64,000 nucleotides of DNA from Dehalococcoidia bacterium (GCA_965197585.1 OZ240215.1:2848001-2912000), one strand, 5' to 3'; shown: positions 1 through 64,000, numbered from the stretch's first letter. The notes: generated from the letters alone by a model not told the origin. Numbers and translations: made by a program.

Positions 1-168
<168 letters not shown>

Positions 169-184
169 GCCCTAAGGCCGGGCC

Positions 185-3100
185 TTGGCTTCTCCGTTCG
201 CGCCGAAGCTGCCAGTTCTCCCGCGCCTCACGCCCGTCACCCTTGCCCTGATCGTTATCCTGGTCTTTGCCCTCGGGCTCAGGCTGTACGGCGTCAACTG
301 GGACGACGGCTCCAGTCATTCCCTCCACCCCGACGAACGGTCCGTAGTCTGGACCGCCCAACAGCTCTCTCTCGACTCCCTCAAGTCGCCCTTAGAGCTG
401 TTCGACGTCCAGAAGAGCAGCCTAGTGCCACGGCCTCCGGGGGCCACCTCGGGCCACGGCGTCTACGACTACGGCAGCCTGCCCTTCTACCTTCTTGGGG
501 CGGTGGGATGGTTGGTGAACGCAGTCCCGGGCGTCGAAGACGCCAACATGTACGACCTGACGATAATCGGGCGCGTCATCTCCGCCCTCTTCGACACGGG
601 CACCGTCTTCGTGGTCTTTCTCATAGCCCGACGCCTCTTCAACGAGCGTGCCGGACTACTCGCCGCCCTATTCACGGCCTTCGCCGTCCTCCACATACAG
701 CTCGCCCACTTCTACACCACGGAGGCGATGCTGACCTTCTTCAGCTGCCTCTCCTTCTTATTCGTGGTGCGCCTCTCCGAAGGGGGCCGGAGGCGCGACG
801 CAGCATTGGCCGGGGCCTTCTTTGGCCTGGCTATGGCGTCGAAGTTCAGCGCTGCGCCCATGCTGGCAGGTTTCGCCGTGGGGGTCGGGCTCCTGGCCTT
901 GCGCAACGGTGTTCGGATCGACACCCTCATCCCCAACCCCGACGCCCTCAAACCCGCTCTCCGGAAGCTGGGCATAGCCACCGCCTTCGGGTTCCTGACC
1001 TTTGCGATTGCTCAGCCTTACGCCATTCTCGACCTGCCCTACTATGCCGCCGACGCCTATCAGCAGAGCCAGATGGTCCGCCGTGTCATAGACTTCCCCT
1101 ACACCCGCCAGTACGACGGCAGCCTGCCTTTCGCCTATCACCTGTGGCAGTTCTCGGTGTGGGGCGTCGGGTTGCCGTTGGCGGTTTTGATGTGGGCGGG
1201 CCTCGGGTTCACGGCGGTAAGGGCGGCGGTCAAGCGGACCCGCACCGACATTTTGCTATTGGCATGGTTCCTTCCCTTCTTCCTCATAACCGGCCTCGCC
1301 GAGGTAAAGTTCCTCCGATACCTGCTCCCGGTCACACCCTTCCTTGCAATCATGGCCGCCAGCCTCTCCGACAAGGGTTTGACTCGACTCCGCTCCCTCC
1401 GCCCGAGCCGCAATTATTTGTATCGGGGTGGGGTGGCGGGGCTGGGACTCGTCGTTTTCGCCACGGTCTTCTACTCGTTCGCATATGCCAATGTCTACAC
1501 GGATGCCCACCCCGCCACCCGAGCCTCGGATTATGTCAGAGAGCATATCCCTCCCGACTCCGTTCTCGCTATGGAGCACTGGGAGGAGAGCCTGCCCAAT
1601 CTCCATTCGTACCGCCGCATAACTCTCCAGCTATACGACCCTGATGACACCCCGATCCAGTACACCGACCACGAGGGTTTCACAGTCATCGGGAGCAAGG
1701 CCGAGCACCTCGCCGACACCCTCGCCAACGCCGACTACGTTATCTTTTTCAGCAACCGCCTCTACGGGAGCATCCCCACCCTCCCCGACCGATATCCTCT
1801 CAGTTCCCGTTACTATCAGCTCTTGTTTGCAGGTGACTTGGGATTCGAGGTGGACTACGTGGCCGAGGCGCGCCCCAACTTCCTGGGCGTCAGCTTTGTA
1901 CACGACACATTCTCCCGACCCGGACTTGAGGCTCCAGCGGCGCTCGGGCCAGGTCGGCTCTCCGGTCTCGTGCTCAATCTCGGGCACGCCGACGACTCCT
2001 TCACCAACTACGAACACCCAACGCCCATCATCCTAAAAAAGGTGCGGCCCCTGGAAGAGGGAGCCATCCGCACCCTATTGGAAACTCCCCTGGCCGGTGA
2101 GTCCGTACGCGCTCCCCCAATACCGGGGATCCCGGAGCGCGGCATGCTCTCGGAGGGGAGCGCGGCGCGGCAGCAGGCGGGGGGCACCTTCTCGGACCTC
2201 TTTGACCGCGGCAGCTTCGCCAACCGCTTCCCCACATTTGTCTGGTATATCGCAGTCCAGATCATCGCCCTCGCTGCGCTGCCCATCGGCCTCCTCCTCT
2301 TCGGCCGTCTCCCGGACAGGGGATATCTGCTCACGAAGGTTCTCGGCCTGCTGTTTGTGGGATACCTCGCCTGGCTGCTTGCCAGTTTGCGAATTCTGGA
2401 TTTCTCGCCGGGTGGGTTGTGGCTGATGATTCTCGTTGTAGCCGCTGTATCAGGGCTTGTCGCGTGGCGGGGCAGGGTGGGGGTGGTCGATTTCTTCCGA
2501 AAAAGATGGCGTCTAATCCTCTTCTGCGAGGTGTTGTTCCTCGTCGCCTTCCTCTCCTTCTACGGCGTCCGGGCTTGGAACCCCGACCTCTGGCACCCGT
2601 GGCGCGGCGGCGAGAAACCCATGGACTTCGCCTACCTCAATGCCGTCACCCGGTCGACAGAGATGCCCCCATACGACCCCTGGTTTGCGGGCGGTCACCT
2701 GAACTACTACTACTTCGGACAGTTCCAGATAGCCTCAATCACCAAGATAACGGGAGTACTGCCCTCCACGGCCTTCAACCTGGCCATAGCCCTGGTGTTC
2801 GCGCTTACCGTCGGCGGGGCGTTCAGTGTCGTCTACAACCTGGCCGCGAGTCGGGGGGGCGGGGGAGACCGGGCCCCACCCTCGATACCGGGCGGACCCT
2901 ATCTTGCGGGAATCACCGGAGCCGTATTCGTCGCCGTCATTGGCAACCTGGACGGGGCGGTCCAGCTGGGACAGGCCGTCTGGAGATTCACCTTCGGCGA
3001 GGGAGCGGTCGGGCAGTTCGACTTCTGGCGGAGCAGCCGCGTCATCGACACTTCAGCCCAAGGAGGTCTTGACTACTGTGGTGGCTGTGAGATCACCGAG

Positions 3101-4627
3101 TTCCCCTTCTTCAGCTTCCTCTTCGCCGACCTCCATGCCCACCTCATCGCCCTCCCCTTTGCCATCCTGGCCCTGGGCCTGGGGCTCGCGCTCCTGATGG
3201 GCGCCGAAAAGACCTGCTCAACCAAGGCTTGGGCGGCGAGAATAGGGGCCCTCGGCCTGACCGTCGGGGCCCTGTTCACGATAAACAGCTGGGACTACCC
3301 GACCTACCTGCTTTTCTCAGTGGGAGTAGTGGTACTTGCGGCGCTGATTTTCACTATGGGAAGGGTGTCGGGCCGGACCCTTGTGCTGGCGGGGACGGGG
3401 GTGGTGGGGGTATGGCTTCTCGGCATCCTGCTGTTCGTCCCCTTCCACCTGAGCTACGAGGGCTCTGTCGGCTTCCCGTTCGTAGAGCGGCACGATTTTG
3501 CTACGCCCCTATACCAGTACCTCGCCATCCACGGCATATTCCTGTTCATCAGCATCAGCTACCTGCTGTACAGACTGTGGCAGGAGTACCCGGTCAACCT
3601 GGTTAGCAAAGCTCCGACTATGCTCCTTGTACAGGCCCTCCGCTCCCGAAAAATCTGGCCCGTGGCAGGCGCTGCGATTTTGCTGGCGGTACTTGCGGGG
3701 TTCGGCTATCACACCGCCGCCTTCGCATTGCTGGTCTTGCTCATGGCTGGCCTGGTCGCAGGCAAGACGCTTGCCAAGAGGGAGGAAGGCTCGGGGCCCG
3801 AGCTTTTTGCTTTGCTCATGCTGGGTGTAGCGCTGGCCCTGGGAATAGGCGTCGAGTTCCTGAAGGTCAATCTCGTCGACCCCGGACGCATGAACACAGT
3901 CTTCAAGTTCTACTTCCACGCCTGGACGCTGATGGCGTTGGCCTCGGCCTTCTTCGCATGGCGGCTCGGGGCAATGGCGATTCCGCGTCAGCTCACGGGC
4001 CGAAGGGTCGTATGGACCGGGGCCCTGGTCATCCTCATTACCGCGGGACTGGTCTATCCCATCGCCGCCACTCCAGAGCGGTCCAAGCACCGCTTCGAGA
4101 ACTCGCCCATCACCATTGACGGCATGGCCTACATGCCCACCGCCGTCTACTACGACGACGCAGACCGCAGCGGTTCCATTGAGCCACCGGAGATCCTGGA
4201 GTTGGGTTGGGACTATCATGCCATTCTCTGGCTCCAGGACAACATTAAGGGTTCGCCGGTGGTGCTGGAGGGGAACTCGGGGCTGTACACGTGGGGGAGC
4301 CGGGTGTCGGTGTACACGGGCCTGCCGACAGTCGTGGGCTGGGACTGGCACCAACAGCAGCAGCGTTGGGAAGACCGGGACCAGGTGTCAGTGCGCCGCG
4401 CCGACGTTCACACCCTCTACTCCACCACCGATATCGAAAATGCCCGTCGCCTCATCGAAAAGTATGGGGTGCGCTACATCTATGTCGGTCAGTTGGAGCG
4501 GCTCTACTACCCGCGACCCGGCCTCGATAAGTTTGAGAGGATGGCGCAGGATGGGCTCCTCAGCCCCGTCTACCCCACCCCCGACTCCCCGAACCCGGAG
4601 GTCAGGATTTACCGGGTGCTGTTTTGA
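185..4627 (+). CDS. Large multi-pass membrane protein: GT-C/PMT-like glycosyltransferase domain fused to DUF2298 (Chlor_Arch_YYY) domain
   Basis: 1480 aa, many TM helices, HPDE motif near N-terminus, GGEKPMDFAYLNA...PPYDPWFAGGHLNYYYFG, ITEFPFFSFLFADLHAH, RMNTVFKFY. Confidence 0.85.
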   Translation: MASPFAPKLPVLPRLTPVTLALIVILVFALGLRLYGVNWDDGSSHSLHPDERSVVWTAQQLSLDSLKSPLELFDVQKSSLVPRPPGATSGHGVYDYGSLPFYLLGAVGWLVNAVPGVEDANMYDLTIIGRVISALFDTGTVFVVFLIARRLFNERAGLLAALFTAFAVLHIQLAHFYTTEAMLTFFSCLSFLFVVRLSEGGRRRDAALAGAFFGLAMASKFSAAPMLAGFAVGVGLLALRNGVRIDTLIPNPDALKPALRKLGIATAFGFLTFAIAQPYAILDLPYYAADAYQQSQMVRRVIDFPYTRQYDGSLPFAYHLWQFSVWGVGLPLAVLMWAGLGFTAVRAAVKRTRTDILLLAWFLPFFLITGLAEVKFLRYLLPVTPFLAIMAASLSDKGLTRLRSLRPSRNYLYRGGVAGLGLVVFATVFYSFAYANVYTDAHPATRASDYVREHIPPDSVLAMEHWEESLPNLHSYRRITLQLYDPDDTPIQYTDHEGFTVIGSKAEHLADTLANADYVIFFSNRLYGSIPTLPDRYPLSSRYYQLLFAGDLGFEVDYVAEARPNFLGVSFVHDTFSRPGLEAPAALGPGRLSGLVLNLGHADDSFTNYEHPTPIILKKVRPLEEGAIRTLLETPLAGESVRAPPIPGIPERGMLSEGSAARQQAGGTFSDLFDRGSFANRFPTFVWYIAVQIIALAALPIGLLLFGRLPDRGYLLTKVLGLLFVGYLAWLLASLRILDFSPGGLWLMILVVAAVSGLVAWRGRVGVVDFFRKRWRLILFCEVLFLVAFLSFYGVRAWNPDLWHPWRGGEKPMDFAYLNAVTRSTEMPPYDPWFAGGHLNYYYFGQFQIASITKITGVLPSTAFNLAIALVFALTVGGAFSVVYNLAASRGGGGDRAPPSIPGGPYLAGITGAVFVAVIGNLDGAVQLGQAVWRFTFGEGAVGQFDFWRSSRVIDTSAQGGLDYCGGCEITEFPFFSFLFADLHAHLIALPFAILALGLGLALLMGAEKTCSTKAWAARIGALGLTVGALFTINSWDYPTYLLFSVGVVVLAALIFTMGRVSGRTLVLAGTGVVGVWLLGILLFVPFHLSYEGSVGFPFVERHDFATPLYQYLAIHGIFLFISISYLLYRLWQEYPVNLVSKAPTMLLVQALRSRKIWPVAGAAILLAVLAGFGYHTAAFALLVLLMAGLVAGKTLAKREEGSGPELFALLMLGVALALGIGVEFLKVNLVDPGRMNTVFKFYFHAWTLMALASAFFAWRLGAMAIPRQLTGRRVVWTGALVILITAGLVYPIAATPERSKHRFENSPITIDGMAYMPTAVYYDDADRSGSIEPPEILELGWDYHAILWLQDNIKGSPVVLEGNSGLYTWGSRVSVYTGLPTVVGWDWHQQQQRWEDRDQVSVRRADVHTLYSTTDIENARRLIEKYGVRYIYVGQLERLYYPRPGLDKFERMAQDGLLSPVYPTPDSPNPEVRIYRVLF

Positions 4628-4636
4628 GCCTCGCCT

Positions 4637-5422
4637 TCAGCCCCGACCCCCAGCCAGGATTTCGGCGATGGTCATTCCGCCGTCCAGAACTAGGTTGGAG
4701 CCAGTGACGAAGGCCGACTCGTCGGAGGCGAGGTAGAGGGCAGCGTAGGCGCAGTCGTCGGGGGTCCCCATCCTGGGGTAGGGTTGGCGAGTCTCGAAGT
4801 CTTCGACTATCTCGGGGCGGGTCCAGTGGTCTTCATCTCTGTCGAGCCCGACAAAACCAATGTCGCCGGGGGAGATGCAGTTGACTCGGACCTTCTGTCG
4901 CGCATAGTCGAGGGCCGCCTTCTTGGTAAGTCCGATGATGGCCGCCTTGGAAGCGACATACGAGCCGGCGCACCGGTGGCTGGCCGTGATTCCCCACATG
5001 GAGGAGTTGCTCACTATGGAGCCGCCACCAGACTTGATCATCTCGGGGACGGCGTACTTTATGCCCAGAAAGACGCTTTTGAGATTGACGGTCATGCAGC
5101 GGTCCCAGCTCTCCTCCGACTCGTCGGCGGTGAGGCCCGTGGTCCCGATGCCCGCGTTGTTGAACAGCACGTCCAGCTTGCCGTAGGCGGAGACCGTCTC
5201 CTCGACCAGGCGCTGGACGTCTGCGGTCACTGAAACATCAGCCTTCACGAACATTGCCTCGCCGCCGGCAGTCCGAATGCCTTCGGCGACCTTCTCGCCC
5301 GCATCCACCGTTCTGCCGGAGACCACCACCTTGGCCCCTTCCCTGGCAAATAGCTCCGCCGAGCCCTTCCCTATGCCCGCAGTGGACCCGGTAACTATGG
5401 CGACTTTTCCCGCAAGCCTCAT
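4637..5422 (-). CDS. Short-chain dehydrogenase/reductase
   Basis: TGSTAGIG, NNAG, YVASK motifs; RBS AGGAG upstream. Confidence 0.95.
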   Translation of the reverse strand: MRLAGKVAIVTGSTAGIGKGSAELFAREGAKVVVSGRTVDAGEKVAEGIRTAGGEAMFVKADVSVTADVQRLVEETVSAYGKLDVLFNNAGIGTTGLTADESEESWDRCMTVNLKSVFLGIKYAVPEMIKSGGGSIVSNSSMWGITASHRCAGSYVASKAAIIGLTKKAALDYARQKVRVNCISPGDIGFVGLDRDEDHWTRPEIVEDFETRQPYPRMGTPDDCAYAALYLASDESAFVTGSNLVLDGGMTIAEILAGGRG

Positions 5423-5447
5423 GTGCTTCTCCTGGTCAGAAGGACCT

Positions 5448-5756
5448 CTAACGATTCAGTATCACTCTCCGGTCATAGTATTCAGGACAACAGACCACAC
5501 AGTCCTTACACGTAGGCTCATCGGATACTGTATGGCAGGGACATTCCTGGCAGATCCTCCGGGGAGTCCCGCCAGTTCCTACCGCTTTCCTTGTTCTCCC
5601 CTTAAGCCATTGCACCACAACCGCAAGGAGCACACCAAAGAAAACCACATCCCCCGCCACCGCGATCCAGATCGCGCCAGTCACCCGAGCTATCACACCC
5701 GTAGCGGCACTCACTATGAAGGCCAACAGTATGAATATGCACGGATGGGTCTTCAT
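5448..5756 (-). CDS. Hypothetical small membrane protein
   Basis: Two hydrophobic segments at the N-terminus; lower-GC insert between SDR paralogues. Confidence 0.35.
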   Translation of the reverse strand: MKTHPCIFILLAFIVSAATGVIARVTGAIWIAVAGDVVFFGVLLAVVVQWLKGRTRKAVGTGGTPRRICQECPCHTVSDEPTCKDCVVCCPEYYDRRVILNR

Positions 5757-5843
5757 CTAACGCATATCGTCTCTAATCCCTCGCCTGCAGGCTACTAAAC
5801 CTCTCAGGAAAACTACGCACTATCATCACACCGAAGTGTTTGG

Positions 5844-6626
5844 CTAGACGACATCCCGATAGGCCGCCGCTTGCCCGCCGTCGATAATCAAAGTGGCGCC
5901 GGTTACGAAGGCCGACTCATCGGATGCGAAGTAGAGAGCAGCATAGGCCACGTCCATCGGGTGGCCCATGCGATGCATGGGCTGCAATCCCACACGGGTC
6001 TCTATGGTGTCGGGATCGGAGAGCTTGTCCCACGGGATGTCGACCATCTCGGTGGCGATGGGGCCGGGGTTGACTGCGTTGACGCGGATGTTGTCACCGG
6101 CGTAGACCACTGCGGCCTTCTTGGTGAGGGCCGTTACGCCTCCCTTGGAAGCGTGGTAGGAAGTGGTGGAAGCGGCGCCCGCCTGGCTGTCATTGACTGA
6201 TGAGTTGTTGATGATGGACCCGCCGCCGGCTTTCCGCATCTCCGGGACAGCGTACTTTATGCCGAGAAACGTGCCCTTGAGATTGACGGCTATGACGTGG
6301 TCCCAGGCTTCCTCAGGCTCTTCATCGGCTTGGCCGTAGCCGGAGTAGTCGATGCCCGCGTTGTTGAACAGCACGTCGAGCTTGCCGTAGCTGCTCACCG
6401 CCGTATCCACGACCTTCTTCACGTCCTCAGCCTTGGCCACGTCGGCCGTGACAAATGTGGCATCCCCGCCCCGACCCTTGATGACCTCGACTATCTCCTG
6501 GCCGAGTGGCTCACGCCGCCCGCATAGGACAACTTTGGCGCCCTCCTGTGCGAAGAGCTCAGCCGCTGCCCTGCCCATGCCCGCCGTGGCCCCGGTCACG
6601 ATCGCTACTTTTCCCTCAAGCCTCAT
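5844..6626 (-). CDS. Short-chain dehydrogenase/reductase
   Basis: TGATAGMG, NNAG, YHASK; close paralogue of 6669-7451. Confidence 0.95.
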   Translation of the reverse strand: MRLEGKVAIVTGATAGMGRAAAELFAQEGAKVVLCGRREPLGQEIVEVIKGRGGDATFVTADVAKAEDVKKVVDTAVSSYGKLDVLFNNAGIDYSGYGQADEEPEEAWDHVIAVNLKGTFLGIKYAVPEMRKAGGGSIINNSSVNDSQAGAASTTSYHASKGGVTALTKKAAVVYAGDNIRVNAVNPGPIATEMVDIPWDKLSDPDTIETRVGLQPMHRMGHPMDVAYAALYFASDESAFVTGATLIIDGGQAAAYRDVV

Positions 6627-6668
6627 GTATTTCTCCTGGTGATGATATTCGATACGAAAGAAGGGACT

Positions 6669-7451
6669 CTACACGGCATCCCGGTATGTCGCCGACTGTC
6701 CTCCGTCGATGAGGAGGTTGGCCCCTGTCACGAAGGCCGATTCGTCGGAGGCGAAGTAGAGGGCGGCGTAGGCGACGTCCATGGGGTGGCCCATCCGGCG
6801 GAGGGGCTGCTTGGTCTTGCGCTCGGAAATGATATCGGGGTTGGATAGCATGTCCCATGTGATGTCGACCATCTCGGTGGCGATGGGGCCGGGGTTGACG
6901 GCGTTGACCCGGATGTTATCGGCGGCGTGCATAACGGCGGCCTTCCTGGTCAGGGCCGTGACGCCACCCTTGGAGGCGTGGTAGGAGGACATGGACACCA
7001 TATCCGCCTGGACATCATTGACCGAGGAGTTGTTGATGATCGAGCCGCCGCCCACCTTGCGCATCTCCGGGACGGCGTATTTTATGCCGAGGAACGTGCC
7101 CTTGAGGTTGACGCCTATGATGCGGTCCCAGATCTCCTCGGGCTCCTTGTCGGGGTCGCCGGAAGCGTGCTCGTTGATGCCGGCGTTGTTGAACAGGACG
7201 TCGAGTCTCCCGTAGCTGTTAACTGCCGTGTCGACGACCCTTTTCACATCCTCGGCCTTCGCCACGTCAGCCGCGACGAAAGTCGCTTCGCCGCCTCGGC
7301 CCTTGATCACGTCGACTATCTCGTCTCCCAGCTGCTGACGCCTGCCGCAAAGGACCACGCTGGCCCCCTCCTGCGCAAATAGCTCAGCCGCCGCCCTGCC
7401 CATCCCCGCCGTGGCCCCTGTCACGATCGCGACTTTATCTTTAAGCCTCAC
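6669..7451 (-). CDS. Short-chain dehydrogenase/reductase
   Basis: TGATAGMG, NNAG, YHASK; tandem duplicate. Confidence 0.95.
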   Translation of the reverse strand: MRLKDKVAIVTGATAGMGRAAAELFAQEGASVVLCGRRQQLGDEIVDVIKGRGGEATFVAADVAKAEDVKRVVDTAVNSYGRLDVLFNNAGINEHASGDPDKEPEEIWDRIIGVNLKGTFLGIKYAVPEMRKVGGGSIINNSSVNDVQADMVSMSSYHASKGGVTALTRKAAVMHAADNIRVNAVNPGPIATEMVDITWDMLSNPDIISERKTKQPLRRMGHPMDVAYAALYFASDESAFVTGANLLIDGGQSATYRDAV

Positions 7452-7492
7452 TTGTGCCTCCGGAATGAAAGGTGGAATGTTGGGTCAGGAGC

Positions 7493-7529
7493 GGGGGTCA
7501 TTGTAGCATGGGGTGTCGGGGCTCAGGCC
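7493..7529. repeat. 37-bp direct repeat, copy 1 (copy 2 at 10259-10295), flanking the M60 peptidase gene
   Basis: gggggtcattgtagca(t/c)ggggtgtcggggctcaggcc, 1 mismatch; minus strand contains extended -10 TGcTACAAT. Confidence 0.9.
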
Positions 7530-7568
7530 GGGGGGGGTGGAAACTACGGACCGGAGGGAAGGGTCTCT

Positions 7569-10133
7569 CTAACGCCCCGGTGGGAAGTCGGTAGGCAACC
7601 ACACCAACAGGTCAGCTATTGAGTCCCGCGCTGCCTGCGACGTCGGCACCCCCCACGCCTCAAAGAATGGGCCGAGGTTCCTGCCCACTTGTCGGGAGAA
7701 GCGCACCAGCCACTGGTCGCGTTTCTCGTCGTCGCTTTTGGGACGCTCAGCGTCCGGCAGGGCGCGGTACGTCGCGAACACCTCCCGGTAGGCGTCCCAG
7801 CCGAATTCCTGCTGCATCTGCGCGTACATGATCAGTGCCAGGAACTCCTCGCGCTTCCACAGCTCGAAGTCCGGATCATCGAAGTCATAAAGCGCCATCA
7901 GCTCGGACCAAGACTGGTGGGAGCCGTGAAAGCGCTTATCGTCCACTGGGATTCCGCACAGAAACTCGTAGACGTAGAGGGTGAACAAATTGACGTTCAC
8001 CTCAACCGTGCCATCAAAGGTCCAGTCGTCCGCTTGGTAATTGTGGCCCACCTCGTGATAGAAGCCCCAGTTGCACTCCGAGCTCAGGTGCTCTGAATTC
8101 ACCAGATTGGCCTGTTGGTCCAGGTGGGCCATGATGGGATAGCCGGCATGCATGTACCCCACTGAGATTTGTCTGTCGACGACGAACCGCTCCGGGCTTG
8201 AGCGGGCGGGCGAGGGCCAGGCGGCCAGTTCCGCGCTCAGGTCGAGCACGCGGTCCCAAGCCTCAGCTACGGCGGTCGGGTCATCTAGGTCGCGTACTTC
8301 GCGAGCGTCCGTAGTGACTATCATGTTCCGCCCGGCGATCTCCGCCCAAGGAGCGGGCGCATGGCGGATCTCGTCGCGCCAGGCGTTCAGGTCCGTCTCG
8401 CCTAGAACGAACAAAGGCGCCGCCACAGCACCCCGAATCTCTATTGTGACACTCCCGATGTCAGCGGCTTCGGGGACATCGACGTATATCAGGCCTCCGA
8501 AGGCATTCGCGACTAGGGTCGTGCTTGCGGATATGGGGAAGTAGCGACTGATTTCGGGCATGCGCGTCCACTCGGACCGCCGCCATATGCGGTCGCTGTG
8601 TGCGCCCACGCGCACGCCGAAGCCGACGGCTTTGGCTACCTCGGCGGGTACCGTGACCGTGACCAGTTCGCCCGGTGCGGCATATAGACCAGTGGAGTGC
8701 CAACGAGGTATTGAGGTGTCGATGGTGAGGCTACGCGTAATGCGTGGAGCATCGGCGGGGACGGGTCCGGGGAAGTCCTCAGAAGCTGGATGTGGGCGCA
8801 CGGAGTCTGGCGGAGTGTAGCGGTGTTCAAGTACGAAGAGCACGGAGGCCAGTTGGGTTACCACATCGGCCTTGCCCACCGGTTGCCCGGCAGAGGGCCA
8901 GCGGCGGTTCGGTTCGTTGACATCGACCAGGGCGATTTGGGCGGGGTCAAGCAGTGCATCAATCAGGTCAGGGTTGGTCTTACCCACCTCGAGTAGGATG
9001 GCGACAATTTTTGTCCAATCGTCGGTGATGCCGTTGGTCAGGGTCGGGTGGGAGAGGACACGTTGGTACTCGGCTTGTCTAAACGACATCATATACGCAA
9101 GAGACTCGAGTGCAGATACGTCTGGAGGTTCAAGAGTTTCGAGGAACGGCATGGACACTATGCGCGATGCTTCACCCGCGTTTTTACGCGAAAGATAGGA
9201 AATTTCTTTAATTGCCCGTATCTCTTGCCTGCCCACGCCGTCCAGTACCCATGGGAGGGCGATGACTGAGGCCGCAACCTTAGAGTCGTCTAAGTTGATG
9301 TAGTGCATCTGTTGAAGTGCTTCAAACTCAATCGTCTCAATGCCATTCTGTACCCAGGGTAGGGCGATGACTGAGGCCACAACCTTAGAGTCGGCCAAGT
9401 TGATGTAGCGCATCAGTTGAAGTGCTTCAAACTCAATCGTCTCAATGCCGTCCTGGACCCAAGGAAGAGCCACGACTGACGCTCCAACGGCTGAAGGGTC
9501 TTGGGCGATATAGGAAAGCTCTTCTATAGTTTTGACTTCCAGCTCTTCAATCCCGTCCCGCACCCACGCAAGCTCGGTGACTGACAAGGCAACATCGGCA
9601 TCACCAGAGCTGTCAACCCAATTGATGGCCTCGGCTTCCTGCTTATCAACGCCATCCTGCACCCAGGCCATCTGGATGATGTTTGACACTGCAGGTTGAC
9701 TCAAGACCGCAAGGTAAAGAAGCTCCTGTAGGACCTTGGATTCCGCGTTGTCTATCCCGTCTGAAACCCAGGGCAGCGATTTGATGTCCGATCCCAGAGC
9801 CGGATAGTTCTGCTCCAGCCAACGGGCGTTCCCGAGCCTGTTCCAGGCTTGATAGTAGGCCGGTACGGGCGTTGGCGTAGGTCTCGGCGTTGAGGTAGGT
9901 GTGGATGTCAGGATGGGAGTCGGTTCAGGAATGGATGTGGGGCTTGGCGCGGATACAGACGTCGAGGCTGGTATGGGCGTGGGGGTCGGCTCAGGGACGA
10001 CCAAGGTAGGGGTGGAGGATGAGGGTGTCGGCGTGGAGGCCTGGCTGCTACAGGCCGCGAGAGCAGCTATGACCGCAGCCACCGCAATCAGCAGTGTAAA
10101 CGCTAGCCGGGGACGAGCTTTCATGTGAATCAT
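7569..10133 (-). CDS. Lipoprotein with M60-like (enhancin/TCAF-type) zinc metallopeptidase domain
   Basis: Lipobox LAAC, PT-rich linker, ~38-aa LPWVxDGI repeats, WHSTGLYAAPGE, WGFYHEVGHNYQ...TVEVNVN (HEXXH + E). Confidence 0.88.
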   Translation of the reverse strand: MIHMKARPRLAFTLLIAVAAVIAALAACSSQASTPTPSSSTPTLVVPEPTPTPIPASTSVSAPSPTSIPEPTPILTSTPTSTPRPTPTPVPAYYQAWNRLGNARWLEQNYPALGSDIKSLPWVSDGIDNAESKVLQELLYLAVLSQPAVSNIIQMAWVQDGVDKQEAEAINWVDSSGDADVALSVTELAWVRDGIEELEVKTIEELSYIAQDPSAVGASVVALPWVQDGIETIEFEALQLMRYINLADSKVVASVIALPWVQNGIETIEFEALQQMHYINLDDSKVAASVIALPWVLDGVGRQEIRAIKEISYLSRKNAGEASRIVSMPFLETLEPPDVSALESLAYMMSFRQAEYQRVLSHPTLTNGITDDWTKIVAILLEVGKTNPDLIDALLDPAQIALVDVNEPNRRWPSAGQPVGKADVVTQLASVLFVLEHRYTPPDSVRPHPASEDFPGPVPADAPRITRSLTIDTSIPRWHSTGLYAAPGELVTVTVPAEVAKAVGFGVRVGAHSDRIWRRSEWTRMPEISRYFPISASTTLVANAFGGLIYVDVPEAADIGSVTIEIRGAVAAPLFVLGETDLNAWRDEIRHAPAPWAEIAGRNMIVTTDAREVRDLDDPTAVAEAWDRVLDLSAELAAWPSPARSSPERFVVDRQISVGYMHAGYPIMAHLDQQANLVNSEHLSSECNWGFYHEVGHNYQADDWTFDGTVEVNVNLFTLYVYEFLCGIPVDDKRFHGSHQSWSELMALYDFDDPDFELWKREEFLALIMYAQMQQEFGWDAYREVFATYRALPDAERPKSDDEKRDQWLVRFSRQVGRNLGPFFEAWGVPTSQAARDSIADLLVWLPTDFPPGR

Positions 10134-10258
10134 TCAGCTGCCAGTGCCGTTAGGGCTTCCTCCACACGATAATTGCTTATCCCACTCTCCAGCGCCCAGT
10201 TCAGGCTGACATTGGTTCCCCAAACCACCTTCGCTGCGGCTTTATCTGGGGCAGTGGA

Positions 10259-10295
10259 GGGGGTCATTGTAGCACGGGGTGTCGGGGCTCAGGCC
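10259..10295. repeat. 37-bp direct repeat, copy 2; overlaps the MFS stop codon
   Basis: Near-identical to 7493-7529. Confidence 0.9.
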
Positions 10296-11512
10296 AACTG
10301 CGGATTGGCGGGGCGGTCCCTCACAGACAGCATGAACGCCGCCACCAGGAGGGTTACCGGGAACATTCCACAAATCAACAGGGACAGCTGAAGGTTGCCG
10401 GTGATCTGCTGGAGTCCACCCACCAGCAGGGGCCCGATAGCCGAGCCTCCCCAGATGGAAGTCTCCATGAATGACATGCCTATTCCTATTTCACGGGGCT
10501 TGATGCCCGGAATGAGGAATACCATGATCATAAGCACGGGGAAGTAGGCGAAGGAAAAGCCTTTGAGTATGGCAAATAGCAGGACCAGCGGCGCAGAGGT
10601 GGTGTAGACCATGCCTACAAGGGAAATAATGGACAGGATGCCGCACACTGAAAGAACCAGGGAGCGGCGCCGTATCAGGGTGGGTATGGCATTGGCCATG
10701 AAATCTGTCGGGGCGGCGGCGAAGGTCATGGCACCCAGCGCAAGGCCGACGAAAGATGGAGTAAGACCAAGCTGGTCTTCGGCGAGGGTGGGCCAAAAGT
10801 TTTGGAACCCCGCCTGCGCGGTCATCGAGCCGCCCATGCCCATGCCCATTATCCAGAGCTGCTTGTAGTTTCGCAGTGCGTTCAGAGGGCTGGATATTTC
10901 GGCTCGGGCGCGGGTGTCGTATTCCTCGTTGACCCTCTCCCCGCCTACGATCATCCATATCACGGTAAGGCCAAAGGAGATCATCGACCAGATGAAGAAA
11001 GTCTCCCGCCATCCCCCGGCCAGCTCCTGGAACTGCGGCGTTACCAGGAAAGCGATCCCCATGATCAGGTCGATGCCTGCAAAAGAGAGGCCGTTGGTAA
11101 AGGAGATGCGGTGTCGGGGGATCCATTGTTGGATGATGAGGGCTCGGGGTGACTGAGTAGAGGTGAAGAAAAGGCCCGAGCCCACTCGCCCTATGAAGAG
11201 GGCAGCAAGGATGGGCGACCAGCTCTGCAGCAGCGCGGAACCCCCAACCCCGAGGAACAGCAGGGTCACGGTCCTCCAGGGCCGGAATCGGGAAGTGAAC
11301 AGATTGGCCGGGATGCAAAAGATCAGGTTGGCAATGAGGACAGAGGAGCCGAGCAAACCCTGGGTCAAGGGAGAAAGGTCCATCTCCCTGGTGATGTCCG
11401 GCAACAGAATGCCGATGATGAAAATGACACCAAGGGATGTGCCTACACAGGAAGTGACGGATGCTACGAGGGCCCAGCGTCGGAAGCGGGGACTTTCAAT
11501 AGAAGTTTGCAA
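10289..11512 (-). CDS. MFS transporter
   Basis: 407 aa with about 12 hydrophobic segments, motif-A-like loop and FIGRVGSG. Confidence 0.85.
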   Translation of the reverse strand: MQTSIESPRFRRWALVASVTSCVGTSLGVIFIIGILLPDITREMDLSPLTQGLLGSSVLIANLIFCIPANLFTSRFRPWRTVTLLFLGVGGSALLQSWSPILAALFIGRVGSGLFFTSTQSPRALIIQQWIPRHRISFTNGLSFAGIDLIMGIAFLVTPQFQELAGGWRETFFIWSMISFGLTVIWMIVGGERVNEEYDTRARAEISSPLNALRNYKQLWIMGMGMGGSMTAQAGFQNFWPTLAEDQLGLTPSFVGLALGAMTFAAAPTDFMANAIPTLIRRRSLVLSVCGILSIISLVGMVYTTSAPLVLLFAILKGFSFAYFPVLMIMVFLIPGIKPREIGIGMSFMETSIWGGSAIGPLLVGGLQQITGNLQLSLLICGMFPVTLLVAAFMLSVRDRPANPQLA

Positions 11513-11584
11513 TCAGGCTCGCGTGGGTGTGTTTTGTTGGGGTGCCGGATTTTAATGCAGGGTTCTGTTCAGTAGGTTGTAGCG

Positions 11585-11863
11585 TCACGCGGGCCTAGCG
11601 CCGCTTTCCCATATTCCCAGCCATTCGTCACGACTGAGGGTGCAGTCCACAAAAAGATTTAATTGTCGGGAGGAGAGGCGCATCTGCCGGGCAAACTCAG
11701 CTAAGCGTCCTTTGGAGATTTGGCCTTTAGCACCGTGTGACATTTTCGTGATCCTTTGATTCCTGCCGTTCATTCTTGCGTTAAAGACTATGTGGTCACC
11801 ACTATCGTCTTCATCAGTAAGGGCCTTGCGGTTCAAGGCACTTCTGAGCGTGCGATAGTCCAC
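11585..11863 (-). CDS. HicA-like toxin (dsRBD-fold), copy 2
   Basis: GTG start at 11863 by alignment with the paralogue; SGDH..MSHGAKGQISKGRLAEFARQMRLSSRQL. Confidence 0.6.
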   Translation of the reverse strand: MDYRTLRSALNRKALTDEDDSGDHIVFNARMNGRNQRITKMSHGAKGQISKGRLAEFARQMRLSSRQLNLFVDCTLSRDEWLGIWESGARPA

Positions 11864-11865
11864 CC

Positions 11866-12198
11866 CTAGACAACCATGTTTTCGATTAGCTCTAGGTCTC
11901 TGGATGAGCACTCGGCAAGGTTGCCCCTGTGTTTGTCCAACCAGAATTTGTAGTCTCCAAGGGAGCACACCAGATCATCTATGGCCTGCTCTTCTGTCTC
12001 GCCAACCCCCCACTCATACAAGCACTCAATCTCGACTGTAACGAACCACTCTTCCGAGGTCTGTTTGATCTCGACCGTCAGATCAGTTTTGAGCTGGTGG
12101 TGGCAACCGCGCCGGCCCTTGGGTAGGACCTTTGTGTACCGCGCGAGGATTTCGGGTTCGTCGTCTGTGTCAGTGGCTGGTTTGGTAGATTCGATCAT
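11866..12198 (-). CDS. HicB-like antitoxin, copy 2
   Basis: Acidic; YEWGVGETEEQAIDDL resembles the HicB GxTxEEA motif. Confidence 0.6.
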   Translation of the reverse strand: MIESTKPATDTDDEPEILARYTKVLPKGRRGCHHQLKTDLTVEIKQTSEEWFVTVEIECLYEWGVGETEEQAIDDLVCSLGDYKFWLDKHRGNLAECSSRDLELIENMVV

Positions 12199-12233
12199 GG
12201 TGTTACGCCGTCTTTATCGGGACCAGGCCCTCA

Positions 12234-12512
12234 TCATACTTGACGAGGGAACCTTTCCCATATTGCCAGCCATTCGTCACGGCTCATTGTGCAGTCCACG
12301 AATTGTCGTAACTGTCGGGAGGAGAGGCGCATTTGCCGTGCAATTCTACCCAGAAGCCATTTGGGAATCTGGCCTTTTGTACCGTGCGAGACTACGGTAA
12401 CCAAGCGACGTCCTCCACTTACAGTTCTGTAATAGCCTACGTGCCCACCTGAGCGGTCCTCATTCGCTTCGGCCTTGGAGACCAAAGCCCCCTGTAAGTC
12501 ACGGTAGTCCAC
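12234..12512 (-). CDS. HicA-like toxin, copy 1
   Basis: Basic; SGGH..VSHGTKGQIPKWLLGRIARQMRLS. Confidence 0.6.
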   Translation of the reverse strand: MDYRDLQGALVSKAEANEDRSGGHVGYYRTVSGGRRLVTVVSHGTKGQIPKWLLGRIARQMRLSSRQLRQFVDCTMSRDEWLAIWERFPRQV

Positions 12513-12514
12513 CT

Positions 12515-12847
12515 CTAGGCGAGCATTTCCTCAAGTAACTCCAAGCACCTATTCGAGCAAGGATCCAATTCGTCCTTGAATTTTCTTAGGGAGAGCCTGA
12601 CGTCCCCGAGGATATACACCAATTCATTCATGGCCTCTTCCTCCGTAGTCCCCCAACCGAACTGGTATAGACATTCGACTTCGACGGTGGCGCCCCAACC
12701 TTCCAGCGTTTGTTCAACCTCCACCGGTAGGTCGGATTTCAGCTCATAACACTCGCCGCGTCGGCCTTTGGGCAGCACCTTCGTGTACCGCGCGAGGATT
12801 TCGGGTTCGTCGTCCGTGTCAGTGACGGGTTTGGTAGATTCGATCAT
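12515..12847 (-). CDS. HicB-like antitoxin, copy 1
   Basis: MIESTKP start shared with copy 2; FGWGTTEEEAMNEL. Confidence 0.6.
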   Translation of the reverse strand: MIESTKPVTDTDDEPEILARYTKVLPKGRRGECYELKSDLPVEVEQTLEGWGATVEVECLYQFGWGTTEEEAMNELVYILGDVRLSLRKFKDELDPCSNRCLELLEEMLA

Positions 12848-13008
12848 GGTGGGGCCTCTGGGTACGGGAACGTGTACGGGGCAAGGGGTAGATGCGTAGG
12901 GGATATTCTTCACCCGCATTGGGCGCGGTGTCAAGAATTGTCTTGCTCCGCCCACGTGCTCCCACCCGCCCACCTTTGGATTCCAGCCTGCGCAGGAACC
13001 CCGGACTT

Positions 13009-14997
13009 CTACACCCCGCCGAGATGAATGGTCTGCACGTAGCGCGGGCCCCGTGGCCCGACGGCGTACCGGGTATCGAGGCCCAGGACCCGTCGTCTCG
13101 CCGCCGCTAGTCCAACTGTGGGGTCAGTCAGCTCTATGACATCGTATAGCTCTTGGCCAGCGTTGACGGGCACGGTGATGCTGCCACGGCCTGGGTGGAT
13201 GGCAATGCGGCGGGCCTCGGAGTGGGCGCGGGCGTCGGTCTTTTCCTGGGTGTCGAGGGTGACGTCATGAACGTGGATGGGTCGGTCGAAGAGGGCGGGG
13301 AAGTCCGACCAGTTGGAAAGATCGCTAGTGTGGTTGGAGCCGAAGACGATAGCCCTACTGTGCCTGGGTACCGGGTCAATATATCGAGCCTCCAGAATCC
13401 CGTGCCCCGAGCCGTAGATGTAGGATCTTTCCTCGGTGGCTGAGGGAACCTTGAGAACGAACCCGTCGCTGGATGTCCCGAGCAGAATGTCGGGGACGTG
13501 GGACATTAGCCGTTCAACGACCATGTCCAGGGGCTCCGATTCCTCGACAAGGAACTCCGGTCGATGATTGTTCAGGAGAAAGTGGTCAGGGTGAGTCACG
13601 AGCTCGAAACCTGCCCGGGCCAGTACCGACCTGAGAATCTGAAATAGGCTGGCCTCCCCGGCGGCCCAAATGCGTTCGCGCCGGGCCTGCTGCCAGGCCA
13701 GGAGGCCCCAGCCACCCGTGGCGCGGACTATCAATGTCGAGGAGGAATCGGTACGGCGATGCTCCAACCCGTCGATCCACACCGGGGCTCGCGGGGAAGA
13801 TTCCCTCCCTGATGCGGTCACATAGCCTAGCCCGATCCTTATCTCCGACCCCTTGGTCAGCAGAGCTAGGTCCCCCTCACCGGGACGCGAGTAGCGCCCA
13901 TCGTTGTTTCGAAGTTCTATACGCCACGTGGTCTCTCTCGCCGACTCTTCACCTGTGAGGGAGACCACGTCCCGGCTCAGGTCCAGGGGCGGGGGGTTGA
14001 GGGGGGCCGACCACACGACGTTGGCCGTCGAAAGCCATGCGTGGCTCGCCGTGTGGCCGATAGCCAACCCGTGCGCCGTGTCCAGGTCGAACGCGGCGGG
14101 TTCACGCCACAGGTTGTCGAGGAATAAGGCGGAGGGCTGGGTGAAGGTGTAGAAAGGGCGATTGTGTGCCCCGGTGACCTGCTCGATGAAGAAGAGCCGG
14201 TCGACGTCCGGATGGTCGATGAAAGGGGCCCGGAAGTCGTGGTCCGAGACACGCTCGACCTCGGTGACGGGCCTGAGCGCCGACCACGTATCAATGGTCT
14301 GGGCCGCTCCATCGCCGAAGACCGTGCTCCACACGCCGCTTTTCCTGCCCGTCGAGTCCCGGCCCGCCACGGCCACGTTCCAGTCACCGTTGTAGTGAGC
14401 GGCGACCCCATTGATTTGGGAAAGGGAGTTGGACCAGATACGGGGAGAGCCCCAACTGCCGCTCGAACGCCGGATGGCGTATAGGCCGGAGTTGACCAAG
14501 GCATAGAGAAGGAGGGCCGAGCCGTCTGGCTTGAGGTCGGCGGCCAGCCAGGTAATGGGTGAGGAGGCGGTGGTCACATAGACGGCCTGTCCGAAGGTCG
14601 CTCCGCTGTCAGCGCTGGCCCGAACGTATAGGGTGCGCCTGTTGCTGGACACCGAGAACAGGAGCACGTCCGCCCCGGCAGAGCAGAGGGCCACGTCACC
14701 ATCCCTGGACGCTGGGCCCAATGAGACCCAGCGTGTGAAGTCAGAGGTGGGGGAGGGGTTGGGCACTCGTTGGACGTAGAGGTTGTGGCTGTTCGTGGGG
14801 TCGACGCGGGCGCGGATCATCGCGCCGTCGACGGGGAAGGTCAGGGCGTGAGGCCCCTCGGCCTCCGATCCCGTATGGAGCCGCTCGAACCGTAGCCGGG
14901 CTATGCCAGCCATCCGGTCCAGGGCTTCTACTCTGACCCAAGGCTTCGCCGAGGACGACCTCTGGGCACGGAGGAGGGAGTTGGATAACGGCCTCAT
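13009..14997 (-). CDS. Putative phage-like tail/baseplate-hub protein (beta-rich N-terminus with Asp-box, hub-like C-terminus)
   Basis: 662 aa, last gene of the capsid operon; RASADSGATFG Asp-box; C-terminal ELYDVIELTD...RRVLGL; call is mainly contextual. Confidence 0.55.
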   Translation of the reverse strand: MRPLSNSLLRAQRSSSAKPWVRVEALDRMAGIARLRFERLHTGSEAEGPHALTFPVDGAMIRARVDPTNSHNLYVQRVPNPSPTSDFTRWVSLGPASRDGDVALCSAGADVLLFSVSSNRRTLYVRASADSGATFGQAVYVTTASSPITWLAADLKPDGSALLLYALVNSGLYAIRRSSGSWGSPRIWSNSLSQINGVAAHYNGDWNVAVAGRDSTGRKSGVWSTVFGDGAAQTIDTWSALRPVTEVERVSDHDFRAPFIDHPDVDRLFFIEQVTGAHNRPFYTFTQPSALFLDNLWREPAAFDLDTAHGLAIGHTASHAWLSTANVVWSAPLNPPPLDLSRDVVSLTGEESARETTWRIELRNNDGRYSRPGEGDLALLTKGSEIRIGLGYVTASGRESSPRAPVWIDGLEHRRTDSSSTLIVRATGGWGLLAWQQARRERIWAAGEASLFQILRSVLARAGFELVTHPDHFLLNNHRPEFLVEESEPLDMVVERLMSHVPDILLGTSSDGFVLKVPSATEERSYIYGSGHGILEARYIDPVPRHSRAIVFGSNHTSDLSNWSDFPALFDRPIHVHDVTLDTQEKTDARAHSEARRIAIHPGRGSITVPVNAGQELYDVIELTDPTVGLAAARRRVLGLDTRYAVGPRGPRYVQTIHLGGV

Positions 14998-15033
14998 GCT
15001 AGGAGTTCTCCGCTGCGGTCGATGTCAGGCTGC

Positions 15034-15690
15034 TCATACATTGACGGTCTCGGCTTGAGCAGCACCACTTCGTGCGCCGTTGGGCGCCGCCTGGGGTTGG
15101 CTCAGGCGGCGCGACTTCATCCGTCGGGGGCGCCCGTGCCTCGCCAGCGCCCGATAGAAGACGTTCAACCGTTCCCGGCCCCATATCATGTAGTCCCGCC
15201 ACACCGAGTCGCCGCCGGTGTTCAGCCGATTGATGGTGAAGCCTGACATACTGTGGGCCGCGTACCCCGAGGCCCCCGTCACCAGTATGTCTTCCAGGGG
15301 CGAAGGCACGGTCGAAGACAGGTAGTCTAGGGTGTGGAGCTTGCCGTAATAGACCACGGCCTGTTCGCCCTCGGCCGGGACCCGTTCCACCAGTAGGGTC
15401 AGCGTGTCTCCCCAGACCCGGAACTCGGTGAAAGTGGGAGGGGACTGACCGGCCGGGTACTCGACGGAATCGACGAGCACGAGGCCGGTCAGGGAGGAGA
15501 GATCTATGTCCCGGGAGCCAGCGGTCGCGCTGAGCGTGGCTTTGTCTTCCACGGGGATCGCCAGGCTCATCTCCCGCAGGGCGTGGAATATGTGCCGGTC
15601 CAGCTCGGCGCTGGCCCAGCGGAAGCCGACGGCGTCTTCGTCGTGCAGGTCGGTGCGGACGCGGGCACGGATTTCGGTGAGTGTGGTCAT
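15034..15690 (-). CDS. Putative head-tail adaptor/connector
   Basis: MTTLTEIRARVRTDLHDED...RWASAELDRHI resembles phage adaptor N-termini; directly follows the capsid gene. Confidence 0.6.
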   Translation of the reverse strand: MTTLTEIRARVRTDLHDEDAVGFRWASAELDRHIFHALREMSLAIPVEDKATLSATAGSRDIDLSSLTGLVLVDSVEYPAGQSPPTFTEFRVWGDTLTLLVERVPAEGEQAVVYYGKLHTLDYLSSTVPSPLEDILVTGASGYAAHSMSGFTINRLNTGGDSVWRDYMIWGRERLNVFYRALARHGRPRRMKSRRLSQPQAAPNGARSGAAQAETVNV

Positions 15691-15750
15691 GAGTTGTCTC
15701 CTGGTGCGGGGGATGCGATCTTCACGTTACTGATCTTTAGAGGTTCCATT

Positions 15751-15788
15751 CACCCTCACCCTAGCCCTCTCCCATCGAGGGAGAGGGG
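15751..15788. repeat. REP-like family A (CACCCTCACCCyAGCCCTCTCCC-N4/5-GGGAGAGGGG), representative copy
   Basis: Other copies near 22850, 23025, 23568, 24206, 34837, 36064, 44675, 45097 and degenerate at 63002. Confidence 0.9.
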
Positions 15789-15850
15789 ATTGGACGTCCC
15801 CTCCCCCATCTCTCGGAAAGAGTTTTGCGAGAGTGTAAGTGGGGCCCGGC

Positions 15851-16741
15851 CTAGTTCCGGACCCCGGTTAGCTTGGCCAGCTTGACGGTGCTGAAGAGGG
15901 CCACGGCTACGTACCACTTGACCCGGGTTCGGGTGGCGTCCTTAGTCTCCAGACTCCCGACCCGCTCCACCTGCAGGCCCGAGGGCCCCGTCAGCCCCGA
16001 CACGCCATCCTCCCCGAATTGGACCGCGTATACCGTCGAGGAGTCGCGGCTGGTGCCCGCTCTCTGTTCGTCGGATACCCAGTCGCTGATGCCTATAGGC
16101 ACGCCGTCGTAGAACTGCACCATCTGGCCGAGCATGTTGCGGTCGGTCTGTAGGAAGCCGCTGCCCGATGTGCGGGCAAGGGAGTTGAGCTTGCGCCGGG
16201 TCCTGCGGCTCATGATGAGAATGTGGGGCTTGCCGGACTTCACCTTGTCGATCAACTCATCCAGCTTGTCCAGGGTGAGGGTTGCCCCGTTGGCGCCCAT
16301 CGTGACGGTCTGGCCGGCGGGGGTCAGCTTGTCGATCCCGTCGAAGGACTTGTCGTTGGTGTCGATATCACCGTTGATGAAGGTGTCGTCAAACTTCTGC
16401 TGTACGGCCTTGGACTTGAGTTCGACGACGGCGGCCTCCAGGTCCTGGACGTTGCCTCGGGTGGCTGCGACGTAGTTGTCCACGTCGGCGTCCCCACCCA
16501 GAATCTTCAGAGTTGCGGTGACCTGGCTAAAGGTGGGTGTGGACTCGGCCCACGCGTCTCCGACGTTGTAGAAGGCGACGGTCGGGGCGGCATTCTCCCG
16601 GTTGTAGGTGAGAGAGTTGCCTACTATTTCGATGAAGGGCATGTGCTGGAGCACGGGGCTTTCGTTGACTATCGTCTCGATAACCCCGGACAGGAGCATG
16701 TCGTTGGACAGCTTGCTGGCCTCTGTTAGTGTCAATGCCAT
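15851..16741 (-). CDS. Phage major capsid protein (HK97-fold likely)
   Basis: MALTLTEASKLSNDML..GVIETI..SPVLQHMPFIEIVGNSLTYNRE; LKILGGDADVD; FINGD..SFDGI; TRVKWY; strong RBS AGGAGA. Confidence 0.88.
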   Translation of the reverse strand: MALTLTEASKLSNDMLLSGVIETIVNESPVLQHMPFIEIVGNSLTYNRENAAPTVAFYNVGDAWAESTPTFSQVTATLKILGGDADVDNYVAATRGNVQDLEAAVVELKSKAVQQKFDDTFINGDIDTNDKSFDGIDKLTPAGQTVTMGANGATLTLDKLDELIDKVKSGKPHILIMSRRTRRKLNSLARTSGSGFLQTDRNMLGQMVQFYDGVPIGISDWVSDEQRAGTSRDSSTVYAVQFGEDGVSGLTGPSGLQVERVGSLETKDATRTRVKWYVAVALFSTVKLAKLTGVRN

Positions 16742-16775
16742 TGTTTGTTTTCTCCTTGCTTATCGTGCGTTACGG

Positions 16776-17261
16776 CTAGCTTTTGTTTATTGCGTACAGG
16801 ATCTTTTCCCGGGCAGAGAGGCCCGAGAGGTCGGCTTCTCGGCGGGCGGGTGCGCCGGACGGGACCCGGTCTTCGGGGGTGCGGCCTCCGATGCGCGAAG
16901 CCACTTTCTCGACGATCTTCTTCGCCGACTCCATCGCGTCGTCCAGCTCTACGATTGTGTTTCCGCGAATGAGCTCTTCAGGCAGGTCCGGGGCGCTCAC
17001 CATGAGGGCGATGCGGTAGCGGCCCACGGCAAAGTCGATCTGATGCCGCATGCCGTCCAGTTCCGTCTCCTTCTCGGCGACCAGGGCATTCAGCCTCTCG
17101 ACTTCTAGGGCGTCCCGGGAGGGTTCCTCTGCGGGCTCCGGGCTCGGGGTCTTGCCGCCGATAGGGGTCTCGGGTGTGGGGTCATGGGGTAGTGCAGGGT
17201 CATAGGACGGTGCAGGATCGTGGGGCGATGTGGGATCATGGGGCGGGGTTGGGTCGGGCAT
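16776..17261 (-). CDS. Putative capsid scaffolding protein
   Basis: Pro-rich PHDP repeats, coiled coil, C-terminal VPSGAPARREADLSGLSAREKI; immediately upstream of the capsid gene. Confidence 0.6.
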   Translation of the reverse strand: MPDPTPPHDPTSPHDPAPSYDPALPHDPTPETPIGGKTPSPEPAEEPSRDALEVERLNALVAEKETELDGMRHQIDFAVGRYRIALMVSAPDLPEELIRGNTIVELDDAMESAKKIVEKVASRIGGRTPEDRVPSGAPARREADLSGLSAREKILYAINKS

Positions 17262-17292
17262 GTGGTCTCCTTAAGTGAGTGATTTGTGGCGA

Positions 17293-17340
17293 ATAATAGA
17301 ACATACGTCCTTTTACAGTCAAGGGGTTCATGTCACTTTT
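17293..17340 (-). promoter_or_regulatory. Capsid-operon promoter: AAAAGTGACA-N8-TTGACT-N18-TATTAT with a LexA-like box
   Basis: -35 at 17317-17322, -10 at 17293-17298, AGAACATACGTCCT at 17298-17311; same layout as 26362-26409. Confidence 0.75.
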
Positions 17341-17478
17341 GGGAGGTGTTGGAAGGCGGAAAGAGATTGCGACACATCCCTCACGGCGGTATGGTCAGGC
17401 CTACCATTCCCGGTCCGCTGGCACTATATTCATGAGTCATAACAGAGGACATGCATTGACGACACACCATCCAAAGCA

Positions 17479-17679
17479 ATGAAACTTCACGTGGACCGGA
17501 AAGCGTATGCCCTGTATTTGCGTCTGGACGATTCCTTCATCGTCGAGTCGCAGGAGGTCTCGCCGGGTGTGGTACTCGACTACAACGCGGCCAATGAGGT
17601 CGTGGGAGTCGAGATGCTCGGGCTTTCAAAGCGGTCGTTGGACGTGGACCTCTCGGCATTGCAGTTTGAGACGGTGTGA
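17479..17679 (+). CDS. DUF2283-family small protein
   Basis: MKLHVDRKAYALYLRLDD..ESQEVSPGVVLDYNAANEVVGVEML. Confidence 0.85.
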   Translation: MKLHVDRKAYALYLRLDDSFIVESQEVSPGVVLDYNAANEVVGVEMLGLSKRSLDVDLSALQFETV

Positions 17680-17723
17680 GCGGCAACTCGCGATCATGGC
17701 CACTTCAATATACCTTCCCCACC

Positions 17724-17762
17724 CCCCACTCATACTTCGACGGGCTCAGCACGAGCGGCCCC
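17724..17762. repeat. REP-like family C (CCGCTCATACTTCGACGGGCTCAGCACGAGCGG and variants), representative copy
   Basis: Other copies near 17806, 17883, 23078, 24130, 26668, 31201, 31956, 41689, 45142, 46872, 46955, 47030, 61386. Confidence 0.85.
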
Positions 17763-17948
17763 GCCCAGCCATTTCCTTTTCCTTTACGCGTGATGCCCAC
17801 TCACACCGCTCACCCTGAGGTACTCGAAGGGTCGAGCGGAGAGGCGCAGACCTGACCGCTTCAACAGACCTTCCCCCACCCCCCCACTCATACTTCGACG
17901 GGCTCAGCACGAGCGGCCCCGCCCTCCTCCTCGTCAAAGGAGCCCCAT

Positions 17949-17975
17949 GGAACAAACCCGACCCCCCACCCGTCT
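17949..17975 (+). promoter_or_regulatory. Putative autoregulatory ECF promoter GGAAC-N17-CGTCT
   Basis: Matches the typical ECF -35/-10 pattern about 70 bp upstream of the ECF sigma gene. Confidence 0.6.
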
Positions 17976-18047
17976 TTAGAAGTGAGAGTCGGGAGGCGGA
18001 AGCTTTCGGCTTTGCTGACGCGGTGTATGCAATCGTATACTGCCTGA

Positions 18048-18647
18048 ATGTCGCCTCCAGAAAGGATGTCGGAGCCGGAAGAGGCCCTTATTGCCCGGAG
18101 CCGGGACGGGGACGTCGACGCCTTCAACCAGATCGTGGAAATGTACCAGCGACCCCTCTACAACATGGCCCTGCGCATGCTCGGCGACGCCCCCGCCGCA
18201 GAGGACGCGACCCAGGACGCCTTCTTTTCGGCCTTTCGGAACATCGGACGGTTCAAGGGCGGAAACCTGAAGTCGTGGCTGTTCACCATAGCGGCCAACG
18301 CCTGCCGGGACGTGCTCAGGTCCCGCAACGTGCGCCGGACCGAGTCCCTGGATGCGGAGGACGTGACCATTGATCCCCCCTCCTCCACCGAATCCCCGGA
18401 GGACTATGCCGTCAGGCGGGAGATGGGCCAGAGCATCCAGCAGGGGCTCGACTCCATCCCCCACGACCAACGTCTGGCCGTGGTGCTAATAGACGTGCAG
18501 GGCTTCGGGTACGAGGAGGCCGCGGGGGTAATGGGCATATCCGTAGGTACTGTGAAATCCCGCCTTAGCCGGGGGCGAGCCCGGGTCAGGGACTTCCTTA
18601 GAGACAGGCCGGGCGTGCTGCCCGCCAGGTACGGGAGCGGGGCCTGA
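18048..18647 (+). CDS. ECF RNA polymerase sigma factor
   Basis: AEDATQDAF, WLFTIAANACRD, YEEAAGVMGISVGTVKSRLSRGR. Confidence 0.95.
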   Translation: MSPPERMSEPEEALIARSRDGDVDAFNQIVEMYQRPLYNMALRMLGDAPAAEDATQDAFFSAFRNIGRFKGGNLKSWLFTIAANACRDVLRSRNVRRTESLDAEDVTIDPPSSTESPEDYAVRREMGQSIQQGLDSIPHDQRLAVVLIDVQGFGYEEAAGVMGISVGTVKSRLSRGRARVRDFLRDRPGVLPARYGSGA

Positions 18648-18651
18648 TATC

Positions 18652-19626
18652 GTGTTAGAAATGCTGAAAAAGATATTCAATCGGGGGCACGGGCGCTTCC
18701 TGGATATACTGTCGGATCACGTCGACGGTGAACTGCCGGAGGCGGAGCGGATCGTGCTGGAAGCGCACTTGCAAGGCTGTGACTCGTGCACCGAGGAGCT
18801 GGAGTCGCTGAGGGCAACGGTCCAGATGCTGCGCCGGATGCCGGAGGTCGAGGCCCCACGCTCATTCAGGATAGCCCCGGCCGCCGTAACCGCTCCTCCC
18901 CCTCCCCCCAAGAGGCCCGTTTTCCTGTGGACGATGCGTGTCTCGACGGCCATGGCGGTGGTGGCCTTCACGGTCATGGTCGCGGGCAACGTGACGGGGT
19001 TATTCGAAGGTGGGGGTGGGGACGGGGAGAGAGCGGCCTCGGAGGACGAGACGGCCTACGACTCCCCTGCTTTTAGCCCGACTTCCACGCCTGCTCCGAT
19101 GATGGAAGATGAGCCAGAGGATGCGATGATGGCTCCGACTCCTCAGGCAATGATGGAAGCTGAGCCGGACATCATTCCAAAGTCCACGCCAATGATGATG
19201 GCCGAACCGACCGCCACAATGGAATTCACCGCCATGCCGGAGCCTACGGCTATGCCGGACGAGGAAGCTGAGAGCAATAAAGCGGCGTTTACTCTCGAGG
19301 GCGACGATAGCTGGGTTGCCGACGCGCCACTCGTCGACCCCGAGCCGACCCCAGCACCCGCACTGACGGCGACTTCCAGGCCGAGGCCAACCACAGCCCC
19401 AATCCCCACGCTCATGCCCAGGGCAACGCTCGTCCCTACAATGGATTTCAGGACGAGGCCTGATCCCACACCGACGCCCGAACCTTGGGCGTGGGCTTCA
19501 TCAGAGCAGGACGATGGTGGAAATGGGGTGGTTCTTGGGCTGGAGATTGGGCTGGGGATCTTGGCGGCAGGGCTGGCACTGGGGACGATTTATCTCACGT
19601 TGAGGCGGCGGCGGGGGGTGGTTTAG
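18652..19626 (+). CDS. Zinc-binding anti-sigma factor (zf-HC2) with TM helix and Pro/Thr/Met-rich extracellular region
   Basis: LSDHVDGEL...HLQGCDSC (HxxxCxxC); TM segments; coupled to the sigma gene. Confidence 0.9.
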   Translation: MLEMLKKIFNRGHGRFLDILSDHVDGELPEAERIVLEAHLQGCDSCTEELESLRATVQMLRRMPEVEAPRSFRIAPAAVTAPPPPPKRPVFLWTMRVSTAMAVVAFTVMVAGNVTGLFEGGGGDGERAASEDETAYDSPAFSPTSTPAPMMEDEPEDAMMAPTPQAMMEAEPDIIPKSTPMMMAEPTATMEFTAMPEPTAMPDEEAESNKAAFTLEGDDSWVADAPLVDPEPTPAPALTATSRPRPTTAPIPTLMPRATLVPTMDFRTRPDPTPTPEPWAWASSEQDDGGNGVVLGLEIGLGILAAGLALGTIYLTLRRRRGVV

Positions 19627-19712
19627 GGGAACCATCACCTCTTCGAAGGATCCCGATCTCTACCGTCGGGAGCGCGGTTTGAGCGGTCCATGTCTTGCGG
19701 ACCTGGAGTTGT

Positions 19713-20156
19713 CTAGTGGTGGTTGGAGGGCAGGTTGTCGTTGCCGTCGAAGGTCCGCAACAATTCTTCGTAAGCTTCTATACGGGAGGTGTCTCCACTC
19801 TCACGCGCTTTAGCTAGAGCACGCTGAATGACTTTTCGTGCTTCGGCACGGCCCTCGGCACGGCGTTCCTCTCGTATCCTCTCCAACCATTTCTCGGTCA
19901 GAACCATGGTAAAACTCCCTGCTTCCGCTGCAATCATGCTTATTGTAGCAGAGCCGATTGCCAAAGATCCGGCGTAGCTCAAAATGTTGACTAGCACGTT
20001 TAAAGGGGACTCCGCACCCCTCACACCCTCCAAGGATTCGTTGGCTGCCACTACCGACATACCGATTATGAACAGGACGAAGAAGGCAAGGAAGTAGAAT
20101 TTCTTAGTCCTAGGCGCAACGGTCCATATGGACTCACGTTCGTTGCTATCAGGCAC
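19713..20156 (-). CDS. Hypothetical membrane protein
   Basis: Two TM segments followed by REERRAEGRAE tail. Confidence 0.6.
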   Translation of the reverse strand: MPDSNERESIWTVAPRTKKFYFLAFFVLFIIGMSVVAANESLEGVRGAESPLNVLVNILSYAGSLAIGSATISMIAAEAGSFTMVLTEKWLERIREERRAEGRAEARKVIQRALAKARESGDTSRIEAYEELLRTFDGNDNLPSNHH

Positions 20157-20360
20157 TTACGCATGCCTGGCCAGCGATTTGCTGTGACACATCAATATCC
20201 GATTTGTTTGAATGCCCCAAAGGCTTGCGTTCACCGACTGCTACTGCATTTTTTGGGGCCACTTTTTTGCAAAGCATAGAACCACATCGATTGGACTATA
20301 TGTCAGTCTTTCCTTAGAAATTGAGTCTAGCACGTAAGAATGACTCATCTCAATCATTCT

Positions 20361-20551
20361 CTATTGGTGAGGATGGTTTCTCCTCCTCACGAGAACCAAC
20401 TCCCTATCAGGGTCCTCGACGCCGAGGTTAGACACGGCACGGCGTCGGCTGTGGATGCCGGATCGCACCAGCGTCTCTTCGTCCTGGACCAGGCGGCTGC
20501 GGTCCTGGGGCAGGATCGGGCCCCAGAGGACTCGGGGGTGGGCGGGGCCGA
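20361..20551 (-). pseudogene. Displaced duplicate of the portal gene 3' end
   Basis: About 150 bp near-identical to 21510-21659 (GPAHPRVLWGPILPQDRSRLVQDEETLVRSGIHSRRRA.SNLGVEDPDREL) with a different tail. Confidence 0.9.
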
Positions 20552-20750
20552 CGATGAACGCTATCCCCATGACAACGCTGCGAGGTTGTTCGGGTTCCCC
20601 AACTAAACGGAATCCGTAGCTTGGCGGTCGGGGCAGGTGAGGTCACATCTTCTGGGAAGTCGTCCATGAACGGCACAACACGCGGCTGATCGTCCTACTT
20701 CGCCCATGGTTGGCGAGCGTCTCCAGTCACTAGCGCAGTTGGCGCCGTCC

Positions 20751-21185
20751 CTACGCTTCCTCGCCTAACATGTAGGCGCCTTCGTCCCAAACCTCCTGTC
20801 GCCCGCCTGGTGTCCAGTTTACGATAATCGCCGTCAGAGGCTCGCTGCTGGTTACCCGCATCGCGTGGGACATACTGGGAGGGCAATATGTCACCGTTCC
20901 AGCCTCTGCCGTAAAGGTCTCGTCTCCCCATTCACATTCGGCCGTTCCACTCATAATAATGTATATCTCCGGCCTCAGATGCGCGTGGGCGCCGTAGTAC
21001 GTCCCCGGGTCCAACTTGAACGCCGTCGCAGCGACGTCCATATCTGATATCCCTCCATCCCGGCCAATAAGCGGCTTCGCATACATCGCCTTCAACAACG
21101 ACTGGGGGTAGTTGCTGTACGAAGGCATTTGTTCAAGCTCATAGTCCTTGATGTAGTACTTTCCCTTTTTCTCTTTCGCCATCAT
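20751..21185 (-). CDS. Cupin-domain protein
   Basis: HAHLRPEIYIIMSG...PPSMSHAM cupin metal motifs. Confidence 0.85.
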   Translation of the reverse strand: MMAKEKKGKYYIKDYELEQMPSYSNYPQSLLKAMYAKPLIGRDGGISDMDVAATAFKLDPGTYYGAHAHLRPEIYIIMSGTAECEWGDETFTAEAGTVTYCPPSMSHAMRVTSSEPLTAIIVNWTPGGRQEVWDEGAYMLGEEA

Positions 21186-21466
21186 TGCACTCCTTTACGA
21201 TTGGTGCTGTCACTTCAGAAAAACTATCGGCCTCATGCCGTGGAATTAAGTGGCAAAAGGCTTCTCAGTTTTGCGAAATTCCCTCAAATCATCGTGTGTT
21301 TTTTGCGGGTCGCCGATAATTGTACGAAGCTCCTCAGCGCGCATGCGTACCTCCATGATTCAGTTTCTCCCGGTCCCCAACAATCGACAACTGAAGGCCG
21401 CCTTGCCAAATGAGCAAAAGTCATAACTCATTCACCAGTCCCATCTTAGCAGATGAGGAACAGAGA

Positions 21467-22792
21467 TTACGTCTCAGCGGTGTCAGTCTCCTCCCCCACC
21501 AGGGCCAGCTCCCTATCCGGGTCCTCGACGCCGAGGTTGGACATGGCACGGCGCCGGCTGTGGATGCCGGATCGCACCAGCGTCTCTTCGTCCTGGACCA
21601 AACGGCTGCGGTCCTGGGGCAGGATCGGGCCCCAGAGGACTCGGGGGTGGGCGGGGCCGAAGTCCAGGCCCTTGTGCTGCTCCAGCACCTTGAGAATCAT
21701 GCGCCCCCGCCTTTCGTAGACCGACGTTCGGATCAGCCTCTTGCGCCGGACTTTCTGGACCAGCGGGTTCAGTTCTATGTCCAGCGCCACGCCGGAAAGG
21801 CCACGGGCGTTGTCTCCGAAGCTGGGCCTCGGAGATTCCGAGAGGTCGTGGAGGGCGCGGTAGACCAGGTCTATGAACTCGGTGTGGAGCCGGACTCCGC
21901 CGCCCTGCAGCAGGTCCAACAGGTAGGCCCGAGAGCTTTCCGGGACCTCCCACACGGCCCCCGGCTGCACCGTTATGTCCTGCGCATCCTCGATGTTTTC
22001 GAGCACGGCTATCGGGTTGCCGGACAGCTCCAGGATCATGGAAAGCTGGGAGAAGGCTCGGTTCAGCTCCCGGGCGGGCTCCATGATGGCCGGAACGTCG
22101 GACACGCCCCAGAAGCGCTTCGGCTCACGGATGTTGGGGAACACGACGAATGGGATGAAGCCGTAGGGGTTGGGCCGACGCTGGCGCCGCGCATTGTCGA
22201 TCCATATCTCGAAGGAGTCAGCAGTCCAGACCTCGATGATGGTGGAGTCGGAGCGGCTGTTCCCGGCCGCCGAGGCCCGGGCCCCGACGCCGTAGATGAG
22301 GCTGACTTCGTCAGGGGAGAGCTTGTAGCGGCTGGCCACCCGCCAGACCCGGTTCACGTCGTCGCCGACCCACCAGACGAAGATGCCCTGGACGTCGGGT
22401 GCGGAGACACGGACGCGCTCCTCCTCGGCGTCCCAGGTAACCTTGTACACGCTGTCGCCCAGGACGGCGGCGTCAAGCTCGGTGTCGAAGTCGAGCTGCT
22501 GCAGGTCGTTGTCCCTATAGGCGGCGGCGAGGGCGTGGGTGGCTTCCTCGGCCTTGCGGGCCGACTCATCGGAGGCGTCGACCGGGTCTATGGAGAAACC
22601 GATGTCGGCCATGAGATATGAGGTGATCTTGTCGATGAAGGAGCGGGCGTAATTGAAGGTCAGGCGTCGCTCCTTTCGGCGGGTGCGGCCGGCCCACTGG
22701 GCGCCGCCGTAGAAGGCGAGGTTTTCGGAGTAGGCCCGGAAGCGGTCGGCGTCCAGGCGTTCGATTTGTTGGGGGAGTGTGAGGTTATTCAT
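21467..22792 (-). CDS. Phage portal protein (SPP1 gp6-like)
   Basis: 441 aa; FYGGAQW, LTFNYARSFIDK, NPYGFIPFVVFPN, WGVSDV, LSGVAL. Confidence 0.85.
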   Translation of the reverse strand: MNNLTLPQQIERLDADRFRAYSENLAFYGGAQWAGRTRRKERRLTFNYARSFIDKITSYLMADIGFSIDPVDASDESARKAEEATHALAAAYRDNDLQQLDFDTELDAAVLGDSVYKVTWDAEEERVRVSAPDVQGIFVWWVGDDVNRVWRVASRYKLSPDEVSLIYGVGARASAAGNSRSDSTIIEVWTADSFEIWIDNARRQRRPNPYGFIPFVVFPNIREPKRFWGVSDVPAIMEPARELNRAFSQLSMILELSGNPIAVLENIEDAQDITVQPGAVWEVPESSRAYLLDLLQGGGVRLHTEFIDLVYRALHDLSESPRPSFGDNARGLSGVALDIELNPLVQKVRRKRLIRTSVYERRGRMILKVLEQHKGLDFGPAHPRVLWGPILPQDRSRLVQDEETLVRSGIHSRRRAMSNLGVEDPDRELALVGEETDTAET

Positions 22793-23075
22793 GTTGGTCT
22801 CCTTTTGGTGGGGTCTTGATTGGCTGTTGTGTTGTGTGGTCTATACTCTCACCCTCACCCCAGCCCTCTCCCATCAAGGGAGAGGGGGTAAGACCACCCC
22901 CCACCCATGGATTCCCGTGTCGGGGCACGGGAATGACGGGGGGTTGGGGGAGTGTCAGGTTGTTCATGTTGGTTTCCTTTTGGTGGGGTTTTGATTGACT
23001 ATGGTGTTGTGTGGTCTATACTCTCACCCTCACCCCAGCCCTCTCCCATCAAGGGAGAGGGGGTAAGACCACCCC
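22769..23075. repeat. Tandem duplication of about 130 bp (22769-22899 / 22944-23075) carrying the portal RBS, start (MNNLTLPQ) and a family-A REP
   Basis: Direct alignment by eye. Confidence 0.9.
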
Positions 23076-23098
23076 TCCCGCTCGATACTTCGAGAGCC

Positions 23099-23497
23099 TC
23101 AGCATGAGCGGCCCCTCCGTAGGGATTTGGCATGGTTTTCTTTGAGGATGCGGTGGACCATGCTGCGGCTGAGGCCGAACCGATTAGCGAGGGCCACCAC
23201 CCCCAGCCCCTCCTCCCGCCTGACGGCCAGCAGGTCCCTGTTCCTCTTATCCTTGGCCTCGCGCCGGAGCCAGCCGGGATTGTCATGGCGGCAGCGGGGC
23301 AGTGGGCAGGCGAGACACTCGGGGGCGACTTCACATCCTTCGTCTCGGTAGTCGACGTGCTCAGGCATGGGGTCATCCGGGGATTCGGGATCGGGGTCCG
23401 GTTCAAGGTACAGGTCATCCAGGACCGGGTCGTAGCAGGCCAGTTCCAGTTCTTCAACAATAAGGTTGTCGTGGGCCAGTTCTTTGTAGTACGGCAT
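23099..23497 (-). CDS. Cys-rich HTH DNA-binding protein (putative regulator of the virion module)
   Basis: DEGCEVAPECLACPLPRC (4 Cys) followed by HTH GVVALANRFGLSRSMVHRIL. Confidence 0.7.
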   Translation of the reverse strand: MPYYKELAHDNLIVEELELACYDPVLDDLYLEPDPDPESPDDPMPEHVDYRDEGCEVAPECLACPLPRCRHDNPGWLRREAKDKRNRDLLAVRREEGLGVVALANRFGLSRSMVHRILKENHAKSLRRGRSC

Positions 23498-23620
23498 TTC
23501 GATGTTTGTCTCCGTTCAATTCGACGTGTACGGCTGTTCATTTGTTCCCTCCGCTCTGTCTTTGGGTCACCCTCACCCTAGCCCTCTCCCATCGAGGGAG
23601 AGGGGATATGACCCCCCACC

Positions 23621-23646
23621 AGATTCCTCGCGGGGCTTCGGAATGG
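23621..23646. repeat. REP-like family B (GTCATTCCGAGGCyCCGCGAGGAATCT, here reverse orientation), representative copy
   Basis: Other copies near 24041, 26581, 34744, 50574 (split by IS481), 52032, 52151; looser variants near 22910, 31266, 36583, 45190, 47098. Confidence 0.9.
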
Positions 23647-23949
23647 TAAGGGGGTTGGGGGAGTGAGGGAGATGACCAAGGTGGCGTATTGGCAGTGCGT
23701 GGTCCTGCCCCCGCTCGACCCTTCGATGCTCTCCGCCAAAGGCGGACTTACAGCATGGCGCACTTTCAGCTTGCTCAGGGTGAGCGGCCCCTCCCGGTGA
23801 TGGGTTCCCGTGTCGGGGCGCGGGACAGGCTCTAGTGCTTTCCCGTTGAGGGAGAGGGGACAGGGCACCCAGCCTCCGCCCCGGGGGAACCCTCACCCCC
23901 TTAATCCCCCTCTCCCTTAGGGCCATTAAGGGAGAGGGGGAGGGATGAA

Positions 23950-23991
23950 TAGGGGCATGCAGGTGCGCCAAAGCGCACCTGCATGCCCCTA
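23950..23991. repeat. Perfect 19-bp hairpin; covarying twin at 26511-26550
   Basis: taggggcatgcaggtgcgc-caaa-gcgcacctgcatgccccta versus agaggcatgcacctgcgc-caag-gcgcaggtgcatgcctct. Confidence 0.9.
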
Positions 23992-24273
23992 ATTCAGTAC
24001 CTGGGGAAGAGGAAAAGTGGTCAGTGAGCGGACAAGTCCCAGATTCCTCGCGGGGCTTCGGAATGGCAGGGGGGTTGGGGGAGTGAGGGGGATGACCAAG
24101 GTGGCGTATTGGCAGTGCGTGGTCCTCCCCCCGCTCATACCCTTCGACTAAGCTCAGGACATGCTTCGAGAGCCTCAGCACGAGCGGCCCCTCCCCCTTG
24201 GGGATCACCCTCACCCTAGCCCTCTCCCCTCAAGGGAGAGGGGATCCGACCCCGCCAGATTCCTCGGGGGGGC

Positions 24274-25662
24274 TTATTCATAGCCTTTTCTGAGGCGGCC
24301 GGAGGCGCGGCGGGGGATGTAGTGGGAGGCGTGGACTAGGAGGGCTAGGCTGGTGAGGAAGTCGTCGTGGCCCTGGGAGGGTTCGACGAAGAAGTTGATG
24401 GTCTGGTTGGGTCTTACTGTGCTCCTTGCTTTGGAGATTTGGGACCAGAATTCCGTGGAATCGGGGGAGCCGTCCGGCTTGTAGGTGTGGAGCCTGCCGG
24501 AGTTGATGGCGGCGAGGAGGTCGAATCCGAGATCCGACTTGCTGCGGGCGGTGAAGGTGAAGGGTTTGACGATGGAAGGTCCTATGGTCTTACGCAGGAA
24601 GGCGGCGACGCCTGCACCTACACCGGTGGCGTCGACGACTACTCTGCGGCATGCCCACACGTTTTTGAGGAGGTGAACCAAAGTCGAGAAGGTCTCTGTG
24701 TGGGGCTTACCTTTCCACCAGAAGTGCTCGACTACACTAAGGGTGGGGAGTTTAGACCCGAAGCCGTCGTCGAGGTAGCGGAGTTCTCCGATGGTGACGA
24801 CGGTGGAGTCTCTCAAGGGCTCGGAGGCCCTTATCCCGCGGTTGGCGGGGTCTTCCGATTCGCCGGCAAGGTCAATGCCGGCCACGTAGGTGCGCCCTAC
24901 GAGGGGCGCGTTCTTGCGGCTGTGGTTGCCCTGGAGGAGGGCCTGCCGGGTATTGTCCAGGAACCTTCCATCGTCGGAAACGGGGGTGAGGCAGTACTGG
25001 GAGAGGAAGAGGGGGTGATCGCCGCCGAGGCGTTGTTGTTCGGCCTCGACAAAGCGCTGGTAGTGAGGGTTGTGTTGGGCTACGGCCTGCCAGTCGAACT
25101 CGAAGTGGCGCTGGATACCGTCGGCGCGCTGGAGCTCAAGGTTGGACTGCTTGACCTGCTGGAGGAGGTCGTGGTCGTCCCAGGCGGTGCCGTAGTGGAT
25201 GGTGGTGACGTTGGAGGAAGCGCCCATAGGGACGAAATCCCGGTTGAATTTGTCGGGTGAGACGTCCTGGGACTCGTCGATTTCGAGAAGGAGGCTGGCG
25301 GTGTTGCCGACGACGTTGCCGGAGGGGTGGGCGCTGAGGAATAGCTGACGGGCGCGGCCGACGCTGAATAGGGAGGCGTGTTGGAATGCGTAGTGGATGC
25401 GTTTGCGTCGGAGGACGTTTTCGAGTCGGGATATGCTGATGCGGGCCTGGGGGTAGAAGGTGGGGGCGGCCTTTATGGCGGTTACGGCGGCGCGAGAATA
25501 GGCGGAGAGGAGGGCGGCTTCGATCCAAGCGGAAATCTCGTTCTTGCCGCCCTGGCGTGCGACCATGACGGAGAAGGAGAGGCCCTTGCGGTCCTGGACG
25601 CTATCGAAGACGGCCTCTGCTATTTGATACTGGTAGGGCCTGAGGGAGTGGATGGTTACCAG
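24274..25662 (-). CDS. Terminase large subunit (start uncertain; first ATG at 25566)
   Basis: LRPYQ adenine-binding motif, Walker A ARQGGKN, Walker B LLEIDE, nuclease YVAGIDLA...DST, VVVDATGVG, HDDFLTSLAL. Confidence 0.85.
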   Translation of the reverse strand: MVTIHSLRPYQYQIAEAVFDSVQDRKGLSFSVMVARQGGKNEISAWIEAALLSAYSRAAVTAIKAAPTFYPQARISISRLENVLRRKRIHYAFQHASLFSVGRARQLFLSAHPSGNVVGNTASLLLEIDESQDVSPDKFNRDFVPMGASSNVTTIHYGTAWDDHDLLQQVKQSNLELQRADGIQRHFEFDWQAVAQHNPHYQRFVEAEQQRLGGDHPLFLSQYCLTPVSDDGRFLDNTRQALLQGNHSRKNAPLVGRTYVAGIDLAGESEDPANRGIRASEPLRDSTVVTIGELRYLDDGFGSKLPTLSVVEHFWWKGKPHTETFSTLVHLLKNVWACRRVVVDATGVGAGVAAFLRKTIGPSIVKPFTFTARSKSDLGFDLLAAINSGRLHTYKPDGSPDSTEFWSQISKARSTVRPNQTINFFVEPSQGHDDFLTSLALLVHASHYIPRRASGRLRKGYE

Positions 25663-25874
25663 GGGGTGACTCCGGCGATGCCGAATACGAACTGGAGCAT
25701 GGCGGCGATCATGACGAAGAAGAAGAGGGTGTTGATGCGGCCCTTGAGCTCGGCGATCTGCTGGTGGAGCTCTGCGAGGCGCATTTCGAGTACGGCGTCG
25801 AAGGTGGACTCGGGCCGGATGGCGGGGGGCGCGGGGGTGTGAGGTTTGCGGCGGAATATGTTCATGATGTCCAT
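25656..25874 (-). CDS. Small coiled-coil plus C-terminal TM protein (possible holin-like or membrane anchor)
   Basis: 72 aa; RLAELHQQIAELKGRIN then LFFFVMIAAMLQFVFGI; TAATG coupling to the upstream gene. Confidence 0.6.
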   Translation of the reverse strand: MDIMNIFRRKPHTPAPPAIRPESTFDAVLEMRLAELHQQIAELKGRINTLFFFVMIAAMLQFVFGIAGVTPW

Positions 25875-26278
25875 TAGCAGTTGGTGTCCCAGGGGATTAT
25901 CTTGAGGCCGAACTTTTCGGAGGCGTCTTTGAGCATTTCCTCGATGCCGTCCTCGCCGGGGGTGTAGGAGCCGGGATAGATGCGGGCTTTGGCGGCGAGG
26001 GCGCGAATGAGGAGATCGAGGGTCTTGGTCAATTGGGCGTCCCTGTTGTGGACCTTCTTGGCTTTGATGAACTTTCTGAGACGGCTGCGGAGCATGGCTA
26101 TCTCTACGTCCAGGCCAGGGGCGCTTCGGGATTCGAAGGTCATTTCGCCCAGGTTTCCGGGGGTCTCGTCGGGGTGGGGGGAGTCTCCCGGGGCACCAGG
26201 CTCCTGGGCCTGGTCACCCCGGGGCTCCTTTGACTCGGGCTCCGGGAGATGGGAGGGTTTGCGGGTCTTCTTGGTCAT
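25874..26278 (-). CDS. Hypothetical protein, putative terminase small subunit
   Basis: First gene of the operon, upstream of TerL; helical GLDVEIAMLRSRLR segment; call is positional. Confidence 0.5.
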   Translation of the reverse strand: MTKKTRKPSHLPEPESKEPRGDQAQEPGAPGDSPHPDETPGNLGEMTFESRSAPGLDVEIAMLRSRLRKFIKAKKVHNRDAQLTKTLDLLIRALAAKARIYPGSYTPGEDGIEEMLKDASEKFGLKIIPWDTNC

Positions 26279-26361
26279 TTCGGCAGTCCTTTCGATCTTT
26301 TCGGCAATTCAGTTTGTTTCGGCAGGTGGTCCGGCCCTTGTGCGGGCCCGAGTCGGGGCGT

Positions 26362-26409
26362 AATATAGAATATGTGTGCTAGTTTAGTCAATAGGTCCGT
26401 GTCACTTTT
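26362..26409 (-). promoter_or_regulatory. Terminase-operon promoter: AAAAGTGACA-N8-TTGACT-N18-TATATT with a LexA-like box
   Basis: -35 at 26386-26391, -10 at 26362-26367, AGAATATGTGTGCT at 26367-26380. Confidence 0.75.
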
Positions 26410-26907
26410 TTGGGGGGGCTCGCAAACCGGGCTTGCGGGAGAAGGGGAACCCTCACCCCCTTGGTCCCCCTCTCCCTTAGGGCCTGTAAGGGAGAGGGGG
26501 AGAAAAAAACAGAGGCATGCACCTGCGCCAAGGCGCAGGTGCATGCCTCTAGTTTGGTACTGGGGGGGAGGCCCCACCCCAGATTCCTCGCGGGGCCTCG
26601 GAATGACAGAGTAAAGGGAGTTGGTTAGGGGAGAGGGGACGCGACGAAATGGCTGTGGTGGGCCGCTCCCGCTCGACCCTTCGACGGCGCTCAGGGTGAG
26701 CGGCCCCACCCACCGATGGATTCCCGAACGGGGTCGGGATCGATCCGCCTTAGGCGGACAGGCTCCCATCGGGGAGAAGGGGGGAGCGATCATTTTATAC
26801 GGGGTTTTAGAAGAAGAAGTAAGAACAGAGCATTACATTATGTAGATCATGCGATCTTTTTTATGGTAGGATCGGATCGAGCCTAACTGAACGCTTGATC
26901 TAATCCG

Positions 26908-27762
26908 GTGTGTGCCTTGGAGCCGTTCTGGCAGTCCGCCGACAACCTGTCCCGCCTGTACCTGGGCAACGCCTTCGAGGTGATGTCGTCGATACCGGAC
27001 GACTCCGTCGACTGCGTGTGGACGGACCCGCCGTACTTCCTTTCGAATGATGGGATAACGTGTGTGGCGGGGAGGATGGTGAAGGTGAACAAGGGGGAGT
27101 GGGACCGGAGCAGGGGGCTGGAGAGCGATCACGATTTCACCCGGCAGTGGCTGGAGGAATGTTACCGCATCCTGAAACCGGCGGGGACGATATGGGTGAC
27201 GGGGACTTTACACGTATACCTGAGTGTCGGGATGGCGATGCTGGAGCTTGGGTACCGGATACTGAACGATGTCCAATGGGAGAAGCCGAACCCGCCCCCG
27301 AACCTGGGGCGTCGATGCTTTACACATTCCACGGAAACGTTGTTGTGGGCAACCAAGGCCAAGAAGGGGAGCAAGCACCGGCACACGTTCAACTATGACG
27401 TTATGCGGGAGGAGAACGGCGGGCGTCAGATGAAGACGGTTTGGACGATGCCTCCGCCGGGCCGGGACGAAAAGAGGTTTGGCAAGCACCCGACGCAAAA
27501 GCCCCTGGCGCTGATACGGCGGTGCCTGAGGGCGTCCACCAACGAGGACGACATAGTTTTCGACCCATTCGTCGGCTCGGGAAGCACGGGGGTGGCGGCG
27601 TTGGGACTTGGGCGGAGGTTCTGGGGGGCGGAGTACCTAAAGGAATTTGCGGACCTGTCATATGCCCGGCTCACACCGGCGGACAGTTCAAGGAGTGGCG
27701 GGACTAGGGTTGACAGCGTCCATTGTCCGTCGATAGATTCCCGGACTGACAAACTCAACTAA
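26908..27762 (+). CDS. Beta-class amino DNA methyltransferase, DpnA/M2.DpnII-like
   Basis: DPPYFLSNDGITC..GRMVKVNKGEWD, WEKPNPPPNL, EKRFGKHPTQKP, DPFVGSG. Confidence 0.9.
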   Translation: MCALEPFWQSADNLSRLYLGNAFEVMSSIPDDSVDCVWTDPPYFLSNDGITCVAGRMVKVNKGEWDRSRGLESDHDFTRQWLEECYRILKPAGTIWVTGTLHVYLSVGMAMLELGYRILNDVQWEKPNPPPNLGRRCFTHSTETLLWATKAKKGSKHRHTFNYDVMREENGGRQMKTVWTMPPPGRDEKRFGKHPTQKPLALIRRCLRASTNEDDIVFDPFVGSGSTGVAALGLGRRFWGAEYLKEFADLSYARLTPADSSRSGGTRVDSVHCPSIDSRTDKLN

Positions 27763-28536
27763 TCCTCGATTGCGCAGCACTTGAAGCTGCTGACGGAGCT
27801 TCTCGGGGACGAAACGATTCTTTGGGTACTTCCTAGCGGCCTGTGGCCCACAAACCTGCATCAACTGGTCCATCTGGAATCCGTCTTTCGGCATTTCCAA
27901 GACTCCTTCCAGGGTGAGTTTTCGCCAACCAGTAAACCCCTTCAGGAAAGCTTCTTTGTCGGATATCGAGAATGTGGGCTTAGACGTGGGAAGGGCATCG
28001 TCATCAGGCTTTGGATGAGGGGCGACGGTTACCTTGATTGATTCCAGATGGCGATACATGCCCAGGAGCTCTTTAAGGCCAACCTCGTCGACTTCATCCT
28101 TTGTGTCGAACCCGTTCAGCAGGGACTTTGCCAATGTACTAACAGTCACGCTATCGGTAATGCCCAGGCCACATTCAAAGTTTCGCCACATGCCGGCGCG
28201 GGTGGCGTTGGCAGAAGTCACCAAAGCAACCGAAGAGTCGAAAACGTATATCTTGGCGTGAAGTCCGTGAAGACTACGAATGCTCACCCCGTCCTTGCTG
28301 AGGGAGCAAAGGGTATCGAGGCTCGATGCTCCCACGGCAAAGTTGCGGAGGTCCGTGCGGGTGACCAGGGTGCGGGATGCCCCTTTAGGAACCAAGTCGG
28401 TCAATTGCAGGATGCCGTCGTTAACGAAAGGGCTGCCGATTAGCAGGCGAGAGTTGCAGGCTCGGGCCTGTTCTGCCAGCCAGTCGAAGGTTGGGGTGGT
28501 TATGATTTGCACGTTGAGATGCCCTTTCAAGGGCAT
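27688..28536 (-). CDS. PLD-family nuclease fused to a DpnI-type C-terminal winged-helix domain
   Basis: LHAKIYVFD..TSANAT (HxK); C-terminal YPKNRFVPEKLRQQLQVLRNRGLVEFVSPGIY. Confidence 0.8.
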   Translation of the reverse strand: MPLKGHLNVQIITTPTFDWLAEQARACNSRLLIGSPFVNDGILQLTDLVPKGASRTLVTRTDLRNFAVGASSLDTLCSLSKDGVSIRSLHGLHAKIYVFDSSVALVTSANATRAGMWRNFECGLGITDSVTVSTLAKSLLNGFDTKDEVDEVGLKELLGMYRHLESIKVTVAPHPKPDDDALPTSKPTFSISDKEAFLKGFTGWRKLTLEGVLEMPKDGFQMDQLMQVCGPQAARKYPKNRFVPEKLRQQLQVLRNRGLVEFVSPGIYRRTMDAVNPSPATP

Positions 28537-28743
28537 TATATATGCAGGCTCGGGGGTGAGGGAGACGCAAGGATGTTTATCATAGTGGCGCCCTTAATAA
28601 GTTCATCAGGGGTGCAGAGCGAGTGAACATAGTGTCACTCGACAGATTTGTCAGTTTGGCTAACCAGAGCAACCTTTAGGAAATCTCCTCCATGCGGACA
28701 GAATGACGGGTTCGCAGTTGTACCCTGCTGCCCCCTCGATCGG

Positions 28744-28905
28744 TCAACCTCCCACCAATACGGCTATTCCTGCCACAACCAAGATCGGGCCGGTTATGAA
28801 GGCCGCTAGAGGCTGTTTCGTTTGGCCTTTCCAGGCCACCCGAAACAAGTGCACCCCTGCTGCTGCCAAGCCTACGGCTATGGCCAATTGAATTAACAGT
28901 TCCAT
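28744..28905 (-). CDS. Small 2-TM protein (53 aa, below the ORF-track cutoff)
   Basis: MELLIQLAIAVGLAAAGVHLFRVAWKGQTKQPLAAFITGPILVVAGIAVLVGG*; RBS AGGAGGA. Confidence 0.6.
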   Translation of the reverse strand: MELLIQLAIAVGLAAAGVHLFRVAWKGQTKQPLAAFITGPILVVAGIAVLVGG

Positions 28906-29008
28906 TAACTAATCCTCCTGTCTAAATGGTTAAGGGGGTGGGTTCCGGGTCGGGGGGGTGGACTCCCGACTGCTCGGAAATGATTGGGACAAAGGGGTCT
29001 GTGAGTCT

Positions 29009-29293
29009 TCACAACTTGCCTGCAATAGCCAGTAATCGCGTACAAGCTGTGTCAATGGCACCCTCACGTGCAGTCACCTTTCGCCATTTACCTGGACTGT
29101 CGGGGTTGCCAAGCTCGTCGTATTCCACAATGTGGTAACACCGGCCTTGTGCACTCCATTGAATACCTACTCTTCGCTTGGAATTGGGTTCAATGAACAC
29201 AATATCATTGCTGTCCTCATAGGAAATCGTGTTTAGCTTGAAGTCTCTGCCGTAGTAGCTGAATTTATAATCGCCAATTAAAGGCTTTGTCAC
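29009..29293 (-). CDS. Hypothetical protein
   Basis: 94-aa ORF in a low-GC insert with AGGAGA RBS. Confidence 0.55.
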   Translation of the reverse strand: MTKPLIGDYKFSYYGRDFKLNTISYEDSNDIVFIEPNSKRRVGIQWSAQGRCYHIVEYDELGNPDSPGKWRKVTAREGAIDTACTRLLAIAGKL

Positions 29294-29481
29294 AATAATT
29301 CTCCTGCCGACTGGTGAAATCCTTTACACGTTATCATTATCTCACTGATGTTGTGAGTACGCTTACTCGCCGTCACCCGTTCGACGCGTCGACTTTGCTT
29401 GGGGTGAGCGGCCCCTCGGCCCCGGGGAGGGGAATTGGGCTCGTGCTAAGATGTAATTAAACCCCTTTCAGGAGGAGAGCT

Positions 29482-29862
29482 ATGGACCGCAACGAATTGA
29501 AGCAGCGCCTCACTCGAGAGCAGTACCACGTTACCCAGCAGAAGGGCACGGAAAGGCCCTTCAGCGGCGAGCTGTGGAACAACAAGGAGTTGGGGGTGTA
29601 CAGGTGTGTAGTCTGTGACGCCGAGCTGTTCGACTCCAAGACGAAGTTTGAGTCGGGGACCGGGTGGCCGAGCTTCTACGATGCGATGGACAAGTCCAAG
29701 CTGGAGACGGAGACGGACTTCGGCCACGGGATGGTGCGTACGGAGGTGATGTGCAAGGCCTGCGAGGCCCATCTCGGCCACATCTTCCCGGACGGGCCTC
29801 AGCCCACGGGCCTGCGGTACTGCCTGAACTCAGCCTCATTGAAGTTTGAGAAGAAGGAGTAG
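29482..29862 (+). CDS. msrB: Peptide-methionine (R)-S-oxide reductase
   Basis: GTERPFSG, KFESGTGWPSF, HLGHIFPDGP..RYCLNS. Confidence 0.97.
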   Translation: MDRNELKQRLTREQYHVTQQKGTERPFSGELWNNKELGVYRCVVCDAELFDSKTKFESGTGWPSFYDAMDKSKLETETDFGHGMVRTEVMCKACEAHLGHIFPDGPQPTGLRYCLNSASLKFEKKE

Positions 29863-29920
29863 GGCCACGACTCTTGGGGTCAGTGGCTGAGTGCTATAAT
29901 GGCCTCATGGGAGGACAGCG

Positions 29921-30238
29921 ATGACCACTGTGGAAGAGCGGCTCAGTCGGCTGGAGGGCGTTTATGATCACCTATCCTCTAAAGCTGACGTTGCCAAGGT
30001 TGAAACGCAGATTGCCGATTTGCGTACGGAGTTGAAGGGGGACATCGCCGGGCTTCGGACGGAGCTGAAGGGGGACATCGCCGGGTTGCGTACGGAGTTG
30101 AAGGGGGACATCGCCGGGCTTCGGACGGAGATTTACAGGGTCAACGCAAGTTCCGTCAAGTGGCTGGTTAGCTTTATGGCAGCCTTCATGGTCGTGGGCC
30201 TAGGTGGCTTCACGGCTATTTACAGGTTTCTCGGCTGA
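29921..30238 (+). CDS. Coiled-coil protein with C-terminal TM (DUF1640-like), 3x 11-aa repeat
   Basis: LRTELKGDIAG repeats (33-bp units); TGcTATAAT promoter upstream. Confidence 0.75.
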   Translation: MTTVEERLSRLEGVYDHLSSKADVAKVETQIADLRTELKGDIAGLRTELKGDIAGLRTELKGDIAGLRTEIYRVNASSVKWLVSFMAAFMVVGLGGFTAIYRFLG

Positions 30239-30270
30239 CCGCCTTCTCATCCCCCCGGACACCCACAGGC

Positions 30271-30612
30271 ATGGACTGTATCTTCTGCAAAATCGTGGCG
30301 GGGGAGATACCCGCCGAGGTGCTCCACAGGGACGAGCAGGTCATCGTCATCCGGGACATCAATCCCCAGGCTCCGTTACACCTGCTAGTATTACCCACCG
30401 AGCACCTGGAGTCGGTCCGGGAGATCAAGGCTGGGAACGCATCCCTGGCCGGGCACATGACCATCGTGGCCAACGAGATGGCGCGCAAGGAAGGTGTATT
30501 CGAAAAGGGATACCGGCTCGCCATCAACTGCGGCGATGAGGGGGGCCAGACCGTCGGGCACCTGCATATGCACGTTCTCGGGGGCAGGCAGCTTTCGGGG
30601 CAGCTTGGCTAG
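30271..30612 (+). CDS. HIT-family (Hint) nucleotide-binding protein
   Basis: DCIFCKI...GQTVGHLHMHVLGGR. Confidence 0.95.
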   Translation: MDCIFCKIVAGEIPAEVLHRDEQVIVIRDINPQAPLHLLVLPTEHLESVREIKAGNASLAGHMTIVANEMARKEGVFEKGYRLAINCGDEGGQTVGHLHMHVLGGRQLSGQLG

Positions 30613-30618
30613 TTCGAG

Positions 30619-31191
30619 GTGACCGTCGCCGAGTCCACAATCGAGGAGATCAGGCGCGACGTCGGGCAGCTTTCCAGGAGCCTGTTTGAGCACATCCTGA
30701 GGGTCGAGGAGATCGCTGTCGGGCTGGCCGAGGCACACGGCCTCGATGTGGAGAAGGTGCGCACCGCGGCCCTGCTCCACGATCTGGCTCGGGCCAAGCG
30801 CCCCGAGGAGCTGATTTCTTTAGCCGAGGGTTTCGGCATAGAAATCGGCCCGATGGAGGCCCGGATGCCGATATTCCTGCACGGCTCCGTGGCTGCGGCG
30901 TTGGCTCGCGAGCGTTATGGCGTCGACAATGTGGAGATACTGGAGGCGGTGAGGGTACACACAACGGGGTCGGCGGGCATGGGCCCCGTGGCCCGGGCCG
31001 TCTTCCTCGCCGACAAGCTGGACCCTACCAAGGACCGTCGATACCCGTTCAATACACGGGTGAGGGAGTTGGTGGCGCAGGACCTGGACTCGGCCCTGCT
31101 CGCGTTTCTGGACGGGGAGATAACGGGTCGGGTGGCGGGGGGTGGGGTGGTGCATCCGGCGAGCGTGGCGCTGAGGAATGAGGTTTTGTAG
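30619..31191 (+). CDS. yqeK: HD-domain Ap4A hydrolase, YqeK-like
   Basis: HILRV, ALLHDLAR, LHG, VHTTG, FLADKL. Confidence 0.8.
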   Translation: MTVAESTIEEIRRDVGQLSRSLFEHILRVEEIAVGLAEAHGLDVEKVRTAALLHDLARAKRPEELISLAEGFGIEIGPMEARMPIFLHGSVAAALARERYGVDNVEILEAVRVHTTGSAGMGPVARAVFLADKLDPTKDRRYPFNTRVRELVAQDLDSALLAFLDGEITGRVAGGGVVHPASVALRNEVL

Positions 31192-31395
31192 CCTCCGCCC
31201 CCCGCTCATACTTCGAGAGTCTCCCGCCCCGGCGGTTCTACGACAGCATGAGCGGCCCCACCTCTGGATTCCGGCTCGGGGGCCGGAATAGTGAGGGTTG
31301 GGTTGGGGGAATGTTGACAGGAGGTCGGGCTTTCAGATAGCGTTGCGGCGCAGTCTGAGTCCTTTTAAGCTCCGGCGAAGAGCAAGCCAGGAAGA

Positions 31396-31629
31396 ATGAA
31401 GACCTACGTTTTCAACGTCGAAATGGAGCAAGATGAGGATGGCCGCTGGGGCGCGGGGATACCCGCTCTGCCCGGCTGCGCTACCTGGGGCTACACTGCG
31501 GAAGAAGCCCTGGAAGCGTTGCAAGAGGCGGCCCAAGCCTACCTGGAGGATATGGTGGAGGCGGGCGATTTCAGCCCGGACGGAAGGTTGCGCGTAGGCG
31601 ACGCCCCGGCAGTCACAGTCACGCTGTGA
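31396..31629 (+). CDS. HicB-family antitoxin
   Basis: PALPGCATWGYTAEEAL. Confidence 0.9.
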   Translation: MKTYVFNVEMEQDEDGRWGAGIPALPGCATWGYTAEEALEALQEAAQAYLEDMVEAGDFSPDGRLRVGDAPAVTVTL

Positions 31630-31890
31630 CTGACCCGGCCCGGGTGTCGTTCCTGCTCAGGAACACACCTGTACGCGAGATAATCGCGGCACTGGAGAGA
31701 GACGGCTTCGACCTTCGGAGGTCCACGAGGACGGGATCCCGCATCTACCGGCATTCCGATGGCCGCAGAGCGGTCATACACTACCACCGGGGAGGGGATA
31801 CGCTGGTAAGGGAAAACTCTGCGAGAAATCCTGAGAGGGGTCCAATGGACTGAGGCGGACCTGAGGCGGCTGGGGCTAATCAGGAATTGA
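31626..31890 (+). pseudogene. HicA-family toxin with a +1 frameshift near 31812
   Basis: REIIAALERDGF..GSRIYRHSDGRRAVIHYH; expected tail TLREILRGVQWTEADLRRLGLIRN* lies in the +1 frame after agggaaaac. Confidence 0.75.
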
Positions 31891-31894
31891 GCCG

Positions 31895-31951
31895 AGCGGG
31901 GGTGGGGTGGTGCATCCAGCGTCGGTGGTGCTAAGGAATGAGTTGCTATAA
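31895..31951 (+). pseudogene. Displaced duplicate of the yqeK 3' end
   Basis: SGGGVVHPASVVLRNELL* versus AGGGVVHPASVALRNEVL*; both followed by a family-C REP. Confidence 0.85.
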
Positions 31952-32104
31952 CCTGCCCCGCTCATTCTTCGACGGGGCTCAGTATGAGCGTCCCCGGGGA
32001 CGGATTCCGGAGGAGGTCGGGGCTGATGGCACGGTTGTATGTGAGCGAAATAGGGGAATCGGGGTAAGGTTGACCGGTGTAGAGGGTGGGGGTAGGGTGG
32101 GCGG

Positions 32105-33784
32105 ATGAAAATCGTGTCAGTGGCGGCTATGACGCTGCTAGTTGCACTTGTTGGGTGCTCCTCCCCTGTGGAAGTCTCCCCTCCCACCCCTAACACGGTC
32201 AGGGCCGCGGAGACGGCGATGGCAGAGGCGCAGCCTACTGCAACGCCCACCGCACCGATTGATGTCAACGCTACGATAGAGGCAGGGGTGGCGGCGACAA
32301 TGGTTGCCGTTCCGCTTACGCCAATTCCCGCACCCACGCCGGTTCCAACGCCAGCGCCAACAAGCACACCTGATCCTACAGCTGTGCCTTCTCCGACACC
32401 CATACCTACACCTGTGCCTACGCCCACTCCCATACCTACTCCAATCCCTACACCGACTCCGACCCCTATACCAACGCCCGTCGTGCCCCCTACCCCAGCC
32501 GACTTAGTTAGACGGGTTGAGGATGGTGTAGTCAGGGTGACTGCCGGGCGCAAAGGGGGGTCAGGATTCATCTTTGATACCGAAGGAAATACTGCCTTTG
32601 TGGTCACCGCCCATCATGTTATAGAAGATGAAGATGCAATAGACGTGCTGGTAGAGAACTCCCGTACGTACAAGGCCACCCTTTTGGGCTACGATTCGGA
32701 CGAAGACGTAGCCGTAATGTCGATATGCTGCAGTTCCACTTTCCAAGTCCTTTCATGGGACTCCGGGGCTTCCGCCGAGATGGGTGATCAGGTGGTGGCA
32801 GTTGGATATCCCCGCGGCTCCTCAACTATGGTCACGGCCACTATCGGCCAAATGAAGAACGATTGGGTCGCTGACGTAGTTGCAAACATTGCCCACAATG
32901 CTCCCCTAAATCCGGGAAACAGCGGCGGGCCTCTTTTCTCGACAAAGGGAGAGGTGTTAGGTATCAACACTGCCTCATCAACAAGGACGGAAGGGCTATT
33001 CTACGCGGTCCCATACATAGCCATTGCACACAAAGTCGCCGATTGGAAGTCCCGCTTAGTAGTCACAGGAGAACCTTGGCCAACCCCAACGCCCACACCG
33101 GTACCCACACTCACACCTGTCCCCACCCCTATCCCCGTCTGTCCGTCAGGACCCAGCGAACGTAATAAAACGACATTCTATAGTCTTACGGGAAATTCAA
33201 TGGCTGCACAAATGGCTTGGGATACTGGTGTTTTTATTGCTACTCAGTTGGGCATAAAAGAGAACATATGCGAATATGTTGATGCCATTAATTCGGCGCA
33301 GCTTTTGGCGCTCAAGCAGGCAAGACTATTTAACATCAATGACTTATATACATTCGCTAACATGCTCTCACCACAATTCCATACATCTGAAAATCTGGAT
33401 CACCTACTCTGGCCGTTTAGCAACTCATTACCCACGTACCTTGGCGGCAATCGCCCTAAAGCAGAAGCTTTTCTATACTCAGAGGGAGGGACGAAATCAA
33501 GGGGGTGGATCAGGCTTACACTAGATCATAAGGTGGTGAGTCATCTATCAATATTCAGGATGCGGAAATTTAGCAGTAGAGCAGACTACGCTAGTCGAAT
33601 TGGCCCATCCTTAGATTACATCGTAGCGGGGTACACAACCAGCGCGGAGAGCGTGCCTTATGGTATTCCTGAAGATATTGTAGGCATTGTACTAAATGAG
33701 GAAGAGTCAGTCCTATACATACATGAAGATAATTGGAATGAGGGCAATGTGTTAGAAATAGGCTATGACGCTCTCCTTGATTAA
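32105..33784 (+). CDS. Lipoprotein with trypsin-like (S1C) serine protease domain, PT linkers and an AT-rich unknown C-terminal domain
   Basis: Lipobox LVGC; [21 protein letters not shown]. Confidence 0.88.
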
Positions 33785-33851
33785 GTCCCTTTATTTTTAA
33801 TTGCTTTATGCCTGACAGATTTTCGGGGGAGAACCCCACCTTGTTTCAATT

Positions 33852-33886
33852 GAGACATCAAAAATGCGTTGCATTTTTGATGTCTC
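33852..33886. repeat. Perfect 16-bp inverted repeat
   Basis: gagacatcaaaaatgc-gtt-gcatttttgatgtctc. Confidence 0.9.
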
Positions 33887-34216
33887 TTTACCAAGTGGAG
33901 AGGGCATAAATTTTCTCCGCACCCAAAAAGAATCCTCTGTCGCTAGAAAGTGATGGATAAAAAAATTTTGGAGGGAGCGAATTTTACCGAACTTTTTGCT
34001 CGCGCAAAGAACTTTTCGCAAAGGCGACAAATTCTGGGCAATAACTGAACTGTGCAAAACTTTTTTTACACGAATTTGACACCCTGCCGATACATGATAG
34101 CCTCGAATGGATAGCCCAGTATGAAGAGGCTTGACATGCCCTTCTGCAGAGAATCCAAAGCCGTGAACCGATGAAGGCTGACCGCAGAGAAAGATGCAAC
34201 GGAACAGGAAAAACAC

Positions 34217-34669
34217 ATGGTTAGGGGAACACCATCGCAACATAGTTGGGAGGAAGAGTATCAAGGAATCATCCTGCACTTGGAAACCGTGCGTCAAAAG
34301 GAAGCTTGGGAATCCCTATCAGCTAGGAAAATGAAGGGAGTTCTCTATGATGCCCAGTGTGCTGTCGAAGAGTCTGAGAAATCAGGCAAGAAGATGGTGA
34401 TCTGTGGTGGCTGTGGTAGAGTGCTTGAACCAGAGTACATGGAGTTGGATCACATAACCCCAAAAGCACAGCGTGGCAAGCACGACATTACCAACCGGAT
34501 TCTGCTTTGTCGGCCATGCAATCTACGCAAAGGCACACACCTTACTCTGATAGGATTACTTAAAGAGAACAAGACGCGGAGATGGTTGCAGGACGAGAAG
34601 CTAGCTAAACTTGCACAAGACAGGGCTTGGGCCATAGCCGACATAGTGCGAGATATAAACTTCCACTAA
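34217..34669 (+). CDS. HNH endonuclease
   Basis: CGGCG...ELDHITPK...N RILLCRPCNLRKG. Confidence 0.85.
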   Translation: MVRGTPSQHSWEEEYQGIILHLETVRQKEAWESLSARKMKGVLYDAQCAVEESEKSGKKMVICGGCGRVLEPEYMELDHITPKAQRGKHDITNRILLCRPCNLRKGTHLTLIGLLKENKTRRWLQDEKLAKLAQDRAWAIADIVRDINFH

Positions 34670-34778
34670 ACTGTAAGTGTTATTAACAATTTAGCCTACT
34701 CAATGCCCCTAATTCGGTGCGGGAGACGGAGGGACCCCGCCCCAGATTCCTCGCGGGGCCTCGGAATAACAGTAAAGT

Positions 34779-34811
34779 AATCGGGCGGCTGGATTGTCCA
34801 GCCGCCCGATT
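34779..34811. terminator. Hairpin between convergent genes, probable terminator
   Basis: aatcgggcggctgga-ttg-tccagccgcccgatt. Confidence 0.55.
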
Positions 34812-34886
34812 GTTCTTACCTTGGAAGGGGAGATTTCACCCTCACCCTAGCCCTCTCCCGTCAAGGGAGAGGGGACGGGAAAGAGT

Positions 34887-36020
34887 CTACAGGCCTATGG
34901 CGTCTGCGACTTTTTCTTTGTGGTAGTCGGCGTCTCCGAAGAAGAGCTCGGCCTGCTTGGCCCTTCGGAAGAAGAGCTGCATGTCGTGCTCCTTGGTGAA
35001 GCCGATGCCACCGTGTACCTGGTGTCCCAGCGCTGCAACCCGGCGGCAAGCTTCGCTTACCCAGGCCTTGGCCATCGAGACCTCGCGGTCGCACTCCAGG
35101 CCCTCGCTCATGCGCCAGGCGGCCTGGTAGGTGATGAACCGAGACCCGTCAACGTCGGTGGCCATGTTGGCGCAGTGGTGCTGGACGGCTTGGAAGCTCC
35201 CGATGGGCCGACCAAACTGCACCCTGTTCTTGGCGTAGTCGACGGCTATCTCCAGCACCTGCTGGGAGTTGCCGACCATCTCGGCGCACTTGCCGACGGC
35301 GCCCCTGCGGAGGGCTTGCTCGACTATCGGCCAGCCCTCGTCGACGTCGCCCAAGACGTTGGTCCTCGGCACCCGGACGTCATTGAGCTCGACCTCGCAC
35401 TGCTTGTCGGAGGCGATGGTCTTGAGGACTTCGTAATTGATTCCCGCGCTCTTGGCGTCGACGATGAACGCCGTTATACCCTCGTTCGGGTCGTCGGACT
35501 CCTTGGTGCGGGCAGTGACGATGAGATAGTCGGAGACGTGGGCGTCGGGCACGAAAAGCTTGACGCCGTTGAGGATGAAGTCGTCTCCGTCTGCAACGCC
35601 GGTGACCGAGACGCCGCCCGCGTCCCAGCGGCCGCTGGGCTCGGTGTGGGCCAGTGTCATGATGGCCTGTCCCTCGGAGATCTTGGTCAGGTACTCCTGC
35701 TTCTGCTCCTCGGTTCCGGCCTCGTTAATTGCCATGCCAGCCACGACTACAGTGTAGAAGTAGGGGCCCGGGACCAGGGCCCGGCCAAACTCTTCCACGA
35801 GCACCATCAGGTCCAGGAACTCGAACCCTGCGCCGCCGTACTTTTCGGGGAAGGGCAGGCCCATGAATCCCTGTTCGACGAGCTTCTGCCACAGCTCCGG
35901 CGAGTAGCCTTTTTCATCTTCTTCCATGTCCCGCACCAGGGTCTTGGGACACTCCGCTTCGAGCATCTCCCGTGCGGTCCGCTTGAGCATTTCCTGTTCT
36001 TCGCTAAGGCCCAGGTCCAT
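34887..36020 (-). CDS. Acyl-CoA dehydrogenase, FadE27/FadE28-like partner subunit
   Basis: RVQFGRPIGSFQAVQH, HQVHGGIGFTKEHDMQLFFRRAK; lacks the GGTSEIQ tail. Confidence 0.9.
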   Translation of the reverse strand: MDLGLSEEQEMLKRTAREMLEAECPKTLVRDMEEDEKGYSPELWQKLVEQGFMGLPFPEKYGGAGFEFLDLMVLVEEFGRALVPGPYFYTVVVAGMAINEAGTEEQKQEYLTKISEGQAIMTLAHTEPSGRWDAGGVSVTGVADGDDFILNGVKLFVPDAHVSDYLIVTARTKESDDPNEGITAFIVDAKSAGINYEVLKTIASDKQCEVELNDVRVPRTNVLGDVDEGWPIVEQALRRGAVGKCAEMVGNSQQVLEIAVDYAKNRVQFGRPIGSFQAVQHHCANMATDVDGSRFITYQAAWRMSEGLECDREVSMAKAWVSEACRRVAALGHQVHGGIGFTKEHDMQLFFRRAKQAELFFGDADYHKEKVADAIGL

Positions 36021-36128
36021 CTTGCTTCCTCCTTGCCGGTTATGGACGTATGTGTTTCCGTTTCACCCTCACCCTAGCCCTCTCCCTTGACGGGAGAGGG
36101 GATAACGGGTGGTTATTTGCCTATTCGA

Positions 36129-36533
36129 TTATTTTGTGGGGCTCACGATTTCGGGTCGAGTCAGGATGTCCAACAGGATCTTAACTTGGCCGACCTCGTA
36201 CTTGATTGCGCTCAGGGGAGTTGCGTCTATGTAGTAGTTCCTGTGGAGGCCGTTGGCGAGGGCAAATAGAATGCGCACCTTCTCAGGGTCTTCTGTCTCT
36301 TTGGCGAGTCTTTCCACAATGCCGTAGACCTGCACGTGCTTGTCGTACTCCCATCTCCTACGGTCGGCGATGGCCTTGATTTGATGGGCTACGGCGCCCC
36401 AAGCCTTTTCGGAGGCCTGCAGCCTGTCTCCCTTGGCCAACTCCTCTTCGGCGTGTTCCATTAACCGTCGGCTGTGGGTGGTGTACGGCTCTATGGGAAC
36501 GGCGCCCGGGGACGTGGTCTGCTGTGTAGTCAT
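36129..36533 (-). CDS. PaREP1-like (HEPN-fold) protein
   Basis: GDRLQASEKAWGA...LHRNYY. Confidence 0.8.
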   Translation of the reverse strand: MTTQQTTSPGAVPIEPYTTHSRRLMEHAEEELAKGDRLQASEKAWGAVAHQIKAIADRRRWEYDKHVQVYGIVERLAKETEDPEKVRILFALANGLHRNYYIDATPLSAIKYEVGQVKILLDILTRPEIVSPTK

Positions 36534-36613
36534 GATTAGTTTATCTCGGTAGTTGAGTGTGGGTCCTATATTCTACTTTATGATTCCCGCGAAGACGGGA
36601 ATCATGGGCGGGC

Positions 36614-37000
36614 TTATTTTTGAGCGAGGGACTCGGCGTCCCGGATGAAGTCGGCGGTCTCGTGGATGAGGCGTTCGGTCTCGTCAGTGGGATCGCACAG
36701 CCCCGTGTAGAAGCATTCGCCATGCAGGAGCGCCTGCCTAGTGAAGTAACGGTCATGCAATGACCGAGTCTGCGGGTCAGCGGCCGCCAGCCGACGCAAG
36801 CCCCTGCTTGTATCCGGTGACCTTGGGGGAAGCTTGCCGGTGCGCGTAAGGATAAGGGCCTCGGCGGCGCGGAGAGTGGCACACCAGGCTTTTTCGGCAG
36901 CGTCCCGGATGTCATCGTCGGCCATGCGGGCCAGTGCCGCGCTGTGCATGCGCCGGGCATCGTCGAATATGATGTGAGGGCTAGCCTCGGTGGTGGTCAT
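36614..37000 (-). CDS. PaREP1-like (HEPN-fold) protein
   Basis: DIRDAAEKAWCA...LHGECFY. Confidence 0.75.
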   Translation of the reverse strand: MTTTEASPHIIFDDARRMHSAALARMADDDIRDAAEKAWCATLRAAEALILTRTGKLPPRSPDTSRGLRRLAAADPQTRSLHDRYFTRQALLHGECFYTGLCDPTDETERLIHETADFIRDAESLAQK

Positions 37001-37353
37001 GGGTCGGATTATAGCACGGGGGGATTCACACTACGACGAGGGCGGGCCCACCATAGGCGGATGTGCCACAGCGACAGCATGGGTGGTGGGTGGGGATGGA
37101 TAACGGCGGAGGCAGGAATGCGGCGACACCGCAGAAAGGTTAACTTAACGCATCTGAGGCTTCGTGAGTGAATCAAACCAAACTTGGGTTTGGAGAGGAT
37201 TGCATTGAGCCGACGTAGATTGCCAAATCCAAGTCTTGTTCTAAATTGCGGTTTCAGGAATAGTTCTCCCATACTTGTGGGATGTCCCGGTGGTTTGACT
37301 AGACTTAAACAATATGCGAGCCTTACCGTGGCATCGACATAGGAGATGAATGT

Positions 37354-38535
37354 ATGACCATGAGGAATTCGAATACTCTGAGATTGCCCGATAGCATCAA
37401 AACCACCAAGGCGCGAGCGGTAATTCTCCTTGTTGGATTGTTCACCCTATGTTGGATAGTCATTGGACTGATATCACTCCGGTTTGAACTAACAGCGGAC
37501 TGGGCGGCCCTGCTCTACACGCAATTGATTATCTTAGGAGTTGTTTTCACCTTCTTAGCTAATGCGCATGTCATGAAATCGGGCGGTTTCAACAGAGGTC
37601 GGCCTGGGACAGTATGGCAAGTCACCTCATATAGTCCTGTTTTGTGGGCAGGGATTGCCATCGTCGGTTTGTTGATGGTCATATGGCCCGTGTGGGTATC
37701 CTTCGCTAGCGCAGAGCCTAAGGTACTACTAAAAGTCATGTTTTCCCTGATCACCATCGGCATAGGCGGCACCTACGCCGGGTTCGTGTCTTTAGCGAAT
37801 GCAAAAGGGCCACATCAAAGGTACCAGCGGTATATCTCGTGGTTGACGTATGCATTGATTGTCCTCGTAGCAGTGGAGGTGCTAGACACCCTATGGATAC
37901 AGGCAGGAACACTCTCGGGTGAGGATATTGGTGAGAGGTTTGGCTGGATCGGGTCGGCAGTAGTACCGACGGTAGTCATTTATGGAATAGTTGGATACGC
38001 TATGGCACGGGGAGTAAAGACCGAAAGATCCCGCACCATCGCACTTATCTGGTATTTTCTTGCCGGAGTTGCCGGATTCACTCTGGCAACTTGGTCGCTA
38101 TGGGATACTCTCGGAGCAAGTGCATTTCGCCTGGTCCTGGGCGCAACTGTCCTTCTTGTTATCTGCAGCGTCGGCCTATCATTACTAAATTATTACAACT
38201 CCAGAAAACCAGAGCAGGCGTTGGGAGTCCCCGCCAGCCCTTCCCCAAATGAGGAGCCCCTGGCTCTATATCGCAAGCGTCCAACGCCAGTTGTCGCCGC
38301 CAGCCCCTCCCCAAATGAGGAGCCTCCGACTCGCGAGCCCAATCTGGACGACCCTTACAGCCCGGAAAATCCTTACAGTCCGCATCACCACCAGAGCGGC
38401 GAATCCGGACAGGTCGGAACACAAGAACGAACAGCCACTTCTGAAGCGGTGAATTGTCCGCGTTGTAATGCCTTGGTTTCTCCTACGGCAAACTTCTGCC
38501 GCTCCTGTGGCACTAGAATTGCTGAAAAGGAATAA
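37354..38535 (+). CDS. Membrane protein with C-terminal zinc ribbon
   Basis: About 8 TM segments; CPRCN...FCRSCG. Confidence 0.75.
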   Translation: MTMRNSNTLRLPDSIKTTKARAVILLVGLFTLCWIVIGLISLRFELTADWAALLYTQLIILGVVFTFLANAHVMKSGGFNRGRPGTVWQVTSYSPVLWAGIAIVGLLMVIWPVWVSFASAEPKVLLKVMFSLITIGIGGTYAGFVSLANAKGPHQRYQRYISWLTYALIVLVAVEVLDTLWIQAGTLSGEDIGERFGWIGSAVVPTVVIYGIVGYAMARGVKTERSRTIALIWYFLAGVAGFTLATWSLWDTLGASAFRLVLGATVLLVICSVGLSLLNYYNSRKPEQALGVPASPSPNEEPLALYRKRPTPVVAASPSPNEEPPTREPNLDDPYSPENPYSPHHHQSGESGQVGTQERTATSEAVNCPRCNALVSPTANFCRSCGTRIAEKE

Positions 38536-38737
38536 GGCGCGTTTCCTCTGCTGGAGCGACGGCAGGACAGGCAAGGGGTGGCCGTTCCATGACCGGTGTT
38601 ACCTGGCCGTTGCGAGTAAGCAATATGCAACGTAACCGGCAAGAGCACCAGGTGACGAGTTCCAGTCAGCACACCAAGTATAACGGTGCGACTACCAACG
38701 CCCCGAATATGCCGATTCAGGCGATTAGTGAGGACAC

Positions 38738-39352
38738 ATGAATTTTACGGAATCAATTAAGGTGTGTTTCTCAAAATACGCTGTCTTCAGCGGGAGGGCA
38801 CAGCGTTCGGAATTCTGGTGGTTCTTCCTCTTCTCAGCTGTTTCATCGGCCATCGCTGGCATTGTTCCCGTTATCGGTCAGATTTATCCGCTGGTCTTGC
38901 TCATCCCGTCTCTGTCAGTGTCGGCGCGACGGCTACATGACACTGGCCGTTCTGCCTGGTGGCTCCTGCTATACTTCGGCTCCATCCTGGCGATTGGAAT
39001 AGCAATTGCAGCATTCGCCGTAGCAGCGGTCTTTTCGTTCGACACGGGCAATGATGGAGCGGCCTCGAGCATTGCCTTGATAGGAATAGTCAGTTTATTC
39101 ATTGCCCTGGGATGCTCAATAGCGCCGCTAATCTTCTATATTCTTCCGGGAACCGTCGGACCCAACCGGTACGGACCAGATCCACTGCATCCGGAGCCAG
39201 GGGTATGGAGCGCCGGCGAAGCTGCCCGCTACTCGGCACCATTAGATCCGATGTCGAAACCAGCACCCGAGGGAACGTTGTTCTGCTCCCAATGTGGGGT
39301 CCTCCTGCCAGGAGACTCGGGTTTCTGCCCAAGCTGCGGCACGGCGGTTTGA
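38738..39352 (+). CDS. DUF805-domain membrane protein with zinc ribbon
   Basis: FSGRAQRSEFWWF, RRLHDTGRSAWW, GPNRYGPDP; FCSQCG..FCPSCG. Confidence 0.9.
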   Translation: MNFTESIKVCFSKYAVFSGRAQRSEFWWFFLFSAVSSAIAGIVPVIGQIYPLVLLIPSLSVSARRLHDTGRSAWWLLLYFGSILAIGIAIAAFAVAAVFSFDTGNDGAASSIALIGIVSLFIALGCSIAPLIFYILPGTVGPNRYGPDPLHPEPGVWSAGEAARYSAPLDPMSKPAPEGTLFCSQCGVLLPGDSGFCPSCGTAV

Positions 39353-39513
39353 TGCGTCGACACCCATTCCACTCTTGAGACCCCCTTCGACGGGTTCGGC
39401 GCTGACCTATCTGGGGAATGCGGGAGAAAGCCTTGGGTTCAGGTTGGTGGTGAAGTACGGGTCGGGTGCCGGGGTTACCTCGGAGGCGGTGTCGGTCACC
39501 TGGCCGTAGGGGG

Positions 39514-40692
39514 CTAAGCGCCCCTGGGGAGGCCGAGGCCCCGGGTGGCGATTATGTTCTTCTGTATCTCGCTGGTTCCGCCGGCTATATTAACGCCAAT
39601 GGTTTCAAGGTACATATGCCTCATGCCGCCTTCAAGCGCTGCGTACTTGGAATCGGCTCTCAGCTGGCCGGTCAGGCCCATTACCTGCATGCCGGTTTCG
39701 CTGAATCTCCTGAGCATGGCCGTGCTGTAGACCTTGGCGATGGAGCCTGCGTCGTCGGGGGAGTGGCCCTGGGTGGCAAGCCAGGCGACCCGGTAACAGA
39801 GCATACGCGAGACCTCGATGTCGATGGCGGCGTCGGCGAGCTTGTTCCTGACGCGGAGGTCGTCTATCAGCCGTGAGCCGTTGGACCGGGTCTCCTTGGC
39901 GTAGTCGATAAGCTCTTCCAAAGCGCGTCGGGCGGCGGCCGGCCACTCGACGGTGGAGCGTTCGAAGCCGAGAAGGGTCATGGCCACATACCAGCCTCGG
40001 TTCACCTCGCCAACGATTTCCGCCTTGTTGACGCGGACGTTGTCGAAGAAGACCTCGTTGAAGGAGTGTCGGCCCGTGGCGCTGACGATGGGCCTGACCT
40101 CGACGCCCGGGTCGGACATGTCACCGAGAAAGAAGGTGATGCCGCGGTGCTTGGGGGCCTCGGGATTGGTGCGGGCGAGCATGAAGAATCGGTCGGCATG
40201 GTGGGCACCGCTGGTCCATATCTTCTGGCCGGAGATCACGAAGTCGTCACCATCCTCGACGGCGCGGGTCTGGAGGGAGGCGAGGTCGGAGCCTGAGCCC
40301 GGCTCGCTGAAGCCCTGGCACCAGTTGATCCGGCCCTCGGCGATGGCGGGGAGGTACTTGCGCTTCTGCTCCTCGGTGCCGTGCATCATCAGCGCGGGCC
40401 CGAGCATGCCGATGCCGAAGGCGTCTTTGCCCGGGGCTCGGTAGTAGGCCATCTCCTCGTTGAAGACGAGTTGGGTAATGGGCGAGGCGTCCTGACCGCC
40501 ATATTCCTTGGGCCAGCCCATAGTGAGCCAGCCGCGGTCGGCGAGCTTGCGGCGCATGGCCCTAGCCACATCCGAGTCTTCGTCCGCCGTCTCGATGAGC
40601 CCGTAACGCCACTTGCGCGGCAGTTCGGCCTTGAGGAAGTCTCGGAGTTCTTGTCGGAAGGCCTCTTCTTCTTTTCCGAATTTGTATTGCAT
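39514..40692 (-). CDS. Acyl-CoA dehydrogenase, FadE26/FadE29-like
   Basis: WCQGFSEPGSGSDLA, GQKIWTS, IAGGTSEIQKNIIATRGLGLPR. Confidence 0.95.
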   Translation of the reverse strand: MQYKFGKEEEAFRQELRDFLKAELPRKWRYGLIETADEDSDVARAMRRKLADRGWLTMGWPKEYGGQDASPITQLVFNEEMAYYRAPGKDAFGIGMLGPALMMHGTEEQKRKYLPAIAEGRINWCQGFSEPGSGSDLASLQTRAVEDGDDFVISGQKIWTSGAHHADRFFMLARTNPEAPKHRGITFFLGDMSDPGVEVRPIVSATGRHSFNEVFFDNVRVNKAEIVGEVNRGWYVAMTLLGFERSTVEWPAAARRALEELIDYAKETRSNGSRLIDDLRVRNKLADAAIDIEVSRMLCYRVAWLATQGHSPDDAGSIAKVYSTAMLRRFSETGMQVMGLTGQLRADSKYAALEGGMRHMYLETIGVNIAGGTSEIQKNIIATRGLGLPRGA

Positions 40693-40975
40693 GGGTTGTT
40701 CCTATTCTTTCACATTGGGCACGTTGTGGCGGAATCCACGAGGAAGGGGGTCCAACTGCAAATTCGACACCCTAGGCTCTCGATATTAGCTGACATTAAA
40801 AGTTATGCAAAGGTCTCTTGACATGAGAGGGTCAGGGTTGAAAATGTGCCTTTGGAAGACTTACCTCCGGCGAACCACTGTGATCCCCGTCTTTTGTCAC
40901 TTCTCTTGCCTCAAAGTTCAACGAGATTCCAAACAGAGTTTTCATGTTCGACCAGCTATGTCAGAATAATGGTCT

Positions 40976-41677
40976 ATGAGAATCTTGGTCGCGCTTGCCG
41001 TGTCTCTATTGCTTGCGGTCGGTTGTGAACAAGGAATACTAGCCCCATCGCCAACTCCCACGACGGACATAGAGGCAACAATCGAAGTACGGGTAGCCGC
41101 GACTATAATAGCAGTCCCTACGCATACTCCCGCACCGATGCCTGTTGCCACTGCAACACCGACGCTAACTTTCACTGCGACACCGACCTATACGCCCACG
41201 CTGACGTCGATGGTAAGCGACCGCGAGATCCTAGTAGCCCTTTACATTGCCACGAATGGCCTGAACTGGACTGACAATACCAACTGGCTTAGTGACGCGC
41301 CCTTGGACGAGTGGTATGGCGTGACCACGGATTCTGGCGGACGAGTCACTGAGCTGGAACTCAGCAGCAACTTGTTGAACGGGGAGATACCGGCTGAACT
41401 AGGCAGCCTCTCCAACCTGCAATTGCTGTCGCTCTGGGGTAACCAGTTGAGCGGGGAAATACCGGCTGAACTAGGCAACCTGTCCAACCTGCAATTGCTA
41501 ACGCTCATCGATAACCCTGGACTTTCCGGTTCCTTGCCCGGCTCGTTCACCGGTCTGAGTGCGCTCATATGGTTGTATCTGTGGGATACAGAATTGTGCG
41601 CGCCCCGGGACTATGAATTTCAGGTATGGCTGCTTGGAGTCCCATCCACGGGTGGCGTCATAAACTGCGATTCTTAG
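40976..41677 (+). CDS. Leucine-rich-repeat lipoprotein (plant-type LRRs)
   Basis: Lipobox AVGC; ALYIATNGLNW..NW; NxLxGEIPAELGxLSNL repeats. Confidence 0.9.
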   Translation: MRILVALAVSLLLAVGCEQGILAPSPTPTTDIEATIEVRVAATIIAVPTHTPAPMPVATATPTLTFTATPTYTPTLTSMVSDREILVALYIATNGLNWTDNTNWLSDAPLDEWYGVTTDSGGRVTELELSSNLLNGEIPAELGSLSNLQLLSLWGNQLSGEIPAELGNLSNLQLLTLIDNPGLSGSLPGSFTGLSALIWLYLWDTELCAPRDYEFQVWLLGVPSTGGVINCDS

Positions 41678-41753
41678 AGGCGGCTATCCCCCCGCTCATA
41701 CTTCGACGGGGCTCAGCACGAGCGGCCCCACATCTGCTCAATTGACCGTGAGT

Positions 41754-42245
41754 TTACACCTTCGAAGACACGCATATGGCGATGCCTTCAGATTTCTCAA
41801 AATCTGCATCTGGGAGCCTGTGTATTAGTAAGGTCTTAAAGTTTGAGTCATCGTAGTTCCAGAGTTCAATTTCTTCGAATTCCGTCTGAGGGGTGGAAAA
41901 GAGGCCAGCGGCAATAGCATCGAGGATCGGTTTAATGTAGTTCTCGACATCAAAATAGTAGCTGTGGATGGCAGGGAAGAAGCTCAGTCCAATCGATATG
42001 GAATACTCGCAATGCGGGTTCCACGGCTCTTCCCCGCGCAATTTCATAACTGCTAACGCTATTTTGGCTTTCCATAATTGTTGTTTTTTCCTTCCAGTTA
42101 CACCCTCAACTATGGCGTTTACTATTGTTCCAAAAACATCCACGCATAAAGAGGATTGTAACGGATCAGTGAACTCGAGAGTGTGGATGTCCCAGACTCC
42201 GATTCGCCTTCGATTATGTGTTAAGCCACTTTGATTCTCGTTCAT
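41754..42245 (-). CDS. RusA-like resolvase/nuclease
   Basis: FDVENYIKPILDAI...DDS resembles the RusA D-x-D-N..K..D motif. Confidence 0.55.
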   Translation of the reverse strand: MNENQSGLTHNRRRIGVWDIHTLEFTDPLQSSLCVDVFGTIVNAIVEGVTGRKKQQLWKAKIALAVMKLRGEEPWNPHCEYSISIGLSFFPAIHSYYFDVENYIKPILDAIAAGLFSTPQTEFEEIELWNYDDSNFKTLLIHRLPDADFEKSEGIAICVSSKV

Positions 42246-42249
42246 TCGA

Positions 42250-42333
42250 TTAACTCCCTTTCGGGAGGCCGAGGCCCCTGGTGGCGATTATATTACGTTG
42301 TATCTCCAACGTGCCTCCTCTGACGGGCTCGCT
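42250..42333 (-). pseudogene. Orphan acyl-CoA dehydrogenase 3' end 1
   Basis: SEPVRGGTLEIQRNIIATRGLGLPKGS*. Confidence 0.9.
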
Positions 42334-42425
42334 CTCAATTCGTCCCGTCACCACTTGCTTGACGTGACTACTTCCAGGTCAGTAGGGTAGCTCTATCCGA
42401 CCGGGGAAAGACTTGTGGCATCACA

Positions 42426-42833
42426 ATGAACTACGAGAGTTTGAATGTGCTGAGAAGACCACTCGCCGTGCTTCTGGGGCTGACGGCCACCTATGCGTTG
42501 GTTCACTTCGCATTCGACTCCCTCTACGACGAAACCCCCCTGATGCTGGACATCCTCGGATACATAATGGCTGTTGGGGCCACCTTCTTCGTTGTGCTCA
42601 CCTACATCCACCGGCGTCGTTCGGAAGAGCCGAATCTCGGCGCGGCCTGCGCTTTCTACGCGGCGGTAGTTCTCGCAATCCTTTTCTTCGGTAACTGGAT
42701 CGACTCCCTAAACGACTATGTGCACCTGTCTGAGCAGACGACCAACAACGTATGGACTGTGGTAGACGTCATGTTCGTCGTGGTGGGATACACGGTGAGT
42801 GCCCGACTCTGGCAACAGGATCCTGCCAAGTAA
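42426..42833 (+). CDS. Hypothetical 4-TM protein
   Basis: 135 aa with four hydrophobic segments. Confidence 0.65.
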   Translation: MNYESLNVLRRPLAVLLGLTATYALVHFAFDSLYDETPLMLDILGYIMAVGATFFVVLTYIHRRRSEEPNLGAACAFYAAVVLAILFFGNWIDSLNDYVHLSEQTTNNVWTVVDVMFVVVGYTVSARLWQQDPAK

Positions 42834-42867
42834 GCGAACTGTTACTGGAGAGGATACGGTTCAGAGC

Positions 42868-42978
42868 CTAAGTCCCCCTCGGCAAACCCAACCCCCGCGT
42901 GGCGATTATATTACGTTGTATCTCGGACGTGCCTCCGCCTATCATGTCGCTCGCGGCAAACAGATACAGTTTGCGAAG
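42868..42978 (-). pseudogene. Orphan acyl-CoA dehydrogenase 3' end 2
   Basis: LRKLYLFAASDMIGGGTSEIQRNIIATRGLGLPRGT*. Confidence 0.9.
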
Positions 42979-43059
42979 CCAGCGTATGAAGATGCCAACG
43001 GGGGAGAAGAGACGGGAAAGCATCCCCGTCGTCTGAAGCAGAAATCGAGCAGTGGGGTC

Positions 43060-43425
43060 TTAGCTATCGAGGAGGGTGTCGAGCTTGGCGATGAATCTTT
43101 GCACTTCAGAGAGGTATTCCCTGACCATACCTGCCTCGAAAGCGTCCTCGTAGAAATTGGTGTGGAGATAATTGCAGATGGAGAAGAGACGGTGGATTTC
43201 CGGGTCGCCGGATTCGCTGGTGAGGTCTCTGACGGCGAAGAAGAGGCCGCGGTGGGAATCGTGCTCCCAGCCTCGGCGCTGGGCAGCGGCCTTGACCATT
43301 TGGGCTGCGGCGCCCCAGCCCTTCTCCGAGGCCTGTCGGAGATCTCCGGCCTCGAGTTCAGTGCGTGCCTGGGTGAGCAGATGGAGGCTTGCTTCGCGAT
43401 AAGTGACAGTTTTAGATGTGGTCAT
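43060..43425 (-). CDS. PaREP1-like (HEPN-fold) protein
   Basis: GDLRQASEKGWGAAA...LHTNFYE. Confidence 0.85.
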   Translation of the reverse strand: MTTSKTVTYREASLHLLTQARTELEAGDLRQASEKGWGAAAQMVKAAAQRRGWEHDSHRGLFFAVRDLTSESGDPEIHRLFSICNYLHTNFYEDAFEAGMVREYLSEVQRFIAKLDTLLDS

Positions 43426-43480
43426 GGGATGATTCTAGCATATAGGTGTTGATTCCGATACGCTATCGACATGCCTTGGT

Positions 43481-44659
43481 CTAACCACCCCTAGGGAGCC
43501 CGAGACCTCTGGTAGCGATTATATTACGTTGTATCTCCGACGTGCCGCCGCCTATGGTCTCGCTGACGCTCCACAAGTATAAACGGCGCAGTTTGCCCCT
43601 GAGGGGAGCCCACTTGGAGCCCTCGACCAGCTGACCCATCAGGCCGAGGACCTGCATCCCCGTGTTGGCGACCCTCAGGAGAAGCTCGGTGCTGAACATC
43701 TTGGAGATGGAAGCCTCCTGCTGAGGCTCGAGACCCTGGTCGACCATCCAGGCTATCCGGTAGGCGAGCAGGCTGCTTACCTCGGTCTCCAAGACCCTCT
43801 CTGCGAGGCGGTGGCGCAGGGCCGGGGAGACCGCTGAGTCGCACCCGTTGGCCCGAGCCTCTTTCAAAAGGTCGATGAGCATGTCGAGGGGCTTTCGGGC
43901 CTTGGCGGTATACATCGTCCCGTCGCGCTCGAAGTTCAGGGTGGTCATGGCTACGTACCAGCCTCGGTTGAGCTCCCCGACAATGTTCTCCGCCGGGACC
44001 CGGACGTTGTCGAAATACTCCTCATTGAAGTGGTGATCGCCGACCATGTTGATGATGGGCCGCATGGTTATGCCGGGCGTCTTCAAGTCGACGACGAAGA
44101 AGGTGATGCCACGGTGCTTTGGGGCCTCGGGGTCCGTGCGGGCGAGTAGGAACATCCAGTCGGACAGATGGGCGCAGCTGGACCAGATCTTCTGGCCGGT
44201 GATCAGGTAGTCGGAGCCGTCCCTAACAGCCTGGGTCTGTAGGGAAGCGAGGTCGGAGCCCGACTCAGGCTCGCTGAACCCCTGGGCCCAGGACACCTCC
44301 CCGTTGGCGATGGGCAGCAGGTACTTGCGCTTCTGCTCCGGCGTGCCGTGGTGCATGATGGCCGGGGCCAGCATCCCCACACCCCAAATATCCTTGCCGG
44401 GGGCCTCGTGGTACATCATCTCCTCGGCGAAAATGGCCGACTTCACGCTGGAGGCGTCCTGGCCCCCGTACTCCCGGGGCCAGGCCATGGTGAGCCATTC
44501 CTTCTCGATGAGGCGTCGGCGCATGTGCCGTTCGAAAGCTACGTCGTCGGTACGGCCGTCCTCGTCGGTGCCCTTCCAGTCGGGGGGGAGCTCGGCCTTC
44601 AGGAACTCGCGGAGGTCTTGTCGGAAGGAGGTTTGCTCGGGTGTGAAGGTGAAGTGCAT
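43481..44659 (-). CDS. Acyl-CoA dehydrogenase, FadE26/FadE29-like
   Basis: WAQGFSEPESGSDLA; GGGTSEIQRNII. Confidence 0.95.
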   Translation of the reverse strand: MHFTFTPEQTSFRQDLREFLKAELPPDWKGTDEDGRTDDVAFERHMRRRLIEKEWLTMAWPREYGGQDASSVKSAIFAEEMMYHEAPGKDIWGVGMLAPAIMHHGTPEQKRKYLLPIANGEVSWAQGFSEPESGSDLASLQTQAVRDGSDYLITGQKIWSSCAHLSDWMFLLARTDPEAPKHRGITFFVVDLKTPGITMRPIINMVGDHHFNEEYFDNVRVPAENIVGELNRGWYVAMTTLNFERDGTMYTAKARKPLDMLIDLLKEARANGCDSAVSPALRHRLAERVLETEVSSLLAYRIAWMVDQGLEPQQEASISKMFSTELLLRVANTGMQVLGLMGQLVEGSKWAPLRGKLRRLYLWSVSETIGGGTSEIQRNIIATRGLGLPRGG

Positions 44660-44684
44660 GGGTTGATCCTATTTCACCCTCACC

Positions 44685-45056
44685 CTAGCCCTCTCCCCTC
44701 AAGGGAGAGGGGACCGGACCTCCCCCGTGCCCCAATTCGGTTAGTATGCTCTCCTGCACGGACTCTATCTCTTTCAAGACCTGATTATTCCAAAACCTCA
44801 GAACTCTATACCCCTCACACCTTAGCCATTTACTACGCTCTTCGTCATAGCCCGCTTGCTCCTGGTGGTGTCCCCCGTCTACCTCAACGACTACCTTCGC
44901 ATCGAGGCAGACGAAATCAACGATGTAATTTCCAATGGGGGCCTGTCTGCGAAACTTCCAGCCGCGAAGCCGGCGATTTCGGAGCGATCCCCACAGCTTG
45001 TTCTCGGCTTCCGTAGAGGTCTTTCTGAGGGTTTGTGCTCTGAGCTTACGGTTCAT
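44685..45056 (-). CDS. DUF559 (Vsr-like) endonuclease flanked by family-A REPs
   Basis: LRKTSTEAENKLW, KFRRQAPIGNYIVDF, EVDGGHH, RVLRFWN; REPs at 44675 and 45097. Confidence 0.92.
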   Translation of the reverse strand: MNRKLRAQTLRKTSTEAENKLWGSLRNRRLRGWKFRRQAPIGNYIVDFVCLDAKVVVEVDGGHHQEQAGYDEERSKWLRCEGYRVLRFWNNQVLKEIESVQESILTELGHGGGPVPSPLRGEG

Positions 45057-45219
45057 GCTGCGTGCTCAGTTTATCGGAGTCTTTTCACTCACGTTTCACC
45101 CTCACCCTAGCCCTCTCCCCTCAAGGGAGAGGGGACAGGACCCCCCGCTCATACTTCGAGGGCCTCAGCACGAGCGGCCCCACGGGGATGGGTTCCGGCT
45201 CGGGGGCCGGAATGACGGC

Positions 45220-46398
45220 CTAAGTCCCCCTCGGGAGGCCGAGGCCCCTCGTGGAGATTATGGTGCGCTGGATTTCGGAGGTGCCGCCGCCTATGGGCTC
45301 GCTGATGCTCCAGAGGTACATGCGGTGCAGTTTGCCCTTCAGCAGGGCCCACTTGTCGCCCTCGGCGAGCTGGCCCATCAGGCCCAGGACCTGCATCCCC
45401 GTGTTGGCGACCCTCATCAATAGCTCGCTGCTGATGAGCTTGGATATCGACGCCTCGTGCTGGGGCTCGAGACCCTGGTCGACCATCCAGGCGATCCGGT
45501 AGGCGAGTAATCTGCTCACCTCGGTCTCCAGGACTCTCTCGGCGAGACGGTTACGCAAGGCCGGGGACATCGCCGCTCCACCGCCATTGCCCCGGGCCTC
45601 TTTCAAAAGCTCGATGAGCATGTCCAAGGGCTTGCGGGCGCGGGCGGTGTACGTCGTGCCTTCACGCTCGAAGTTGAGGGTGGTCATGGCGACGTACCAG
45701 CCCCGGTTAAGCTCACCGATTATGTTCTCCGCAGGGACCCGGACGTTGTCAAAATACTCCTCGTTGAAGTGGTGGTCGCCGACCATGTTGATGATGGGCC
45801 GGACGGTGATGCCGGGCGTCTTCATGTCGACCAGGAAGTAGGTAATGCCCCGGTGCTTGGGGGCGTCGGGGTCGGTGCGGGCCAGGACGAACATCCAGTC
45901 GGCGAGATGAGCGCCGCTGGACCAGATCTTCTGGCCTGTAATCAGGTAGTCGTCGCCGTCCTTGACGGCCCTCGTCTGCAGGGAGGCGAGGTCGGAGCCC
46001 GACTCAGGTTCACTGAAACCCTGGGCCCAGGTCACCTCACCATTGGCGATCGGTGGCAGATACTTAAGTTTCTGCTCCGGGGTACCGTGGCGCATGACGG
46101 CCGGGGCCAGGAGCCCGACACCCGAGCCGTCCTTGCCGGGGGCCTCGTGGTACATCATCTCCTCGGCGAAGATGGCCATCTTCACGTTGGAGGCATCCTG
46201 CCCGCCGTACTCTCGGGGCCAGGCCATGGTCAGCCAATCTCTCTCGATGAGGCGTTGGCGCATATGGCGCTCGAACACTACGTCGTCGGTGCGGCCGTAC
46301 TCGTCGGCGCCCTTCCAGTCGGGGGGGAGTTCGGCTTTCAGGAAGTCGCGAAGGTCTTGTCGGAAGGCGGTCTCGTCAGGTGTGAAGGTGAATTGCAT
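45220..46398 (-). CDS. Acyl-CoA dehydrogenase, close paralogue of 43481-44659
   Basis: Same motifs, high identity by eye. Confidence 0.95.
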   Translation of the reverse strand: MQFTFTPDETAFRQDLRDFLKAELPPDWKGADEYGRTDDVVFERHMRQRLIERDWLTMAWPREYGGQDASNVKMAIFAEEMMYHEAPGKDGSGVGLLAPAVMRHGTPEQKLKYLPPIANGEVTWAQGFSEPESGSDLASLQTRAVKDGDDYLITGQKIWSSGAHLADWMFVLARTDPDAPKHRGITYFLVDMKTPGITVRPIINMVGDHHFNEEYFDNVRVPAENIIGELNRGWYVAMTTLNFEREGTTYTARARKPLDMLIELLKEARGNGGGAAMSPALRNRLAERVLETEVSRLLAYRIAWMVDQGLEPQHEASISKLISSELLMRVANTGMQVLGLMGQLAEGDKWALLKGKLHRMYLWSISEPIGGGTSEIQRTIISTRGLGLPRGT

Positions 46399-46667
46399 GG
46401 GCTATTTCGAGGGAATCGTCATTATATATGATCGCCTCCTGCTGAGCCGTAGAAAATGGTGTTGACAAGGATATACATGATCACTATTGTTATATTAGTA
46501 TCACACTCATGAACTAATTTGCATACATCAAAGGCAGGCATGGGTACTAGCGGGCTGTCCCTAGCCTAGCACTTGGAGGAGTCGTCACGGTGGACAGTAG
46601 GTGTGCCAAGACGATCTCCCAAAGGGATGTTTGACAAAACGACCGTTAGGGCTATATTGAGGGCAAT

Positions 46668-46850
46668 ATGACCACCGCTGAGCATCCCATAACACGCTCA
46701 GAGCTTCGCAAAGAGCTTGAGCACTACGCTACTAAAGAAGACTTGGCCAAGCTTGAGACCCGGCTAATCAAGTGGATGGTGGGGCAGATGATGGCTGCTA
46801 TTGTCGCAGCGTCTTCCGTGGCAGTAGTCATTCAGCAGGTCTTGAACTAA
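46668..46850 (+). CDS. Small coiled-coil/TM protein (DUF1640-like)
   Basis: ATKEDLAKLETRLIKWMVG; TTGACA..TATATT promoter just upstream. Confidence 0.7.
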   Translation: MTTAEHPITRSELRKELEHYATKEDLAKLETRLIKWMVGQMMAAIVAASSVAVVIQQVLN

Positions 46851-47135
46851 GGCGGGTTCCTCCACATGGACCCCGCTCATACTTCGACGGGCTCAGCACG
46901 AGCGGCCACCCCACTCCTGCCCATTCTTACCATTCCCCCTGATCCGTATTCACACCGCTCACCCTGAGCTTAGTCGAAGGGTCGAGCGGGGACTCGCAGA
47001 CCTGGCGGCTTTAACAGACCTTCCTCACACCCCGCTCATACTTCGACGGGCTCCCGCCTCGGCGGGTCTTCGACAGCACGAGCGGCCTCACGGGGATGGA
47101 TTCCTGCTCCGCAGCAATGACGGACAACCCTCCGC

Positions 47136-48311
47136 CTAAGCGCCCCTGGGCAGGCCGAGGCCACGGGTGGCGATGATGTTCCGCTGGACCTCGCTGGTGC
47201 CGCCGGCTATGGTGCGGCTTATGGCGTTCAGGTACGTCCGCTCCACGTATCCCTTGAAGGGGACCCACTTGGACCCCTCCACAAGCTGTCCACGCATTCC
47301 CAGCAGCTCCATTGCCAACTGAACGCACTGCTGGGCCATCTCCGCGCCGAAGGCCTTGGCCACCGACGCCTCGTAGTTGGGCACCTGCCCGATGCTCTGC
47401 AGCCACATAACCCGGTAGGAGAGCATCCGGGAAATCTCGGAGTTGATGCGCATCTCGGCCAGCTTGGTAGTTGCCGACGGGTTCTCTGCGAGGGCGCCGC
47501 CGTTCCAGGGGGTCTCCTTGGCGTAGTCGACCAGGTCGTCAACCATCCTTCGGACATCGGCGGAGTTCTCAATCCCCGTCCGCTCGAAGTCGAGGGTGGA
47601 CATGGCGGCGTACCAGCCCCGGTTCACCTCGCCGATTACGTTCTCCTTGGGCACGCGCACGTTGTCGAGGAATATCTCGTTGAAACGGTGGTGTCCCGTG
47701 AGATCGGTAATCCCGCGCACGTCCACGCCGGGGGTTTTCATGTCGATGAGGAAGTAGGTGATGCCACGGTGCTTGGGGGCGTCGGGGTCAGTGCGGGCGA
47801 GAAGGTGGCACCAGTCCGACTGATGAGCGCCACTGGACCAGATCTTCTGCCCGGAGATCACGAAGTCGTCGCCGTCCTCGACGGCTCGAGTCTGGAGGGA
47901 AGCCAGGTCGGAGCCCGACTCCGGCTCACTGAAGCCCTGGCACCATGTAACTTTGCCCTCGGATATAGGCAACAGGTGCTGTCGCTTCTGCTCCTCCGTG
48001 CCATGGATCATGAGGCACGGCCCAATAAACCCTACGCCCTGTATGTCTTTGCCGGGGGCCCGCTTGTAGGCCATCTCCTCGCTGTAGATCATGGACTGTC
48101 CGGGGGAAGCGTCCTGACCGCCGTACTCCTTGGGCCACGATATAGCCAGCCAACCCTTCTCCCCGAGCTTCTTTCTCATCTCCAGGGTGAAGGGCCACAC
48201 GGTGTCGTCGTAGGCCTCCTCACCCCACCAGCCTTCGGGAAGTTGGTCGTCAAGGAAGGTGGTCAGATCGGATCTAAACTGGCGGTCTTCTTCGCTGAAA
48301 CGGAACTGCAT
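47136..48311 (-). CDS. Acyl-CoA dehydrogenase, FadE26/FadE29-like
   Basis: WCQGFSEPESGSDLA; IAGGTSEVQRNII. Confidence 0.95.
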   Translation of the reverse strand: MQFRFSEEDRQFRSDLTTFLDDQLPEGWWGEEAYDDTVWPFTLEMRKKLGEKGWLAISWPKEYGGQDASPGQSMIYSEEMAYKRAPGKDIQGVGFIGPCLMIHGTEEQKRQHLLPISEGKVTWCQGFSEPESGSDLASLQTRAVEDGDDFVISGQKIWSSGAHQSDWCHLLARTDPDAPKHRGITYFLIDMKTPGVDVRGITDLTGHHRFNEIFLDNVRVPKENVIGEVNRGWYAAMSTLDFERTGIENSADVRRMVDDLVDYAKETPWNGGALAENPSATTKLAEMRINSEISRMLSYRVMWLQSIGQVPNYEASVAKAFGAEMAQQCVQLAMELLGMRGQLVEGSKWVPFKGYVERTYLNAISRTIAGGTSEVQRNIIATRGLGLPRGA

Positions 48312-48330
48312 GAGATGCTCCTGTACTGTA

Positions 48331-49437
48331 TTAGACGGGCCTCTGGCCCAAATAGTTCAAGCCTGATATCAGGGTCCTGTGCACTTCGGAGGCGCCTAAA
48401 TATATGGATGCGGCAGCGGCCTCAAGGTAGATGTGCTGCACGAGCCTATTGGCGCCCTGCCCGTGCAACCCGATCGTGTTTATCGTCGTCTCCGCGACTC
48501 TCTGAAAAACCTCTGAACTGAAAAGTTTGGCGATGGATGTCTGACGCCTATTCTGGGCACTGTCGCGCCCAGGCCAAAGGCTGCGATAGGATAGCAGACG
48601 GGCAACTTCGATGTCCACAGAAGCCTCGGCCAGCCGATACCTCCGCCCTGCCCCACCCCCTCCCGACTCCAGGGCCAAATCAAGCATCCTCCTGGCCCAG
48701 CCGATGTGCTCGAAGCCGGGACGGGCCTCGATGAGGAACTCGTCCACAATGTCCCACCCCCGCCCCCGTTCCCCAAGGATAGCCGACTTCGGAACAACCA
48801 CATCGTCAAGAAAAATCTCGGCGAAGACTCGGCCCGTGGTGTACTCGACAGGGTTGAGGAATAGGCCGGGGGTCGACATGTCCAGCAGGAACCAGGTCAG
48901 CCCATCTCGCCCCGTCGAGGCTCTTTCCGTCCGGGCGAGCAGGTGGCACCACCCCGAGAGTTGGGCCCATTCGCCGTAGTCCTTCTGACCGGTCAGGACG
49001 AAGCTGCCGTCCCGCGCTACGGCTCGGGTCTTTATGTTGGCCAGGTCGCTGCCAGCGAGGGGCTCAGTGAAACCGACACACCACCATTCCCGGCCCTCGG
49101 CGAGGGGTCCAAGGTGGCGCTCTCGCTGTTCGGGGGTCCCGTGTCTCAGGAGGAGGGGCCCGGTCAGGTTGGTCCCGTGGTCGTTGGCCCGAGGCACGAG
49201 GTGGTAGGCCATCTCCTCCTGAAGTATCGCAGCCATGACCGGAGAAGCCGGGCCGTATGGCGGCTCCCAATTGAGGCTCAGCCACCCTCTCTCCCCCAAC
49301 CCTTCCCTCACGACTCGGGCGCGGGCCTGGTATTCCTCATCGTCGAGATGGATATCCCAGCCGCGCGTGACTTCTTGGAGGTAGGCGCGGGCCCCAGATT
49401 GGAAGGTGCGGGCCTCGGGGGTGGGGAGGAAGTTCAT
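48331..49437 (-). CDS. Acyl-CoA dehydrogenase (divergent)
   Basis: WCVGFTEPLAGSDLA; IYLGASEVHR. Confidence 0.9.
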   Translation of the reverse strand: MNFLPTPEARTFQSGARAYLQEVTRGWDIHLDDEEYQARARVVREGLGERGWLSLNWEPPYGPASPVMAAILQEEMAYHLVPRANDHGTNLTGPLLLRHGTPEQRERHLGPLAEGREWWCVGFTEPLAGSDLANIKTRAVARDGSFVLTGQKDYGEWAQLSGWCHLLARTERASTGRDGLTWFLLDMSTPGLFLNPVEYTTGRVFAEIFLDDVVVPKSAILGERGRGWDIVDEFLIEARPGFEHIGWARRMLDLALESGGGGAGRRYRLAEASVDIEVARLLSYRSLWPGRDSAQNRRQTSIAKLFSSEVFQRVAETTINTIGLHGQGANRLVQHIYLEAAAASIYLGASEVHRTLISGLNYLGQRPV

Positions 49438-49517
49438 GGGAGTATAACGAGACTTGGCAGGCCTTAATCAAGCCTCGGGCGTATGACTAAGGAAAGCACG
49501 TCATTAATTGTCATTCC

Positions 49518-50573
49518 TGTGGATGTCAGGTAATTCGTTGACAGAATTAGGTGGATTTAAGGGTCTCCAAAGGGGTCTTTCCGTCCATTGCCTGGTGGGG
49601 TCTCTGAGTATTGTAGTAGATCAGGTATTGCTGAAGCTCGTCCTTCAGTTCCGAGACCGATTCGAAGGTTGTCCCCTCCAGCAGGTCCTCGTTCAAGGTT
49701 CTCCAGAACCGCTCTATCTTCCCGTTGGTCTGGGGCCTATAAGGGCGGGTGTAGCGGTGCTTTATGCCCAGCTCATTGAGCATCCGTTCCATGGGGTGGC
49801 CCTCGGTGTTCCTTGGGGAGGCCATCTCGGGGCCGTTGTCGGTGAGGATGGCCTCGAATTGGATGCCGTACTCCACGTTAAGGAAATTGATGGACTTCAG
49901 AGTAGCAAACATAACGGAGAGACTCTTGATGTCTCCGACCACTTCGGCCCAGGCCAGACGGGTGTAGGCGTCGATGAGGCCCACCAGGTAGTAGCGGTGC
50001 TTGGTGCCCACGATGGTATCCCGGCTGAGGTAGTGGCTGTCCAGGTGGCCCAGCTCTCCTGCCCGGGTCTTGATGATCTTGCGCTTCGACTGCTGCATCG
50101 GCTTTGTGAGCCTATTGAAACCGTGGCGTCTGGTGATGGCGTAGATGGTGGAGGGCTTAGGGGTGTTGTGTTTAAGGATGGGTTTGAGTATGGCATAGAT
50201 CTCGTAACGGTTGGTACCGTTAAGGCGCTCGTTGATGACCTTCTGCTCAATGTAGGGCAGGGTGCGGCGGGACTTCCACCCGGGACCCCGCTTACGGGGG
50301 AGGAAGGCGTTGTCGGAGGGGGAAAGGAGGAACCGGTTGTAGTACTTGGCGAAGGTCTGACGGCTAGTGCCGTGGAAGGAGTAGAAGTCCTGGGCGAAGC
50401 GGAAACGGGGATGCTTCCCTGCCTTGACCAGTTGATACTCATGGATGAGGAACCGCCACTTCTGAATGTAGTTCCGCTCAAGGGTGAGGTCCTTGCTATT
50501 GTCTCGCATTCTCGCCTCCAGATTGGTGTTGGCCTCTTATACCAATCTGTCAACGAATTACCTAACACTTACA
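49518..50573 (-). mobile_element. IS481-family insertion sequence inserted in a family-B REP
   Basis: 28-bp imperfect TIRs starting TGT (tgtggatgtcaggtaattcgttgacaga / tgtaagtgttaggtaattcgttgacaga); 5-bp TSD ATTCC at 49513-49517 and 50574-50578. Confidence 0.9.
49547..50509 (-). CDS. IS481-family DDE transposase (rve core)
   Basis: GELGHLD, LTDNGPE, TRPYRPQTNGKIERF, YYNTQRPHQ. Confidence 0.93.
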   Translation of the reverse strand: MRDNSKDLTLERNYIQKWRFLIHEYQLVKAGKHPRFRFAQDFYSFHGTSRQTFAKYYNRFLLSPSDNAFLPRKRGPGWKSRRTLPYIEQKVINERLNGTNRYEIYAILKPILKHNTPKPSTIYAITRRHGFNRLTKPMQQSKRKIIKTRAGELGHLDSHYLSRDTIVGTKHRYYLVGLIDAYTRLAWAEVVGDIKSLSVMFATLKSINFLNVEYGIQFEAILTDNGPEMASPRNTEGHPMERMLNELGIKHRYTRPYRPQTNGKIERFWRTLNEDLLEGTTFESVSELKDELQQYLIYYNTQRPHQAMDGKTPLETLKST

Positions 50574-50607
50574 ATTCCGAGGCTCCGCGAGGAATCTAAC
50601 GCGTCGG

Positions 50608-50916
50608 TTAGCAACTCTCATACCAACCCGATGACAGGTCTTTCCATTCCGGATTCATCACATCAACCAACTCCACCTTCTTCTCTCGACGCCATGCTTT
50701 TATCTGCTTTTCCCGAAATATCGCCTCTCTGATGTCGCCGGTCTGTTCGTAATAGACAAGCCATTCTACGTTGTACTTCTTTGTGAACCCTTCAATCCGT
50801 TTCTGCTTGTGTTGATAGACCCTTCTAACCAAATCGTTAGTGACTCCAACGTAGAGGGTCCTGGTCGCGTTGGAGAGGATGTAGACGTAGTATTCCGGAT
50901 GTGGCTTTCTGGGCAA
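50608..50916 (-). CDS. Small GIY-YIG nuclease, REP-flanked
   Basis: YYVYILSN..TLYVGVTNDLVRRVYQHK..LVYYE..AIFREKQIKAWRREKK; TTG start at 50916. Confidence 0.9.
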   Translation of the reverse strand: MPRKPHPEYYVYILSNATRTLYVGVTNDLVRRVYQHKQKRIEGFTKKYNVEWLVYYEQTGDIREAIFREKQIKAWRREKKVELVDVMNPEWKDLSSGWYESC

Positions 50917-50921
50917 GCGCT

Positions 50922-52033
<1,112 letters not shown>

Positions 52034-52104
52034 ATTCCTCGCGGGGCCTCGGAATGACATGTAATAACGGAGGTGGGCATGGAGGGATGTGAGTGCGGAG
52101 AGGT

Positions 52105-52143
52105 GATGTAGACGTAGTATTCCGAGTGTGGCTTTCTGGGCAT
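52105..52143 (-). pseudogene. Duplicated 5' fragment of the GIY-YIG gene with its REP
   Basis: MPRKPHSEYYVYI versus LPRKPHPEYYVYI. Confidence 0.85.
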
Positions 52144-52327
52144 TCGCTTTAGATTCCTCGCGGAGCCTCGGAATGACACACAAGGGGGTCGGTATGCGAG
52201 GAGAAATGTGGACTATGAAAGCGCGCGGAGACGGTAGAGAAGCCTGTTTCCGCATTCAAAACCAGGGCTTGCGGTTTTTGACGTAGGTCTCTTCGAATTC
52301 GAGGTGACGCCCCCCGTCGGATTTTCC

Positions 52328-53503
52328 CTACGTCCCCCGAGGCAGCCCCAGCCCCCGACGCGCGATGATCCCTCTCTGAACTTCCGATGTGCCCGAGTAG
52401 ATGGCTCCGGCGACGACGTTCAGGTAGAAGTCCGGGATGACACCTTCCATCGGAGCGTGTTTGGAGCCCTCGGTAAGCTGGCTCCCGAGACCCAGGATGT
52501 GCGTGAAGGTGTTCGCCACCCGGATCCACATCTCGGAGCCGTACAGTTTGCCTATCGAGGCCTCGTGGTTGGGGACCAGGCCCGCACCCTGCATCCATGC
52601 GATGCGGTAGCACAGGAGCCGGCTCACTTCGATGTCGATGGCGCACTCGGCCAGTTTGCCCTGCACACCCGGCTCTTCGATCAGGGTCTTGCCGTTGACC
52701 TTCGTTTCCTGGGCGTAGCGTGTCACGTCTTCCAATACTTTCCGGGCCCGGCCCGGGTACTCGATGCCCGACCTCTCAAAGTCCAACGCCGCCATCGCCG
52801 CGTACCAGCCCCGGTTCTTTTCGCCAAGCATGTTCTTTTTCGGGACGCGGACGTTGTCGAAGGTAACCTCGTTGAAGTGGTGCTGGCCCGCCATGGTGAT
52901 CAGGGGGCGTATGGATATGCCCGGCGTGGCCATGTCCAGCAGGAAGTAGGTGATGCCCCGGTGCTTCGGGGCGTCGGGGTCGGTGCGGGTGAGGATGTGC
53001 ATCCAGTTAGCCAGGTGGGCGAAGCTCGTCCAGATCTTGCGGCCGTTGATTACATAGTCGTCGCCATCCTCAACAGCGCGGGTCTGCAGGCCGGCGAGGT
53101 CCGACCCCGCCTCGGGCTCGCTGAATCCCTGGCACCAGAAGGCGTCGCCTTTGGATATGCGGGTCAGGTGCTCTTTTTTCTGCTCCTCGGTCCCGTGGAT
53201 GATGATGGTCGGGCCTATGAAGTCGATGCCCTGGTCCTCGACCTTCTGGGCGCCACGGTGGCTGACCATCTCCTTGAAGATAAGCTGCATCACCGGCGTG
53301 GCCGCCTGACCGCCGTACTCCTTGGGCCAGGCCATGGTGCGCCAACCCTTATCGCCGAACTTGCGGCGCATCTCCATCTCCTGCCTGCCGACGGCATAGA
53401 TGTCGGGCTGAGGGTCGTCCCAGCCTTCGGGCATCTCGTTTTCCAGGAAGCCAGCGAGCTCTTTCTGAAAGGCTATTTCCTCGGTGGTGAGTGCGAAATC
53501 CAT
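52328..53503 (-). CDS. Acyl-CoA dehydrogenase, FadE26/FadE29-like
   Basis: Start MDFALTTEE with RBS AAGGAG; WCQGFSEPEAGSDLA; IYSGTSEVQR. Confidence 0.95.
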   Translation of the reverse strand: MDFALTTEEIAFQKELAGFLENEMPEGWDDPQPDIYAVGRQEMEMRRKFGDKGWRTMAWPKEYGGQAATPVMQLIFKEMVSHRGAQKVEDQGIDFIGPTIIIHGTEEQKKEHLTRISKGDAFWCQGFSEPEAGSDLAGLQTRAVEDGDDYVINGRKIWTSFAHLANWMHILTRTDPDAPKHRGITYFLLDMATPGISIRPLITMAGQHHFNEVTFDNVRVPKKNMLGEKNRGWYAAMAALDFERSGIEYPGRARKVLEDVTRYAQETKVNGKTLIEEPGVQGKLAECAIDIEVSRLLCYRIAWMQGAGLVPNHEASIGKLYGSEMWIRVANTFTHILGLGSQLTEGSKHAPMEGVIPDFYLNVVAGAIYSGTSEVQRGIIARRGLGLPRGT

Positions 53504-53721
53504 GACGGCTCCTTTACGTCGGGCCCCGCGGCCCGAGAACGGACTACTAAATAACGGTGCTTCACCCGCAATTCTATGCGGAAGGGGTGGGGTGGGGCAA
53601 ACGGGGGGGGTGGGGTGGGGCAAACGGGGGGGGAGGGGGGGATTATTGACAGACGGAACAGCGATTACGTAGTCTGAACGCTCGTATGTGCACCATGCCG
53701 AGGGCTTGGGAGGACTAAGAG

Positions 53722-53928
53722 ATGAAACTGAACGTAACTATCGACCGAGATGAAGACGGTGTCTGGATTGTCGAGTGCCCGTCGATTCCGGGTTGCGTGA
53801 GCCAGGGCGCTACGAAAGATGAAGCGCTGGTTAATATACGCGAGGCCATAGCCCTCTGCATGGAAGTGCGCGCCGAGCAGGGGTTGCCGTTGACCATAGA
53901 GACACAGCAGGTGGAAGTGGCGTTGTAA
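53722..53928 (+). CDS. HicB-family antitoxin
   Basis: ECPSIPGCVSQGATKDEAL. Confidence 0.9.
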   Translation: MKLNVTIDRDEDGVWIVECPSIPGCVSQGATKDEALVNIREAIALCMEVRAEQGLPLTIETQQVEVAL

Positions 53929-54011
53929 TGCCCCGCCTGCCGGTCCTGAGCGGCGAGGCTACGGTGCGGAATTTTGAACGCTTCGGCTGGATCGTGGCTC
54001 GGCAGCGGGGC
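53928..54011 (+). pseudogene. Truncated HicA toxin
   Basis: MPRLPVLSGEATVRNFERFGWIVARQRG, cut just before the GSH motif where the Vsr gene ends. Confidence 0.75.
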
Positions 54012-54016
54012 GCTCT

Positions 54017-54472
54017 TTATTGAGTTTCTGTTACGCCCTGCAGCAATAGCTGTGATTGTTTAGGGTCACGTTTCGACTCAACAAGTGCTTCGTCTAGAAA
54101 GCTTTTGAGCCTATCCTCTAAATCAAGCCCACGTTCTATTTCACACTCCCAAACGATCAGCGTTTCCCATCCTGCCTCGCTAAGTGCCTTCAAGTTTTTC
54201 AGGTCACGTGCCATATTCCGTTGAAGTTTAGGTTGCCAGTATTCGATATTCGACTTGGGAGTGTGTGCTTTTTGGCAATTGTGAACATGCCAGAAGCATC
54301 CATGCACGAAAATGACTTTTCGGCGGGAACCGAATACTAAATCAGGTTTTCCGGGCAGGTCCTTCTTATGTATCCGAAACCGGTAACCTAGCCTGTGCAC
54401 AAGACTTCGCACCGAGAGTTCGGGCTTCATGTCCTTACTTCGGATCGCCCGCATGTTGGCACTACGGTCCAT
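54017..54472 (-). CDS. vsr: Very short patch repair endonuclease
   Basis: RSANMRAIRSKDMKPE, LPGKPD, FVHGCFWH, VWECE. Confidence 0.95.
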   Translation of the reverse strand: MDRSANMRAIRSKDMKPELSVRSLVHRLGYRFRIHKKDLPGKPDLVFGSRRKVIFVHGCFWHVHNCQKAHTPKSNIEYWQPKLQRNMARDLKNLKALSEAGWETLIVWECEIERGLDLEDRLKSFLDEALVESKRDPKQSQLLLQGVTETQ

Positions 54473-54479
54473 CAGGCTG

Positions 54480-55055
54480 TCATGACTCCAACTTCTGCTT
54501 TAACCACTCAAGAGCAGCCTTCTGGTCATCGATTTTAGCCCGGCGAATCTGGGACAGAAGCCAGATCCGAGTCGGCGGTTCCTGCACCAGATTCTTGGCC
54601 CCTTGATTACAAGCACTGCACAACGCGCGAAGGTTTCCCAGTTCATCCAAGCCGCCGTGGCTCCGGTCAATAATGTGCCCGATGTGGAGGCGCACGTTGC
54701 GGCCAGGGTTTTGGTCGTCCGGTTCACCTGCGCCCGCGCCGCACATTTGGCACGTGTAACCATTCCGTTCAAGCACTTGAGCACGAATCCTGTGTGAAAC
54801 AGGCTTCTCGAACTTGTAGACACCTTCCGGGGGCGGATCACTTGCCAAGATGTACTCTCCTGGCTTTAGCGACGAAAGGTCGTTGTGTGTCTTGATATCC
54901 CAGCCTTCGGAGCGTAGGTCACGGATACGGCGCGCCCACTCGGCAGCACCGCCTGATGCTTCTTGCAGTTCCCGTGACCCCAACACCTTGCCGACGCGAG
55001 ACCGGAAGTATGCGGTGAGCTTCGCCTTTGAACCTATTCGCTTCCGTTGAGGCAA
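54480..55055 (-). CDS. HNH endonuclease with N-terminal wHTH, probable restriction partner
   Basis: EWARRIRDLR; CQMCG..LHIGHIIDRSHGG..NLRALCSACNQG. Confidence 0.85.
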   Translation of the reverse strand: MPQRKRIGSKAKLTAYFRSRVGKVLGSRELQEASGGAAEWARRIRDLRSEGWDIKTHNDLSSLKPGEYILASDPPPEGVYKFEKPVSHRIRAQVLERNGYTCQMCGAGAGEPDDQNPGRNVRLHIGHIIDRSHGGLDELGNLRALCSACNQGAKNLVQEPPTRIWLLSQIRRAKIDDQKAALEWLKQKLES

Positions 55056-55963
55056 TGAGATACTCGTTGGGCAACGGCATACGCCAATCGCGGCGGAAGA
55101 GCATTGCCGATCTGGCGATAGCGGTGTGTCTTGGTACCAGCCAGCTTCCAGTCGTCAGGAAACGTTTGAAGCCGCGCTGTCATTTCCACCGTCAGCCTAG
55201 GTAAACCTTGGAACCCGGGAGGAGGCGGGGCGTCTGCCAATCCAAGGCCGTCCACCCCAAGCTTGGCCCACTGCTTACGGGCACGGGTAGGTCCCAAATC
55301 CGGCCCTCCATGCTTTTTGGAACCGCCAACTAATGTAGGTGCCGGTTGACTGGCTTTCTGGGCCCACGCATCTGCGTAGTGCCATCCATTTGAGGCCATC
55401 AGGTCTCCGATGGCCTCTCCCACTGTGCGGATGTTGAAGTCAGGTGCAGGCCAAGAGAAAGCTACATCCCTACGGAATGATACTAGGAAAGTACGCTTAC
55501 GAAACTGGGGCACATCGTAATTTACAGCGTCTAAGAGGATCCATTGAGCCGCTCCAAATCCGAGCTGTGTAAGCTCTTTCGCGATGAGTTCGCGGTAGTC
55601 ATTGAACCGATTCGATAGTAATCCACGAACATTTTCAACTATCACCGCTCGGGGTTGGGTCTGGGAAAGAATCTCAAACAATGATGGAAACAGATCGCGC
55701 TCGTCATGCATACCAAGCTGCTTGCCTGCTATTGAGAATGGTGGACAGGGAAGCCCCGCCGCCACCACGTCCACCCCGTGCCAATACGATGCGTCAAATC
55801 GTTCTAGATCAGCCTCAATCACATTCCAGTAAGGGCGATTCATACGGAGTGTCGCACAAGCGTGCGAGTCGTTGTCGACAAGTCCCACATGCTCGAAACC
55901 AGCCGTCTCAAACCCGATTGCCTGCCCACCCGCCCCAGCACAAAGTTCTAAAACGGTAAGCAT
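55034..55963 (-). CDS. C5-cytosine DNA methyltransferase, M.NaeI-like
   Basis: LCAGAGG, PCPPFSIAGKQLG, ENVRG, APTLVGGSKKHGGPDLGPTRA, YRQIGNA. Confidence 0.92.
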   Translation of the reverse strand: MLTVLELCAGAGGQAIGFETAGFEHVGLVDNDSHACATLRMNRPYWNVIEADLERFDASYWHGVDVVAAGLPCPPFSIAGKQLGMHDERDLFPSLFEILSQTQPRAVIVENVRGLLSNRFNDYRELIAKELTQLGFGAAQWILLDAVNYDVPQFRKRTFLVSFRRDVAFSWPAPDFNIRTVGEAIGDLMASNGWHYADAWAQKASQPAPTLVGGSKKHGGPDLGPTRARKQWAKLGVDGLGLADAPPPPGFQGLPRLTVEMTARLQTFPDDWKLAGTKTHRYRQIGNALPPRLAYAVAQRVSHCLNGSE

Positions 55964-56226
55964 CTATTTTCCAGTAGAGAATTCATCGAAAAGATCACAT
56001 TGTCCTTAATTACGCCGCCGCTTACCGTAGGTCTCGCCCTCACATCGCTAAACATCTGGACATTCATCTACATGTCGAAACACGCCCAAACCAGACTGCT
56101 TCTCGGTGCTTGCTCCCTGCTCGTCCTTTATGACAGATTCTATCGGAGCTCTTTCGAACATTCAAGCGAGTTTGAGCTTACCTGACAGGTGGATGTCAAG
56201 ATAATGCAAGTACTTTATATCACCCC

Positions 56227-57405
56227 CTAAGCCCCCCTCGGAAGCCCGAGGCCCCTTGTTGCGACTACGTTGCGCTGGATCTCCTGGGAGCCCGACTCTA
56301 TAGTGTAGGGCACCGAGAACAGGTACTGGTTCGATATGAAGCCCTGGATCTCGGCGTATTTGGAGCCCTTCTCCAGCTGACCCTTCAGACCCATCACTTC
56401 CATCCCCACGCGGGCCAGTTTCTGAGACGTCTGGGTGCTTATCAGCCTGAGTAACGAGGCCTCCATGTTGGGCACCATGCCCTCGCCCTGCATCCAGGCG
56501 ATGCGATAGGCCATCATCCGGGAAGTCTCCAGGGACACCGCCACGTCGGCGAGCTTGTGTCGGATCCGGGGGTCGGCGGCTAAGGGCTTGCCGTTGTGGC
56601 TCGTTTCTTTGGCGTACTGAATTAGAAGGTCGAGTATGCGCTTGCCCCCGGCTGGGTGGTTTATCCCGGTCCTTTCGAAGTCCAACAGGGTCATAGCCAC
56701 ATACCAGCCCCGGTTCACCTCGCCGAGCACGTTCTGCTTCGGAATCCGGACGTTGTCGAAGAACTCCTCGTTGAAGGAACTCTCGCCGCTCATCTCCTGG
56801 ATGGGCCGCACGGTGATGCCGGGGGTGTCCATGTCCAGAAGGAGGAAGGTTATGCCCCGATGCTTCACGGCGCTGGTGTCCGTGCGGGCGAGAAGGAACA
56901 TGTGGTCGGCGTACTGCGCGTAGCTCGACCATATCTTCTGTCCGTTGATCACGTATTCATCACCGTCTTCCACAGCGCGGGTCTGCAGCGACGCAAGGTC
57001 GGACCCCGAGCCCGGCTCGCTGAACCCCTGGCACCACACCACCTCGCCCCTGGCTATGTCGCCGAGGTAGGCCCTCTTCTGCTCCTACGTGCCGTGGACC
57101 ATGAGGGTCGGGCCCAGGAGGTTGAGGCCGAAGGAGTCGAGGCCCGGGGCGCCGCGGTATTCCCACTCCTCATTAAAAATGAGCTGGGTCATGGGAGATG
57201 CGCCCTGGCCGCCGTACTCCTTGGGCCAGCCAATGGTGTTCCAGCCCTTTTCGGCCAGCATCTTCCGCCACTTCATCTCCGTGGCATGATCGACGTTGGC
57301 GAAGGATATGGGGCCGCCAATCCAGTCGGAGGGCAGCTCCTTGTCGAGGAAGTCTCTTATCTCCTGGCGAAAGGCAACTTGTTCTTCAGTCAGGTGCAAG
57401 TCCAT
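56227..57405 (-). pseudogene. Acyl-CoA dehydrogenase with in-frame TAG at 57085-57087
   Basis: MDLHLTEEQ...VHGT*EQKRAYL...WCQGFSEPG; paralogues read HGTEEQK. Confidence 0.9.
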
Positions 57406-57434
57406 GTTTTCTCTCCTTGTGTGGCGGGAATAAC

Positions 57435-58580
57435 CTAGAGATTGTAAAGCCGGATGGCGTTTTCTCCCAGTACCTTGGCCTGGTCGGGCTCCGGGAGGGG
57501 GCTGAGGGTCTGCCTGATCGTATTCACGGGGTCTGAGTGGCCTTCCGAGTGGGGATAGTCCGACGCCCATACGAACCGGTCGGCCTGGAGCCTTTCGATC
57601 ATTGGCAGCGCCAGGTCCTCGTCGGGGTCCATGGAGATCCAGCACTGGTTTCGGAAATACTCGCTGGGCATGAGCTTCATGGGAGTGGTGAAGTGGAACT
57701 GCTCGGATGTGTGGTCCATCCGCTCCAGCCACCAGGCTATCCAGCCGCAGCCGCTCTCCAGAACCGCCACCTTGAGGTCCGGGAACCGATCAAAGACTCC
57801 GCCTTCGAACAGGGTGGTGAAGGCAATCATCACGTTTCCGGGCGCCATGACGTTGGTGAACCACCAAGGGGTAGGCGGGTAGTCCGGCGACTCTGGGATG
57901 GGGTAGAGGTGGCTGCCGGGAAAGCTGGGGTCGCCGACAACGTGCAGGCCGATGGGGATCCCCCGGCCCTGGGCCTCGGCCCAGAAGGGGTCGAAGTAGA
58001 CGTCGCCGTAGGGTCGGCCGTTCACAGAGTTCGCGCTCAGCATCATACCCTTTGCCCCAAGACCCCCTGCCCGAGCCAGTTCGGAAACCGCTCCCTCCAC
58101 CTCGATCATGGAAATCATGGCCACGGGTATCAATCGCTGGGGGTAGGGTCGGCAAAAGTCGAACAGCCAGTCGTTGTAGGCCCGGCAGTAGGCCTCGGCG
58201 ACGTCTGCCTGCCGGCACTCGGCCTGCCAGCTAAGTCCAAGCGAGGGATACAGGACCGCCACGTCTATGCCGTCCTCGTCCAGCACCTTGATCCGCTCGT
58301 GGGGGTCCACGGCACCCTGCACGATGCCCTCTTCATAGGTAACCATTCCCGGAGTGAGGAGGGGGACCAGGTCCTGGTCGATGGAGCAGATCCGGCCCAG
58401 GGTGCCGCCCTGAAGGAGCAGTCCAACCGGCTTTTGCCCGTTAACCGAAAGGTATTCCAGGCCCTGGTCGTCCTTCGTCAACCGCATGGCCAGATGACGG
58501 TACTCGGGATCGATGTGCCGCTCCCAGAGGTCCGAGGGCTCGGTCACGTGGGCGTCGGCGTCTACTATCGTGGTATTCAC
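57435..58580 (-). CDS. Amidohydrolase_2 family protein
   Basis: VDADAHV, LHV, VLESGCGW, WASDYPH, GENAIRLY. Confidence 0.92.
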   Translation of the reverse strand: MNTTIVDADAHVTEPSDLWERHIDPEYRHLAMRLTKDDQGLEYLSVNGQKPVGLLLQGGTLGRICSIDQDLVPLLTPGMVTYEEGIVQGAVDPHERIKVLDEDGIDVAVLYPSLGLSWQAECRQADVAEAYCRAYNDWLFDFCRPYPQRLIPVAMISMIEVEGAVSELARAGGLGAKGMMLSANSVNGRPYGDVYFDPFWAEAQGRGIPIGLHVVGDPSFPGSHLYPIPESPDYPPTPWWFTNVMAPGNVMIAFTTLFEGGVFDRFPDLKVAVLESGCGWIAWWLERMDHTSEQFHFTTPMKLMPSEYFRNQCWISMDPDEDLALPMIERLQADRFVWASDYPHSEGHSDPVNTIRQTLSPLPEPDQAKVLGENAIRLYNL

Positions 58581-58669
58581 ACCTTTGACCTGTATATCGA
58601 CAACATATGGCTCGACGCACCGGCGAAGTGGCCGGTCCGTGAAGCGGCGGACAGCGGTCCGCGCGTTCG

Positions 58670-58909
58670 CTAGGGCAAGGACACTGCGAGACAGGTCACG
58701 GTCTTGACGACACTGCCGACGGCGTGGACCTTGTTGGTAACCAGCTCGCCTATGGTGTTGACGTCCTCGGCTTCCAGGACGACTATCACGTCGTATGGCC
58801 CGACCACGGCATCCACTGACGTCACACCAGTGACATTCCTCAGGTTTTTGACGACGGTGTTGGTGGTTCCGACTGCAGTCTCGATGAGAACGAAGGCCTT
58901 ATTTGCCAT
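58670..58909 (-). CDS. Stand-alone Lrp/AsnC ligand-binding-domain protein
   Basis: MANKAFVLIE...VVGPYDVIV...VVKTVTC. Confidence 0.85.
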   Translation of the reverse strand: MANKAFVLIETAVGTTNTVVKNLRNVTGVTSVDAVVGPYDVIVVLEAEDVNTIGELVTNKVHAVGSVVKTVTCLAVSLP

Positions 58910-59087
58910 TTGCCCCTCCCCTTGGGCTCGGGGCCAGCGCCCCTGTAGGTGTCCGCATTCTATTCCGTACGGAAAAATGGTGTCAAACGGCGCTTGTCCG
59001 GTCACCATCCACACCTGTGCTCAAAGTTGCAGACAGCCCTCGCACGTGAGGCTAAGAATTCGGTAGAGGAATACGCAAGGGCTTATA

Positions 59088-60260
59088 ATGAATGTCGAAC
59101 ATGAGGATCATCGAACAGGGGTCAATGTATTACACAATCACGGGAACACTCCATTGAGAAACCGTCTGGAAAGTATAACTCTCAAGGGCTTCAAGACCAT
59201 AAAAGCCCTTGAGAACTTCGGCCCCAACAACCTTTCAGTTCTTATTGGACCGAACGGCGCAGGCAAGTCCAATTTTATATCCTTCTTTCGCATGATGAGT
59301 TGGATGTTAGCCGACCCTGAAAATTTGCAAGTTCACGTTGCCGAACAAGGTGGTGCCGGGAGATTGCTGCATGACGGCCCGGATAGAACCCGTGAAATCG
59401 AAGCAGAGCTGACCATTCGAACCGATGCCGGAGAGAACCAGTACGCCTTCCGACTATTCTTTGCAGCCGGTGATGTCTTGATCTTTGCCGATGAGCGTTA
59501 TCGGTTCTCCAGAGAAGGCTATGGCACAAAAGCGTCTTGGACATCAATCGGTGCTGGACATCGCTCGCCCGGTCTCCTAGGCAGAGACAACGTAGATATT
59601 ACAGCAGGCGTCATATTAAGCATTTTGAAGAGGATTAACGTATACCAGTTTCACAACACGTCGGCCACGGCCCGCATCCGTGGCAAGTGGAACGTTTTCG
59701 ACAACCGATACCTCAAAGAAGATGCCGCCAACATAGCTCCGGTTCTCTATCGCCTGAAGATGGAGGAAGGCGCACATTATCAACGGATTGTGGGCAACAT
59801 ACGTCTTGTACTACCGTTCTTCTCCGATTTTGAATTGGTTCCCTATTACGACAGCCTGCTCCTCAGTTGGCGCGAAAGAAACAGTGATCAGGTCTTCAAC
59901 GTTTCACAGGCCTCGGATGGTATGCTGCGCGTGATTGCGTTAGTCACGCTTCTCCTTCAACCCGAGATCGACCTACCGGACGTACTGATACTTGACGAGC
60001 CTGAACTTGGACTTCACCCTTACGCCATCAATGTGATTAGCGGGCTAATACGCGCCGTGTCTACCAGGGCACAAGTTATTATCGCCACACAGTCGGCGGC
60101 ATTTGTCGATTGTTTTGAGCCTGCCGACGTAGTCGTAGTAGAGCGAAATGGCCGAGAATCTTCCTTCCGCCGGCTCGATGAGAAAGACCTAGCCTTTTGG
60201 CTTGAAGACTATTCTCTCTCCGAGCTTTGGGAGAAGAATGTGCTCGGAGGAAGTCCTTAG
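59088..60260 (+). CDS. ABC-type ATPase (AAA_21-like)
   Basis: LKGFKTI, IGPNGAGKSN, SDGMLR, ILDEPELGLHP, ATQS. Confidence 0.9.
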   Translation: MNVEHEDHRTGVNVLHNHGNTPLRNRLESITLKGFKTIKALENFGPNNLSVLIGPNGAGKSNFISFFRMMSWMLADPENLQVHVAEQGGAGRLLHDGPDRTREIEAELTIRTDAGENQYAFRLFFAAGDVLIFADERYRFSREGYGTKASWTSIGAGHRSPGLLGRDNVDITAGVILSILKRINVYQFHNTSATARIRGKWNVFDNRYLKEDAANIAPVLYRLKMEEGAHYQRIVGNIRLVLPFFSDFELVPYYDSLLLSWRERNSDQVFNVSQASDGMLRVIALVTLLLQPEIDLPDVLILDEPELGLHPYAINVISGLIRAVSTRAQVIIATQSAAFVDCFEPADVVVVERNGRESSFRRLDEKDLAFWLEDYSLSELWEKNVLGGSP

Positions 60261-60952
60261 TGGAGATCAGGCTCAACTTCATCGTAGAAGGACAGACTGA
60301 AAGGACTTTCGTTAAGCAAATCCTTAAACCTCACCTCGCTGATATTTCGATCTGGGCTTCGGCACGCTGCGTTGAGACGAAGCGTTCAAGGAATCGCAAG
60401 TTCAGTGGAGGCATTCAAAAATATAGTCTTGTAAAGAAAGACATTCAGAATTGGATGAAAGAGGACCAAAATCCCAACGTTCGCTTCACTACCATGCTCG
60501 ATCTTTATGCGCTTCCGGCTGACTTCCCTGGCTACAAAATTGCTAAAGGAGTAACCGACCCCTATCAGCGAGCAAGAACACTAGAGGATGCTCTTGAAGA
60601 GGATATTGCCGACAACAGGTTGATTCCTTACATTCAACTACATGAGTTTGAGGCATTGTTGTTGGCTGATCCACTCAAACTCGGCACGGAGTTTCTCAAT
60701 AGCGAGACGGGGATACGCGAACTCGTTAGCCTAACTTCCCAATATGAGTCCCCGGAACTCATAGATGATGGGAGCAACACTGCCCCATCAAAAAGAATCA
60801 TTGCTGAAATACCTGAATATGAAGGAAGGAAGCAGTCCGCGGGGCCGAACGTCGCCGATAAGATAGGCTTGTCAACGTTGCGATCAAAGTGCACTCATTT
60901 CGATGGATGGGTGCGCACATTGGAGCTTCTTTCTGCTAATTACGCCGAATAG
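60260..60952 (+). CDS. DUF4276-family protein
   Basis: FIVEGQTE, TTMLDLY, PYIQLHEFEALL, PELID, APSKRI, CTHFDGW. Confidence 0.85.
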   Translation: MEIRLNFIVEGQTERTFVKQILKPHLADISIWASARCVETKRSRNRKFSGGIQKYSLVKKDIQNWMKEDQNPNVRFTTMLDLYALPADFPGYKIAKGVTDPYQRARTLEDALEEDIADNRLIPYIQLHEFEALLLADPLKLGTEFLNSETGIRELVSLTSQYESPELIDDGSNTAPSKRIIAEIPEYEGRKQSAGPNVADKIGLSTLRSKCTHFDGWVRTLELLSANYAE

Positions 60953-60985
60953 TAGTCAAAGCAAAACTAAGTGGAGGAATACAAC

Positions 60986-61381
60986 ATGGGAATTTCCCTG
61001 GCAGAAGCCAACAAGATGTGCGAAGTAGCCATGGCCAAGGCGGACGAGCTGGGCATAAAGATTAGCGCCGCCGTCTGCGACTCGGGAGGACGACTTATCG
61101 CCTTCAACCGGATGGACGGAGCGTTCTGGGCCAGCGTTTACGGGTCCCAGGGCAAGGCGACGGCCTCTACGGCATTTGGCCGGGCCAGCGTGCAGCTGAT
61201 GGAGCGAGCCGACCACCCGACCATCCGAGGCATCATCGCCGCTGACGACGGTCGCATGATCCCGGGCCAAGGCGCGATACCTGTCATCAGGAACGGCGTC
61301 GTTGAGGGTGCCTGCGGAGTCGGGGGCGGCACGGGTGAAGAGGACGAGGTCTGCGCCCAGGCTGCCGTGGACGCACTGTAA
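60986..61381 (+). CDS. GlcG/HbpS-family heme-binding protein
   Basis: AVCDSGG..RMDGA..KATAS..GACGVGGG..EDE. Confidence 0.9.
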   Translation: MGISLAEANKMCEVAMAKADELGIKISAAVCDSGGRLIAFNRMDGAFWASVYGSQGKATASTAFGRASVQLMERADHPTIRGIIAADDGRMIPGQGAIPVIRNGVVEGACGVGGGTGEEDEVCAQAAVDAL

Positions 61382-61426
61382 AACCCCCGCTCATCCTGAG
61401 CTTAGTCGAAGGGTCGAGCGGATGCT

Positions 61427-62338
61427 TTAGTCGGCTAGATTCAACGGCAGACCCTGAAGTTGCCCCACCCTCGCCCGAGCGTGTTCAACATATGCCGGGT
61501 TGATTTCGTAGCCGACATACCGGCGGTTGACCTGCACTGCCGCCTCGGCAGTCGTGCCAGAGCCCATGAACGGGTCCAGCACGATGTCTCCAACAAACGA
61601 GTACAGTTCGATCAGTCTCAGCGGAAGCTCGACGGGGAAGGGGGCGGGGTGGTTGGCCTTTTTCGCACTGGCCGCGGGAAAGCGCCAGATGCTCTTGGTG
61701 TATTCCAGGAACTCGTCCCGGCCTACGCTGTTCTCACCCGTCACCCGACGCTTGTACGCATCCTTGCAGAAGACCAGGATATATTCGTGGACGTCTCGCA
61801 AGACCGGATTGCTCGCCGACCTCCAGCTCCCCCATGCGCAGGACGAGCCTGCGCTAGCGCCCTTGTCCCAGATGATCTCGCCCCGCATCTGGAACCCGCA
61901 CTCACGAGCGATGTCCGTCAGGTAGGCGTGGAATGGTATGTAGGGAGTCCGCCCGACGTTGGCTATGTTGACACACGCGCGTCCGCCCCTCACGAGAGTA
62001 CGGTAAGTCTCCTTCAAGACGTGGGCCAGCATGTCCAGATATTCAGTCAGTGAAAGGTCGGCGTCATATTCCTTGGTTGCGCTGTAGGGTGGAGACGTGA
62101 TCATCAAGTGAACGGAGTTGTCGGGGAGGTGGTGCATGTCGCGGCTATCGGCGCAGTGGATGACGTCCAGCCGATCAGGGATGTTTTCTTGGTAGTTGGT
62201 CTGACTTTTGTCCGCGTCTCGCAAGCCTTTGTAGAGGGGCTGGTCATAGAAAGCCCGGGAGTCGTGGCCCTCCCGGCTCACCGTGCCGAAGGAGGAGGTT
62301 TTGCTGCGTTTTACAGTGCGTCCCATAGACCTATCCAA
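61427..62338 (-). CDS. Beta-class (probably N4-cytosine) DNA methyltransferase
   Basis: ITSPPY, HPAPFP, LDPFMGSG. Confidence 0.92.
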   Translation of the reverse strand: MDRSMGRTVKRSKTSSFGTVSREGHDSRAFYDQPLYKGLRDADKSQTNYQENIPDRLDVIHCADSRDMHHLPDNSVHLMITSPPYSATKEYDADLSLTEYLDMLAHVLKETYRTLVRGGRACVNIANVGRTPYIPFHAYLTDIARECGFQMRGEIIWDKGASAGSSCAWGSWRSASNPVLRDVHEYILVFCKDAYKRRVTGENSVGRDEFLEYTKSIWRFPAASAKKANHPAPFPVELPLRLIELYSFVGDIVLDPFMGSGTTAEAAVQVNRRYVGYEINPAYVEHARARVGQLQGLPLNLAD

Positions 62339-62886
62339 CGATCATACAAGGCTCGTTCCACCAACAGTGACTTGTCTCGCTTCCAGTCTATAGTTAACGA
62401 TTGAGTGTCCTGATGGGTTTGTAGGAGATGCATCGCTGTCTTTGAGAATTCCACTCCCCGAGGATTCGTTCCCCTGGGGGGCACTTTTGCGTAGTTGATA
62501 ATCGTCAATCGTTCTAATACCGTTCGTTGCACGTGTTCAGGGATCAGAAAGAAACTTCCCGTCTTGCCCCAGATTATGTTGATATAGAGTAGATGGCTGG
62601 TTGGCAAGTAAGTCTTAAGAAAGGCTTCGATCTTGTTCCAGTCCACCGTCCAAACCAGCTTTACTCCAGTGAGGCCCTTAGATGACTTCGTCTTTATTGA
62701 TAGGGGTTGGTTGTTGACCAGGACGTCTAATTCCGGTGAATTGCTTGGCGGAAATTCCACGCTCTTAGAGCCATACACATACATGAACAGTGCTATGAGC
62801 ACCCGCTCCCGCGCAGTCCCGACCTCCATCCCCAGCTTATTGCCCCGCCTGTTCTCCAACTCTACCATGTTAAACAGAGTCGGCAA
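62311..62886 (-). CDS. ThaI-like type II restriction endonuclease (start uncertain)
   Basis: GMEVGTARERVLIA, ELDV..LSIKT, GVKLVWTVD, PPRGTNPRGVE; adjacent MTase. Confidence 0.75.
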   Translation of the reverse strand: MPTLFNMVELENRRGNKLGMEVGTARERVLIALFMYVYGSKSVEFPPSNSPELDVLVNNQPLSIKTKSSKGLTGVKLVWTVDWNKIEAFLKTYLPTSHLLYINIIWGKTGSFFLIPEHVQRTVLERLTIINYAKVPPRGTNPRGVEFSKTAMHLLQTHQDTQSLTIDWKRDKSLLVERALYDRWIGLWDAL

Positions 62887-63050
62887 AACCTTCTGAATCT
62901 TCTCTTTGTAGGGAGAGCAAAACAGCTCATGCCCAAATGGGAGAGTGGAGTTTTGCGTTTCTATTGTCTATCCCCCATATGTGAGCAAGCAGCCTTCGGA
63001 TCACCCTCACTCTAGCTCTCCCACATCAAGGGGAGCACCCCCCACCCCCC

Positions 63051-64000
63051 CTAAGGCCGGAGCACGGAACTCATCGCCCGAGGCCCCTTCCTCACCCTCC
63101 TTGGGGAGGACTTGGGCTCGATGCGGACGGCGCAGACCTTGTACTCAGGTATCTTCGCCGAGGGATCGAAGGCCCGGTTGGTCAGGAAGTTGGCCGCCGA
63201 CTCCCGAAGCTTCACGAAGGGCACGAATATCTCGCCTTCCCGCACAGCCTCCGTCAACGCGGCCCGACCCTCCAGCTCACCCCTCCTGGACTCCACCCGC
63301 ACCTCTTCCCCGTCTCCGATACCCGCTCTTTTGGCGTCCCTGGGGTGAATGGATATCTCAAGGTCCGGGGCCCGTGCCATCAGCCCTTCCACCCGCCGGG
63401 TCATGGTGCCGCCGTGCCAGTGGTACAGCATCCTGCCGGTGTTGAGTATCAACGGGAACCTGCGGTTGGGCATCTCCGCGGCGGGCTCCGTCTGCTCCAC
63501 GGGCACGAACTTGCCTAGGCCCCTGGGGAAGCTGTCCTCGTAGAGGATTGGGGTGCCGGGGTGGTCGGGGGTGGGACAGGGCCATTGAATGCCGCCCTCG
63601 GCGTCCAGCCTCTCGTACGTTATGCCCGAAATTATCGGCGTGAGGGAGGCCATCTCTTCAAATATTTCCTTCGGGTGGCCGAAGTCGAACTGAGACTCGT
63701 CGAGACCCAGGCGCCGGTACACTCGACGCGAGAGATCACATGTGATATCCCAGTCGGGCCTGCTCTGCCCGACGGGCTTGATGGCCTTGCGCACCCGCTG
63801 GACCCGACGCTCGCTGTTGGTGAAGGTGCCGTCCTTCTCGGCGAAGCTGGTCGCAGGGAGCACCACGTCGGCTATTTCTGCAGTCTCGTGGAGGAAGATG
63901 TCCTGCACGACCAGGAACTTGAGGTTCTCCATGGCCTCGCGGGCGTGGCGGAGGTCGGGCTCGCTGAGAAGGGGGTTCTCCCCAACGACGTACATCGCCT
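63051..64000 (-). CDS. Formate dehydrogenase alpha subunit (molybdopterin oxidoreductase), C-terminal part
   Basis: VVQDIFLHETA, EKDGTFTNSERRVQ, LNTGR..HWHGGTMTRR, IPEYKVCAV. Confidence 0.92.
   Translation of the reverse strand, partial: AMYVVGENPLLSEPDLRHAREAMENLKFLVVQDIFLHETAEIADVVLPATSFAEKDGTFTNSERRVQRVRKAIKPVGQSRPDWDITCDLSRRVYRRLGLDESQFDFGHPKEIFEEMASLTPIISGITYERLDAEGGIQWPCPTPDHPGTPILYEDSFPRGLGKFVPVEQTEPAAEMPNRRFPLILNTGRMLYHWHGGTMTRRVEGLMARAPDLEISIHPRDAKRAGIGDGEEVRVESRRGELEGRAALTEAVREGEIFVPFVKLRESAANFLTNRAFDPSAKIPEYKVCAVRIEPKSSPRRVRKGPRAMSSVLRP

Follow-up and report, generated by a model that had tools for sequence, protein, structure and literature searches.

Analysis of a 64-kb window (the whole stretch of DNA that was analysed) of a Dehalococcoidia genome revealed a module of nine particle genes, which encode a TerS-like protein, a 72-aa membrane protein, the large terminase TerL, a Cys-HTH protein, a portal, a scaffold, an HK97 capsid protein, an adaptor and a 662-aa tail hub. 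These are probably particle genes of phage origin (a viriform) which Dehalococcoidia retain in the chromosome, and the module has very probably been domesticated. Its ancestor is shown to be a small short-tailed phage. Judged on its sequence, the module is a strong candidate for a new particle resembling a gene transfer agent (GTA); that this particle transfers host DNA is a real possibility, though a somewhat doubtful one.

Gene content of the module

All nine genes are encoded on the minus strand, at the places given in the earlier note, and span 13.8 kb in this genome (Table 1). Their GC content (0.57-0.65 vs 0.48-0.65 across the window) is host-like, as claimed. The Pfam search confirmed that the module is split by host ECF sigma/anti-sigma and cupin genes; these inserts occupy positions 17262-21466, between the portal and scaffold genes, and a duplicate of the portal 3' end is the scar of the insertion. 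The repeat check likewise agreed that the spacers are filled with REPs, and the ORFs 23573-24214 and 26275-26793 were rejected as genes, being REP-repeat read-through. Directly beside the module, at 26908-28536, lies a restriction-modification pair (Pfam), and further defence genes are present in the window.

The statement that no integrase, protease, tail tube, tape measure or lysin gene lies beside the module was borne out by Pfam on its flanks. Furthermore, no integrase homologue was found near the module in its own genome, no primase or att-like features were found at the module, PF10145, PF04630 and PF04984 had no match genome-wide, and the genome yielded neither a second capsid gene nor any gene for a tape measure, tail tube or sheath. 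In brief, these are phage-derived structural and packaging genes, chromosomal and, according to the flank search, without integration or replication genes, as in a GTA or viriform. A functional temperate prophage was considered and rejected: integrase, switch and replication genes were not found in the flanks, host genes are inserted and the loci are split in relatives. The earlier view that the module is not a prophage, given the missing integrase and the split by host genes, is retained.

Table 1. Features of the particle-gene module and its host inserts, with positions counted from the first letter of the window.
Feature	Position	Strand	Basis or remark
Tail hub, 662 aa	13009..14997	-	AF2 fold
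Head-to-tail adaptor, podovirus type (T7 gp11 / SU10), 218 aa	15034..15690	-	SU10_adaptor and AF2 fold
HK97-fold major capsid protein, 296 aa	15851..16741	-	PHROG 212 and PF05065
Scaffold-like protein, 161 aa	16776..17261	-	Assigned by position
Promoter cassette upstream of scaffold gene, TTGACT-N18-TATTAT	17296..17340	-	Motif match
ECF sigma and zf-HC2 anti-sigma, host insert	18048..19626	+	Pfam
Portal 3'-end duplicate	20379..20551	-	93% identical to 21487-21660
Cupin gene, host insert inside module	20751..21185	-	Pfam
Portal protein, 441 aa	21467..22792	-	SPP1_portal 1e-14; phrog_64 2e-27
Cys-rich protein with C-terminal HTH, 132 aa	23099..23497	-	Position, conservation, HTH leads
REP-type repeat spacer	23560..24270		Holds spurious 213-aa ORF
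Large terminase TerL, 462 aa	24274..25662	-	Motifs and PDB nuclease match
72-aa protein with C-terminal hydrophobic anchor	25656..25874	-	Assigned by position and conservation
TerS-like protein, 134 aa	25874..26278	-	Assigned by position; hypervariable
Promoter cassette upstream of TerS-like gene, AAAAGTGACA..TTGACT-N18-TATATT	26365..26409	-	1 of 47 core-motif copies genome-wide

Packaging genes

TerL combines the ATPase Walker motifs and the RNase H-like nuclease that characterise large terminases. Indeed, the motifs ARQGGKNE (Walker A, with N in place of the usual S/T), ExDExQ, DLAGE, DATGVG and GHDD are invariant, and a profile of 18 TerL sequences matches the solved TerL nuclease domains 5tge/5m1f (E 4e-4 to 9e-4); no Pfam terminase model was matched and PHROG gave only weak matches (8e-5). 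The gene and its ATPase and nuclease motifs stand as first described, and the start was revised: it is a CTG (25660-25662) located 32 codons earlier, which gives 462 aa instead of 430 aa (24274-25566). TTG occupies the same place in 16 of the 21 cassettes of the genus, and the CTG of the window's copy may lower or abolish translation.

The stop of the 72-aa gene overlaps the TerL start, and its product is 39-52% conserved in other genera. The TerS-like gene is kept upstream of TerL in every cassette of the genus, and a TerS-homologous ORF upstream of TerL is also encoded in the viral contig L257; its product has no Pfam or PHROG match and only a weak lead to the T5 TerS (0.83, Atlas). The genes named TerS-like and scaffold in the earlier note are kept as genes, their names, like that of the 72-aa protein, resting on position and conservation. 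The Cys-HTH gene is kept between TerL and portal across the class; a homologue (L188:2895-3200) matches HTH_23, HTH_7 and Sigma70_r4, and Atlas leads point to HTH_23 clusters.

Head, adaptor and tail hub

The capsid protein matches phrog_212 over its full length (E 9e-75, residues 1-296) and Phage_capsid PF05065 (2e-12, 47.5 bits vs a cut-off of 24.2), and its gene is the sole Phage_capsid match in the genome. The scaffold-like gene, whose product has no Pfam or PHROG family match, is kept directly 5' of it. The portal gene was found in 43 of 61 relatives, each genome having a single full-length copy.

Both proteins proposed for Foldseek comparison could be assigned a fold. The 218-aa protein has the fold of a podovirus-type adaptor over its whole length (AF2 model, pLDDT 82; Foldseek matches 7wmp_m 2e-7, 9k09_d 8e-7, SU10 7z47_A 3e-5 and T7 6r21_M 6e-4) and matches SU10_adaptor PF24175 (1.3e-6, 29.4 bits vs a cut-off of 27). 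The 662-aa protein, which has no Pfam or PHROG match, adopts the hub fold of gp27/gpD/Mu gp44 (AF2 model, pLDDT 92; Foldseek matches 7aef_q 3e-16 and 1wru 1e-14; VIA structural comparison Z 24-25.6 with 300-320 residues aligned). This fold is formed by residues ~8-40 and 337-662, and a six-bladed Asp-box beta-propeller of lectin/sialidase fold is inserted at ~42-336. A podovirus-type adaptor and one hub protein agree with the short tail that had been predicted. In the same genome murG was not found and the best score for murC was only 18.6 bits; the missing endolysin is attributed to a host of this kind, and the propeller-bearing hub suggests a way of delivering DNA to cells without a murein wall.

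Promoters

Each half does carry a matching promoter, as reported; these promoters are not the module's own but copies of a sigma-70-type cassette that forms a genome-wide family of 47-60 copies, the core motif occurring 47 times. No GAACN4GTTC box is present in the window. Only in family f1 does the ECF sigma gene accompany the structural half, and it was found in 8 of 80 loci; in G001 it still adjoins the scaffold gene while the portal half lies 367 kb away.

Distribution and genomic address

TerL matches were found in 43 and capsid gene matches in 37 of 61 relatives of the class, the latter single-copy and, in 30 of the 37, full-length and open. Relatives are encoded in at least 568 species genomes (568 of the 598 pattern matches among those listed), and the best 80 of these matches are all titled Dehalococcoidia or other Chloroflexota. 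Relatives usually have the module divided between two or more distant loci: among 48 loci flanked by at least 8 kb on either side, only 7 have portal and capsid together, and the rest are split. The distance between the halves reaches 367 kb in G001, 170 kb in G037, 66 kb in G059 and 47 kb in G016, and the halves lie on different contigs in G030.

The synteny anticipated in the earlier note was recovered through the genus and family f1, with an MFS gene beside the hub gene and HIT/HD genes beside TerS; HIT/HD genes also flank the module in a member of another family (G035). Elsewhere the genes that recur beside the module have housekeeping roles (gyrB, L25, TilS, cob genes, enoyl-CoA hydratase). 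Decayed copies were encountered (TerL of G010; G014, G015 and G017), together with a stop in the capsid gene of G022. Absences are scattered on the RpoB tree, with 12 changes vs 15.4 when shuffled, in a set where 4 of the 56 rows were the wrong gene.

Selection and descent

The structural genes are under purifying selection, as in GTAs and viriforms. Within the genus, dN/dS is 0.05-0.15 for the capsid, 0.06-0.15 for the portal, 0.17-0.21 for the adaptor and 0.13-0.17 for the hub. These low values, expected from the earlier note, are comparable to those of neighbouring host genes (0.05-0.41 across the same seven comparisons, with similar dS values). TerL (0.23-0.37 within the genus; 0.16 vs G011), the scaffold-like protein (0.20-0.38) and the 72-aa protein (0.18-0.46) follow, and the TerS-like protein is the exception among the module genes (0.75-1.04).

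The p-distance of capsid plus portal tracks that of RpoB (Pearson 0.86, Mantel 0/2000), the correlation being weak in genomes outside f1 (Spearman 0.18, Mantel r 0.39, 10/2000). Ten of the 11 RpoB splits with bootstrap of at least 98 recur in the module tree, and a tree constrained to RpoB splits of at least 95 is not rejected by the module data (p-AU 0.18). However, the full RpoB topology is rejected by the module alignment (delta lnL 124, p-AU 0.0003) and the module topology by the RpoB data. Congruence of the trees holds through genus and family and is incomplete at depth, where an integrase-bearing relative is moreover nested inside the clade.

Interpretation of the module

A working scheme can be proposed from these genes. 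Each half would be driven by its host-type sigma-70 promoter cassette, and the head would be built on the portal by the scaffold and the HK97 capsid protein. TerL, its translation coupled to that of the small membrane protein and its action directed by the TerS-like protein, would then fill the head with DNA. A dodecameric adaptor and a trimeric hub (the trimer being predicted) would close the portal as a stub tail, and the three lectin/sialidase-like propellers of the hub could bind a surface glycan of a murein-less recipient. Since the halves are up to hundreds of kb apart in relatives, such a particle would probably be unable to carry the whole module, and whatever DNA it contained would for the most part be that of the host, as with gene transfer agents. 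If the head were as large as those of the phages with related capsids (genomes of 41-117 kb), the contiguous 13.8-kb copy of this genome could be packaged whole.

The window's copy might instead be a grounded member of a still-mobile family of ~13-15 kb temperate short-tailed Dehalococcoidia viruses, a decaying or selfish remnant without host function, the class-wide spread being due largely to repeated infection and endogenisation. We consider this unlikely. The same gene order is found in 117 of 136 pattern-matched IMG/VR contigs, but these are 4-27 kb fragments that may be host DNA. In the 15-kb contig L257, which nests inside the class clade beside G024 (SH-aLRT 93), TerS-TerL is immediately preceded by an HNH gene and a tyrosine integrase gene (PF00589, E 2e-27), and the 13-kb contig L291 has an integrase-like match; yet a search with a single query found integrase homologues near the module only rarely, in 2 of 80 viral loci, in 1 of 80 loci from genomes and in none of the 53 loci of relatives. 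The rejected full RpoB topology, the decayed copies and the CTG start of the window's TerL also fit this view, whereas through genus and family the module keeps its address and the trees agree, dN/dS is low where RpoB differs by 25%, and split halves cannot excise or be packaged together.

A phage-interference or satellite-like island, making heads on infection that capture invader DNA or borrow parts as capsid-forming PICIs do, appears distinctly improbable. It would explain why genomes of the genus encode 2-5 full TerS-TerL cassettes each, portal-linked and orphan ones interleaved in the tree, as an arms race with phages: the median pairwise identity among genus cassettes is 40% for the TerS-like protein vs 79% for TerL, the TerS-like dN/dS is high, and the restriction-modification pair and other defence genes lie in the window. 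However, only one genus shows the expansion of cassettes (1-3 matches in the others), no integrase, primase or att-like features were found, and a particle with its own adaptor and hub has no need of a borrowed tail. It is hardly probable that the particle serves a purpose other than transfer, as a PBSX-like killer, a DNA-free shell or a lectin-like device for adhesion or attack. The hub does bear a lectin/sialidase-fold propeller, and PBSX packages DNA yet acts as a tailocin (cited in the available part of PMC12946183), but no cell-puncturing sheath or tube was found, and selection has conserved TerL, portal and the TerS-like gene along with the head genes, which argues for a role of DNA packaging.

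If the module does move DNA, genes would flow between these largely uncultured bacteria by a major route that has gone unrecognised, and the module would be a second, independent short-tailed design among the few gene transfer agents known. Dehalococcoidia include abundant ocean and subsurface lineages. A particle of seven or eight proteins would be about the smallest tailed-phage-like machine known. In a broader reading, which is speculative and unlikely, murein-less Dehalococcoidia run a class-wide GTA of undescribed design (a podovirus-derived head with only an adaptor and a lectin-bearing hub), the hypervariable-TerS cassettes of the genus start packaging at several sites, and promoter and TerL fragments spread as genome repeats. 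Packaging at multiple sites would, if true, make it a programmable, lateral-transduction-like GTA.

Comparison with known systems

The module shares with RcGTA-type GTAs chromosomal, integrase-less head and packaging genes, kept vertically at least through genus and family, as well as purifying selection and dispersed loci, and the model of its adaptor gives a weak match to the RcGTA neck (6te8_B, E 4e-4). RcGTA has a prohead protease, a tail tube, a tape measure, distal tail proteins and a siphovirus-like tail; the claim of a gene set unlike RcGTA was upheld, no protease, tail tube or tape measure being found (flanks; PF10145 and PF04630 genome-wide). The module would be a domestication independent from RcGTA, in another phylum. 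The module resembles capsid-forming PICIs, islands of the chromosome that have terminase, portal, capsid and connector genes of their own and no long tail; PICIs of this kind are mobile, with integrase and replication genes and att sites, and use the tail of a helper. The module differs from them in its split loci, its own hub and the missing integrase, and such an island was rejected as an identification on the grounds that integrase and primase were not found in the flanks and that the module has an adaptor and hub of its own.

The viral contigs L257 and L291 encode the same genes in identical order, L257 falling inside the same clade with 57% (capsid), 54% (portal) and 51% (TerL) identity. 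They differ in their integrase (a tyrosine integrase in L257, along with an HNH gene, and an integrase-like match in L291), whereas the window's copy has neither and is broken by host genes and repeats. By capsid, the nearest isolates are PaMx11/Ab18-like Pseudomonas siphoviruses and other PHROG 212 isolates (~41% identity over the full length; all 287 records below 60%), which, unlike the module, are complete phages of 41-117 kb.

Nothing in print was found on the Dehalococcoidia module. According to the available part of PMC12946183, the GTA systems studied so far are mostly from Alphaproteobacteria, and FpGTA of Faecalibacterium prausnitzii is a podovirus-like GTA candidate outside that class. 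The novelty claimed for the particle is qualified by this podovirus-like GTA in two loci, which is already in print. In that description, FpGTA has a second operon with a baseplate, fibre, receptor-binding protein, holin and endolysin, and particles with 8.4-8.9 kb DNA were seen; in the Dehalococcoidia module, known from its genes alone, one hub is the sole tail part found and no lysin was found. As described there, FpGTA also groups its TerS, TerL, portal, scaffold and capsid genes in one compact operon, lies in two chromosomal loci (125 kb apart) and is near-ubiquitous within its own host group. Compared by these described features, the module has the design of a GTA, and the podovirus-like FpGTA is its nearest counterpart.

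Gene content and gene models

The window lies in a single-contig genome of 3.43 Mb, and the relatives closest to it are Dehalococcoidia MAGs by record title. The nine co-oriented genes announced by the earlier note are indeed present, all on the minus strand between positions 13009 and 26278 (see table). Family matches are strong for capsid and portal and weak for TerL (PHROG, 8e-5), no Pfam or PHROGs match was obtained for the TerS-like, scaffold-like, 72-aa, Cys-rich HTH and 662-aa proteins of the window, and the TerS-like protein gave a weak Atlas lead to the TerS of T5 (0.83).

Table. Features of the window and related loci of the same genome (window positions unless prefixed C1, the contig)
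Feature	Position	Strand	Details
TerS-like gene		minus	134 aa; first in transcription order
72-aa gene		minus	second; C-terminal hydrophobic anchor
TerL	24274-25662	minus	third; 462 aa, revised
Cys-rich HTH gene		minus	132 aa; after TerL
Portal		minus	after Cys-rich HTH gene; phrog_64 2e-27, SPP1_portal 1e-14
Host inserts			between portal and scaffold-like gene
Portal 3'-end duplicate	20379-20551		173 nt, 93% identical; adjoins cupin insert
Scaffold-like gene		minus	161 aa; after inserts
HK97 capsid gene		minus	296 aa; after scaffold-like gene; PHROG 212, E 9e-75
Adaptor	15034-15690	minus	218 aa; after capsid gene; SU10_adaptor 29.4 bits, cut-off 27, borderline
Hub	13009-14997	minus	662 aa; last
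Promoter cassettes	26365-26409; 17296-17340		sigma-70-type; AAAAGTGACACGAACCCCTTGACY, about 14 bases, TGTACTATATT, stereotyped leader
Rejected ORFs	23573-24214; 26275-26793		REP-type repeat read-through
Tandem ORF pair	11585-12973		downstream of hub gene
Second terminase cassette (L227)	C1:1117829-1119830		outside the window
TerL-fragment loci, examples	C1:3022210-3023283 (L226); C1:1577788-1579155		
N6/N4 methylase with PLD/DpnI_C nuclease	26908-28536		defence-type set
Vsr, HNH, C5 methylase	54017-55963		defence-type set
AAA_21 ATPase with DUF4276	59088-60952		defence-type set
N6/N4 methylase with ThaI-type nuclease	61427-62886		defence-type set
Acyl-CoA dehydrogenase run	39514-57042		seven paralogues, one truncated
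PaREP1/PaREP8 family match	36129-36533		E 1.5e-14

In the window sequence, the TerL reading frame stays open 5' of its first ATG, and the 32 additional N-terminal residues (..LRPYQ..KGLSFSV..) are kept in all relatives. Of the 21 terminase cassettes (TerS-like/72-aa/TerL) of the genus, 16 have a TTG start for TerL, which overlaps the stop codon of the 72-aa gene. The other five start TerL with CTG; they include the cassette of the window, that of G005, the nearest relative, and the portal-linked ones of two further genomes (G001 and G008). Four of the eight portal-linked TerL genes start with CTG and the remainder with TTG. The start of TerL was revised on the basis of this conserved extension and start pattern. 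CTG-initiated translation through coupling is a plausible but weak proposal, and the gene does not look abandoned, since its dN/dS against G005 is 0.23. A profile of 18 TerL sequences matches the solved TerL nuclease domains 5tge and 5m1f (E 4e-4 to 9e-4), and the motifs ARQGGKNE (Walker-A-like), ExDExQ, DLAGE, DATGVG and GHDD are invariant. The two rejected ORFs correspond to repeats present in tens to hundreds of copies genome-wide, in agreement with the description of the spacers as filled with REPs.

Tail, adaptor and host envelope

The single tail-like protein and the 218-aa protein, for which Foldseek searches had been proposed, could both be assigned to a fold. The hub was modelled confidently (AlphaFold2 with 15 homologues, pLDDT 92, pTM 0.88) and has, at residues about 8-40 and 337-662, a fold of the gp27/gpD/Mu gp44/VgrG type (Foldseek, VIA-align), with best matches to 7aef_q (E 3e-16) and 1wru (1e-14) and Z scores of 24-25.6 over 300-320 aligned residues. 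A six-bladed beta-propeller, inserted at about residues 42-336, bears its closest resemblance to fucose lectins (Z 25.9) and sialidases (Z 24); it carries, at about residues 129-136, the Asp-box-like sequence SADSGATF. The adaptor model (pLDDT 82) resembles head-to-tail adaptors of short-tailed phages, namely those of KHP30 (2e-7), cyanophage A4 (8e-7), crAss001, SU10 (3e-5), N4 and T7 (gp11, 6e-4), whereas the RcGTA neck is a weaker match (4e-4). The tail parts found thus amount to a podovirus-type adaptor and one hub, and nothing more. Genome-wide searches for a tape measure (PF10145), a tail tube (PF04630), a sheath (PF04984) and another capsid gene found none. Beyond the 3' end of the hub gene, two small ORFs occur as a tandemly duplicated pair (62% and 58% identity between the copies) that is conserved within the genus only.

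Dehalococcoides lacks murein. In the genome of the window, scored 92% complete, murG was not found and the best murC match reaches just 18.6 bits; the absence of an endolysin is therefore expected and is not a defect.

Genomic context

The module of the window is not a prophage. It is flanked on one side by an MFS transporter and an M60 peptidase gene and on the other by the first defence-type set of the table, followed by SelR, HIT and HD genes; as the earlier note had it, no integrase, protease, tail tube, tape measure or lysin gene was recognised in either flank, and its mobility functions are lost. It is also broken up by host genes, as described, with an ECF sigma/anti-sigma pair, a 147-aa membrane protein gene and a cupin gene between portal and scaffold; the portal 3'-end duplicate is read as the scar of the insertion or rearrangement that split the module. 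The ECF pair was considered as a regulator of the module and dropped, since it is linked to the module in the window's family only, with the sigma gene in 8 of 80 genome loci around the capsid gene.

The synteny expected among homologues was retained in part. The address of the module is fixed through the family and its blocks are stable: TerL, Cys-HTH and portal remain linked in relatives, and the capsid gene is followed by the adaptor in 57 and the hub in 53 of the 68 loci whose downstream side extends for 4 kb or more. However, the two halves are mostly apart, since, among the 48 loci that extend for 8 kb or more on both sides of the capsid gene, just 7 include the portal, and 9 the portal or TerL; the halves are separated by 367 kb (G001), 170 kb (G037), 66 kb (G059) and 47 kb (G016), and lie on different contigs in G030. 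Recurrent neighbours in relatives are housekeeping genes (enoyl-CoA hydratase, gyrB, L25, TilS, CobS/CobT/CobO and a ComM-like ATPase). The ComM-like (Mg-chelatase family) gene lies about 5.4 kb downstream of the capsid gene in 10 of the 80 loci (L120-L199). ComM-type proteins have a role in the DNA uptake of other bacteria; this linkage may be due to chance.

Terminase cassettes and promoters

The second terminase cassette of the genome lies among ordinary host genes, and its TerL, 72-aa protein and TerS are 77%, 90% and 41% identical to those of the window. Genomes of the genus carry 2-5 full cassettes, in the TerL tree portal-linked copies are intermixed with orphan ones, and the median pairwise identity is 40% for TerS versus 79% for TerL (190 pairs). 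In addition, degenerate TerL pieces (codons about 162-344) occur at about 17 further loci of the window's genome, the dispersed copies sharing 65-78% nucleotide identity with window positions 24570-24973. They are found inside pseudo-ORFs starting with MSRTSLHRPRR, some with internal tandem duplications and several directly behind a promoter cassette. TerL matches number 11-30 per genome in the genus and 1-3 in other genera.

The TerS-like gene and the scaffold gene are each preceded by a matching copy of AAAAGTGACA, followed by TTGACT, 18 bases and TATATT or TATTAT. The halves thus do have matching promoters, as claimed, but the core motif has 47 copies in the genome (60 with the final base left free). 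An ORF of at least 100 aa begins within 200 bases of 16 of these 60 copies, namely eight TerL-fragment pseudo-ORFs, three TerS-like genes, one scaffold gene and four others; this promoter type is therefore common to the family of terminase cassettes and their remnants, and not private to the module halves. Most copies have no such ORF, and the cassette may represent a mobile promoter or a small RNA gene family. Three repeat loci gave sub-threshold hairpin matches and nothing above threshold in Rfam. The LexA-type box GAACN4GTTC is absent from the window (1.1 expected by chance).

Descent, selection and viral relatives

Among 61 class relatives, 37 have a match to the capsid gene (full-length and open in 30) and 43 each to portal and TerL, and identity is highest among members of the genus (88-96%), lower across the family (73-76%) and lowest across the class (53-73%). 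In the 25 genomes where capsid, portal and RpoB are all full-length, p-distances of capsid plus portal versus RpoB run in parallel (pairs of 0.026 vs 0.006, 0.12-0.14 vs 0.10-0.12, 0.27-0.29 vs 0.24-0.25 and 0.33-0.47 vs 0.34-0.39; Pearson 0.86, reached by 0 of 2000 Mantel permutations). The congruence with the species tree predicted for the module is seen, with RpoB as the reference, in most of the well-supported part: the trees have 10 of 22 splits in common, the module tree recovers 10 of the 11 splits that RpoB supports with a bootstrap of at least 98, and a tree constrained to RpoB splits of at least 95 is not rejected by the module data (delta lnL 27, p-AU 0.18). It fails for the fully resolved RpoB topology, which these data reject (delta lnL 124, p-AU 0.0003), as RpoB data reject the module tree, and among the 15 genomes outside the family the distances correlate only weakly (Spearman 0.18; Mantel r 0.39, 10/2000).

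The module is under purifying selection, with the low dN/dS that had been anticipated. Against seven relatives, within-genus values (G010 given separately) are 0.06-0.15 for portal (G010 0.29), 0.05-0.15 for capsid, 0.17-0.21 for adaptor (G010 0.41), 0.13-0.17 for hub (G010 0.43), 0.20-0.38 for scaffold, 0.23-0.37 for TerL (0.16 for G011, which gave values for TerL, portal and capsid only) and 0.26-0.32 for Cys-HTH, versus 0.05-0.41 for neighbouring host genes; dS is comparable in both groups. Decayed copies also occur: the TerL of G010 and the capsid gene of G022 each contain a stop, G017 has frameshifts, and G014 and G015 retain fragments.

The family is widespread, with at least 568 relatives among 598 pattern hits (one genome per species); the best 80 are all MAGs of Dehalococcoidia or other Chloroflexota (69-96% identity). 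In one genus of the same class with closed genomes of 1.7-1.9 Mb, the capsid gene is present in 6/6, and in the two genomes examined one contiguous block runs from Cys-HTH through portal, scaffold, capsid and adaptor to the hub, and TerL lies at another place. A phylum sample of 301 genomes has capsid matches in 34 (E <=1e-20), 15 of them from other classes (46-55% identity); a lysis gene lies near the capsid gene in two of six such loci examined (endolysin/amidase in G288, holin in G319). The capsid relatives of these two genomes (L216 and L215, 48-54% identity) lie in equally compact clusters. Large proteins beside out-of-class capsid genes showed no detectable homology to the hub profile (hhalign probability <1%). 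Isolated phages reach a capsid identity of about 41% at best, and all 287 records stay below 60%.

For copies other than that of the window, the main rival to domestication is a family of small temperate short-tailed viruses that is still mobile. Hub relatives occur on 117 of 136 pattern-matched IMG/VR contigs (4-27 kb) with unchanged gene order, most of which are probably host fragments. One contig (L257), placed inside the class clade, has a tyrosine integrase gene and an HNH gene directly upstream of TerS-TerL, and another (L291) has an integrase-like match; these contigs share the module's genes, and the ancestor was therefore probably a very small temperate short-tailed virus. Against general mobility, a search with the L257 integrase as single query found homologues close to the module in 2 of 80 viral loci, 1 of 80 genome loci and 0 of 53 loci of relatives. 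It may be that some forms are still mobile, which may account for the deep incongruence with RpoB.

Other features of the window

The window holds four restriction/defence-type gene sets. Several other genes break up the acyl-CoA dehydrogenase run: a DUF559 nuclease gene, an IS110 transposase, a GIY-YIG gene and a restriction-modification set. The match to the archaeal PaREP1/PaREP8 family is unusual for a bacterial genome.

Proposed mechanism and comparison with known systems

From its gene content, heads would assemble on the portal with the scaffold, be filled by TerL and the TerS-like protein, and be sealed by adaptor and hub, whose propellers may bind a surface glycan; the cargo would be mainly host DNA. 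Literature searches found no publication on this Dehalococcoidia module, and the preprint 10.64898/2026.09.15.751708 concerns unrelated filament-like IME1 elements. In summary, the module is probably domesticated, integrase-less and kept by selection, and is a candidate for a GTA-like particle. The closest described system is the podovirus-like, two-locus FpGTA of Faecalibacterium (PMC12946183).
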